From: Octopus vulgaris
Taxonomy: Eukaryota
NCBI GenBank assembly: GCA_951406725.2
Contig: OX597817.1
Coordinates: 75,516,001-75,580,000, forward strand
Direction: 5' to 3'
Length of the DNA: 64,000 nucleotides
Translations under genes and position numbers: made by a program
Notes under the pieces: generated by a model
What the model was told of the DNA's origin: nothing
Databases searched by the model: none
Seen by the model: only the letters and a program-made list of their open reading frames with translations
In this document: positions 1-64,000 of the stretch, in pieces
Layout: each line of letters opens with the position of its first letter
Numbering within the stretch: position 1 is the first letter of the stretch

Positions 1-528
1 TAGAGAGAAAAAGCCTTCTTAAAATTTAATGAATTCAATAGGCATGATAGTATCGTGGTAGATATAACTATGTAAGAAATTAATTGGCTATTAATTTCCT
101 ACTGAAGCATTATGCTATAAGCTGTAAGCATGTAACCAGGTTCGAACGATGTTCATGCTTATTGTAGACAGACTAGCATAATTCATGTAACATAAAACAT
201 TGATTTGTTAGTTTGTTTTCCAATAAACTGGAATTATGACAAGAAAATCTTTCGTCTCGTTAACAATGCAAGTGATTATTCTGGTGATCATATACAAGTT
301 TTCAATTTATTCCTGTTAAACCAGGCATTAAATCCGTGTCTATATCAAAATAGCTATAGGATATTCAAATAGAAATTACATTTCTGTACGAACAAAGAGG
401 ACGGAGAGCTATGCTAATTAAATGTTAAACAATGCTAAGGTGATATTAAGTTGTCAATAATGATTCTGGAAAGTAACCCTTTTAAAGCGTATTGATCATG
501 TTCAAGTGGTGAAGTAAAAATGGTTTGA

Positions 529-578
<50 letters not shown>

Positions 579-590
579 TAATAATTATAA

Positions 591-798
591 TGGTGTCAAA
601 TTTTGGCGCAAGGCCAGCAATTTCGGGGGCGGGGATAAGTCGATTACATCGATCCCAGTGTTCAACTGGTACTTATGTTATCCATCTTGAAAGGATGAAA
701 GGTAAAGTGGACCTCGGTGGAATTTGAACTCAGAACGTATGGACGGACGAAATGTCGCTAAGCATTTTGTCCGGTGTGCTAACGATTGTACAAGTTCG
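591..798 (-). mobile_element. tRNA-derived SINE, family A (head GGCGGCGAGCTGGCAGAATCGTTAGC), diverged copy
   Basis: Reverse complement matches the copy at 23651-23880, including the B-box-like GAGTTCAAATTCC and the central CCTTTCATCCTTTC..ATAA..TAAGTACCAG block. Confidence 0.8.
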
Positions 799-839
799 TA
801 TCCTTACAACAACAACAACAACAACAATAATAATAATAG

Positions 840-1802
840 GCTTGACAAAGAAGAAGTGAGCCTCAGTAAAAGCCAACATAGTAAAAGCTGAAAGAGAAGG
901 ACTGATTCTCGCTGCACAAGACCAATGCCTGACTACGAACAACTATAAAAGCTAAATAATGAAAACAAGCCCTAATACCAATTGCAGAATGTGCAACAAA
1001 CGCAATGACACAGCTGACCACATCATCTCTGGCTGTCCAGTTCATGCCAAATCTGAATATATATATAGACAGGACCGGGTAAATATTTATATCCACTGGA
1101 CAATATGCCAACACTAAAACATAAAGACTGACAATAAATGGTATAAACATGTTTCAAACAACATACAAGACAACGACTAGGCAATAATTGCCTGGGATAT
1201 ACCTTTTCAAACTGACAAAGAAATAAAAGCTAATCGCTCAGACATAATAATCAAGGATTGAAAAAAATTCTACTTACTTGTAGTCCTTTCTGACCAAAAT
1301 TTTGTCCAAAAGGAAGTGGAGAAATTGTCAAAGGACAAAGACCTCGAAATTACAGTATTTAAGATATGGGGCATGAAGGTGAAAACAATACTAGTAATAA
1401 TTGGAGAAATTGTGCATGATAAAATACATATGAACAAAAGAGTAGAAGCTATACCTGGATCCTACACTCTATTGAAAAATAGCCTTGCTAGGAACAGCCC
1501 ACGTCTTACGCAATTCAATAATACAACTTGAACAAAACAATCAACAAAAACAAGACACTCTATACAGCAAATATCCAATGAAATAAACTACCACCAGCAG
1601 ACTATATATCCAACGCATTACACAAGAGAAACACGAATACAACAAAATACTGCACCATACCTCATAAAGGAAGAAACTGACGCAATATAATACCGGGAAG
1701 AGTTTGCACACTCCCAACAACAAAAAAGAATGCAAAGCTTCACACACCCCAGCAACATGGTGATGCAGTAGAAATTTGCCTGAAACTACCAAATGTTGAA
1801 CA
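840..1802 (+). mobile_element. R4/Dong-type non-LTR retrotransposon, degraded 3' end (zinc knuckle, restriction-like endonuclease, 3' UTR)
   Basis: Frame-broken translation gives EGLILAAQDQ, CRMC..DHIISGC, WD..FQTDKEIKANRSDIIIKD. The UTR end matches 46055-46190 and runs into (AAT)n at 1803. Confidence 0.8.
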
Positions 1803-2008
<206 letters not shown>

Positions 2009-2619
2009 TGTAGATAACAAAAGACTGAAACACAAAGGTAATCTTCCTATTGACGAGTTTATATGCTTTGCAAGATGCATAAACATTTCAGAGAAAACCT
2101 ATTTTGCGCGCACACGCGCGCATACACATTGACACAGAAATATACATGCATGCATCTGCTGATGCAGTATATATAGTAATATACTTGTATACTTCATATA
2201 CACAGAGTGATTTATAAATAAGAATGGTACGTGGCACTATGTATATAAGAGTATACACACACACACACACATATATATATTAAAATGTATATAAGAATAA
2301 TAAATAAGAAATTTCTTGGTAAGTGATAATATCTGAAAAAAGACTCGAATTTAAAATACCTAATTATATAAGAAAAATTTTAACCCCACCCCAGATATAC
2401 ACAGACCTGATGGAAAGAAGTTTTGTAAACCGCACTAGCTGTAATATTTTGTTCCAGACAGACAGACAGCCACACACACACACACAAACACAAACACTCT
2501 CACACGCACACACACACAGGTCGTTATATCACTATATTGACAAGACAAACAGCTGTGGTTGTGTATCGCTGGTCGCAGTGCACTTCCTCATATAGGTTTT
2601 CGAATGATGCTATCCTCCT

Positions 2620-2830
2620 GGCTAGACGGGCAAGCCAACATTCCTCTTGGATAGAATAACAGTCCGTGGCAGGTTTACCCTTCAACAGTTGCGTGAAATT
2701 GAGCAAAGTGAAATGAAAGCGCGTTTTGCTCGGGCTGGAATTGAAAACCAGACGCACCACCGGTCCGGGAAGGGAAGCCAATATTTTGCGTTCATGAGTG
2801 AAACATCCTAACCACTAAGCCACGTGTCTA
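2620..2830 (-). mobile_element. tRNA/CORE-type SINE, family B, diverged copy
   Basis: Reverse complement begins CACGTGGCTTAGTGGTTAGG (A box) and resembles 29705-29966. Confidence 0.6.
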
Positions 2831-3384
2831 GTGGTTAGGCTGTCGCGCGCTCATACGCATGAACACACACACATATACACGCGTTGCATGCGCTTGAATA
2901 TGCCTGTAGGCTTTTATAGTATTTGATTATTTGCGAATATGCTTTTACATACTGATTATTTGGTTATCGTGTGACAAAACATTTAATATGATATAACCAA
3001 AAATTTATTACAATCAAGTAAATATTCAAAGTACCTTAATTAAACACCACAAGTCGTTGTTATCATCCACTCAAACATTTTTGCCACTCACGGCCATATT
3101 AATTGTTTACATCAGCTTTGTCTCAGTAGTTTTATGCTAACCACAAAGCAAGGTAAATAATGGAGAAAGGATAAAAGTTAAAACTGGTTACAATATTTTC
3201 AATAACCTTACTTACTGAACATCGTGGCAATATTATATCTATTTTGAGTTAATAGATATGTGTTAAACATGAAAATACATTCATTAACAGATTTAGTTCT
3301 AGTGATTTGAAATATGTTATGGCGGTCCTAAATTACTACATTTCAAAGTAATACCTGAACTGTAGCACTGTCTCAAGTTAGGAC

Positions 3385-3540
3385 TCAAGGGCCGGTTACT
3401 CGGTTTCCATGGCCCAGAACGTCAGTCCGTAGACGGGTTACTCATTTACAGCTGGTTTGACTAGAGTAAAGTGAAACTAAAACCACGATCTTGTGATCAT
3501 GAGTACAACATTCTAACAACTAGGTCACGCCTATTCACAA
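3385..3540 (-). mobile_element. tRNA/CORE-type SINE, family B, diverged and internally deleted copy
   Basis: Similar to 29705-29966 (GGTTTC.ATGGC, GTTACTCATTT, AAACCAC.ATCTT blocks). Confidence 0.55.
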
Positions 3541-4403
3541 CTTAACTGCAGTGTTATTAATTAGTTTTCTACATTCTCATTTGTGTCATTTCACTTATGT
3601 TGTTCATTATATCTTTTTGTCGGATCGAGGCGGTTGATGTCTTTCACTCGCAAAGTTTTCTCCCCATTTCTCAGAATGTGATAAAATCTAAACGGAAGGT
3701 GTAATCTGTAGCAACATAGCACAGCAATATCTAACGTGGAGGTATATCTAAGCGATTGTCCGTTTTAACATCAGTAACTGACATTTAAATGCCCTTAGGA
3801 AGTTACTCTGTTGCATGCATTCAAATAGGTTTTCAGTTCTCGATATCCTCATACACCGCTTCCTACTGCAGCAAGACATGTATTTATTTATCTTCTTATT
3901 TACTTAAGCCCTTTGCTCCAATATTTTCGACTCTATTTTCGGTTTATCTTTTCTGCTTCTCTCCAGTTGAAATCCCTGCTTTTTCAATTCTGGCTCAGTA
4001 TTCCTCCTCATAAGTTTCCCTGGGTGAAAGCTTTCCTCTCCCACGTCTTGTTGCTTTTGAATTGTCATCGATGCCTCAGTAACTTTGCTTATTTTTTTCT
4101 AGGTTGGGGTGTTGGTCCTACGCAAACCCGTTTACATCCTTGGGAAGAACGGGCCATATTGCTTTGACCGCTACCCTTTGACCTGTCAAATAAGTGAGGC
4201 TTTATTAGAAGCTTATGTTCCACTGGCAGAGCTCTCAAGGTCATCGACACACACAAGCCACCAAAGCGCGACTAGGACTAGACCTCCCCTGCACCCCTCC
4301 TGCTCCCCTGCCTCCCCTCCTCCCCTGCCTCCTTCTTCTCCTACCTCCTCTCCTCTTCTCCTGCCCCTCCTCCTTCCATGCTTCCCCTCCTCCTCCCCCG
4401 CCT

Positions 4404-4860
4404 CTATGTCGATAACCATACATGTTCTTTCTTTTTTATTCACCACGACAATGTCCGGTTTCTTATGTCTAGTCAGGTGATTGCATTGGATCAATGCATT
4501 CCACAGGATTTGGCAGTTCTCATTTTCGGTGACTCCTTCAGGAGTTTGTTCATACCATATATTTCCTCTTCGTAGGCTGTGATTTCCACAGAGCTTCCAA
4601 TGGATCATTCTTGCCACATTATTATGGAGTCGTTTGTATTCGAGTTGTGCCAATTTCGAGTATTTGCTAACGATGTGTCATACCGTCTCACTCCTCTCAC
4701 CACACATTCTGCATTTGTCGCCATCGCTAGTGTTGTGAATTCTGCACTTCTTATACTTGGTTTTTAACGCCTGTTCCTGAGCTGCGGATATGAGTGCTTC
4801 TGTCTCTATTTTCAGGTCACTCCTCCTCACCCATAGCCACTAGTCCTCTGTATCTGTCTT
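4404..4860 (-). mobile_element. R4/Dong-type retrotransposon fragment (zinc knuckle and RLE start)
   Basis: Minus strand gives AAQEQAL, CRMC, then ORF 4213..4653 AQLEYKRLHNNVARMIHWKLC..WYEQTPEGVTENENCQILWN..KKPDIVVVNKKERTCMVIDI. Confidence 0.85.
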
Positions 4861-4927
4861 GGCGTTCACATCTCTTGCAAACTGACTGTACATCTCTTTT
4901 TCTTTCCATGCTTTTTCTTTTTTGTTC

Positions 4928-4989
<62 letters not shown>

Positions 4990-5320
4990 GAAACATCACA
5001 GCTTATTTTGCTGGGTATGATGGAAAGTGACAGCCAGCAGACTAAGTGAGTCATAACCCTGCGAAGAATTCTTGCAGTTCCAAGCAATGCTGATTTTTGT
5101 GGGTGTTCTCCCTTCAAACATGCACCAATCTTTTTCAGGCATGTAGGTAGTTGAGTGCATCAATTACTCTTGATATCACGTCTATTCTCTTCATTGACCA
5201 CAACCTTCGTATGTCCTACTTCAGATCGTCATAGTTGTTTATTTCTTCTTTCTACATATTGATCTATTACCACCAAGGCATGCTATGTCGATGAACATAC
5301 ATGTTCTTTCTTTTTTTCAT
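4990..5320 (-). mobile_element. R4/Dong-type retrotransposon 3' terminus abutting (AAT)n
   Basis: Minus strand gives CMFIDIA and QKSALLGTARILRRV, then a short UTR and (AAT)n at 4927-4986. Confidence 0.8.
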
Positions 5321-5352
5321 TGTTTGTTTGTTTGTTTGTTTCTCTTTCTTTT

Positions 5353-5409
<57 letters not shown>

Positions 5410-5426
5410 TTCTTCTTCTTCTTCTT

Positions 5427-5459
<33 letters not shown>

Positions 5460-5571
5460 ATTATTATTAAGGCGGCGAGCTGGCGGAATCGTTTGCACGC
5501 CAGGAGAAATGCTTACTTTCCCCTTACATTGCCACGTGTAGTTTCTATTTTCTTTTTGTAACATATATTTC

Positions 5572-5642
<71 letters not shown>

Positions 5643-5647
<5 letters not shown>

Positions 5648-6042
5648 AAAGTATATTTGCCATCTAAATATGGCTAACCACTAAGGTTAGCTGGCTATTG
5701 GCACACTTTCTGTGCCCTATCGGTATTTGCAAAGGGAGGTCATCCTTCCCTCGTCAACCTAAGTGATACGCACGGACTGCAGTTTCTGGGTATTGACCCG
5801 TCATCAGCGCACGACAATCACCGGTTTTCGATGGAAGGGTCCCAATGCAAATATATATATATCCTTTTTCCAGTGACTTTTCGTCACTGATCTTGAAAAA
5901 GTGTAAACAAGCAATAATAAATCTTGGGGCTACAAGCTACAGTAACATCCACCCTTAATGGTTAGCCATATTTAGATGGCAAATATACTTCCCATTGTCG
6001 TGCAGTTACTGTCAATACCTCGTTTAGAGATTTATTATTGCT
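5643..6042. mobile_element. (TA)n-flanked non-coding element with ~40-bp inverted arms, one-sided tail and a hammerhead motif (Penelope-derived candidate)
   Basis: AAGTATATTTGCCATCTAAATATGGCTAACCA (5649-) is inverted at 5958-5990; (TA)n on both sides; the tail is shared with 58334-58371. Confidence 0.65.
5763..5821 (-). ncRNA. Type I hammerhead ribozyme motif
   Basis: Minus strand reads cgugcg-CUGAUGA-c-gggu/caau/accc-a-GAAA-c-ugca-g-UC-cgugcg. Stem I has 6 bp with two G-U pairs plus an outer gugau/aucac helix; stem III is palindromic; GUC site. Confidence 0.75.
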
Positions 6043-6059
6043 ATATATATATATATATA

Positions 6060-6115
<56 letters not shown>

Positions 6116-6338
6116 AGTAGTTAACAAACTAATAACAAACTACAGATTTTTTTCTGTAGTAGTTTGCTTGGAGACACACGAGGATGGGCAGGGGAGGGTA
6201 ATTGAACCTCATTCATGTTTTGAATTCGGCGGTACTAACACTGAATATTATTTGTCTGATACCGTTAGGTGGAGAGATATGTTCAATTATTCCAGTACCT
6301 TCGAATTTAATATTTCAATATTTAATTATTGATGGGGT

Positions 6339-6421
6339 CCTATGCTGATGAGGAAAACGGTTGGTAAAGTATAATCCTATATTCTTTATTCCAATCTAAT
6401 TCCGAAACGCGCGTCCATAGG
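6339..6421 (+). ncRNA. Type I hammerhead ribozyme motif with long stem II
   Basis: ccuaug-CUGAUGA-ggaa...uucc-GAAA-c-gcgc-g-UC-cauagg: perfect 6-bp stem I, complete core, palindromic stem III. It lies in a ~480-bp unit (6113-6595) flanked by (TA)n. Confidence 0.85.
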
Positions 6422-6593
6422 TGACCAGATATTGATTGATTTTCATTACTTTCCTCTCTGCCTATGTTTTCAAGTATTTTGTTTTTTTCTGGGAGTCCCT
6501 TTTTAAAGTAGAAGAAATAGCTAACGTTTTTTGGCTGATGTTTCTAAACTTCGGTATGTGGTAAAGCAAATCTTTTCTGAACCCTAATTATTA

Positions 6594-6649
<56 letters not shown>

Positions 6650-6654
<5 letters not shown>

Positions 6655-7360
6655 TTTATAAAAAAATACAAAATGGGACAAGAACGCAAAACACTCAAAT
6701 AGACGACGCAAAAAACGGACGGGTCATTCGAAGCCTCTAATCTTCAGTCAAGAACCGGATCATCCTCGCAATTTCGGCTGATTAATCTTGAGATCGCTCC
6801 GATCCGGCCAGCTCCAAGGAAAAACTAAGCTACGAGCATTAGATTTCTTGGAAAAAGGATCGAATGTATACGAAACAAGGATAGAAAAACGGACGATGCC
6901 ACACGAATGTAAATACAAAAAAACAATAATAGTAATAACAGGACAAAAACAGCAGGTGTCTTACGACTTTAGACAGTTCAACTTAGCTTAGCTGGCGTAT
7001 TTGGAAAAAAATGCCGACGAAGAAATCGATGTTGTCGTGGCATGGTCAGAAGCCGAAAGGCTAGTTGACCGGCGGTCACGTGAGAGGAGAAGAGAGAGAA
7101 AAAAAGAGGCAAAGGAAACAAAGAGAGGGAGAAAAAGATTCTGTCGTCAAGCCAATCCTTGGCTTGACGACAGAATCAGTGAGGTGCAAAGTGAGAAAGA
7201 CAGAGAAATGTGAGAGAGTGGGGGAAGAGGAGAACAAAGAATCAGAGGCGAGAAAAGAGAAAGACAGAGACTAGTGAAATATAGAGAAAGTGTGTGTAGA
7301 AGTCGTACAGTAATGGAATGTTTACATACATAAGAGAACAAGATGAACGTTACGCCGCAA
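6650..7360. repeat. (TA)n-adjacent interspersed element with purine-rich body; similar layout to 19371-19930
   Basis: Starts at (TA)n and shares ACGG..GGTCACGTG.GAG followed by a GA-rich tract with 19725-19870. Confidence 0.4.
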
Positions 7361-7414
7361 TAATATATGTATAATATAAGTATATATATATGTATGTGGG
7401 TGTGTATTTATTTA

Positions 7415-7630
7415 TGTGTGTGTGTTTGTGTCTGTGTTTATCCCCCCACCATCGTTGCTTGACAACCGACGTTGGTATGTTTGCGTCCTTGTAACTTAGC
7501 TGTTCAGCAGAAGACTGATAGAATAAGCACCAGGCTTACAGGGAATAAGTTCAGGGGTCAATTTCTTCGACTAAAGGGTGCTGCTCCAGCATGCCCACCG
7601 TCAAATGACTGAAACAAGTAAAATAATAAA
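7415..7630 (+). mobile_element. SINE family C 3' portion
   Basis: GCTTGACAACCGA.GTTGGT.TGTTT..GTCC..GTAACTTAGC block also at 14725-14935 (+) and 60495-60655 (-). Confidence 0.65.
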
Positions 7631-7807
7631 AGAATGCGAGTAAAACTTTTCGTACCAATAAACCAAGAGTGTTGTCTGAATGTGTACGATGTATTTCAAG
7701 GCTAAATAGTAATTCTGTTTAAATTTGCGTAACTGAGATATTTTGGCTGGATTATATATTAATCGGTTTTACACTTCTTTCTATATTCTGTAACTGTCGC
7801 AATATAC

Positions 7808-8146
7808 TTTTCTATTATAGGCACAAGTCCTAAAATTTTATCGACTACAAAAGGATGAAAGGCAAAGACGACCTCGGCGGAATTTGAACTCAGAACGTAG
7901 CGACAGACGAAATACCTATTTCTTTACTACCCACAAGGGGCTAAACACAGAAGGGAAAAGCAAGGACAGACAAACGGATTAAGTCGATTACATCGACCCC
8001 AGTGCGTAACTGGTACTTATTTAATCAGCCCCGAAAGGATGAAAGGCAAAGTCGATCTCGGCGGAATTTGAACTCAGAACGTAGTGGCAGACAAAATACT
8101 GCTAAGCATTTCGCCTGGCGTGCTAACGCTTCTGCCAGCTTGCCGC
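7808..8146 (-). mobile_element. SINE family A, dimeric form
   Basis: Full monomer 7917-8146 plus a headless second unit joined at AAAGAAATA|GGTATTTCG (minus strand). Confidence 0.85.
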
Positions 8147-8423
8147 ATTTTACTGTCACAATATAGAAACATTTCTCATGGTACCAGCACACAATGTACA
8201 GATGCTTACATTTTTATATTTTCCGTGAAATTTTCACGGCTCCAGCTTGTATTCATGAAGATGCTGACAGACTTGTTACTTTGCAATTAATGTCAGATCG
8301 TTACTGTGATTATTATGTCTACATTCTTTCATGTCTTTAATAAGTAAACGTTTAAAATCGTTATACCGAGTGGATATTTCAGATATTTCAAAGTAGTTTT
8401 TAATCTGTGGTTTGGTATATTTG

Positions 8424-8550
8424 TATGTATGTATGTATGTATGTATGTATGTATGTATGTATGTATGTATGTATGTATGTATGTATGTATGTATAGATGG
8501 ATGTATGTATGTATGTATGTATGTATGTATGCATGCACGCATGTATGTAT
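8424..8550. repeat. (ATGT)n microsatellite
   Basis: Directly visible. Confidence 0.95.
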
Positions 8551-8644
8551 ATATAGATGCATTTATACTTACGTACTTACATGTGCACACAAGCACATAT
8601 ATACAGAATGGGATATAAGTCACGAAGTTTTAATCAAAAATATT

Positions 8645-9059
8645 TATTTCTTTATTGCCGACAGGGGCTAAACATAGAGGGGACATACAAGGACAGAGAA
8701 AGGGATTAAGCCGATTACATCTACTCCAATGCGTAACCGGTACTTATTCAATTGACCCCGAAAGGATGAAAGGCAAAGTCGACCTCGGCGGAATTTGATC
8801 TCAGAACGTAACGGCAGCCGAAATACCTATTTCTTTACTACCCACAAGGGGCTAAACACAGAGAGGACAAACAAGGACAGACAAACGGATTAAGTCGATT
8901 AAATCGACTCCAATGCGTAACCGGTACTTATTTAATCGACCCTGAAAGGATGAAAGGCAAAGTCGACCTCGGTGGAATTTGATCTCAGAACGTAACAGCA
9001 GCCGAAATACCGCTAAGTATTTCGCCCGTAGTGCTAACGATTCTGCCTGCTCGCCGCCC
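8645..9059 (-). mobile_element. SINE family A, dimeric form
   Basis: Two tandem units with the same junction as 7808-8146; head GGCGGCGAGC at 9049-9058. Confidence 0.88.
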
Positions 9060-9142
9060 TTTAATAAAAGATATTATCTACACTTGGCACGTTTCTAAAT
9101 ATACATACGTACTGAATTCTCCTCATGACTTTTGACCCACCC

Positions 9143-9237
<95 letters not shown>

Positions 9238-9384
9238 CGTGTGTGCGTGTGTGCGCGCGTGTATGTGTGCGTTTGTATGTACGTGCGTTCGTGCGCGCAC
9301 ACGTGTATGTGTGTGATAGGAATAGAATTTTACTTAGGTGTTATAATCATAATTTTCAATGAAAATTACAGCCAATAATATATT

Positions 9385-9580
9385 TTAATTTCAGCACTAG
9401 GCTAGCAATTTTAAGCGGGGGGGTGTTAGCCGATACTACCGACCTGCATTTCACTTTACTCCGAAACGATGGAAAGCAAAGTTGACCTCGGCGATTTTGA
9501 ACCGAGAGCATAAAGAGCCGCAAGAAATGCCGCGCGGCTTTTTCCTCGATGCTGTAATGGTTTTGCCAACTCTCTGCTTC
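9385..9580 (-). mobile_element. SINE family A, old diverged copy
   Basis: GCAAAGTTGACCTCGGCGATTTTGAAC core resembles other family A copies. Confidence 0.6.
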
Positions 9581-10356
9581 TTAAAATGAATAAATTTTAT
9601 TACGTGTCCTACAATTTTCTTCTCTAGATTTTATGTCACCTCGAAGTAAGTAATTTATTATGTATCGTACTTATCCACGGAATTTTCTTTTTAAAGTTTT
9701 ATTGCTTTCACGTCTATATACTTCCAAGAAGAAATCCTTCGTTATTGTAATTCATAATAAATGGGAAATGTTCAAATTTTCCACATAGCATTCTCGGCAG
9801 ACTTTTTAAAATAGCAACAATGGCATTAAAAAGTGATTGCAATGTAAAATCATCGAGACCATTGTTTTCAATGGTTTTTCAAAATTGGTAACTAAAGCTA
9901 TCAAAAATTATTTTGAAAATCCAATTTTTCATATCGTAATAATGGAGAAACAATGAGATCGTGACATTAATACATTTTTCTGAAGTGAAACTGTTTGTAA
10001 TCATGACATATATTGCCGAGAGCTTCTACTCCATGTCTTCTGGCCAATATCGTATTAAATTGATTTTATACGGTGACAAAGGCTATTGAAACGAAGCCAG
10101 TATAATACTGACACATTAGAAGTTATTTTATTGGTGTTAGATGGCCGTTTCCTAACACAGAACTTCGAAGAACAATACTAAAGATAATAATGTCAGGGTT
10201 TGGTATTGTAATTCCTGCCCCAATCCAAATTTGAACAACCATATCTTTGTGTAATTTATTATGTAGTGATATATATATAATTAAAGTCTTACTGGTCATA
10301 TTACAAGTGTCTTGGGCATAAACACACACACGCACACGCACACATTTTTATAAGTA

Positions 10357-10583
10357 GTGGCACGTGGCTTGGTGAGTTGCAATCATAATCATGAGATTCT
10401 GGTTTCGATTACTGGCATTAATGATGCGTTGTGTTCTTGAGCAAAACACTTCATTTCCCGTTGCTCCGGTCCACCCAGCTGGCAATAAAGAGTAATCATG
10501 TAATAAACTGGTATTCTGTCCAGGAAGAAATATATACGCCTCAGAATCTGGGAAAACGGCATTCCGACCCGTAGGCTCAGAAG

Positions 10584-10590
<7 letters not shown>
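10357..10590 (+). mobile_element. tRNA/CORE-type SINE, family B
   Basis: GTGGCTTGGTG A-box-like and GGTTTCGATT B-box-like motifs, then TTGTGTTCTTGAGCAAAACACTT (CORE-like). Confidence 0.65.
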
Positions 10591-10621
<31 letters not shown>

Positions 10622-10647
10622 CATAAGCAACAAGAATGAATCCGGTA

Positions 10648-10737
10648 ATTTAGTACAATTGTTTCATACTACAACATTTTATTAAAAGCTGTAATTATTA
10701 CAGCAGATTTAAGATGCCGAGTAATCTTCAGCTAATT
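10648..10737 (-). ncRNA. Type I hammerhead ribozyme motif (left arm)
   Basis: Minus strand reads uuag-CUGAAGA-u-uacu...agua-u-GAAA-c-aauu-g-UA-cuaa, with a palindromic stem III. Confidence 0.65.
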
Positions 10738-10807
10738 TTATATAGGTTTTCCAATAATATAAAGTTTATATTATTGGAAACTTTATATTATTGGAAAACC
10801 TATATAA

Positions 10808-10898
10808 AATTAGCTGAAGATTACTCGGCATCTTAAATCTGCTGTAATATTTACAGCTTTTAATAAAATGTTGTAGTATGAAATAATTGTACTAAATT
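10808..10898 (+). ncRNA. Type I hammerhead ribozyme motif (right arm; C15.2 to U variant)
   Basis: uuag-CUGAAGA-uuacu...aguau-GAAA-u-aauu-g-UA-cuaa. Confidence 0.6.
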
Positions 10899-11026
10899 AC
10901 CGGATTCATTCTTGTTGCTTATTTTTTTTTATAATCACCCCGCATATTTTTATGGATAACACCATAAAACATTCTGGTGCATCTAAATTAAGTGCCATAT
11001 GCATTTGAATCTAAATTGTTGCTGAA

Positions 11027-11062
<36 letters not shown>

Positions 11063-11243
11063 TGAATAATCTTGTTGCAGATTAATCAAAAGTTTAACCG
11101 ATACCTTGGTAGCAAAAATCACAGCAGAAGAAAGCACGGTTGGAGATAAAACCTTTTGGTGTTGCAACCGTACGTTGGTGCGGATAATTGAATTTTAATA
11201 TTATTAGTGAATTGAAAAAATGGACTTGAACGAAGATTGAATA

Positions 11244-11355
11244 GAATTCCTTTTATTGCATTCAACACATGTTTCAAAAGCCACAATTTTCCAAATTCTG
11301 ATTAAATAAGGATACCATATTGTGGCTTTCTCTTCAGGAAAAAAATAGGAATTCC
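11244..11355 (-). ncRNA. Type I hammerhead ribozyme motif (left arm, GUU site)
   Basis: Minus strand reads uuc-CUGAAGA-gaaagccacaau...auuguggcuuuu-GAAA-c-augu-g-UU-gaa, with an outer gaauucc/ggaauuc helix. Confidence 0.7.
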
Positions 11356-11502
11356 GTTGGCAGAACAAAACAGAACAGAGGCGCAGCAAAGCAATTTGAA
11401 CGAGGCGGCTCTTTAAGAGCCCATGGCTGAACCATGGGCTCTTAAAGAGCCGCCTCGTTCAAATTGCTTTGCTGCGCCTCTGTTCTGTTTTGTTCTGCCA
11501 AC

Positions 11503-11614
11503 GGAATTCGTATTTTTTTCCTGAAGAGAAAGCCACAATATGGTATCCTTATTTAATCAGAATTTGGAAAATTGTGGCTTTTGAAACATGTGTAGAATGC
11601 AATAAAAGGAATTC
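11503..11614 (+). ncRNA. Type I hammerhead ribozyme motif (right arm, GUA site)
   Basis: uuc-CUGAAGA (11521-11527), 12-bp stem II, GAAA (11583-11586), c-augu-g-UA-gaa. Confidence 0.75.
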
Positions 11615-11652
11615 TGTTCAATCTTCGTTCAACTCCATTTTTTCAATTCACT

Positions 11653-11729
<77 letters not shown>

Positions 11730-11783
11730 TATATATTATATATATTATATATATTATATATATTATATATTATATATATATAT

Positions 11784-13164
11784 TCAAAGTGTTTGAAAGA
11801 GTGTTAAGATCAAGGATAGCTGACTTCCTGGAGACCCACAAACTCCTAAATGCAAATCAGCATGGCTTTCGCTGTGGCAGGGACTGTCTAACACAGCTCT
11901 TACTCCACATTGAAGATGTACTCAAAGCCTTGGGAACAGGTTCGAACTCTGATGTCATATATTTTGACTTCAGTAAAGCGTTCGACAGGGTAGACCATAA
12001 TATCCTACTCTCAAAATTGGCAAATGTTGGAATCCGCGGAAAAGTTCTACACTGGATCAAGTATTTCCTGGCGAATAGAACACAACATGTTGTAGTTGAT
12101 GGAGTCCACTCAAGCCCAGCAAAAGTCACCAGCGGTGTCCCCCAGGGGACTGTCTTGGGTCTGCTACTCTTCATAATCTACATAAACGACCTTTCCAGTG
12201 TCGTACATTACTGTAAAGTGAAAATATTTGCTGATGACACTAAGCTCCAGCAAATCGTCAATGAAGAAGCAGACCGAACTCAACTCCAGTCTGATCTATA
12301 TGCTGTGAGTCAATGGGCAGACAGAAACAAAATGCAACTGAACGATGGAAAATTTGAGCTGATGCATTTTGGAAGAAATTCCTTACTAAAACAGCCATAC
12401 TCTCTTCCTTCAGGGGAACCGCTCACAGCCTCTAACAATATCAGAGACCTGGGTGTAATTATTGATGACGATCTCAGTTGGAGTGCACACATCAACAAGA
12501 AGGTCGATATAGCTCGAAGGATGAGTTCCTGTATCTTAAGAACTTTCCGGTTCAGAGAACAAGGTGTCATCATACCACTTTTCTCTTTTGTACGGCCACA
12601 CCTCGAATACTGCTGCCCACTGTGGTCTCCCCATACAAGACAAAACATCTCGAGGATTGAATCACCCCAGAGAGCACTCACTAAACGAATTGAAGGCATG
12701 GCTCTACTCTCTCCAGCATCGCCGTGAGCGGTACATCATTTGTACGATGTGGAGAATATACCGCCAACTTTGCCCAAACGACCTGAACATTAGCTTCAAG
12801 GTTCATCCAAGACTGGGACCACGGGCCATACGTCCCCTGCCCAATTCATGATCACAGCATACATGTACACTACAACATAATTTCTTTTCCTCAACAGGCC
12901 CTGCCCTATTTAACATTGTCCCGAAAGAGATCAAAGAGGAACAGGATCCCATCAACTTTAAACGGAGTCTGGATAGATTCCTTCAAGAAATACCAGATAA
13001 GCCACCCATAATTGGATACAACTCACCCAACAAAAACTCACTACTTGAATGGACCATAAACAAAACTTGACTTAAATAGGATTCAAATAATCCTATCAAG
13101 TGGTGTTATTAAGTTAGACATGGCCTGGACCAATCATTGGTCGAAACATATCTAAGTTTATCTA

Positions 13165-13170
<6 letters not shown>
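11784..13170 (+). mobile_element. CR1-group LINE, 5'-truncated, inserted in (TA)n
   Basis: RT coding region, frameshifted C-terminus, 3' UTR with a GACCAA/TTGGTC hairpin and tandem TCTAAGTTTA x2 at the terminus. Confidence 0.85.
11789..12727 (+). pseudogene. Non-LTR reverse transcriptase domain (CR1-like), N-terminally truncated and frameshifted
   Basis: Motifs QHGFR, YFDFSKAFDRVDH, SGVPQGTVLG, FADDTK, RDLGV, RPHLEYC..LWSP. Confidence 0.9.
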
Positions 13171-13720
<550 letters not shown>

Positions 13721-13731
13721 ATATATCTCTC

Positions 13732-14109
13732 TCTATATAAACGGCAGTTTGTCTGTGCGTGTTTCTGTGTGTCTGTTTTCTCGTACCCTCACCCTGACCA
13801 CGGCTTTCAACCGATTCTGATGAAACTTGACACACACATAGCCCAATGTCATAATTCAAAACTAACGCAACGAAAATTTTGAAAAGTTCCCCCAGTTCTG
13901 AAAAAAATCGATAAATTCGACATGGGGTCGAGAATCAGAAACACAGACCACAAACTGTGTAGGGGACGCAACTCAACCTTTTTTAACTCTCAAAAAAAAT
14001 TTACCATCATTTTTTTCCATTTTCTTGCTATTTTTTGGCTATAACTCTCTAAAAATGCTTTATAGTTATTTCCCTTACAAACCTGAGCAACGCCGGGCGA
14101 TACTGCTAG
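13732..14109 (+). mobile_element. Non-autonomous Helitron
   Basis: 5' TC-TATATA start, 3' GC-rich hairpin CCTGAGCAACGCCGGG followed by CTAG|T; a related copy lies at 53234-53980 on the minus strand. Confidence 0.75.
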
Positions 14110-14171
14110 TATATGTATATATATATATGTATATATATATGTATATATATATATATGTATATATATATATC

Positions 14172-14215
<44 letters not shown>

Positions 14216-14223
14216 TACATACA

Positions 14224-14264
<41 letters not shown>

Positions 14265-14280
14265 GAAATATTAAAATTAC

Positions 14281-14310
<30 letters not shown>

Positions 14311-14311
<1 letters not shown>

Positions 14312-14650
14312 GGCGCATGGCTCAGTGGTTAGAGCGTCGAGCTTACGATTGTGAGTTTGTGAGTTCGAAAACCGGACCGGACTGCGTGTTGTGTTCTCGA
14401 GCAAGACACTTTATTTCACATTGCTCCAGTTCACTCAGGTGTAGAAATGAGTTGCGACATCACAGGTGCCAAGCTGTATCGGCCCCTTTGCCTTTCCCTT
14501 GGATAACACTGGTGGCGTGGAGAGGGGATGCCGGTATGCATGGGCGGCTGCTGGTCTTCCGTAAAAACAACCTTGCCCGGACTAGTGCCTGGGAGGGTAA
14601 CTCTCTAGGTGAAATCCTATGGTCAGTCATGACCGAAGGGGGTCCCAGCA
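14311..14650 (+). mobile_element. tRNA/CORE-type SINE, family B, well preserved
   Basis: TGGCTCAGTGG A box, GAGTTCGAAACC B box, TTGTGTTCTCGAGCAAGACACTT CORE-like block; body shared with 29265-29660 and 30231-30648. Confidence 0.85.
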
Positions 14651-14677
14651 TATATATATAAGTGTATGTTAGCGCAC

Positions 14678-14724
<47 letters not shown>

Positions 14725-14728
<4 letters not shown>

Positions 14729-14935
14729 TGTCTGAGTTTGTCCTCTCATTGTTTCTGATAACCAGTGTAGGTTTGTTCACGTTCCCGTAACGTTGTGACT
14801 CAGCAAAAAAAAAAGGAAAAAGAAAAAAACGGTAGGATAAATGCCAGATGTCAAACAAGTACTGGGTCGACTTGGACTAAACTTTTCAAGGCAATGCCCT
14901 TGCATGGCCATAGTCCAATGGCTCAAACAATAAAA
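14725..14935 (+). mobile_element. SINE family C 3' portion, diverged
   Basis: Similar to 7415-7630. Confidence 0.55.
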
Positions 14936-15224
14936 CAAGAAACGGCAGAGTGGTTTCTAAATATTATTTACGTTTAACTATTGTCTTGACAGAAAAGGTG
15001 AAGTGTCAGACTGCGTGGTATCTGGTTATGTCCCTTTATTTTCTGAGTCAAAATCTAGTTTAGGTCGACTTATCAATAATCCTTTCAAGATATGTAGTTA
15101 AAATAAGCGCCAGTTCATAAAATTAGGAGATGGAATATGAAACAGACTATATTTTTAGGAAGGCAATTTTTTTTATGTGGCATAGCCAAAGTCCATTGAC
15201 TGAGGCCAGTAAAATAATTATAAT

Positions 15225-15389
15225 GATTTCAAATTTTGGTACAATGTCAGCAATTTTAGGGGAGGGATAAGTCGTTTACACCGACCCGAGTACTTATTTT
15301 ATAGACCCCCGAAAACAGGAAAAGTAAAGTCGTCCTCGTTGGCATTTAAACTCAAGACATAAAGCCAGAATATATACCTCTCGCCGCCT

Positions 15390-15390
<1 letters not shown>
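15225..15390 (-). mobile_element. SINE family A, diverged copy
   Basis: TCAAATTTTGG.ACAA tail and AAAGTCGTCCTCG core as in 591-798. Confidence 0.6.
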
Positions 15391-15469
<79 letters not shown>

Positions 15470-15529
15470 TGTAGTTAAAATAAGCGCCAGTTCATAAAAT
15501 TAGGAGATGGAATATGAAACAGACTCCAC

Positions 15530-16176
15530 GTGCAGCTTTCTTGTGCTCACAGAGTATCCCCTTTGGAATTTTACTGTTCAAACTGACAGAAAGATAGATG
15601 CAAATAGGCCAGACACTATATTGAAGGATTTCAGACAAAAGTCGTGCCTCTTCATCAATATGACTGTCTCAATCGACAAAAACGTATCTGTCAAGACCTA
15701 CCAAAAACTGAGCAAGTATAAATAGAAATTGGTAAATGTGGAACCACAAAACTAGAACTATACCTGTTGTCATAGGTACCTTAGAAATGATAGCAAAAGT
15801 GGCTGATTGTTTACCTATCTCAGATACCAGGAAATCCCCAAAATTTAACTGACCCAGTAGCGAAGACTGCAGAATACATCCAACTCAAAAACATCTTAAA
15901 ATTACAATTCGCAAAAAAGTTTGCTACTTTCTCGAAGCTTTCGTACGTACGTACGTACATACATACATACATACATACATACATACATACATACATACAT
16001 ACATACATACATACATACATACTGTCTTTACGTTCTGTATTCAAATGCCAGCCGGGGTAAACTTTGCCTTTCAACCTTTCAGGGCCGATAAATTAAGTAC
16101 CAGTGAAACACTGGGTCGATGTAATCGATTAGTCTCCTCCCACCAAATCTGAGGCCTTGTGCCTCCAGTAGAAATG

Positions 16177-16229
<53 letters not shown>

Positions 16230-16267
16230 CATTATTATTATTATCATCATCATCATCATCATCATCA

Positions 16268-16310
<43 letters not shown>

Positions 16311-16327
16311 CATTATTATTATTATTA

Positions 16328-16377
<50 letters not shown>

Positions 16378-16780
16378 TTATTCATTCGTAACACAGTGTA
16401 GGTAAAAATGCACCGGAGTCTTTAGAAGAAATTTTAAAAATAGGGGTCATGGGAACTGCTCATATCCTACAAAAAATACTGTCTATGTGATTCCAAAAAC
16501 ATTTTAATCTATAATCATTATCAAAAGTACTATTAAATGTACATAACAGCAAACACCTTTTACTGTCATTGTAAGATCACACTATCACCTTATCATCAAA
16601 TGATTTTAAAGTAAACTTTTAATTTTCTTATGTTTTGACAGAAATTCTCTAGAAAATACACTGTGCAAAACCAAAAGTATGTCACCATTATCATAATACT
16701 GATTTGAACTTCTAACTTCTCGCTTCAGGTCTTTGGGTGAGACTTGGAATCAACTTGTACAAATACAAAGCAAAACCCAA

Positions 16781-16785
<5 letters not shown>
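15530..16785 (+). mobile_element. R4/Dong-type retrotransposon 3' end, interrupted by a 588-bp inverted duplication (15838-16425)
   Basis: LWNFTVQTDRKIDANRPDTILKD..FINMTVSID..KLSKYK; resumes at 16426 with MGTAHILQKILSM* and a UTR matching 45780-45966; ends in (TAA)n. Confidence 0.85.
15838..16425. repeat. Near-identical inverted duplicate of 17668-18290
   Basis: Unique sequence, SINE fragment and even the (ATT)/(ATC) interruption pattern are mirrored; the (TACA)n length and about 1 base differ. Confidence 0.92.
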
Positions 16786-16849
<64 letters not shown>

Positions 16850-16873
16850 GATGATGATGATGATGATGATGAT

Positions 16874-17432
16874 AAATGCCCTGATGCAGTACCAGACAGT
16901 GGCTCTCTTGGCTTCTGATCTTAACTGATTGGAAATGTAATCATGTACATTGTTTTATCTTGGTATAAAAGATGGGCTACAGCAAATATTTTGCTCAATG
17001 ACACAGATTTGCTTGTCAGTTGTTTAACCTTAACCAGTTGACCATGTCCCTTACTGGTTGACGATATGTGCATCTCTGACCACGAGCAAAAGTAGTGGGG
17101 GGAGTATGATAGCCGTGTGTTGAAAGGAATTCTTGGAGGTTTAGATAATTCACCTTTGGAAACATGGGTGGTTCGTTCAACATCCTTAAACAACCCTTCT
17201 TCAGAGACCTTTTCAGCGTGATGGGCTACTCGACCAGAAGAAAAATCTAACTGCGCTACACCTGCAAGGTCATATACTGTTTGTCTTGATATGAGACCAC
17301 CATGTCGCGCACATATGGTTGTGATGCATGTGCCTAGTGTATCCTTATCAGACGGATAGTCATGACGGGTATACTGAGCTTCGTATATTTTACCCCAGTG
17401 TCACTTTGATGGCATGCACTGCTCTCTCACTC
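16874..17432. mobile_element. ~560-bp non-coding interspersed element embedded in (AAT)n, copy 1
   Basis: Colinear with 21696-22245, with the same right end CTCTCTCACTC|AATAAT. Confidence 0.8.
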
Positions 17433-17499
<67 letters not shown>

Positions 17500-17514
17500 G
17501 TAATGATAATAATA

Positions 17515-17715
17515 TGACTCAATTCCACTGAAACTTCAAGACTTCTTAAGGCAACTGGAAATCCCATGCAAGATTGATGTCTTGCAAAAAGCAGCCTTAT
17601 TGGGCATAGTGCGCATCTTAAGAAAAGTATTATCTGTCTGAAATCCTTGTCGTGACTTGACAGATGACTAAAGACTCCGGTGCATTTTTACCTACACTGT
17701 GTTACGAATGAATAA
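17515..17715 (+). mobile_element. R4/Dong-type retrotransposon extreme 3' end
   Basis: LQKAALLGIVRILRKVLSV*, then a short UTR and (AAT)n. Confidence 0.75.
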
Positions 17716-17765
<50 letters not shown>

Positions 17766-17782
17766 TAATAATAATAATAATG

Positions 17783-17825
<43 letters not shown>

Positions 17826-17863
17826 TGATGATGATGATGATGATGATGATAATAATAATAATG

Positions 17864-17922
<59 letters not shown>

Positions 17923-18299
17923 CATTTTCTACCGGAGGCACAAGGCCTCAGATTTGGTGGGAGGAGACTAATCGATTACATCGACCCAGTGTTTCACTGG
18001 TACTTAATTTATCGGCCCTGAAAGGTTGAAAGGCAAAGTTTACCCCGGCTGGCATTTGAATACAGAACGTAAAGACAGTATGTATGTATGTATGTATGTA
18101 TGTATGTATGTATGTATGTATGTATGTATGTATGTATGTATGTATGTATGTATGTATGTATGTATGTATGTACGTACGTACGTACGAAAGCTTCGAGAAA
18201 GTAGCAAACTTTTTTGCGAATTGTAATTTTAAGATGTTTTTGAGTTGGATGTATTCTGCAGTCTTCGCTACTGGGTCAGTTAAATTTTGGAGACACGCT

Positions 18300-18915
18300 C
18301 GAATTTAGCGAAGGCGGGAGCAGTGGTTTGTTTACATTATTATTTACGCCGCTCCTGGCAGATTTTGGCTCATTTTCAGTGTTTTGGAAGGATCGAGAAC
18401 CAGTTGATTTTTTTTTTTTCACAAAAGATGTTTGTTGTCAGAGCTGTTCTGCCGTGAAGGTATTTATGTTGGGATGAGCTTCGTCCCAGTATTATTTTAA
18501 CCACTTCATGTATCCGATTGAAGAGTCATCTCGGGCTTTTTCATAGCATCGAAGTAAATCTTGGTTTAGTTGCAGAGTCCAAGTAAAATGAGAAGAGTAC
18601 TTACGTCTTCTTAAATAACTTACTGAAGTAGTTCTGTTTTCATCGGTGGTAATGTTATTAGTTTCATCTGTGGTGATATTAGTTTCAGCCATAATCGTGT
18701 TAGCGAGATTCCACGTGGTGTAGATGTATATTTTAAAATCTGTTCAGGATAACACTACGTTGGTGAGTAAAAGGTGTTTCTCTTATTAATTATTGCAGAA
18801 ATAAATCAGTTACCGATTTAAACTGGAGAAGTCGGCATATTTCTAGAAGAAGTCGTTCAAAACGGACTTTATAAACGGTCCTCTACACCTGCACGTCCAA
18901 TGTTGACGGCGCCAT
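18300..18915 (-). mobile_element. Probable 5' region of an R4/Dong-type element
   Basis: ORF 18492..18692 FTWTLQLNQDLLRCY..GYMKWLK resembles the R4 ORF N-terminal W..N..CY..Y motif; compare KWSVDMN at ~43115. Confidence 0.5.
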
Positions 18916-18918
18916 ATT

Positions 18919-19033
18919 ATGTATGTATGTATGTATGTATGTATGTATGTATGTATGTATGTATGTATGTATGTATGTATGTATGCATGTATGTATGTAT
19001 GTATGTATGTATGTTTGTATGTATGTATGTATG

Positions 19034-19064
<31 letters not shown>

Positions 19065-19318
19065 GTATGTATGTATGTATGTATGCATGCATGTATGTAT
19101 GTATGTATGTATGTATGTATTATGTATGTATGTATGTATGTATGTATGTATGTTTGTATGTATGTATGTATGCATGTATGTATGTATGTATGCATGCATG
19201 CATGCATGTATGTATGTAAGTGTGTATGTATGTATGCATATATATATAATATAAATAATATATATATATATATATATATAGGCTTATATACATTCATATA
19301 TGTACATACTGACATATA

Positions 19319-19370
<52 letters not shown>
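18919..19370. repeat. (ATGT)n and (TA)n microsatellite block
   Basis: Directly visible. Confidence 0.95.
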
Positions 19371-19373
<3 letters not shown>

Positions 19374-19930
19374 GAACTTTTTTGCGAACAGCGAGAGAAA
19401 CAAATAGAAAACACGAGAAGTAACATACAGAGCGACCCTTCATCAGTTGTCGACTGTGTATTTACTTCACATTTCGAGCAATTCACGACAATATGCGCCT
19501 TCGAGAAAACAGTTGCTCCCGCAAGCCAAAATAAAATTTGAGATTTTGCGGAGGGTCAAAGTTGGTAACAGAAACAGGACAGTGAAACAAATAGAGAGGA
19601 CTGCTAAGCGAGACGGGGTAAGGTGGCGAACGCTGAGGAACATTCTTTGACAGGATAAAAGATAGGAGAGGAGACAGACAACAGACCGGAAGAAAAGAAA
19701 GATCAACACGTGTGGAAAAACAGATGGACGATGGTCACGTGTGAGCAACGAGAGAGTAAAGAAGGAGGAAGGAAAGAGAGAGAGAGAGGGACAGATAGAA
19801 AACGATGAAGGGGAGAAAAATAGAGAATTAGAGAAAGGAAGAGAGAAAGAGAGAGAGAACAGTACAGAGGAGAGTCGCATAAAAATTATTAAGATAAACT
19901 TACTTGGAAATGGATGCGTGGCGTTTAATG
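19371..19930. repeat. (TA)n-flanked interspersed element related to 33260-33800
   Basis: Shares CCTT.ATCAGTTGTCG..CATTTCGAGCA..CGACAATAT and GAGGGTCA.AGTTGG blocks with 33400-33530. Confidence 0.6.
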
Positions 19931-19995
19931 ATATAATAATATAGATAAAAATATATATAGGCATATATACATACACATATGTACATAGTGACATA

Positions 19996-20042
<47 letters not shown>

Positions 20043-20264
20043 TACGGAGATGTACATGCATAGCAAGTGACCTGATCTGAGATCGTGTGCTGGAACGAAA
20101 ACAATTACAGCGTGGAAGGTGTTTATAAGCCATTTAAGAAACGCACAAAAACTGTTAGATTCACTTCAACATTCAAATTTAATTTGTCAAAATATTTTCG
20201 TCGCTTTGAGACCGCGACCTGTTCATACAAAACTCCGTGATGCACCACCTACACGCTGCAATTG

Positions 20265-20337
<73 letters not shown>

Positions 20338-20563
20338 TATATGGGTATAGGACGTCACAAATATGTAAGCAACATGACATATACGAAAACATGAAATCCA
20401 AATATATAAAATATATATAATATACAAAGACAAACAGCGGACATACTAATACAATTGTTCGTTCTTTATGCCTTGTCTTGTTTATTTTCATTTGTTATCG
20501 TATTTTTGTCTTCGTATTTCATGTTGTTTGACGTCCTAGCAAAATATGCATATATATATATCA

Positions 20564-20600
<37 letters not shown>

Positions 20601-20695
20601 GACTGAACGCCATCATCCATTTCCAAGTATATATATATATATATATATAAATACCAAGAGGTAGACAGAAAAATAGAGAGAGAGAACGCACGCGT

Positions 20696-20726
<31 letters not shown>

Positions 20727-21409
20727 GGAGGGAGAGAGAGAAGGAGAGAGAAAGAGGGAGAGAGAGAGAGGAGAGAGAGAGAGAGAAGGAGAGAGAGAGA
20801 GGAGAGAGAGAAATCTCACCAATATTAACATTTAATAACTACGTATCTAAATATTCTCATGGTAAACTGCACGCTACGGCATATTCTCAACTTTCATAAC
20901 CTCAGATGTAAATATATTTTAGCGCCTTGCTTCCTACACTAACTCATTGAACCTATATTTACATAGAGAACGCAATAACTAGCAGCAGTAACAACTATTG
21001 GAAATGGAAATATAATAGACTGGCACCGGAATCTGGAAGGACAACAAAATTTGTTTTGCTAAAAGGAAATTCGTGCACAAAAGTATTCTTGAGCTCGGAT
21101 GAATTTATATGAATTAATAATTCTATTGCGCTTTGTTATTCCCTGATTTATTCGTTGTTTTTTTCCATGCAGTCTTGATAATAACACACGGTTTTCATGA
21201 ATATAAATCAGAGACTGCGATATGTGGTCAGTATTAATGACAACATTAATACAACAGCTAGTCTGGAATTTGAGAAGAATTAGCAATAATATTGTTGTAA
21301 TTTACACTTCTCCCGTTTAAAACAACGACAGAACAAGTCAATGGGGATCTGTGTCACGTGGGCAATCGACGTATTAAAAATAACAAACGAATAACTTTCA
21401 AACTACGCC

Positions 21410-21560
21410 TGAGGGGAGAGGTTGTAGTCAATTATATTGATTGGTACTTATTTTATCGACCTTGAAAATATGAAAGCAGAGTTGGTCTCGGTGTGATTTG
21501 AATTCAGAACGTAAAGAGCCGGGAGAAATGCCGCTAAGCATTTTGTCCGACGCCCAAACT
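21410..21560 (-). mobile_element. SINE family A, diverged copy
   Basis: TGGTACTTATTTTATCGACC and TCAGAACGTA..GCCGCTAAGCATTTTG blocks. Confidence 0.6.
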
Positions 21561-21643
21561 ATTATTATAATTCTGTACCCTAATAATACCCTAATAATAA
21601 TAATAACAATAATAATAATACCCTAATAATAATAATAATACCC

Positions 21644-21695
<52 letters not shown>

Positions 21696-21699
<4 letters not shown>

Positions 21700-22245
21700 G
21701 CAGTACCAGGCAATGGCTCTCATGGCTTCTGATCTTAACTGATTGGAAGTGTTATCATGTACATTGTTTTGTCTTGGTATAAAAGATGGGCTACAGCAAA
21801 TATTCTGCTCAATACCACAGATTTGCTTGTCAGTTGTTTGACCTTAACCAGTTGAGCATGTCCCTTAGTGGCTGACGATATGTGCATCTCTGACCACGAG
21901 CAGAAGTAGTGGGGGAGCATCATAGCCATGTGTTGAGAGGGATTCTTTGGGGTTTGAATAATTCACCTCTGGAAACATGGGTGGTTCTTTCAACATCCTT
22001 AAACAACCCTTATTCAGGGACCGTTTGAGCGGGATGGGCTACTCAACCTGAAGAAAATTCTAAATGGGCCCCACCTGCAAGGTCATGTGCTGTTTATCTT
22101 GATATGAGATCACCATGTCGCGCACATATGGTTGTGATGCATGTGCCTGGTGTGCCCTTATCAGACGGGTAGTCATGATGGGTATATTGGGCTTCGTATA
22201 TTTTACCCCAGTGTCACTTTGATGGCATGCACTGCTCTCTCACTC
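21696..22245. mobile_element. ~550-bp non-coding interspersed element embedded in (AAT)n, copy 2
   Basis: Colinear with 16874-17432; (AAT)n on both sides. Confidence 0.8.
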
Positions 22246-22274
<29 letters not shown>

Positions 22275-22281
<7 letters not shown>

Positions 22282-22470
22282 CACAACTTTCTCTCACTCT
22301 AACTTCCTGTTTCTGTTGTACCTGTATTTCAAAGGGCCGGCCATATCAATCTATGTGTCACGCTGAATATCCCCGAGAATTGCGTTAAGGGTAGACGTGT
22401 CTGTGGAGTGCTCAGCCACTTACACGTTAATTTCACGAACCCTCGTCGTCGTAACCGACGGAGTGCTTCC
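22275..22470 (+). mobile_element. 3' part of the SINE seen at 50276-50645
   Basis: Reverse complement of 50276-50490 (TTCCTGTTTCTGTTGTACCTGTATTTCAAAGGGCC). Confidence 0.7.
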
Positions 22471-22485
22471 TCCTCCTCCTCCTCC

Positions 22486-22529
<44 letters not shown>

Positions 22530-22534
<5 letters not shown>

Positions 22535-24150
22535 CTAGAGGGATTACTAACAACTGTGAAAAACTTTAGTGACTATTAACACGGAATTTTGTTAGGATAA
22601 GTGCGGCAAAACAACATTTAAACGGGAAAATCTAATTTCTGTACAATCCATCGCGCTAGATGACAATATTATCATCAAAGAATTAGATCAAGATGGAGCA
22701 TACAAATATTTAAGAATAAATGAAGGGAAACGGGTCCAGCTGCTCATAAAGGAAGAAAATCAGGAAAGAATATTATAGGAGAGTATGATTGATTATGAAA
22801 AGAGAACTGAATTCCCAGAACAGGATTCAAGTCATTAATTCACTTGCCGTCTCAGTGGCACAGTACAGTTATAATATAATTAATTGGAATATAAAAGAAG
22901 TCCAACAAATGGAAATCAAAAGAAGAAAACTAATGACGGCAAACAAGATGCATCATCCAAAAGATGATATTCATGGAATATACGTTCCCTGAAGAGAGGG
23001 TGTTAAAGGCCTAATCCAGCAAGAATTATCCTACAAGACCATTACAATAGGAGTTCATTCATAGATCCAGAATAACTACAACTGGTTGATACAGGTAGTA
23101 AATCAACACGAAGGGAATAAAATGCTACATCGTCATTAAAGAGGCACAGAGGTATAAAAGAAAACTAAATTTAGGTGTAAACGATAATGCCAAAGCTGCA
23201 ATACCGACAGTAACAGTAAAATACGACAAACATAAGGCTAATAAAGAAGGTCTGAGAAAGCTTATGAACAAAAAGCAAGATAAACCGCTTTATGGTCGGT
23301 ATCCCAAATGAACAAGGGAAGCAGACGTGGTTAAAGAACATATCAGTGGTTGCGCAGTTCAGGTCCAAAGGCAGAAACCGAAAGTTTTATAATGACAACT
23401 CAGGATCAATCTCTATTCATAACAAACTACCAAACAAACGTTGTCCACAAGGATGCTGACCAAAACTGTAGAATGTGATAATAGTATTGAAACCATCGAC
23501 CACATTGACGCTGGCTGCTCTAAACTCGCAATAACCGAATACAAAACCAGGCATGACCGAATCGGGCAGTACCTACCCTGGAACATTTGTCTTCTTTATA
23601 ACATCCCACTTCCTAAAACCTGGTATGAACACCACCAGAAACCAATTACCAGCGGCGAGCTGGCAGAATCGTTAGCACGCCGGGCGAAATGCGTAGCCGT
23701 ATTTCGTCTGCCGTTACGTTCTGAGTTCAAATTCCGCCGAGGTCGACTTTGCCTTTCATCCTTTCGGGGTCGATAAATTAAGTACCAGTTACGCACTGGG
23801 TCGATGTAATCGACTTAATCCCTTTGTCTGTCCTTGTTTGTCCCCTCTGTGTTTAGCCCCTTGTGGGCAATAAAGAAATAAGAAACCAGTTACAGTGGGT
23901 CATAGAGTTCCTATTCTGTGGGACTTTATCATCAACACTAGCAGATAAATGTCAATAGACCTTATATTATTATCAAAGGTCATCGGCAATATGCCTGCTA
24001 TCTAATTAGATATGACAGTACCAGCAGTCGAAATATCTCAGTCAAAGGACTCGAAAACTTAGCTCAGAAACATCTAAATAATATTCCAGGAGAACTATGT
24101 CTCAGAGAAATCCTAAAGATTGTGCTGACAAGTACTGCCCTCATCCTTAG
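22530..24150 (+). mobile_element. R4/Dong-type retrotransposon, degraded RT thumb to RLE, interrupted by a SINE
   Basis: YKYL, ELNSQNRIQVINSLAV..YSY.IINW, HHPK..IYVP, ETESFIMTTQDQ, ETIDHIDAGCSKLA.TEYKTRHD..W, ILWDF, NRP, DMTVP. Confidence 0.85.
23651..23880 (+). mobile_element. SINE family A, young monomer with 13-bp TSD
   Basis: A box TGGCAGAATCG and B box GAGTTCAAATTCC; flanked by AGAAACCAATTAC (23637-23649) and AGAAACCAGTTAC (23881-23893). Confidence 0.9.
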
Positions 24151-24239
24151 AAATGAAAACATATTGTTGTATTACATGAAGATATTTCGCTACTACCTCT
24201 ACCACTTGCAAAGATAAACTTCTAAATATATATACACGA

Positions 24240-24420
24240 GGCTTAGCGGTATTTCTTGCGGTTCTTAACGTTCTGAGTTCAAATGCAGCTGAAGTCAACT
24301 TTGCCTTTCCTCCTTTCGGAGTCAATAAAATAAGTACTAGTTTAACACTGGGGTCAATGTAATCGGCTTACCTTCTCCCCCGAAATTGTTGGCCTTGTAC
24401 TAAAATTTGAAATCAATATT
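24240..24420 (+). mobile_element. SINE family A, 5'-truncated
   Basis: Nearly identical to 25597-25772. Confidence 0.75.
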
Positions 24421-24446
24421 TCTGGAGGCTCGTGTATATATATTTA

Positions 24447-24536
24447 ATCTAAGGTGTACCTGCTGAAGAAGATTTCGCCTAGCAAATTATTTTATTTGCT
24501 AAAAAAAGTCTGAAATTATTGGTCCAGGGGTTAGAT
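24447..24536 (+). ncRNA. Type I hammerhead ribozyme motif
   Basis: aucuaa..ccug-CUGAAGA-agauuu..(uagcaaau/auuugcua)..aagucu-GAAA-uuauug-GUC-cagg..uuagau. Stems I and II pair; stem III is weak. Confidence 0.65.
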
Positions 24537-24675
24537 GGTAAATGTTTTTATTTCTCATTCCCTTCGAAATTTTATCCCTAATAGTGGTTTGAAATTTAAC
24601 TGTTCTCTCTAGCGTGCAAGGAGTCCTATGATGGATGCCTCTTATGCATTTAAATGTACACTGTATTTATATATG

Positions 24676-24723
<48 letters not shown>

Positions 24724-25170
24724 AACACACACATATCTATAACGGGTTGTTCAAATGAAACGCTCTCTTTTTCTGTTTTTGTTATAATCTTAGAAAAAAA
24801 AAAGGAGCAGATAAGAAACAAGCAAGTAAATATATACCCTGGATACGGTGTTGGTTTATAGTAACTATCTTTTCTAGGTGATATAATATTAGATATTTTC
24901 GATAACTAAATAAACCAAAGACACGAATAAATAATGGGATTTGCCTGCATGCTAACATGTTCAAGCAAGCCTATAATTGATCAAACAGATCTATAATCGA
25001 AACCGTGGCCGGTTCGTCTTTTTTGAGTTTCAGCTAAGATTATGTAATTCACGTATTTTTTAAAGGATGAAAAGGAGTAATTTGAAAAGTAATTTTTTAT
25101 TGTGATTTTCTAACATGGGGAACAATTGCATAGAGACTTTGTCATTGGTTTGTATTATTATACGCATTAT

Positions 25171-25910
25171 AAGGACGGCAAGCTGGTAGGATCGTTAGCA
25201 CACCGGGCGAAATGCTTAGCGGTATTTCGTCTGCCGTTACGTTGTGAGTTCAAATTCCGCCGAGGTCAACTTTGCCTTTCATCCTTTCGGGGTCGATTAA
25301 ATAAGTACTAGTTACGCACTGAGGTCGATATAATCGACTTAATCCGTCTGTCTGTCCTTGTTTGTCCTCTCTGTGTTTAGCCCCTTGTGGGTAGTAAAGA
25401 AATAGGTATTTCGTCTGCCTTTACATTCTAAGTTCAAATTCCACCGAGGTCGACTTTACCTTTCATCCTTTCGGAGTCGATAAATTAAGTACCAGTTACG
25501 CACTGGGGTCGATATAATCGGCTTAATCCGTCAGTATGTCCTTGTTTGTCTCCTCTGTGTTTAGCCTCTTGTGGGTAGTAAAGAAATAGAAATAGGCATT
25601 TCTTGCGGTTCTTTACGTTCTGAGTTCAAATGCTGCTGAAGTCAACTTTGCCTTTCATCCTTTCGGAGTCAATAAAATAAGTACTAGTTGAACACTGGGG
25701 TCAATGTAATCGACTTACCTTCTCCCCCGAAATTGTTGGCCTTGTGTTAAAATTTGAAATCAATATTTCTGGCAGCTCTTTACGCTCTGAGTTCAAATGC
25801 CACCGAGGTCGTCCTTACCTTTCATTCTTTTGGTGTCAATAAAATAAGTAACAGTCAAGCATCGGAGACTATGTAATCCAGTTACTCCCTCCCCACAGAA
25901 TTTAGGGATT
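25171..25910 (+). mobile_element. Tandem array of SINE family A units (dimer plus two further headless units)
   Basis: Four successive TGAGTTCAAAT..CCTTTCAT..AAGTAC blocks. Confidence 0.85.
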
Positions 25911-25973
25911 ATAAATATATTCTCTTTGTCATACAGAAGCACTGTGTACTGTTTTAGTTCATTTAAAAAGAAA

Positions 25974-27189
25974 CACGAAGGTGGTCTGAAAACTTTATAG
26001 GCTGACTCTAAAGGAAGGTTGCTAGAGCTGTGAAATGTTGTATGCATTATTTATTTCCAGTTAAACTGACACCTGACTCTCTAAAGGAAACTTCAAAAGT
26101 ATCTAGTAGCGACTTCTCTTCAAAATCGACAAAATTTGACCATGTGATGTTACTTGCAGAAAAAGGTTTAGCCCCAAAGGACATTCATGCCAACATAATT
26201 GCTACATTAGGGGATGATGCTCCAGCTTTATCAACAATGCAAAAGTGGGCAGCTCTCATTTAGGAGGGGAAGGGAGAGTCCTAGAGATTACCCAAAATGT
26301 GAACGTCCTGCAATTGTCATCCCCGAGAAAAAACATTGATCGTGTTCACCACATGGTGATGGATGGCAGGTTACTGACTATAAATAAAAAAGCCGCTACT
26401 ATTAGCATACACCGTGAGAGAGTTGAGAATATATTGCTTAATGAACTTGGCGGGACGATGGTTTTTTCTGCTCGATGGGTGCCACGTCTTTTGATACCAG
26501 GCTCATCACTCCATGAGAAAATCTGACATTGTTTCAGGTAGATCCAGCTGGTCTTCTTGAATGTTTCCTAAGCCAGTATGAGTGTTGGGTTCATCAATTT
26601 GAACCAGAGACAAAGAGACAATTCATGCAGTGGAAATACGTCCTCCTTACCTACTCTAAAAAAGGCCAATGTTGTTTCATCTACAGGGAAGGTAATGGCC
26701 TCACTTTTTTGGGATGTAAAAGACATAGTGTTTATCAATATCTTTAAAATGGCCATACTATCAAAGGAGAGTACTATGTTAGCTTGCTGAGGCAATTACA
26801 AAAGACTGTCAAGACCAAACACCCAGGAAAATTAATGAAAGGGGTTTTGTTTCATCAGGACAAAGCTTCAGCACATAAGTCGTTGGTTTCAGTGGCTGAT
26901 GTGCGTCAGATGGCTTTGAACACTTCGATCACTGTCCCTATTCTTCAGATTTGGTCCCATCAGACTATCATCTGCTTCTCAACATGAGCAAATACGTAGC
27001 TGGGGACTTGTGTTGCGGATATGATGACGTCATATCTGTTGTTGACGACGTTTTTGAGTCACAGGATGAAAGCACTGCAACACCGATAGAAGAAATGTGT
27101 GGACCTCAGGCGTGGTGGGGACTATGTTGAAAAACAAACTTCATGAGAATATCTCGCTCAGTCTATGAACGTTTCAGCTAACCTTCTTA
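25974..27189 (+). mobile_element. Full-length but decayed mariner transposon
   Basis: Frameshifted transposase: KDIH, STMQKW, ARWVPRLL, ECWVHQFEPETKRQ, GKVMASLFWD, VLFHQDKASAH, SSDLVPSDY. Imperfect TIRs at 25974-26007 and 27158-27189. Confidence 0.85.
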
Positions 27190-27434
27190 GCCTTCTAATA
27201 TAAAAAAACCTAACATGTGGGAATTAAAAAATAATTAGAATGATGTTCTGTCAATATTTTTAATTCCCCAATAACAGTTGCCAAATTAGAATAATTTTAA
27301 TGTATGGAATTATTGGAATACTGGAATAACACTGCAGCAGCCTGGTAATAATATTTTTATTAGATTACTCGAGAGACAATACAACACATTGAATATTCGA
27401 TATTATATTTCATATTGCTTAGTGTTCCTGCTTG

Positions 27435-27475
<41 letters not shown>

Positions 27476-27494
27476 CCGTTGTCATTATCACCAA

Positions 27495-27544
<50 letters not shown>

Positions 27545-28106
27545 TTATTCATCTATCCATCAATCCACCTTTCAATCCATCAATCAATCCATCCGTACGT
27601 CCGTTCGTCCTTCCGTCCATCCGTTCAACCGTCTGTCCGTCCACCCGTCCTTCCATCCATCCATCCATCCTTCCGTCCGTTCGTTCTTCTGTGTAACTGG
27701 GTCTGTCCGTCTGTCTGGCTTCTATGAATCTATGGGGAACAGCTTTTCTTTTATACGTTTTATTAAACTCGCGATTATGCTCCAGTTTTGTATTTTTTAA
27801 ATATCATTTTATTACAGAATTTTCATAATCTTGTACCAGTTTCTTGCTGTCAGTTTGGAACGATACAGTTCCAAAATCTATATTGAATATTTATAGACAT
27901 TTTCAAAAACTGAAGTAGGCTTGGCGTCAACGTGGCTCCTGAGTCGCATCTTTATAACCTTTTGTGCCAAAGTTTTTTTGACCGTTGGGCTCCCACATCA
28001 GCAGTCATATATAAATGTTTTGTTGTGATGAAATTTTTGCAGGTCTTTCCGCATAAATTTTTTGACCACAAAAAAGACATGTATATATAAATATATAAAT
28101 ATATAA

Positions 28107-28144
<38 letters not shown>

Positions 28145-28346
28145 ATACATACATACATACATACATACATACATACATACATACATACATACATACATAA
28201 GAGAAATACGAAGACATATTTGTATAAACTTATATGCAGACAAACTTAAAACACGAATATAAATGAACAATCGAAAAGGTAACACACGAAAAATAAAGTT
28301 TCCCAAATAGGGTATTGGGGTAGCGTTTTAATGGAGAGAAAATGTG

Positions 28347-28385
28347 CCTTAATATTTCGAACGTTTGTCTTTCATCAGAAGAAGG
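28347..28385 (-). ncRNA. Possible degenerate minimal hammerhead
   Basis: Minus strand reads cuu-CUGAUGA-aagacaaacguuc-GAAA-ua-UU-aag; stem II is poor. Confidence 0.35.
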
Positions 28386-29001
28386 AAAGAAATATAGGGG
28401 CGCGTATAAGAAAAATTGAATGAAAAACTCGAAGATTCGTATTTGATGTACAAATACATATTTGATGTACAAATAGATATTTGTACATCAAATACGTATT
28501 TCAAGAAGTATTTAGAATATTTAACAGCCTATTATTCAAAAAGACGAATATTTTAAAATATTTAAAATATTTCATATGATAGTGGATCATCTGTGGGTTT
28601 CGAAATCAGCATTCAGTGTCTCGACCATCTGAATTTCCGAAAACTCATGAAACTAACGTTCAAGTGGCTGAGTATTCCACAAACTCCTGTATTCTTAATG
28701 TTATTCTTCGGACAAAGCAGCGTGAGACAATGTGGCAAGGGTTGACCTTTAAATTAAAAATAAAATACACAGCAAAAAAAAAAAAAAAAAAGAAATAGGA
28801 AGAAGAATCAATACTAATATTGAAGTGATATTTTAATTTTCAATCACGAAAGGATGAAAAGCGCCTCGGCGAAATTCGAATTCAGAGTCTAAAAATCCAG
28901 AGTAACTACCGCACGGCAGTCTATCCTACGTTCCAGTGAGTTTTCCACTTTGTCTTATTCAACCATAGAATATGTAACTACAGAAACAAATACGTACATG
29001 C

Positions 29002-29063
<62 letters not shown>

Positions 29064-29161
29064 ATCCAATTAAAACGAAGAAAAAACACAAGAAAAACCA
29101 AAATGCGAGGACGTGGTACATGCAAAGTACTAGCAGCCGCTCAGGGAAGGAAAGAATGGAA

Positions 29162-29196
29162 GTTTTACGTTTCGAGTAAAGCTCTTCTTCAGAAAC
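29162..29196 (-). ncRNA. Minimal type I hammerhead motif (Penelope type, no stem III loop)
   Basis: Minus strand reads guuu-CUGAAGA-a-gag/cuuua/cuc-GAAA-cg-UA-aaac. It lies in a (TA)n-adjacent element (29060-29265) whose end recurs at 51397-51460. Confidence 0.7.
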
Positions 29197-29264
29197 AAGA
29201 GACAGAGGAAAGTCCAAGAAAAAAGGAAGACGGAGGAAAAATCTCGCCAACCATCTACATGTCA

Positions 29265-29656
29265 GAGCGTTAGGTTCAGTCATGAGATAGTGAATTCAGT
29301 TCCCGGACCAGGCTGTATGTTGTGTTCTTGAGCAAGACACTTGATTTCATGTTCCTCCAGTTCACTCAGCTATAGAAATGAGTTACGACGTCACTGATTC
29401 CAGGCTGTATCGGCCTTTGTCTTTCCCTTGGACAATATCGGTGGCGTTGTGAAGGGAGGCTTTTATACATGGGCCACTGCTGGTCTTCCATAAACAACAT
29501 CGCTCGGACTTGGCTCGGAGGGGAACTTTCTTGGTGCAATCTCATGATCATTCGTGACCGAAGTGGGTGGGGTCTTTATACAAGTAAATGAGTGGAAACC
29601 GAACCGGTTAGTGTCTTAAATAATAAGGCACTAAAAGAAAATGACTCTCCCCAGAC

Positions 29657-29660
<4 letters not shown>
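29265..29660 (+). mobile_element. SINE family B with an extended 3' tail ending at (TA)n
   Basis: Body as in 14311-14650 plus tail GTGGAAACCGAACC..AAGGCACTAAAAGAAAATGACTCTCCCCAGACAC. Confidence 0.8.
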
Positions 29661-29704
<44 letters not shown>

Positions 29705-29705
<1 letters not shown>

Positions 29706-29966
29706 AATAAATAAATAAATGCGCCCTTTTAAAGCCTACCCAGGCTCATGGGTCCGTTTTCTCGGTTTCTATGGCGTGTGTGTTCCCCAGCTGGATGGGA
29801 CGCCAGTCCATCGCAGCGTTACTCATTTTTGTCAGTTGAGTGGACTGGAGCAACGTGAAAGGAAGTGTTTTGCTCAAGAACATAACGCGTCGCCCGGTCC
29901 AGGAATCGAAACCACAATCTTACGATCACGATGCTGACACCCTAACCACTAAGCCACGCGCCTCCA
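29705..29966 (-). mobile_element. tRNA/CORE-type SINE (family B head, different body)
   Basis: Reverse complement GGAGGCGCGTGGCTTAGTGGTTAGG..GGTTTCGATTCC..TTCTTGAGCAAAACACTT. Confidence 0.85.
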
Positions 29967-30230
29967 CACACACATATATATATATAGTACATGAGTGTTA
30001 ACAGAGAGGCGGAGAGAAAGAGGAGCGAGTGAGTGAGTGAGAGAGAGAGAGAGGGAGAGCGCTATCTCTCTTGGATCTAGGGTATCTACTCTGATTAGAA
30101 GTTGGTTTTTAAGATTTAGGACCGTTTCAACTCTTAATTTATACTCATGTATTCTTGCGTAAGAGTCATCATGTTCACTATGTATATACATACAAATATA
30201 CATACATGCATTTATATATATATATATATT

Positions 30231-30648
30231 CTGTCTGAGATGAGTAATTTTCTTTTAGTGCCTTATTATTTATTTAACACACTCACTGGTTCGGTTTCCA
30301 CTTATTTGCTTGTATAGAGACCCCACCCACTTCGGTCACGAATGACCATGGGATTGCACCAAGAAAGTTCCCTCCCCCCCGAGACACAAGTCCGGGCAAG
30401 GTTGTTTATGGTAAACCAGCAGTAGCCCATGCATACCAGCCTCCCCTCTCTCCACGCCACCGATGTTATCCAAGGAAAATGCAGAGGTCGCTACAGCCTG
30501 GAATCGGTGACATCGTAACTCATTTCTGTAGCTGAGTGAACTGGAGGAATGTGAAATAAAGTGTATTGCTCAAGAACACAATGCACAGCCCAGTCCGGGA
30601 ATCGAACTGTAAACCGGACGCTCTAACCACTGAGCCATGCGCATTCAC
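30231..30648 (-). mobile_element. SINE family B with the same extended tail, inverted relative to 29265-29660
   Basis: Reverse complement aligns to 29265-29660 including the tail. Confidence 0.8.
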
Positions 30649-30678
30649 ACACACACAAGCATCCCCCATATATGTATG

Positions 30679-31582
<904 letters not shown>

Positions 31583-31802
31583 CATATCGCATAACTTGCA
31601 TCTTTTGTAGCTGTATACCAGAGCTGTATAATGGGTCATCTTATCGAAATTCCTATCTAATCCGATATGGGACCATGTGTATGCGACGCATTGGTTGATA
31701 AAATTTATTGGTTGAATATAATCTACTTCGTGTTATCTATATAAGCCTTGTTTATGCTTGAGGCTAACTAACTATCTGTTACACGATCATATTGAATTTC
31801 AC

Positions 31803-31917
<115 letters not shown>

Positions 31918-32126
31918 AAGTCGTCAGGATTTTGGAAAAAATCTTTTTATTTCTTCATTATTATTAGTGCTTTCGTTCCTTTGTTGAACTTGTCAAATAA
32001 AATTTTATTTGACAAGTTCGAGAAAAGAACGAAAGCGCTATTAATATTGAAGAAATAAAAGATTTTTTTTCCAAAATTCTGACGACTTTTTTCTCAATAT
32101 TCAATTTCTGTACATCCCACTTAACA

Positions 32127-32162
<36 letters not shown>

Positions 32163-32163
32163 G

Positions 32164-32237
<74 letters not shown>

Positions 32238-32765
32238 GACACATACTTACAGACACAGACACACATGCGGATAGGTTATCGGACGTACAGTTAACCCAAT
32301 CCAAAAAGCTATATAGTGGGATAAGCTCATCACAATGTCAGAGTAACAGATTTGTAAAACTAAGAGGTGGCTAGTTAACTTACAGTAAAGGTTTTAATTA
32401 TTCCATATTAAACCTCAATTACCTTGTCCTGTCCGTTTATTGAATCCAGGTTATAATATTTTTATAACTATGGGCTGCATTCATTTTCATGTTAAATTCA
32501 TCAAGCATTGAATGGAGCGAAATCAATGTATTAGCGATGATTTTTGTAATGGCAGTCGTGTGGTTTGTCGGTGCTTGGAAGGTTTTTCTGAGCTTGTCGG
32601 TTATATAACATCACTATATGTAGTCACTTTCTTATTCGTATCTCCTTCCCAAGTCACACGTGCTGTGCATTATCCGTCACCAAACAACAGAACTAGGGAA
32701 GTAAGTTCTTTATAGGCTCTTCCTTAGAATGAATGTATCTTACCTCGTCCTCGTGTTATAGTTTT

Positions 32766-33140
32766 TGTACCATCTGATCAATAAGTATCTGAATTATTGC
32801 CATAGTAACGAATCTAAAGTATGCAGAGTGAAGCCACTTGGCAAAGACTGACCTTGATCTCTACTGCCCCCCCACCAAAAAAAAATGTCGGTATTGACGA
32901 ACGTTCTGGGAGACCTGCTACCAGCAGAACTGAGAAAAACATAGCAGATGTGTGCGCAGCTGTGAGGGGAAACTTTCCTTCCAAGCACTGCTGTAAAAGG
33001 TCCAAGTGAGCTAGAACCATGAAACTCTATGCGCATGTACAACAGAGTTTAAGGACATTCTGTGCCAAGTGGCTTCACTCTAGGTGCCTTAGCTTCATTA
33101 TTATGGCAACAGTCTGGACACTTATTGATGGGAGTACGTA
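32766..33140 (+). mobile_element. Internally deleted mariner / MITE with ~75-bp imperfect TIRs
   Basis: ATCAATAAGT..AGAGTGAAGCCACTTGGCA versus TGCCAAGTGGCTTCACTCT..ACTTATTGAT; internal peptide DERSGRPATSRTEKNIADV is mariner-like. Confidence 0.8.
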
Positions 33141-33148
33141 TATAAATG

Positions 33149-33242
<94 letters not shown>

Positions 33243-33259
33243 TATATATTTATATATAT

Positions 33260-33800
33260 ACGCATACATACATGCATATATGGCTGCAGGACGTCACCAG
33301 CAGTGCAAATAACATGAGATACGTAAACAAACGAGGGAAAAACGAGTGAAATACATGAACGAGAAAAAATGGAAAACAGGACAAGTAAACACAAAGGAAA
33401 AACCTTTTATCAGTTGTCGGCAGTCTATCTACTCCTCATTTCGAGCATTCAGCGACAATATAAGTCTTCAAAGACAGCTGCACCATAAAGGATTTATAGA
33501 GGGTCACAGTTGGGAACCAAAATAAAAAATGACAGTGGAGACATACAATGAAACTGAACGAAAGCAAACATGGTAGATCGTTAGACCAGAACGAGAGGAA
33601 AATAGTGAACGCTCGAAATGAGGAGTAGATAGACAGACGACAACTGATGAAAGGATTTTATCAGTGTCTACTTGACCTGTTTTCCCTTTTTTCTCGTTGT
33701 TCACATATTTCAGTCGTTTTTCCCTCGTTTGTTTACGTATTTTATGTTATTTGCACTGCTGGTGACGTCCTGTACCCATATATGCATGTATATATATATA
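33260..33800. mobile_element. (TA)n-flanked fold-back element with ~190-bp diverged arms
   Basis: CAGGACGTCACCAGCAGTGCAAATAACAT (33287-) is inverted at 33744-33772; the arms continue to ~33450 and ~33605. Confidence 0.8.
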
Positions 33801-34026
33801 TACATATATATATTATTTTGTTGTGTCTGGAGAGAGTAATTTTCTTTTTGTGCCTTATAATTTAACACACTCAACGGCACAAAAAGAAAATGACTCTCCC
33901 CAGACACATCAGAATATGCTTCAACACACGAACTCACATAAAGTATCTTGCAAACCAAATCCAAAAACAGAATATATATTATCTATTATTATTCAATTGA
34001 ACGCGACGCATCTGTTTCCAAGTAAG

Positions 34027-34094
<68 letters not shown>

Positions 34095-36219
34095 TGTGTG
34101 TGTGTGCGTGTGTTTATGTATGTATGTATATATGTTTCCACCAACTTATCTTCAAATATGATTCGTTTGATATGTGGGTTCGAGCGTAGCAATAACTTCC
34201 TTTTCTGGTCTCTGGGTCTCGGTCACTGCTAATTTATCTTTCTTTTTGTCGGTTCAGTAAGATTCAATATTAGTCAGAGACAGTGAGGTGCTTTAACTAT
34301 TACATAACAACAACTCAGTACCAACTTCAAGACTAAAATCAACATTATTCGCTGATGTGAATCAAATGAAATGAATTTTCCATATCAAGAAAAGTCGGAA
34401 AGATAAGTGGGTGGAACATTCTTCTAAATCATTGCCTAGCTCCTATCGTCTTATTACAAAATAATGGACATATGCAGTCTGAAGTCAGGCCGCTAGAGAA
34501 TAGCAGCTAATCCCCACAGATAGGAATATTGTCGGATATCCCCCACAATACACAGACCAACACGTGTTACTCTTCTTGCAGCTACTTCGATCTCAGAGTG
34601 AATGGAGAATCCATTAACCTGGTGAAGCATATCTAAGTTTGATAAAACAATTCGAAGAGACTGGTGGGCGTGTCTGCACGGGTAATACTTATGTTATTAA
34701 GAAAATTCAACAGAAAGATAACTGTAAAATTATGCTGGAGAGCGAAAAGTCAAGCGTTTCGGACACAGGTTTTTCTCAAGACCTCTTCGGCTATCAACAT
34801 TTCCCTTAGGAAAGACTGTCCGAAGTGTTGGATTTTCCACTCCCTACGACAATTTCCATGAATTCTAATCATCGAGTTTTCTAAATTTATAAATTAGATC
34901 TCGATTGCGAAACAACAGCCTAAGAATCTAAAAATGCCTGGAAAGCTCATAGTCACTGCCACTTCCTCTCAGATGAAATTATACGTAAAATTATTTTATG
35001 TCAATAGAGGCGTAATATTGATAGTTGTAAAAGAGCAGAATAAGATATTAATTAGAAATTTGTGCTGTGAGATGCACAAAAGCCTGCAATTATCGTTTTG
35101 TAGTGCTACGAAAACTTGATAATATCAAAGGAATTGAATGAAATGAGGCTGGTACATGATCCTAAAATTACATAATAATTATTGATGTTTCTCTTTCATT
35201 AATCAATCATAAACATGTTATAGAAAATATTCCAACAAATGAGCTATCGAACAAAAGAATGAAGGAATTAAGAAAACTGAATCAACATCTGAGTGTACAC
35301 TTGTGTAATGCATTTAGAAATTTAATCTTTAACCTCTCCAGAACGAACTACACCGAGTTAATTACGAGTAAAATAGTTTTAATCGAATACTATTATAGCA
35401 ACCGGTTTATAAATCGCAATAAAAATAACCAACATCAAAATACAAAAAAAAAACAACAAAAAAACATTAAGACTAAAGAAAACATTAAGAAAAATAAATA
35501 CACTGAGTGTAGAAATGTCGAATTTGTGATTAGCTAATCGATTAAATCTCTTTTGGCTTCTATTCCTTCTCGTTGACACTTCATGCCATCTATCTCTAAA
35601 TCTTATTCTCTTGAACACGCCATTAAAAAGAAACAATCTTTTTCTGTCTGATGACACGACAAAATCTACAGTTAGTGAAATTTACTTCTAATTACAAAAA
35701 AAAAAAAAAAGCGTCAATTCTTCGAGAATGAGCTTATAGTACGTTTGAATGCAGTTGAGCTTGCATGTAATTCTTCATGTGTCCCAAAATTCCTTCTTTC
35801 AAACATTAATTTTCTTTCTTCTCCTTTCTTTGTTTTCCTCTCTTTTTCTGTCTTTATTTTTGTAGGCATAAATGTATGTGTGTATGCGCGTATATGTGTG
35901 TGTACGAGTATATGTATGCACACTGCAACTCGAAAATTGCGACTGTTTAGATCATCATGTATACGTGGATGCATATTCACACACTGTCACACACTATTAT
36001 ACTCGTATATACGATCAAATTCTACACAATCCTGTAGTATTTTAGCAACCTATTAATGATTATAGGAAGGAAGAAGTAACAACTGCTTGACATTTACTAG
36101 ACATAGTACTGGTGGAGTATTTACAATAAAAATTATACATACCTACATTCATACATGCACACATGCACACAAACACACACACACACACACATGCACTCCA
36201 AAGGAGTGGATGGGGATAC

Positions 36220-36900
36220 CATCGATATTCCAGCATCACACTGGTACCACAAGCATTGTAATGAACAGTTGCCTGACCAATTATTTGTCACTGTAATGAA
36301 GTAAAGGCCGCTAAAGCAATCTTTGACCCAGTAGTGTTAATGAAATGTCTTGCCGTTTTACAGGTAGCATCAGTTGTTTCCCCTGTTACTGGTCCAAAGA
36401 AATATGTATCTAGCAGTGATATGAACTTGTATCGTGTACCATCCTCGCCCGCAGTATTCGATTATTAGATCATAGCCAACAAAATTTTGTTCTCAGAAAA
36501 AAATTAACGGCGGTGTCATCGACCAATGAGCAGCCTAAGATTGTACGCACCACCGGCAACCTCGAACTAGTGTTCTCTACTGTCGCAGTTCAGTTCGCTG
36601 ATATACCCTCGAGCGCGTGGGGCCATTTGATGTCTGTGTGTCGGTGAGATCCCACAGTACTAAAACAGCACGACGGCGGATGATGTCCTTACGAGCCAAT
36701 CTTTTGATCGCATTGATATTTTATTTTTTGACACATGTCTCAGCCCACACCAAGGGTCTCGACAATCCAGAAAACTCTGCCTGGGATAGCAAATTGAACT
36801 AGACATCATGTCGTGCTTTAGCTATTGGCAACTGTGTAATATCTGCACAAATTTGTACTTATGCAAGCATTAATCACGTACGTATTAAGATAGCTTTCCA
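36220..36900 (-). mobile_element. Highly decayed CRE-like RLE retrotransposon C-terminus
   Basis: Minus-strand peptides in the expected order: ARHDV*FNLLSQA..GL, VLWDLT, YFFGPVTGET..ARHFINTTGSKIA (resembles F.P...ET.G..A..FI..LG..I). Confidence 0.45.
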
Positions 36901-37543
36901 ATTCCAATATCATTACATCTTTTCGATGTCAACATAGTTTCGACATAAGAATGCGATTTAAATTCCTCCAAAACAAGACGTGTACAGTCTAAGTCTGGTA
37001 CTGAAAATGTTCCTTTCAACCAATGCTGCTAAGATGAGCAAGAAATGAACAAAAGATTTTTATTCCATGGAAGTTCTTCACGACAGAGAGTGTTTTTGCC
37101 GTGGGTACAATGATTCACCAAAATACCACCGTTTTGGATAGGGAAACTGAAAGAAAATATTCAAATGATCTACAATTAAATAGTTTAATATTAGATTGGA
37201 AGGAAATACGGAGGACATTTTAGATAACAGAAAATTTATACGGTATATGTTGACAATATAAAAAAAAAACAACACCAAAAAATGAGATTATTCTATGAAA
37301 CTCAGTTGCTGCAACTTTAAATACGATAAATATATTCACAAATACATATACGCGAGAGTAACCGTATAGTATGTATTATAAATAATTTTTGTTATAATGT
37401 GTACGTTATATAATATATTAACATTTAATATAATATGTATGACTATATCATATATATTACGTATATTATATAACATATTAATATGAATATTTTAATGTAC
37501 ATGTATATACTATTGTGTATGTAATGTATATATATATATATAC

Positions 37544-39919
37544 CAGTGTTTCCCAACCTTTTTTCCCGGCGCCCCACTTTTTCATAGCAAAAGTTTTTAC
37601 GCCCCACCTTTTCCCATGTCCACTCACATTTACAAGTACATGTGGGCCTACTTACAATTGAAAAAAAATCAAAAATTAAAAAATTGTATTCAAAATACAA
37701 AAAAATAGTTTGAGAATTGAAACAACAGGCACTGAAAGTGCATAACACCCAATAAATCGATAAAATTATTACGATTTCTCATGTTTTTAAAAAAATGTCA
37801 ATTTATAAAGAATAAAGAAACACGTTTTTTCAGTTCAATTATTTGACGGTCAGCTCGACTAATTTAGTGAGAACCCTGTGCCTGATGCATACAGCACAAG
37901 TTTTTAATTTGAGGAGACAACATTGTTAATTTCAGTCGTAAATCGCCACGTTTTGTAATCTCAAGCCGGTTTCTCTTGGCTTCGAGCAAATTATCAACTG
38001 CACTAAAACCACATTCGACCAAATAAGACGAAGGGAAAGGAATCAGTAGCTCTCTCGCTGATGTAGAAATTTTAGGATATTTTCTTTCAACCTCGTCATA
38101 TAGCCACATCTTTGTACCTTTCAATTTAAACAAAGTCTTCACTGATTCATCATGTTGTAATTCTGATAACTCTTCTTGGTATTGGATTGTAGCATCAGAA
38201 ACGTTAATCAGAAGCAGTTGAGTTAACCAAGAAGGAAAATTAATTGCCTTTAAATCGCAAAATCTGTCATTGAAATCCTTTATCAAGATATTTAAATGAT
38301 CAATAATTACAATGCCAGCATCATTCGTTATTTCACATTTACTCAACCAGTAAAGTTCACTGAAATTTCTTTTGGAAAATTTCTTTTTCCATAATTCGAG
38401 AGCTGTAATAAATCCAAAAATCTTTGCTTTTGCATCAATAAGTGTCATGTTTGCACCTTGAAGTTGTTTATTCAAGTTTCCAAGTTTCTCAAATATGTCT
38501 GTCAAATAACTGACAAATGCTTTTCCATCCGTTGTTGACAGCAATTTCATTTCACATTTATCACTAAGAAAGTCGTTAATCTGATCAAATAATTCCATGA
38601 ACCTCTTTAAGCAGTTTCCACTTGATAGCCATCTTACTTCTGTATGAAGCAATAATCGAACATGTTCGGCACTTTGATTTATACAAAACTGCTTAAAAAG
38701 ACGTTCAGATTTAGAATTTCTTTTAATGCTGTTGACACACTTGATCACACTTTGAAGAATCTTGTTAAGAACAGGGGACAATTTCTTGGCAACCAAGTTT
38801 TCTCGGTGTATTACACAATGGACAGTCAACATGTTTGGATTTTCATCCTTCATCATTTTTAAGCATCCCGTATTCTTGCCCATCATGGCAGGTGCACCGT
38901 CTGCCGCACATGCCAGTAAGTTTTCCTTTGGTATTTTGTTTGCATCCAAATAATGTTTGATTTTGATGTAAATATCATTTGCAGTTGTGGTGGTTTCAAA
39001 CGATTCGCAGAACAGCATCTCTTCCTGAAACTCCTCGTGGTCAATATACCTCACATAAGTCAATAACAGAGCCTCACTGTCCCGGATTGTGGATTCGTCC
39101 ATTTGTAATGAAAACTTACGCAATTTTAATTTCTCAATGAGCTGGCTTTCAACATCTTGCCCCATTTCATCTATTCTGTTCGAGACAGTGTTATTACTGA
39201 GTGGCATAGTCCTGATATCTCCATCATCTTTTTGTAATACAGTTTTTAAGAATATTGAGATAGCAGGTTTAATCAGTTGCTCTCCAATAGTGTGATTCTT
39301 TCCATGTTTTGCTATAAGCAAGGAGATTTCGTAGCTGGCTTCAAGGGCACGAGTATGAGGCGCTTGTTTTGCATGAAATAGTGAAGTGAGTTTTGTTCGG
39401 TTTTTAAATTTTTCTTTCAATGATTTGAAGTATTCCAAATCTAAATTAGAATTATTAGGATGTCTTACCTTTAAGTGCGCTTCCAGCCTACCTGCCTTCA
39501 TTGACTCATTGCTCATCGTCTGATTACATAATAAGCAAAACGGTTTACGCTCATCATGCTCATCAGGAATGAATCCAAACTTCAAAAACTCCACCGCATA
39601 TTGACGAGTCTTCTTCTTGTTTGGTTTGCTCATTTTCAATAGGGCTAACAAAAGACTAATTGAGGCAAACTAATTGAGGCAATTGATTGGCTTATCTGAA
39701 TAGTAAGTTTATTGCTCAGTGCGGGATCTTCTTTGTCTCGCTGGGGTGCGAGAGTTTCCGATGTGGAGGCTTCAAAGGAAAGACGGAATCTAAGGTTGTG
39801 CCCGCGATGACCGCTCGTCATGTACAAATATTTTCACAGCCCACGTCTATGCCCCGCGCCCCACCTGAATTTTCTCAGGCCCCACCAGTGAGGCGTACGC
39901 CCCACCTTGGGAATCACTG
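37544..39919 (-). mobile_element. Complete hAT transposon, Buster/Charlie family (2376 bp)
   Basis: TIRs CAGTGTTTCCCAA and TTGGGAATCACTG (12/13 match); 8-bp TSD ATATATAC at 37536-37543 and 39920-39927 with the central TA typical of Buster. Confidence 0.95.
37864..39633 (-). CDS. hAT/Buster transposase (ZBED5/TcBuster-like), 589 aa from the first ATG
   Basis: Uninterrupted ORF with BED finger (CLLC..HLKVRH), SLQMDES (D), AADGAPAM (D), HCVIHRE (CxxH), TEVRWLS, SSYLVECGFS (E) and a Buster-type QAQGSH end. Confidence 0.93.
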   Translation of the reverse strand: MSKPNKKKTRQYAVEFLKFGFIPDEHDERKPFCLLCNQTMSNESMKAGRLEAHLKVRHPNNSNLDLEYFKSLKEKFKNRTKLTSLFHAKQAPHTRALEASYEISLLIAKHGKNHTIGEQLIKPAISIFLKTVLQKDDGDIRTMPLSNNTVSNRIDEMGQDVESQLIEKLKLRKFSLQMDESTIRDSEALLLTYVRYIDHEEFQEEMLFCESFETTTTANDIYIKIKHYLDANKIPKENLLACAADGAPAMMGKNTGCLKMMKDENPNMLTVHCVIHRENLVAKKLSPVLNKILQSVIKCVNSIKRNSKSERLFKQFCINQSAEHVRLLLHTEVRWLSSGNCLKRFMELFDQINDFLSDKCEMKLLSTTDGKAFVSYLTDIFEKLGNLNKQLQGANMTLIDAKAKIFGFITALELWKKKFSKRNFSELYWLSKCEITNDAGIVIIDHLNILIKDFNDRFCDLKAINFPSWLTQLLLINVSDATIQYQEELSELQHDESVKTLFKLKGTKMWLYDEVERKYPKISTSARELLIPFPSSYLVECGFSAVDNLLEAKRNRLEITKRGDLRLKLTMLSPQIKNLCCMHQAQGSH

Positions 39920-40499
39920 ATATATACATATATACTTACATATGTATATATTGTAGTGTATATATTACACACACACACACGCACACACATATATATATAT
40001 ATATATACATAGATTATATATATGTATAACTATATATACATATATATACATTATAATATATATATATATTATAATGTATATATACATCTTAATGTTATAT
40101 GTTGTATAAATGCATATGATATATGTATATATATACATGTCTATATACACATATGTATATAATATATATATGTGATATATACATGCATATATATATACAT
40201 ATATGTATATATATATATACGTATATGTATGTATACATTTATATATACATACATGTATCTATATATACATATATATATACCTATATGTATATATATATAC
40301 ACACACATACATGATTACACACACACAAACATATTATTTTGTTACAATCAAACTATATGACGATTCAACTAGGAACCGAAATCACCGACATAATTTATGA
40401 TAAGCACCATTTTATTGGTCGCAAGGCAATTGACTATTTGAATATGGAAAAATGCACGGACAAAATCATGAGGAATTACTGGATCAGTTTAAAACTCGT

Positions 40500-41172
40500 T
40501 TTGGGATTTCATCAGCAACTGCTGACTGTCCTCTTTAAATATCCAAGGATCACTGCTTATAAAGCCTCTGTTACTAATTTCTTCAACAGATAATGTGTTG
40601 TTGCTGTAGTCTTTATGGTGACAGAAGTTTCAACCTTGCTCCCAAAACCAAGTTAGTATCTACCATTGAGGAGCGAAATCATGTTGTAGAATAATATCAT
40701 TTGGAACTCGGCTTGACGTATTTTCACGCACAAAGTTTATGGGGAGTAATTTTTTCTTCGAAGAAAAATCCTGCAACGAATGTACTTCACGTTCTAGCGC
40801 GCAGGAATGTTCTTAAATTGAACCAATCCTTTGAAGTTCAAATTGATAACCTAATTGAAAAGCACCAACTGCAATGTATCCATTAAATTGCTTCTTCATT
40901 TCTTGTAAATAAGAATGTAAATATACTTTTCTTCCATTTCTAGATGTTTTTTTTTTATAGCAAGTTACATAAAGAAGATATTATAACACTGATGTATTTA
41001 TTTAACGATTGTGATTGTATCCGCACATGAAGCTGGCATGTGGAAACAATTACTACTTTATGGGGTTTATATTCCAGAAGAGGGTCAAATATCTGGTTTA
41101 GAGGTCAGTTAGCTTGGGATTTTTCGATCATAAAACGTGGGCCCGAAGGTGAAAAAGGTTGAGAATCACTAG
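40500..41172. mobile_element. Possible old hAT relic
   Basis: AAAGGTTGAGAATCACT at 41155-41171 resembles a hAT/Charlie TIR; the coding remnant is weak and the left boundary is a guess. Confidence 0.3.
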
Positions 41173-41337
41173 TTTATAATATCATTGCTTTGATTTTAAC
41201 TGCTTCGTGTGCTTATATTAAAAATCTCTCTTTCTCTGCATACGTACATACATACATACATACATACATACATACATACATACATACATACATACATACA
41301 TACATACATACATACATACATAATAAATATACATATA

Positions 41338-41392
<55 letters not shown>

Positions 41393-41657
41393 ACCCCACA
41401 CACATATATAAGATCCAGGGATCGAGATGTAGGAAGAAAGTTAGTTTCAAGTAATTCGTAGTAAATATAAAAAAAAAAACTTTCAGGGACAATAATGGCT
41501 CATTGTAGCCCGGATTTGATCTATTTCATTCCTTAACACTTGCGTGTATATATATGCAAATAAAGTTTACATAAATACACGTATATGTACACATACATTT
41601 GCACACACACACAAACACACAAACACACACACACACAAACACACACATACACACACA

Positions 41658-41698
<41 letters not shown>

Positions 41699-42119
41699 AT
41701 ATATATATATATACATACACATACATATCTACACAAACGTACATGCATATCCACAAACACATATATAAAAGTATTGAAGAAATAGAAAAGAGCGTACTGA
41801 ATACACAGGAAGTAGATTTATTTATATTATATTTCTCGCGAGCTGGAAGTTTCACAAAACGTTACTTTGTAGTTTTCGTTACTAATAGTCGGACAATAAT
41901 GGAAAAAAATCACTATATACAAAATAAACTATAGTGGAAAATCTATTCTATACCTCAGTCTCTAAATATACTATTTAAAAGGATTTCCAGAGATGGAAAT
42001 TCTTCCAATCGAAATATCATAATAATAGTAAAAACCATAATAATAATCATCATCATAACAAAAACAACAGCAACTACAACAACAACATCAACACCAACAG
42101 CAGCAGCAACAAGAATCAT

Positions 42120-42450
42120 AACATATATTCCTATATATTTGAACAAATGGATAGAGGAAATAGGTATAAAACCTAGTTTAGTGCAGTTCCAGAAAACAGT
42201 GTTATTAGGGACTGTTAGGATACTTTGGGGGGTTCTTTGCATCTAAGGTTACTTGTAGCCTGATGGTATGAATTTTTTCCAACAGTCTAATCTGTTGTGC
42301 GTTTTCTTAAACATTCTCTAGAACAATATTTTGTGCAAGGCCAAATATATGGAACCCTAGTCAACTTGAACTTCTAACTTGTTGTCTCTTGTGATCTCTA
42401 GGTGAGACTTGGAATCAATTTGTAGAAATACAAAGCAAACGCCTAAACAT
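42120..42450 (+). mobile_element. Two stacked R4/Dong-type 3' ends
   Basis: QFQKTVLLGTVRILWGVLCI* plus UTR, then a UTR matching 45815-45966; followed by (ACA)n. Confidence 0.7.
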
Positions 42451-42630
<180 letters not shown>

Positions 42631-42639
42631 TTAATAATA

Positions 42640-45600
42640 AGTCATTCGCACTTAACATCGCAGAGGAAGGATAGAACAGATAGTGTAATTCTGTATGCGA
42701 CTGTCCATGTTAACAGTGTAGTGAATTGGTGCCACCCTTGCTCTGCGTAGGTTGGTGTAATAGCTGCGTCTGTAGGAGGTCTGCAGCAAGTAACAAAGGG
42801 TGAACTTGGCGTCCCAAAGCTTTGACCGGAAACCAAGTGAGAGCTGGTGTTGTATTTAGGGTCATCCTTTACATGAAAATTTGAAATAAACACACCCGGG
42901 GAGAAAACCTTGTAAAAAATCATTCTTATTCTTGGCAATGATAACAATTTCAAACTCAAATAACGGCATGAAGGGGAAGATTATCCTGGATGTCCAAGAC
43001 ACCAGATCTCCCGCGCCTGGCAGGGACCCCCCAGAGGGCAATGGAGTGGGAGATCAGACTTCACCCAGTCGTAGTTCTTTTACTGGTCAAAATATGCAAC
43101 ATGCTCACAAATGCAAGTGGTCTGTTGATATGAACAAGAAAAAAAAAAGGCAATCCTGTGCCATGAATAAGCCTTGCTAGACAAGAACAATGGCAAATGT
43201 AAAGCTGTCGGGAAAAAAAATCATTTTTGGAACCAGCTGGGTGTCATCAAGATTACAGAAAATGGGCTCATGAATCAGATAAAAATAATTCGGGATAGAA
43301 GCTTTCTTAATGAGGCCATGATTCAGACAATAAGGAAAAGCATCTGTAGTGGTGATAACCTCGAGGAGAATATGTAGGTGAAGATCAGCAAATGCGTAGG
43401 CAAGGTGAAATTGTAGTAGATAGAGGCCGGCAAATCAATATAATGTAGAAAACCCTGTATTACGAGAGGATATAACTGAGGAATATAGAAACCTCAAGAT
43501 AAGAGTCGAGTATATAATAGTTACAAGAACAGAGATCAAGCTGGTGAATTTAAAAAGCTTCGACCGTAACAATGTGAAACGCGTGACCCAAAAATTTGGT
43601 TAGATTCTGAAATACATTCTGACAAAAAATATAACGGAAACAAGGGACTTGATCAGATCTACTTCAATTTTAGTAGGTGAAGTGGTTGGAAAGAAAGAGA
43701 GGAAAGCAGATGGACAGAGGTACCCATGCTGGAAGTGGATAACTGAAAGCAATATTAAAACTTTGCGTAAAGATCTGAGTCGCATAGAAGAATGGCTAAA
43801 GGACAATGGAAAATGCTAAAAAAGATTCAAGGGGATATCTTGATGCAAAATACCAAATAGAAAAGAAAGGGTTCAAAACTGTTATGGAAACCCTAAGACA
43901 ACGTGTGCGGGCAAAAATATTAAAGGTGCAACACTACACTAATCCAAAATCGCAGTTCCAGTGAAACGGGTTATGCTCAAATAACCAGAGGCAGTTTTTT
44001 AAGAGCTTAAGAGATACAAAAGATAATATACCTCCAGAAGCAGAGTAAAACCCGTCAATTATGGAATAACATTTGGGGGCAAGAAGTTTCTCACAACCAC
44101 AGGGCTGAGTGGATTCATTTCGTGAGATCCGAACTCCATCACGCGGAGGCTCCACGACAGGATCATGTGCGCATAACAACGGAAGATGTCATTGCACAGG
44201 TATCAAAGCTGCCAAACTGGAAAACAGGACTAGACAAAATTCAACGCTACTGACCCCACTGGGTTAGGTCAATACACAAGCGAATTGCGTTGCAAATCAG
44301 ACAATTGCCTACAGAGTGGTGCAGTTCCGGATGGGATTGTAGAGGGGAAAGACAACATTGTTGATGAAAGATTTGTCAAAGGGCAATGAAGTTGGCATTA
44401 CCGACCTATTGCTTATCTTAACCTCCTATGGAAAGTGTTAACAGGCATACGCACAGGGAAAATATATACATTCCTTGCAGAAAACAATATACTTCCAGTA
44501 GAACAAAAGGGATGCCGAAAAAGATCCTATAGTACCAAGGAACACCTTGTGATAGACAACGTTGTAATGAAGAACTAAACGGTACTAAGAAATCCTGTGC
44601 ATGGCCTGGATGTTGCCGCATTCGTGGATTAGCTCAACGTGAGTGGATTAGCTAGGAACGTGTGTGCACTGATTAAGAACAACATGCCTAGTTGGAAAAC
44701 ACGTCTTTCTGTAACAGCCAGCAATTAGCCGAGGTAACAATACCTTTGTTATTTGTTATAGCCTTGAATCTACTTTCTGTAGTTCTACGCAAAGTCAACG
44801 CGCACTATGAACTGATAAAGAATGGACCTCATCTCAACCACCTTTTCTTCATGGATGATTTAAAACTGATCGCAAAAACAGAGCCTGAAATGGAGAGGCT
44901 GGTTGAGACTGTGCAGATGTGCAGCAAGGATATAGGGATTGAATTCGGTATCTCGAATGTGCGGTGCTCACTTTGAAACAGGGGAAGAGAGCAGACTGTA
45001 GGGGCCTAGAATTGCCAAGCGGAGAGAGAATGGAAGACTCGGATGATGGTGGGTACAAGTACCTTGGGATTCTGGAGATGGACAATATCTTCCACAGAGA
45101 AATGAAAGACAATTTCATCACTGCATATTTGAAGCCCTTCAAACATCTCTTGAAATCAAAACTCAACTTGTGACTGCCATCAACATATGGACTGTTGCTG
45201 TAGTCTGCTATAGTGCACCCATCCTGAAATGGACGCAAGCGGAGATTACGTCATGTATGTAAACAACAAAATGAAACCATTGATCATGTCTCTATGTGCA
45301 GTCCTCTTGCGCCTACAGAGTATCTCAACAGGCATGATAGAACAGCACAGTATATTTACTGGGTATTTTGCAAAGACTTGAACCTGTCCCATGATAAAAA
45401 TTGGTGGGAACACAAACCACCCCCAGTGCTTGAAAATGATCACATTTCACTCCTCTGAACCTTCACCGTTCAAACTGAGAGGAAGATAGGTGCGAATAGG
45501 CCAGACATTATATTGAAAGACTTCAGACTAAAATCATGCCTCCTCATTGATATGACTGTTCCAATCGACATAAATGTATCAGTCAAGACCTACCAAAAAT

Positions 45601-45964
45601 TTAGCAAATATAAAGATCTTGAAATAGAAATTGGCAAAATGTGGAACCTGTTGTCATAAGTGCCCTAGGAATGATAGCAAAAGGGGCTGATTCCTACCTA
45701 GCTCATACCAGGAAACTCCAAAATGGCAGAAATTCAAAAGATAGTGCTCATGGGAGCTGCCCATATCCCACGTAAAATACTGTAATCTCAATTTTTCAAA
45801 CAAACTAATGTTTTCTTAAGCATTCTCTAGAACAATACTATGTGCAAAACCAAATATGTGACACCCTAGGTATAATACCAACTTGAACTTCTAACTTGTT
45901 GTCTCTTGCGGTCTCTGGGTGAGACTTGGAGTCAACTAGTACAAATACAAAGCAAAAGTCAAAC

Positions 45965-45966
<2 letters not shown>
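42640..45966 (+). mobile_element. Near-full-length decayed R4/Dong-type retrotransposon, with internal deletions and possibly chimeric at ~45245
   Basis: KWSVDMN, KLPNWK..GLDKIQ, YRPIA, EQKGCRK, HLNHLFFMDDLKL, GIEFGIS, YKYLGILE, ETIDHV, TEYLNRHD, NRPDIILKD, IDMTVP, KYKDLEIEI; the UTR ends in (TAA)n at 45967. Confidence 0.88.
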
Positions 45967-46028
<62 letters not shown>

Positions 46029-46185
46029 CAAAAACAATCTGACTCAATACAATAGTGGCAAGAGTTTACACTCCCTTAAAAACGACAAAAAAATGAACAT
46101 ATAATCATACAATGCTGCACACATGCCAGTAACACGGAAGTGTAGCAGGTGATGTAGCAGAAATTTGCTTGAAACTGCCAAATGT

Positions 46186-46252
<67 letters not shown>

Positions 46253-46696
46253 TGATGATGATGATGATAATTTCTTTTATTTGCTACCAGATGCGCATAA
46301 AAAGATGCGGGGAAAGTGTACTTTTATAAAAAAGACAACAAAAAACTATTGAATTATTGAAAACATGTGATTAAGTACACATGAGATTTAAATGAAATAA
46401 GATATAAATGCATATGCATGCAAAATGCGATAGCACGTTAGTACAAATCGCTCTATTTACGTAGCGTATACAACGGAATCAACCAGTTGAAAGAGTAAAG
46501 AACATTGCGTGCAGGAAAAGAAAATCGAATCAAAAATACTAAATATGGATGCGGTTAAACAAAAACTATTATATTTTAACAATACGTATTCTTGCAAGCA
46601 TGCACGCGATTAAAATATAAGCAAAATATATTAAATACATAAATATATATTCTTGTAAACGCGATACAATAATACATGCATACACACAGACCCATA

Positions 46697-46756
<60 letters not shown>

Positions 46757-46764
46757 TAATAATA

Positions 46765-46968
46765 ATATTAGGGAATAAATCCAAACTTACAGGGAAAAAT
46801 TAGATTTAGGATATAACCAATTTTATTGTATAAATATATTATATTATATTATATTAAATTAGAGATAAAACCACTATTAGGCAGATCAAACAGTGAAAAA
46901 TATAAGCCAATACATAAAATAAATGATCTACCTAATAGTGGTTTTATCTCTAATTTAATATAATATAT
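46765..46968 (-). mobile_element. (TA)n-flanked fold-back-plus-tail element, same family as 60188-60420
   Basis: ATTAAATTAGAGATAAAACCACTATTAGG is inverted at 46931-46960; the tail TTAGGGAATAAATCCAAA.TTACAGGGAAAAA is the reverse complement of 60381-60412. Confidence 0.75.
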
Positions 46969-47082
46969 ATCTATATCTATATATATATACGTTTAAATAT
47001 TTGTTGTGCATATATATATCTATATCTATATATCTATCTATCTATATATATATATATATATATATATATCTATATATCTATA

Positions 47083-47118
<36 letters not shown>

Positions 47119-47135
47119 TATAGATATATATATGC

Positions 47136-47166
<31 letters not shown>

Positions 47167-47736
47167 TGTATGTATGTATGTATGTATGTATGTGTGTATG
47201 TATGTATGTGTGTGAGGGCGCATGATTTACCGTACTCATGATTCAGCGAATCGCGATATCAATTTCTAGACCGGAAGGTGCATTGTGTTTTTGAACAAAT
47301 CACTTAATCTCATGTTACTGTTTATGCATATAATAAATGAGAGACACAAAGGTATTCCTGAAGCAAATCCAGTGGCACTAATTGTTGGTGACATCAGGTA
47401 GCTGAAGATAGTGAGCATGCTTTAAATGGAGGGGATATTTCGAGTACTGAATGTAAAAAGCTACAAAACGAATATCTCTAACGGTATGCAAGAAAGCCAA
47501 TGTTTGAAGCCAGTTTGCTCGAATCGATCGTTTAATCCAGCTTATAATGGCCTATTAAGAGTATTTTTGCTGGAAGTAGAAAGTTCAACTGTTCAGTTCT
47601 GTCTAGAAGAAGAGAGTGATTAGGTTTTCGCTAGCAACGGCAGATAATAGAGCTTTGATCGAGATCGAATGCTGAATAATGAGAACTTGTCTTTCTCAAA
47701 ACAATGTATTTTGACAAAACAGTTGCAAATTTCCTC

Positions 47737-47778
<42 letters not shown>

Positions 47779-47805
47779 GTGCGCGCGTGCACGCGAATAA
47801 TACAA

Positions 47806-48010
47806 TACAAGGACATGCTGAAAAGTTCCTTGCTTTGGGTGAAAGAAAATACCGGAGAATCAGTTCATTATAATTCTATTCAGCACATTTCGCTCACTGA
47901 TTCACCCACTTTCCGTTCTTCATAGCCCCGTAAAAGAACTCGGAAGGTTGGGCCTCCAACTAGGCCTCCGTGATACCCTTAAAACCAAGGACTTTCAGCA
48001 CCTACTTTTA
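47806..48010. mobile_element. Mariner-type MITE (~200 bp)
   Basis: TGCTGAAAAGTTCCTTGCTTT versus AAAACCAAGGACTTTCAGCA inverted ends. Confidence 0.65.
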
Positions 48011-48592
48011 TAAAGGATTAAGATTTGCGTAGGTTGACAGGCACAACAAAAGACATAAAAAAATGGAGAGTATCACCTACAGAAATTGAAATTGAATTGC
48101 GTATCTATCTCACTGTGATAAAATGTAACTCGGATGATTGGCAAAGACTCACTACTAATACGATATCACTACAAGTCTACACTCGGACTGTTTTCTTGTT
48201 CCTGAGACTTCTACTTGAAACCATAACAGCCTGTGCCTCTCTGAAGCTAGAATTTAATTACACCCACCTGCTAAGCCTAATTAGTGTATCTGTTTCTAGC
48301 TTTCTAATCATCCATACTCTATCTCATCTTGAAAAATATTTCCCGTCTCACAAACATTTTCTCAGTCATTTTTACATTTTACAAACCTTTGTAATTTCTT
48401 TAATGTCAACGATTTTCAGTGAAATTTGTAGCTCAAAATAAACTCCATCGAACTCATTAGTCTAGGAGGATTTAATATTGTACCAAGTGCTCCGTTCTTA
48501 AAAGAAGAAAAAATATCATGCATCTGTTTACAAGCTTTGGATAACTATATATAAAAATAGCTGTAGGAAAAAGTGAGATAAAACGGATCAAG

Positions 48593-48648
<56 letters not shown>

Positions 48649-48884
48649 TGGAATGAATAAGAAAAAAGCAGATGAAACAAATTCCTCTGAGCTAACATCA
48701 CAAGTGCGACAAATTTTAATGAAACACCTACTGAAATTTATGAATTTTTATTAAATGGGAAAAAAATTAAACGCTGCTTTTCATGACGGAAATAATTCGA
48801 TAATGTTACTAATAATTGCGATAAACTAATTTAAATATTTTAATTTTAATAGATATGCTCAGCGTCGTTGCGGAAACAGAATGA

Positions 48885-48988
<104 letters not shown>

Positions 48989-50275
48989 TTAGATAACTTT
49001 GACAAAATCATTAATATTACTTTAGGAAATATTAGGATAATTAATGAATTATTTCCATTAAACGTACATAAATTGAAATTCGATGGTAAAAAATGAGAAA
49101 ATAAATATCTCTCTTGAAAATTAATAACAAACAAGTTGTCAATGAAATGAGGACGGTGGACGGCTGCTTTTTATGATATAGCTTTACCTAAATTGTGCAC
49201 TCGAGCTGAAACTCTCGAGATCAAGAAATTTCAAGTTATCCAGTTTCAATTAGCTCTGATTGACTAATTCAGTAAAAATTTAATTACTTTGAAAATTTAA
49301 TATCAATTTTTCTTGCATACATAACTGGAAGGAATTTCAGTTTCTTTGCGCTTAGCGGTAAATCATTTTCTTTTCAATTTTCACATTATCTGCTTCCAAT
49401 TTGGAAGCAAGATAAAAAATATTGGTGAATGTTTTTCAAGTGAGACACTCGAATATAAAATAGTATGAGACATTTCTCGGGTATTGTTTTTCATGAGCTA
49501 AAATTAAAATCATCATTAATACCTTTTCTGTATTAACCATCACGCAAATAAACCCCCTTGAATAAGAAATTATAATCGCTTGAGTCGGTCCCGTTAGATG
49601 TTATTTTGCTTGTTTTACCTAAGAAAGAATAATTAGAGAAGTTCAGTGAAGTGGATTTGAAACATTTTCAAAATATAGCTCCCGCAGTAAAACGTTAGGA
49701 AAAGGATTCGAAGCGAATTGGAGAGAAGATTAGATGTCATCGAAATATTTGAATAAAACTGAGGTATTACACTATGTTTACTTATTTTACTAGTTTGGAT
49801 ATTATTTTATTGGAAATAATCATTTTGGTGTCACAGTTTTAATTTGAAATTTATCAAAAATTTGATAATGTAATGAAGCAATTACAATTTATCAAGACAT
49901 TTTTTATTTTGTTTTATGAAAATTATCTTGTTTATTATGCAAACTTTCTTAAGGCAAACAAGACAAAATCAGTCATATATGATGTCTAAAATCATCCAAA
50001 GCAAAAATTGCTACTGCAATACAAAAAATATCAACGGAATACTGTTTTTAACTTTCCAGCTTAGTTTATAAATAACGAAAGCTACTGCATTTTTCCCGTC
50101 GATTAACCAGTATTTTAAGATCAAAACATTTTAAGTAGAAATGTGACTTTTAAAACATTAAAATTTTCTGCTGTAAATTGTCTAAAATATTGTTAGAAAT
50201 CGCAAACAGATCCCCTTCAACTTACGGCCTACCGTCTTAAAAAATTAAGATCACATTAGATAATGTGGTTCATAT

Positions 50276-50645
50276 GGCACTCCGTCGGTTGCGACGACGA
50301 GTGTTCCAGTTGATTCGATCAACGGAACAACCTGCTCGTGGAATTAACGCGCAAGTGGCTGAACACTCCACAGACACGTGTACCCTTAACGTAGTTCTCG
50401 GGGAGATTCAGCGTAGCACTGAGTGTGACAAGGCTGGCCCTTTGAAATACAGGTACAACAGAAACAGGAAGAAAGAGTGAGAGAAAGTTGCGGTGAAAGA
50501 GTACAGCACCACCCCCTGCCGGAGCCTCGTGGAGCTTTAGGTGTTTTCGCCCAATAAACACTCGCAACGCCCGGTCTGGGAATCGAAACCGCGATCCTAA
50601 GACCGCGAGTCCCCTGCACTTACCACTGGGCCATTGCGCCTCCAC
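50276..50645 (-). mobile_element. tRNA-derived SINE
   Basis: Reverse complement GGAGGCGCAATGGCCCAGTGGTAAG..GGTTTCGATTCCCAG; 3' part recurs at 22275-22470 and 28610-28770. Confidence 0.8.
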
Positions 50646-50894
50646 TGATGTGGTTCTACACACATTAGAAATATATAATCGAATGGTTAAGACGCTCACT
50701 TCGCATTAGGTCGTAGGTTCAATCCTACTACATGACATGTAGGGTAAGTATCTTTACAATAGCACTGGCTCGTCTCAAGCCTTGGGAGTGGAATCGGGGA
50801 GGACGGAATCTGCATGAAAGCTTCTCGGAAGGATTATTGTAATTGTAACTCAAAACTAAAAAATCAAGCCTTGTCACATAGTATTACACACTGT

Positions 50895-51043
50895 TGGCTG
50901 TGTGGTAAGAAGTTTGCTTCCAACCACATGGGTACGGGTTTAGTCCCATTGCGTGGCACCTTCGCGAAATATTTTCATCTATAGTCTCGGGTCAATCAAA
51001 GTTTTGTAAGTAAATTTATTTGAGGGAAACTAAAAGAAGCCCG

Positions 51044-51046
<3 letters not shown>
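50895..51046 (+). mobile_element. SINE family C head ending at (TA)n
   Basis: TGGCTGTGTGGTAAG..GCGTGGCACCTT..AAAGAAGCCCGTC; inverse copy at 60705-60870. Confidence 0.7.
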
Positions 51047-51088
<42 letters not shown>

Positions 51089-51363
51089 TGTGTGTGTGTG
51101 ATTTGTGTATACATGTATGTCACAATTACATATATTTGCATATAATCAGTCTATTTGTGCATATCCTATGATACACACACGCACATACACATGTGCAGTA
51201 CATTTTTATGCAAGCTTCGCTAATCAAAAACCTTTCGCAAACATTATTACTTGCAGCTCTTTAAAAAGACATAAATATTATAATGATACTAGAGCATCAC
51301 TCATCATATGACAGGTAACTTTGGAAGTATACCTTAGCTACTATGAGCAATATAAGAAGATAT

Positions 51364-51401
<38 letters not shown>

Positions 51402-51659
51402 ATCCAAACAAGAAAACACAGAAAAAAAGAGAAAAAAAACGCGAGGACGTGGAACAATTATACAATAGTTATAGTTTAACATGCATCAACTTTCTTGGTG
51501 CCTATGGAAAATGATGAAATGGATACTAATTTTGAAAAGAAAAATATTTATTACTCTATCATTAAACCTCTTAACTCCTTCTCCCTTGTCTCTATGATTT
51601 TAATTAACAAACATTTATCTAACAAACATTTATATTGGCTGTTATTGAAAATGACATGA

Positions 51660-52250
51660 TGGCAGCGAGCTGGCAGAATCGTTAGAACACAAACACCAAT
51701 TAAGCACTGGGATCGATAACATAAGTATCAGTTGAGCTCTGGGGTCGATAAATTAAGTACCAGTTATAGAAGGCGGCGAGCTGGTAGAATCGTTAGTACG
51801 CGGGGCGAAATGCTTAGCGGTATTTCGCCTGCCGTTACGTTCTGAGTTCAAATTCCGCCGAGGTCGACTTTGCCTTTCATCCTTTCGGGGTCGATAAATT
51901 AAGTACCAGTTACGCACTGGGATCGATATAATCGACTTAATCCGTTTATCTGTCCTTGTTAATCCCCTCTGTGTGTAGCCCCTTGTGGGTAGTAAAGAAA
52001 TAGGTATTTCGTCTGCCGTTACGTTCTGAGTTCAAATTCCGCCGAGGTCGACTTTGCCTTTCATTCTTTCGGGGTCGATTAAATAAGTACCAGTTACGCA
52101 CTGGGGTCGATATAATCGACTTAATCCGTGTGTCTGTCCTTGTTTGTCCTCTCTATGTTTAGCCCTTTGTGGGTAATAAAGAAATAAGAATAAGTACCAG
52201 TTAAACACAGGGGTCAATATAATCAACTAGCCCCCTCCCACCAAATTTCA
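51660..52250 (+). mobile_element. Nested SINE family A cluster: a young dimer (51771-52188) inside an older copy
   Basis: The dimer is flanked by TAAGTACCAGTTA at ~51754-51766 and ~52191-52203; the older copy's tail resumes afterwards. Confidence 0.8.
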
Positions 52251-53091
52251 TAAGTGTTCAAAAAGCAGAAAGAAGGATTAAAACGCAGAATATATCATGG
52301 TATTCACTCCGTACCATTTAATATGCCACTGCAATTACTACAGGAATCATGTTATAAAAACTACAGGTATAATTTATCGATGAATCTGGCACATTTTCAT
52401 TTAGGAGGCGTTTATGTTATTTGTATTTATTTATTCATTCATTCACTCATTTTAAATCTGCACATTATTTGTCATAAATTCTACCATTTAATAACTTATT
52501 GTAGAGAATTCAATTATTATATATTATTATATATGTTATTGTTCAGGAAAAAAAACTGTATTATTTGTGTAATAACGTAGCCTATTATAATAGCTATACA
52601 GAAGCGTGAATAGCAAAACACTGCCTGTTTTTGTAACACGATAATATACATACAGGATAACATAGAGGCTAGCGCATTTAAATTATATACCACCATGATT
52701 AATGTTCGCCATAAATCGATCGTATAATGCTTCAAGAAATTTCCGATTTTTTGAGCAATTGTATTTCACACAGTATATTTTCCAATATAGTATTATTTTA
52801 CTCTCTCCGTTTAAGAACAGATCAAAACACTCAATCACTTCGAAACAATTTCTCTTTAGACTGAAAGCAATTGAATACGAAGCACCTCTCTCTCATTCTC
52901 TTTTTCTTTTCTCCCTCGCTTTCTTTCTTTCATTCTCCTCATTTTTTTCTTTCATTCTCTACATTTCTTCATTTTTTGTCCTCGCCTTGTTTGCACATAC
53001 ATGAACACACAAACTTACACTTGGAATCTATGCAATTAAACACACACATATACACGCACATACTACACATACGTAGATATGTATGTGTTTG

Positions 53092-53166
<75 letters not shown>

Positions 53167-53186
53167 GTATATACATATACATACAT

Positions 53187-53233
<47 letters not shown>

Positions 53234-53234
<1 letters not shown>

Positions 53235-53972
53235 TAGCAGCATAGCCCGGCGTTGCCCGGGTATGAAACTTTGTCGATAAGCAATGCTCTTTACCTTTTT
53301 ACCCTTTTTGTACTCATTGAACCGTTATTTTGTAAAATGAAGCCTAAAAGGCATTAAGGCATTCAAGGCACCGTTCCCTTGCATGCTTGAAGAAGTAGGG
53401 AAAATCTGTGAACTTCCAAAAAATATCACAGAAAAATCGGTTTGCTATGTGTGCCACATATGATGTAATTAACCGATTTTTTCCAGTAATAACGTATCCT
53501 ATTGGAATAAAAAGGGTTGTATAGCTCCTTGGAGCAGACATGGTGCTCGCTGTAAATTTCAAAAAAAATTCCTGCCAATTTGTTAAAGATATTGTCGAAA
53601 ATATGTCATCTTGAATTTGAACGCGATTTCCCAAAATGGCATGATTTTATCAATTTTTTCTGATGGTATGGTATTGCATGGAAAACTAACGTCAGAATTA
53701 AGTTCCTTAGGGTAACATTAAGCTTCACCATGAGTTTAGTGAAATTCGATTGCAAGTTGTGAAAACTACAACGGAAAATGTGTTGCATATGATAAGCTTA
53801 GATTCTGGATCCCATGTAAAATTTATCGATTTTTTTCAGAACTGGGTGAACTTTTCAAAATTTTCGCTGCGTTAGTTTCGAATTATGACATTGGGCTATG
53901 TGTGTGTCAAGTTTCATCAGAATCGGTTGAAAGCCGTGGTCAGGGTGAGGGTACAACCTGACAGACAAACTG

Positions 53973-53980
<8 letters not shown>
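53234..53980 (-). mobile_element. Non-autonomous Helitron, longer variant
   Basis: Minus-strand 3' end CCCGGGCAACGCCGGG..CTAG|T; the 5' ~170 bp match 13735-13925. Confidence 0.78.
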
Positions 53981-54022
<42 letters not shown>

Positions 54023-56349
54023 AATTGATCACATCATTACCATGTATATATCATAATTATATGACATTCAAAAGATCGCATACACGCAAAAAATATTTGA
54101 AAATATAAGTATATTAATTGCTAAGAATATTTAACACCACTCTTTTGGTATATGACTTAATCGTTGTCTCAAGAACATCAAAGAGCTGATATGTAAAGGC
54201 TGGCCTGTGACTAGATGAGAACAACTGGTTTACAAATAGCAGCCTGAACAATGGTATAAAAAGTACATTCTCCGACTATCACACAATACCCGTACGACAC
54301 TTTTGAATGCTGTAGTATTGTGTCTGGCCCTTTATGTGAACTGCAAAGGGGATTGTTGTAAAATAAACGTCATTTGGTCACATTCCTTTTGAAAGTATCT
54401 TGGTCAGCTTATGAAATTTTCAGCCAATACTTTATCCAGAACAAGAGATCTGCGTTTCAGATTTAGTCATTTGGCAGACTTCCAAAATGACACTGATGTG
54501 CACTATTGACTTGGGACTAAATAACAACAACCACAGCACCAGCACCAGCAGTAGGAACAGCATCAACAATAATTCAATTATCAGACGTTTATGTGGTCTT
54601 TCGACATGCTAAAAGCAACAGCCAAATTCCTACAAATTACATCCTATCGAATGGAAAACAGAATACATTGGATAATTTAGTTTGGGGAAACAGTATCTCA
54701 CAAAAGAAAATTTTATGGTGGTGGTTACGGTTGGAATTTTCTTGATCACACGTGTGCTCGGCCAGGATGACCTGGAGTTTAAGAACAACAGCAATCGGAG
54801 CGTGCTCTCTCTTTAAGCTTGCATCTTAACCCTTAATTTTCCTTTAGTAGATAGGTATTCTCCGAAACAACTAACCATATTTTCTAAAATAGTATTTCAA
54901 AGAGATATGCTAAGATAGTGATTATTTTTTCTTTTTAGTAATTTAAGCATGGACTGATACCTTATTTGCAAAGAACAAGTTTTCATACTAGAAAGACACA
55001 ACAAAGAAAAATTCTGCTGAACGGAGTGACATGGGGAACAAACAACTATAAAAAAGACAAAAACAAAAAAAAATCTTACAGTTTTAAATACGATTTCATT
55101 TCAGCTCTGCTTATGGTTTTCCTTTATTTATGCAACTTTTTGATATCTAACGTTAATAACTTAACTGAAAAGGAATTTTGTTGTAGAATTTGTATGCTGA
55201 AATCAACAATTTTAATCTTTTCTTTCATTCGTTCTTCCTACCGACCTTGTTTAACATTCTTTCGACTTGCATTTGTTGAATAATGTTTAGAATTTTGTTG
55301 TCTTCCATTTTTACATTTTTGTATTTCATTTGAAATTGTCTTGTTTTGACTTGTTCCACAGGGAATATATAGATCGTAACTGCTTATGTAGAATTCTATT
55401 CTTTAGTTCAAAACTTTAAAAATACACTCCCACAAAAAAAGTTTGAATCTGAACAAAGAAAATAAATAAGTAAAGTAAATGAATAAATTAATGTCAAAAG
55501 AAAGCAGATAAATTAGGATATTATGTTTTGAAGAATAGAATAAAGCAGAATGGTATTGAATTTCGTTTTGATTAAGGAGCGAAGATATCAATATCTTCAA
55601 CTTGAAGTGCTAAACATCATCACTAAATATACGTGTGTAATGGGTTATAAATTAAACTGCATTTATACAAGTGCGTGCATAAACTACATTTATATACACA
55701 TGTTAAACTGCACTCATATATGTATGTACATATAAATACATTTATTAACTTTCGTGTTGAGCTTTAACATTTCAGTATTAGCAGAGCGGAAAGAAACGAG
55801 TACCCACAGTAAAGCAAAATAAAGATGTGTTTTCCGACAATACATCCTGGTTAAGACTTACGTAACGCTGTTATTACTCGTTATCATAGCAACCATTAAC
55901 AAGGCCAATAGTGAAATCAATATAAAGTAATATCTTCTTCGGTGATAAACAGCTGTAACGACACTTAAAATGAAAGACCAGCACGAAGATGAAACAGCCA
56001 TCACAAACCCCGGTATGAAAGAGCAAAAGGCTGACTCAATAAGATAAAGATCAGTCAAAAGTTGTTGATTTCTATTCTGTCACTAGTATTGCATAGTTTT
56101 TGCGATTTATCCATATCTGTCAACAACTCAGACCTTAAACCTTGTCTACTTAGCTCAAAACACCTTGTTGTTTAATTTCAGATTAGCCCTGCTCGGGCAG
56201 ATCTCAAATCAAAGTGGTTCCAATCATAACTATCCCTCATTTCCTTTTAGACTTAATACTATGTGTTCGGGATAAATTTGATAGTTTGAATGAAAGAAAA
56301 AAGATAATACAACATTCCATTAAAATATGTGTTTTAAAAATCTAAAAGT

Positions 56350-56950
56350 ATGAGCTAGATTATGGCTGGGGAAGACAGCTTATTTAAAGTAACCTCCATC
56401 AGCTTCCACCATGGCTTCAAGACAGATCCCTCACTGTGTCCCAGAGAAGAGCTTCGAACACCTCCTTGATCTTGGCCACCAGCCCTCCCTTGGTGTTGCA
56501 GGCATAGTGGTTAGTATCTTTTTCAATCGAGCCCAACACAAAGTAATCTACGGGATTATAATCAGGGGGATTAGGAGACCCAAAATTAGGGTTGGTGAAG
56601 TCGTAGAAATTCTCCGACAACGACCGTTGACTTTTTCCTGAGGTAGGGCAAGGAATCGAATCCTGCTACCACACATATAGCCGTCCAGCAGCAACCGTTT
56701 TCAGCAATGGTTTGACCACAACATCTTCTTATAGCCGCCTGAATTGAGCCTTAGGAGCGGCATGATGTCACACTCCTTGGAGATACACCCAAAGACTATC
56801 ACAGTTTAGGAAACTTGGTTTTCATGATGTTCATGTCATGTTTTGCAGCATTTACTGATCATTATCACAATGTCAGTATTTTGTCGGCGCGAAACATCAT
56901 ACTACAAGTAACTGCTTCCCAATATGTAGATACTTCCAGTCATCAATGTC
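56350..56950 (-). mobile_element. Decayed Tc1/mariner-superfamily transposase fragment
   Basis: ORF 56417..56620 FGSPNPPDYNPVDYFVLGSIE resembles WPPNSPDLNPLDY.VW. Confidence 0.7.
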
Positions 56951-57656
56951 GGCTAACGTTTTCCCAACTTCGACTTTAATCTTTATGCTCTCGTCGTTGA
57001 CTATTCACCAATACATCAAACTGTTCGTGACAAAAGAGACATAAAAATCATCGAATGTAGCCCGAACACCCTGTGTTTCTCGGAAAACACTATATAATGC
57101 TTTATTCTCTTTTTGTTTTAAGAGGGTAGGGTCTAATTTGAGGGCGATTTGGTTGAATCTTACGGCAGGTCGGGAGACTACGTAGAAGCTCAGTTCTTGG
57201 TTAAATATATACTGCAAGGTGTTTATAATTCACTTTTGTAAAACTACATTTTTAGCAGCTCAACAGACGATCCCTTCCACCATAGTCTGTAAGACTGATA
57301 AATGTGAAAATAGGCAAAGTGTGTACTTCACTCACACGGTTTGCAGCTTTATGTCGCATCTCGTGTGCTTTTCTGTAGTATGTAAAGGAACATCCCCAAA
57401 ACGATGAGAGGCAAAGTCGACACCAGCGATATTTGAACTCCGAACGAAAAGAGCATTTTGCCAGGCGTGCTTACGATTCTGAAAGATCACCACCTTTTGG
57501 TCATGTTTAATATTGAGTTCAAATTTTGGCAAACAAATTCACTGGAAGACGATGAACTAAGCGTAGCCAGGATCGAACCCCATATCAACGCTTACACGGC
57601 TGCATAAGCAACCGAGTGGGCCAACGCTCACCCATCAATTTCAGCCAAATTTTACG

Positions 57657-57753
<97 letters not shown>

Positions 57754-57851
57754 TACATATAATACTGCATATAATATTTATAAGCAAACCAGAAGGCTTG
57801 GTAAGTTACGGAGAAAAAGCGAGTATCGAAGTCTATTAGTTCAACAATAAC

Positions 57852-58079
57852 TATAATATATATATTCTCCAATTTAAAGCGACATTTATATATAAACAAA
57901 TTGACTGGAAAATGATGAGCTAAGCCTAGCCAGAGAGCGTTTGGCCCAATTGGATGCGCATGTTGCTATGTAAGCGTTGATATGTGGGTTCGAATCTGGC
58001 TAGGCTTAGTTCATAATTTTTCAGTTAATTTGTTTATGTATAAATGTCGCTTTAAATCGGAGAAAATATATATATTATA
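57852..58079. repeat. Imperfect fold-back whose loop and right arm contain tRNA-like A/B boxes
   Basis: 57852-57933 versus 57995-58079; TGGCCCAATTGG and GGTTCGAATC; a related inverse copy lies at 57535-57635. Confidence 0.7.
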
Positions 58080-58372
58080 AGCGGGACCAGCCATCTGAAT
58101 GTGGCTAGGGACAGGGCGGGGTGGTGGGGGTGTTACTGATGCATTTAGCCCCAGGCGACTATAGACGTCACCAGGAGAGCCGACACCATCACGGTGTCCT
58201 TGCTAGCCTGTGATGGTGTCGGCTCTCCTGGTGACGTCTATAGTCGCCTGGGGCTAAATGCATCAGTAACACCCCCACCACCCCGCCCTGTCCCTAGCCA
58301 CATTCAGATGGCTGGTCCCGCTTATATTACAGAGCAGTTACTGTTTATACCTCGCTTAGAGATTTATTATTA
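58076..58372. mobile_element. Perfect fold-back (117-bp arms 58076-58192 and 58210-58326) with right tail
   Basis: Arms read as exact reverse complements; the tail matches 6002-6039. Confidence 0.9.
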
Positions 58373-58434
58373 ATATATATATTATTATTATGATATATTA
58401 TTATAGTTATTATGTACACACACACACACACACA

Positions 58435-58467
<33 letters not shown>

Positions 58468-59031
58468 CATTTATTTATATACATACATGCATATATATAT
58501 GTGTGTGTGTGTGTTTGTGTGTTTCACTGTATGTGTGTGTTTGTGTGTTTCTGTGTGTGTGTGTGCGTATGTGTTACAATATACATCAAGAAAAAAATAA
58601 TGGCTGAGTTCAGGAAAGCTTAATAGTTGTCACATAAATCAATAATGTTACAAAACGAACGATCCATCGAACTTAGTGATAATAATCTGAGATACCACAA
58701 AAGATCGATAGAATAAAATCTATTGGCGTTCATTTTAATTAGCATCCGAACAAGTAGTATTATTGTAACAAACGCTTCTGGTTTCAATACTGAATAAAAT
58801 AAACATCTTTAAAACCCAATGACTTGAACAATGGAAAAAGAATTACGTATATAGTATAAGTATAGCGTTGAAATTTGCCAGTCCTGCGTTCAATAGATGG
58901 TTCTTTCACTTATCTGGCGTTTCTTTGCAGATAGACGTGGTTGGATATGAAAAGCTGTCACTTATCACTGTAATGAACTCTGAATACTTTATTGTCAAAC
59001 ACCTGTGCATTTTATAATTTTATAGAGCATA

Positions 59032-59072
<41 letters not shown>

Positions 59073-59099
59073 CACATACATACACACATACATACGTAA

Positions 59100-59163
<64 letters not shown>

Positions 59164-59364
59164 CCGTTTTTAAACAACAAATGTGGTATGTCAGTTAATC
59201 GACATTTGAACTAATTTTGGCATGAAGTACAGTACACAAGATACACATACATATCTGTGTATGTATGTGTATCATTATACATTGCATATACATTTATAAA
59301 TCATATATATTTTATATAGATACACACACAATCACTCCCACCCCACATATATATATATATATAT

Positions 59365-60135
59365 ACATATCAATAATATAATTTAAGAACAAACATTGAA
59401 TTCAGGTTAGTGAACTTTTTATATTCACGTTCCTACACTTCATTACATATAAATGACACCATGGCTTTCAAATGTCAAAAAACAAAACACCTGGTAAAGA
59501 TCATATATAAAAAATATAAAATATACAGGACTTGTCCAGAAAACGTATATGAAATCGACTAAAAATTATTATTACAATAAGTTAATCGACTAAAAATTTA
59601 AAGAGAAAAATATATGAAATTATACTCAACTATGAAAATTATATATAAAATGTAAAAGTCAGTATAGTCGTAGTCCATGATAAGTGCGAATTCAATCGGA
59701 CATTTTGACATTTGAAAGCCATGGTATCATTTATATGTAACTAGTATTATAATCCGATTTCATTCGGGTCTACTCGGGCCACATTTTAAAGATTAGGGAT
59801 TTTGCCCTGGAGGCTACGCCTTTCAATTGAGCAAACTCAAAGTTGCCATGCAAACTCCCCAGTACTTTTAACATAGGTGTGCAAATTTTCTGGTCAACCC
59901 GACTACATTTACTAACACTTTTGCCTGCACAACTGCTAGTGAGACAACGTCTCACTTTTCACAAATATATAGTAGATGAAGTGTAGAAGCGTTAATCTGA
60001 ATTCAAAGTTTATTCTTAAATTATATTATTGATATGTGTCCCTGGCTCAATATCATTTGAGCACTTCTCTCCTAGAGTCCTATATGTATTCGTCTTTTTC
60101 AACCGAAAGAAACGTAATTTCTAATTTGCTTCTTG

Positions 60136-60137
<2 letters not shown>
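59365..60137. mobile_element. (TA)n-flanked element with split inverted arms and ~100-bp right tail
   Basis: 59445-59480 versus 59703-59740 and 59365-59444 versus 59976-60037. Confidence 0.65.
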
Positions 60138-60187
<50 letters not shown>

Positions 60188-60195
<8 letters not shown>

Positions 60196-60416
60196 AGAGA
60201 CAAAACCACTATTTTGCAAAACAAACAAGGAAAGACTTAATCAATACATAAAATTTTAATAAATTAAAATTTTATGTATTGATTAAGTCTGTCCTTGTTT
60301 GTTTTGCAAAATAGTGGTTTTGTCTCTAATAATATTATATAATATTTTACTATAAAATTGGATTTAATCCTAAATCTGATTTTTTCCCTGTAAATTTGGA
60401 TTTATTCCCTAATATT

Positions 60417-60420
<4 letters not shown>
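60188..60420 (+). mobile_element. (TA)n-flanked fold-back (60188-60335) with ~85-bp right tail
   Basis: ~70-bp arms with 1 mismatch; same family as 46765-46968. Confidence 0.85.
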
Positions 60421-60479
<59 letters not shown>

Positions 60480-60494
60480 TATATATATATATAT

Positions 60495-60668
60495 AGGTTT
60501 CTTTCAGTTGAAGAAATCTATCCCAGAACTTATTATTTGTAAGCATAGTACTTATTTTATCGACCTCTTTTGCCGAACTGCTTAGTTACGGGGACGTAAA
60601 CACACCAACATCGGTTGTCAAGTGATGGTTGGGGGGCAACAGACACAGATACACTCACATATGCAATG

Positions 60669-60707
<39 letters not shown>

Positions 60708-60870
60708 CGGGCTTCTTTCAGTTACCGTCTAGCAAACCCACTCATAAGGCTTTGCTCGGTCCGAGGCTATAGTAGAAGACACTTGCCCAAGGTACCACGC
60801 AGTGGAACTGAACCCGGGATCATGTGATTGGGAAGCAAGATACTTACCACGCAACAACGTCTGTGCCCAC
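60495..60870 (-). mobile_element. SINE family C, head plus 3' part separated by internal (TA)n
   Basis: Head at 60705-60870 matches 50895-51046; 3' part matches 7415-7630. Confidence 0.75.
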
Positions 60871-60880
60871 ACACACACAT

Positions 60881-60911
<31 letters not shown>

Positions 60912-61124
60912 AATATCTTAGGTCCTGGTAAGGTATAAAGGTAGGGTATTTCTAGAGAAACACACAGCCTGAATTCCGAGCTATCAACACTATCGGAGTC
61001 TAGACTAATACTGAATTTTCTGGTTTCGCGATGGTAAGACCGTTGTGTAGATGTAGCGAAAGTTAAGGAATTCTTTGACACATCTTTAATGATCAGTTAC
61101 AATTTTTTCTGTATCAACTCTGCT

Positions 61125-61601
61125 TGCAATGTCAGTTTATGGAATATTCGAAGTGAAAATTTACGTAATATTTGCGGTTTTAGACATTAGCGTGGTACTT
61201 CATCAGGTCTGCATCAAAAGTGCGCTCTTACATTGTACGTCTTCCAGACATTGCTTCTTTTTGTTTTGCTTATATGGAGAGGAAACAAAAAGTGAATAAA
61301 AGTATGGTTAGGGAATGAAAAATTAATGTAGAGACCATGTGGGAAGGATAAAAAGGAAGAACAATACGACATATGCAAAAATAAATAAATAAATGTCTGG
61401 ATGATGCACTATGTAAGAGCGTATCTTTGATGCAAGTCTGATGAAGGGCTCCTCTAATGTTTAAAATAGTAAATATTACGTAAATTTTCATTTCGAATAT
61501 TGCGTAAACCGGCGTTGCAAGCCGAGTTGGCACAGAAAAATTAAAAATGATCATTAAAGATGTTTTAAAGTATTTCTTTATCTTATTGTTTGGATTATAT
61601 A

Positions 61602-61605
<4 letters not shown>
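61125..61605. repeat. Old diverged fold-back (61125-61255 and 61390-61520) with right tail to (TA)n
   Basis: AATATTCGAAGTGAAAATTTACGTAATATTT versus AAATATTACGTAAATTTTCATTTCGAATATT. Confidence 0.65.
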
Positions 61606-61671
<66 letters not shown>

Positions 61672-63351
61672 GTAGACACAAACGTAAAAACGTACACATA
61701 CATGCATATTCACAGCATAACTTCGTCTATTTATATAACCTATATATACATAGCGCGTACATTTACAGCTAAGTGCTTTTGTTTTAAATTACTTTGCTAT
61801 CACCTTGGCTTTTGTTTTAGACTATTGTATTTATTGAACTAAACTTTATATTTTACAAAAAACAATTTTATAATGCAATTTTTGATAACTTCCAAAAATA
61901 TATATTTTATCGATTTAGCCTAATTGTTTAAGGCTTTATTTTGACACCTATATAAATAGCAGAAACAAAACAAAACAAAAGACAAACTAGTCTTGACTCG
62001 ATCAAATATATAACTTCAGGGTCAAGTGTTAAATGAACTAATGAAAATTAATATTAAGAATAGATTCTCAAGAAAAAGAAAGACGTTATTTTTGGAAAGG
62101 AACAATATAACCGAGTAGAGGAATTCATTTTATTAAAATTTTAAAGACAATCAATGGCCGACTAAATCAGAACTCGTGTATATTCACAGATGGAATAATG
62201 TGAGCTTGATTTGCTCCACGTCTAACTCAGAAACTGGCATACAATATAATATTTTCTCTTTTCTCTTCTAAAACAATTACCAATAGCTAGAAGGACATTT
62301 TCCATCCATTAAATAGTCACCTGACCTATTGAATTGTATTTAATACACCACATGTTTACACATAGGGATCAATATCATGTTTTCTGAATATTATTTATCG
62401 CACAAATCCAAATACGTGTGTTTGTCATATGATAAATTAAATTAGCTTATTTTTTCGATATGTGCTTGAATCCTTACTGCATGATACGACTAATGCTGCT
62501 TCTGAAAAGTAGTTATTTTCGGTATTGTATTAAAACAATACAAAACAAAAAAGTAATCAAAATTGTGCATCAGCACTAGAAGGTAAAAAACGAAGAAAGC
62601 ATTATGGCATATTGGAAGAGGAGAAGAAGTTCGAATCTGCAATGGACAAGAAACCCAGAAATATTTCAGTCATATACCGTTAAGTACGTGTAGTAGAACA
62701 GAAAATAGACATACTGAAATGACAATATATCATCAATAATGAATAGAGAGAAGAAAACCTGTGAAACGAAACAGAAGAGAATCGGATGTGATATACGGAA
62801 ATTGCATGGAGCTGCAATGAAAGAAAACCTTGAAAACTAGAGAACAAGAGAGAAGAATATGAAAGGAAAAAATACTTTCAAACCAAGAGAACAAGCAAGG
62901 TGGAATATGGAAGTTAATATTGAAATTGTACAGTTTTTCCATAAAATAGTCCCAATCTTAATAAATGTGTTATATTCTGCTAAGCTATATGAGAAGAATT
63001 AAGTTATAAAACTCCCACTAAGACTATTTTCTTTATTCTTCAACTTTTCAAATCATGAAAGATTCAATATAAAGAAATAAAGAAATATGTCAAAGAAAAG
63101 CAATGTTATATTTTCATAAGTTTATTTCTCGTTATTTAGAATTTTATTTTATCCTCTCAATCATATGTCTGATCACTTGCAAAGTAAAAGAAAAAAAAGA
63201 CAAACATATAGTTACATTTAAATTTTACTGGGTTGTATTGAACATAGACGAAATTTTGTAACGGATAAAATGAGCGCGCACGCGTAAATCTGGTTGTGTG
63301 AATATATATATATATAAATAAAAGCACATATATGTACATACATACATACAT

Positions 63352-63411
<60 letters not shown>

Positions 63412-63577
63412 GCGTGTGTGTGTGTGTGCGTGTGTATGTGTGTGTGTTTGTGCGTGCGTATATGTGAGAAAAATCTAAACATACATACAAACAAGAGGAT
63501 GAAAAAGAAAACATTTTGTATGTATATATGCATAATTATATTTACATTTGCATAATTGTTCATCCACACACGCACTC

Positions 63578-63658
<81 letters not shown>

Positions 63659-64000
63659 CATTATTATTATTTTTTTTTATTAAAAAAAAATTAACCTTAC
63701 TAAAGTAAATAAATATGTATAAAAATAAATAATGCGTGCAGTACTGATAGAGTTATTAGGTGATACATATACATATGAAATTTCAATTTCGAAAAATAAA
63801 CTAATTTTGAATTTTATTTGCACAAATTAAATCAAATCACAGCTTCAGGAATCAAACCATTTTGTAACTATCGTTCGCAATTTGTATAATTTAGTTTTTG
63901 AATGTTCTGTCACAGAGTAGTTATTCACAAGTTTAGAAATGTTATTTAATATTTCTGAATCGATTATATCGATTTTTTCATACGATGTTGTGATTTTATT

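What the first reader, a model, noticed from the sequence alone, without database searches (positions are those of the whole stretch)
10623..11660. Two adjacent fold-backs each carrying back-to-back hammerheads on opposite strands
Seen: 10623-10922 and 11198-11660 are near-perfect hairpins of unrelated sequence, each with one hammerhead per arm pointing outward. In both, the unpaired tail lies downstream of one ribozyme. Inference: a transcript from either strand first reads an antisense copy and then a sense ribozyme, so the long duplex could mask cleavage (a self-silenced ribozyme, which would make intronic insertion tolerable) while leaving a 145-229-bp dsRNA. Inverted pLTR copies are known for Penelope elements, but this compact dual-ribozyme hairpin is unusual.
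Basis: partly seen in the sequence, partly recalled or inferred. Interest (0 to 1): 0.75.

Follow-up and report, generated by a model that had tools for sequence, protein, structure and literature searches.

The report
Head-to-head Penelope stubs carrying hammerheads
The two hairpins and their four hammerhead-ribozyme motifs are really there, but each hairpin is an ordinary, shortened, head-to-head insertion of a common Penelope-type jumping gene, and the predicted zipping-up of the ribozyme is likely a side effect of how these elements insert rather than a selected off-switch.

Summary
Observation confirmed: two 98% fold-backs (148 and 229 bp), each arm with an outward-pointing minimal type I hammerhead motif, and a one-sided tail. 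They are independent insertions of two abundant repeat families (over 1,000 candidate places each) that trace to RT plus C-terminal GIY-YIG ORFs with Hydra-clade Penelope motifs. They landed tail-to-tail in one (TA)n tract. The layout (inverted 5'-truncated pLTR copy, one tail, hammerheads on opposite strands) is in print (PMC4209133, PMC8557442), and this scan has reported it many times on other DNA of this genome. Masking by the duplex is predicted by folding, but nothing ties the fold-back to the ribozyme. In 56 other copies picked by the tail alone, 38 are folded back; only 11 of these carry two full ribozymes and 10 carry none. Arms differ from each other as much as unrelated copies do, single arms are not predicted to fold actively either, and no host exon was found. 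Likely mechanism: two cDNAs primed on both target strands from uncut promoter-started RNA, joined head to head. The only departure from print is a long tail (about 100 and 140-155 nt versus 30-40).

The parts
10590..10621 (.). (TA)n target microsatellite, left flank
   Evidence: sequence
10623..10767 (-). Family 1 short-ended arm (inverted 5'-truncated pLTR copy; ends about 9 nt before the family's usual short end)
10650..10735 (-). Hammerhead motif 1a, type I, palindromic ACAATTGT helix III/loop 3, predicted cut after GUA at 10654; matches the family majority at core positions
10766..10778 (+). Junction of hairpin 1 with a 12-nt templated duplication of arm sequence (template-slip scar, inferred)
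10778..10931 (+). Family 1 tail-bearing arm
10810..10895 (+). Hammerhead motif 1b; predicted cut after GUA at 10891; carries a private C-to-T at 10884 (position 15.2; T in 1 of 59 arms)
10932..11029 (+). Family 1 tail, about 100 nt (99-101 in 29 of 29 tail-picked copies)
11030..11059 (.). (TA)15 spacer between the two tail ends
   Evidence: sequence
11060..11197 (-). Family 2 tail, 138 nt here (family ends cluster near 140 and 155 nt); in the full-length unit it is the sequence between the pLTR and the ORF start
11198..11431 (-). Family 2 tail-bearing arm; its 5' end lies 1 nt inside a recurrent family 5' end at TC|AGTT (likely transcription start, inferred)
11261..11340 (-). Hammerhead motif 2a; cut-site nucleotide privately changed A-to-T (GUU; T in 1 of 79 arms)
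11432..11660 (+). Family 2 short-ended arm, starting at the CCATGG palindrome
11518..11597 (+). Hammerhead motif 2b, type I, 12-bp helix II, self-complementary ACATGTGT helix III/loop 3, predicted cut after GUA at 11594
11661..11782 (.). (TA)n and degenerate AT tract, right flank; followed by an unrelated RVT_1 fragment

Best explanation
Each hairpin is a separate 5'-truncated insertion of a Hydra-clade Penelope-like retrotransposon, made of two head-to-head copies of the element's terminal repeat that likely arose as a by-product of integration and are likely decaying without function. Shown: family identity, link to RT/GIY-YIG ORFs, two fixed 3' ends (short end and tail end), variable 5' ends, (TA)n targets. 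Inferred mechanism (about 0.6 on its own): the element protein nicks both strands of a (TA)n tract and primes two cDNAs at two fixed internal start sites on uncut RNA of one source, mostly a short RNA that begins at the promoter inside the pLTR; both cDNAs stop at or before the RNA 5' end and their free ends are joined by microhomology, most easily at short palindromes, which yields symmetric hairpins like these two. Each arm carries a hammerhead only because the motif lies 40-145 nt upstream of the short end. A read-through transcript is predicted to zip into a long duplex that blocks the motif, but this is an automatic consequence. The two insertions are neighbours because both families target the same microsatellite.
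For: High-copy families: 1130/1339 and 3154/1352 candidates (7, 37). Full family 2 unit at L061: 715-nt pLTR, tail, RT and GIY-YIG frames, second pLTR 99.4% identical. Family 1 arm lies downstream of RT/EN frames in L067 (97-98% to the window arm) and L090 (94%). Hydra-clade motifs. Tail-picked sample, own copy removed: inverted partner in 22 of 28 and 16 of 28; of 38 pairs both arms hold a full ribozyme in 11, one in 17, neither in 10; tail arm longer in 13, partner longer in 13, within 10 nt in 12. Arm-to-arm distance equals between-locus distance (2.1 vs 2.2%; 3.6 vs 3.8%), and 10 variants are seen only in the two arms of one insertion among 48 pairs, one of them in window hairpin 2. 5' ends pile up at TC|AGTT (6 of 58, p=8e-5; family 1 at TT|AGTT 3 of 37, p=0.008) and not at the ribozyme cut (1 of 58; 2 of 37); 49 of 58 and 27 of 37 arms span the cut. 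In vitro, a Penelope protein cuts and extends both strands, starts at two internal RNA sites that define the tail, and uses uncut RNA (PMC11167929).
Against: Symmetric pairs are in excess of independent truncation (8 of 22, p=0.00015; 4 of 16, p=0.058), both window pairs are symmetric, and hairpin 1 has a templated junction insert, which fits snap-back synthesis as well. In 24 of 42 sampled insertions with a full ribozyme the opposite arm does cover its cut site, so masking would be common. Core positions show fewer variants than their surroundings (0.7 vs 1.1%; 0.9 vs 2.2%; sample picked by similarity, not tested statistically). Samples are the best 30 of over 1,000 candidates, so they favour young copies. 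The tails are 3-4 times longer than the published 30-40 bp. The pile-up positions were chosen after looking at the data.
Confidence: 0.85

Rival explanations
1. Self-silenced ribozyme: the fold-back is kept by selection because the duplex blocks cleavage of a host pre-mRNA.
For: Masking is predicted on both strands (114-120 kcal/mol); 24 of 42 ribozyme-bearing insertions have the cut site covered by the other arm. A preprint reports that tandem-ribozyme retrozymes are excluded from introns in vertebrates, so active ribozymes in genes can be costly (10.64898/2026.07.22.740005, passages).
Against: Fold-back rate is not higher with a ribozyme (21 of 35 vs 17 of 21, Fisher p=0.14, trend opposite); 10 of 38 fold-backs hold no full ribozyme; 18 of 42 ribozyme-bearing insertions are not masked; arms diverge like unrelated copies. 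Single arms are not predicted to form helices I and III. A single minimal PLE hammerhead showed no cleavage (PMC4209133) and another needed the element protein (PMC11167929), so there may be little to silence. Two of the four window motifs carry private changes at 15.2 or 17.
Confidence: 0.07
2. Same identity, other mechanism: one cDNA snaps back on itself (self-priming at a palindrome) and copies its own strand, the endonuclease then resolving the intermediate to leave a one-sided tail.
For: Excess of symmetric pairs at short palindromes; both window pairs symmetric; 12-nt templated insert at the tip of hairpin 1; variants private to both arms. Self-priming was proposed in PMC3846280 and endonuclease resolution of the tail in PMC8557442.
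Against: The short-ended arm reaches further 5' than the tail arm in 13 of 38 pairs, which a copy of the tail arm cannot do; both end types also occur alone; two antisense cDNAs can also pair only at palindromes, so symmetry does not single out snap-back. Both routes may operate.
Confidence: 0.3
3. A small non-autonomous fold-back unit (MITE- or retrozyme-like) that spreads as a dual-ribozyme hairpin, or both hairpins as one composite unit.
For: Most copies are short; a few fold-back centres recur (around CCATGG and a GTAC palindrome). One other locus (L124) holds both families.
Against: Arm lengths range from 12 nt to over 1 kb and run into the ORF; recurring centres sit on palindromes; L124 has other arm lengths and about 680 nt between the tails; co-occurrence is 1 of 57 loci.
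Confidence: 0.03
4. Assembly or chimeric-read artefact.
For: No listed contig of four DNA runs bridges either hairpin centre or spans the locus (contigs of a high-copy repeat cannot settle this).
Against: Arms differ at 3 and 4 positions, end at the family's two fixed sites, and the same asymmetric layout recurs at 38 other loci with other centres.
Confidence: 0.02

Closest known systems
Hydra clade of C-terminal EN+ Penelope-like elements (Craig et al. 2021, PMC8557442), especially Penelope-13_HM and Hydra-1_Obim
   Same: RW[K/R/L], DKT, divergent RT4, YRDD, C-terminal GIY-YIG without CCHH, CxxC and CxH around the conserved E and N, (TA)n targets, sense hammerhead near the 3' end. Penelope-13_HM is listed with a 5'-truncated inverted copy and a hammerhead on each strand; many listed Hydra hammerheads have the same CTGAnGAT...TGAA flanks as family 1 and several have U at the cut site.
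   Different: Neither family matches the Hydra-1_Obim hammerhead row by eye; helix II/loop 2 is much longer here (55-59 nt between core boxes); units are longer (3.67 kb repeat in L061; 1091-residue frame in a relative, L096) than the <3 kb given; family 2 copies read lack the CxCx5C linker; tails are about 100 and 140-155 nt, not 30-40.
Minimal hammerheads of metazoan PLEs (Cervera and De la Pena 2014, PMC4209133)
   Same: Type I motif, short helix I, long helix II, palindromic helix III/loop 3; dual motifs 100-700 bp apart on opposite strands attributed to truncated PLEs.
   Different: That paper's text (parts 1-2 read) does not discuss masking by the opposite arm; G10.1-C11.1 is absent here (U.U in family 1, G.U in family 2).
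Inverted pLTR plus tail insertions of Adineta vaga Penelope (Arkhipova et al. 2013, PMC3846280) and PAc/Poseidon biochemistry (Frangieh et al. 2024, PMC11167929)
   Same: Head-to-head pLTRs, palindromes at the junction, one-sided tail, Inr-like motif in the pLTR, Asn-rich ORF inserts; two internal RT starts, both strands primed, uncut RNA as template.
   Different: Other PLE clade; much longer distance between the two 3' ends; here most copies are short stubs.

Membership tests
EN+ Penelope-like element | RT plus GIY-YIG endonuclease ORF joined to the repeat | tested here: met
   RT (PMGS, YRDD) and GIY-YIG-type frames upstream of both arms. Pfam is weak: GIY-YIG E=0.0019, below cut-off, for family 1; no RVT_1 hit; 0 PDB hits. 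Assignment rests on motifs and by-eye match to published rows.
EN+ Penelope-like element | Partial tandem forming direct pLTRs | tested here: met
   L061 2533-3250 and 6203-6920, 99.4%; family 1 relative L091 has arm copies at both ends, 85% to the window arm.
EN+ Penelope-like element | Adjacent inverted 5'-truncated copy | tested here: met
   38 of 56 other tail-picked copies.
EN+ Penelope-like element | One-sided 30-40 bp tail | tested here: inconclusive
   One-sided fixed tail present (37 of 38 pairs have it on one arm only; L118 on both), but about 100 and 140-155 nt long.
Hydra clade | RWK motif and DKG changed to DKT | tested here: met
   RWL and DKT in L061; DKT in family 1 relatives L089, L091, L092; RWR and DKT in L096/L097.
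Hydra clade | CxCx5C linker before the endonuclease | tested here: inconclusive
   Met for family 1 (CNCRIRSNC in L090); not found in family 2 copies L061, L062, L064.
Hydra clade | No CCHH in the endonuclease; CxxC and CxH flanking conserved E and N | tested here: met
   CNLCVSE...CPH (family 2), CQLCSME...CIH (family 1); a single Cys between the GIY and YIG boxes.
Hydra clade | (TA)n insertion bias and sense hammerhead near the 3' end | tested here: met
   Downstream flanks printed are (TA)n-type in nearly all arms; hammerhead is on the ORF strand.
Hydra clade | Placement in the Hydra clade on an RT tree | not tested
   Published sequences were only read in the supplement and compared by eye; no tree was built.
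Type I hammerhead ribozyme (minimal PLE type) | Core C3-U4-G5-A6-N7-G8-A9, G12-A13-A14, A15.1-U16.1, H17; helices I and II | tested here: met
   All four motifs; core letters near-invariant in 45-80 arms per family.
Type I hammerhead ribozyme (minimal PLE type) | Self-cleavage, as monomer or dimer | not testable with these tools
   Folding only: active monomer fold 4-9 kcal/mol above the minimum; no excess of cDNA ends at the cut site.
MITE or retrozyme-like autonomous hairpin unit | Copies of uniform length and shared ends | tested here: not met
   Arm lengths 12 to over 1000 nt, independent between arms in most pairs.

The most novel reading that the evidence does not exclude
Because these elements insert head to head, they seed the genome with thousands of 30-250-bp perfect RNA duplexes that mask their own ribozymes; selection would then let masked copies, but not exposed ones, persist on the sense strand of introns, and the duplexes would feed RNA editing or small-RNA silencing of the families. 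Separately, the long tails and the 5'-end pile-up would map, from genome sequence alone, a short promoter-started uncut RNA with two reverse-transcription starts 100-155 nt apart.
Probability: 0.1. Interest if true: 0.55.

Novelty: new member of a known kind. Interest (0 to 1): 0.17.

Why it matters
Little as it stands: these are stubs of two abundant Hydra-clade Penelope families in a layout already described. The useful by-products are (1) copy statistics that bear on the unsettled Penelope integration mechanism (both arm-length polarities, symmetric joins at palindromes, shared private variants, uncut template, likely promoter-defined 5' ends) and (2) tails several times longer than the 30-40 bp in print. 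If masked copies proved enriched on the sense strand of introns, it would be in vivo evidence that minimal PLE hammerheads do cut RNA, which is an open question.

Tried and rejected
Rfam scan: no hammerhead family among the 150 of 173 matches shown; only sub-threshold miRNA models on hairpins and microsatellites. Pfam and PDB give almost no signal for these divergent proteins. Host gene: 103 stop-free frames listed; 123 chosen frames (120 from the 140 best of 162 complexity-ranked candidates, plus 3) gave only transposon-type or sub-threshold Pfam hits; contigs of four possibly-RNA runs laid on 1-20000 showed only repeat-type joints among the 15 of 27 listed. So an intron is neither shown nor excluded. 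No RNA holder is on record. One T>C at 10825 in one contig cannot be told from a family variant. DNA contigs do not bridge the hairpin centres, uninformative. Rejected: that tail arms are bounded by the promoter while short-ended arms are long (over 260 nt: 5 of 32 vs 6 of 37). Rejected: templates being the ribozyme's 3' product. Rejected by inspection: an in-cis heterodimer of the two same-strand ribozymes, since their helix I strands (TTAG/CTAA and TTC/GAA) do not cross-pair. Rejected: composite unit. Literature searches for masking, twin priming in Penelope, or cephalopod hairpins (listings only) showed no paper devoted to them; the library lacks most subscription journals.

Full report
1. 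Observation. Both fold-backs are real in the assembly: 10620-10767/10778-10925 (148 nt) and 11198-11426/11432-11660 (229 nt), 98% complementary, with 3 and 4 arm differences and no similarity to each other. A type I hammerhead descriptor finds one motif per arm, pointing outward: 10814-10891 (+), 10731-10654 (-), 11521-11594 (+), 11337-11264 (-); 7 cores in the window against 0.03 per shuffled window (100 shuffles; descriptor written after seeing the motifs). Helix III is two pairs closed by a self-complementary loop (ACAATTGT; ACATGTGT), the dimer-type architecture described in PMC4209133 (parts 1-2 of 4 read). Rfam did not list them.

2. What they are. The window lies in a 2.8-Gb genome; earlier scan notes call it an octopus, which I did not test. 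Each arm belongs to a high-copy family (1130 and 3154 candidates with arm queries, 1339 and 1352 with tail queries; only the best 40 scored per call). In other copies each family has two fixed 3' ends running into (TA)n: a short end and an end extended by a tail of about 100 nt (family 1) or about 140 and 155 nt (family 2). The insertion units in the window are therefore 10623-11029 and 11060-11660, lying tail to tail across (TA)15 inside one microsatellite tract. L061 holds a whole family 2 unit: 715-nt pLTR, tail, three overlapping frames with RT and GIY-YIG motifs (this copy is frameshifted), and a second pLTR 99.4% identical that stops at the short end. The tail is thus the sequence between pLTR and ORF. 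Family 1 arms lie downstream of RT and endonuclease frames in L067 and L090. RT stretches of family 2 and of a family 1 relative (L089, 85% to the window arm) are 45% identical over 322 residues. Motifs RW[RL], DKT, PMGS, YRDD, CxCx5C (family 1 only), GIY-YIG without CCHH, CxxC..E and CxH are the diagnostic set of the Hydra clade in PMC8557442 (section 11 read; passages), and the RT blocks match its Hydra alignment rows by eye, not the Neptune rows (supplement search). Pfam and PDB give little; no tree was built.

3. The layout is in print. PMC8557442 describes an adjacent inverted 5'-truncated copy and a 30-40 bp tail on one end, and its supplement (part 2 of 59 read) lists the Hydra-clade Penelope-13_HM with an inverted copy and a hammerhead on each strand. 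PMC4209133 states that dual minimal hammerheads were found 100-700 bp apart on opposite strands. PMC3846280 (passages) describes head-to-head pLTRs with palindromic junctions and a tail. The scan's own notes list 870 fitting entries in this genome, of which 8 were shown, all reaching a similar verdict; they are unchecked and not independent support.

4. Is the fold-back there to silence the ribozyme? Masking is predicted: forcing the hammerhead fold costs 114-120 kcal/mol in the whole hairpins on both strands, and folding of growing prefixes pairs the second arm as it appears (equilibrium folding, not kinetics). But isolated arms are also 4-9 kcal/mol from the active fold, with helix I and III probabilities of 0.04 or less; a single minimal PLE hammerhead showed no cleavage and the Anolis one needed protein (PMC11167929, parts 1-2 of 4 read). 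I then took copies picked by the tail alone (30 loci per family; dropped L119, the other end of L118, and L133, which gave no central match to the reference; then the window's own copy). An inverted partner was joined in 22 of 28 and 16 of 28. Of the 38 pairs, 11 have a full ribozyme in both arms, 17 in one, 10 in neither. Pairing was 21 of 35 when the tail arm held a full ribozyme and 17 of 21 when it did not (Fisher p=0.14). Of 42 insertions with a full ribozyme, 24 have the cut site covered by the other arm and 18 do not. Arm-to-arm distance equals the distance between arms of different loci (2.1 vs 2.2%; 3.6 vs 3.8%; all DNA-search loci used, picked for similarity to the window copy). Two of the four window motifs carry private changes at positions 15.2 and 17 (1 of 59 and 1 of 79 arms), although U at 17 is common in published Hydra hammerheads. 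Against my reading: core positions vary somewhat less than their surroundings (0.7 vs 1.1%; 0.9 vs 2.2%), and masking would apply to over half of ribozyme-bearing insertions. No host exon was found, so the intron premise is open, and the genome-wide orientation test could not be run.

5. How the hairpins likely form. Shown: either arm can reach further 5' (tail arm 13, partner 13 of 38 pairs); symmetric pairs are in excess (8 of 22, p=0.00015; 4 of 16, p=0.058) and several sit on short palindromes, as hairpin 2 does on CCATGG; 10 variants are private to both arms of one insertion among 48 pairs, one in hairpin 2; most arms span the ribozyme cut site and 5' ends do not pile up there (1 of 58; 2 of 37) but do at TC|AGTT, 235 nt upstream of the short end (6 of 58), and at TT|AGTT in family 1 (3 of 37) (positions chosen after inspection; that TCAGTT is an initiator-type motif is recalled). 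The tail arm of hairpin 2 starts 1 nt inside that site. Inferred: two cDNAs are primed on the two nicked strands of a (TA)n target at two fixed internal starts of uncut RNA from one source, as the in-vitro behaviour in PMC11167929 allows, and are joined by microhomology. Snap-back self-priming remains a serious rival for symmetric cases; hairpin 1 has a 12-nt templated duplication at its tip. Shared private variants could also come from later conversion between arms. I was led to look for promoter-defined ends and uncut templates by earlier scan notes and tested them as above.

6. Adjacency and artefact. The window holds 49 tracts of (TA)8 or longer and 9 fold-backs of 70 nt or more; 8 of 57 sampled loci have an unrelated fold-back within about 1.5 kb and 1 of 57 holds both families, with other arm lengths. 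Adjacent hairpins are thus common and not one unit. Contigs of four DNA runs show the families at high depth but do not bridge the centres; fixed asymmetric ends and arm differences argue against an artefact.

7. Verdict. New members of a known kind: two Hydra-clade families not matching the one octopus Hydra hammerhead row in the published table by eye, in a published layout. The tail length (about 100 and 140-155 nt) departs from the 30-40 bp in the papers read; six searches (listings only) showed no paper on longer tails or on masking, but most subscription journals, Repbase and the preprint's supplements (10.64898/2026.07.22.740005, passages only) were not visible. Interest 0.17.

Noticed in passing
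window 5775-5807 (-), 6345-6415 (+), 24463-24524 (+): Three more type I hammerhead motifs of other sequence, two with canonical CTGATGA...GAAAC...GTC and 6-bp helix I; the one near 5790 lies between the arms of an imperfect inverted repeat (about 5652-5705 and 5939-5992).
   Followed up: no
window 13169-13641, 31910-32095, 33814-33916, 46664-47163, 57852-58079, 58073-58329, 60176-60345: Seven further fold-backs. 13240-13545 and 58075-58330 look like the same paired-arm layout next to AT tracts; the one at about 13395 has a GATGA...GAAG remnant at its tip.
   Followed up: partly
L096 2100-5372 and L097 (G000:C9 and C11): Relatives of family 1 have uninterrupted frames of about 1090 residues with long Asn-rich linkers between RT and endonuclease, like the Asn-rich inserts described for Adineta Penelope; many frames of 900 residues or more were listed, so related families are young.
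   Followed up: partly
L061 2285-2491: A fold-back of a family 1 relative (78%) sits directly next to the full-length family 2 unit across (TA)n: a second case of different Hydra-type families sharing a microsatellite.
   Followed up: no
L118/L119 (G000:C28:20417993-20418559): An inverted pair in which both arms carry the tail, the only one among 38.
   Followed up: no
L068 2811-4726 (G000:C2:149.04 Mb): A symmetric family 2 fold-back with arms of about 890 nt reaching into the end of the ORF.
   Followed up: no
window 11783-12727 (+): Non-LTR retrotransposon RT fragment (RVT_1, E=1e-25) abutting the AT tract right of hairpin 2.
   Followed up: partly
window 37864-39669 (-): 601-residue stop-free frame that looks like a hAT/SCAND3-type transposase (label recalled; no Pfam hit at E 0.01).
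   Followed up: no
window about 15800-16420 and 17670-18300: Near-duplicate inverted blocks with (AAT)n and (ATGT)n tracts, seen as twin ORF translations.
   Followed up: no
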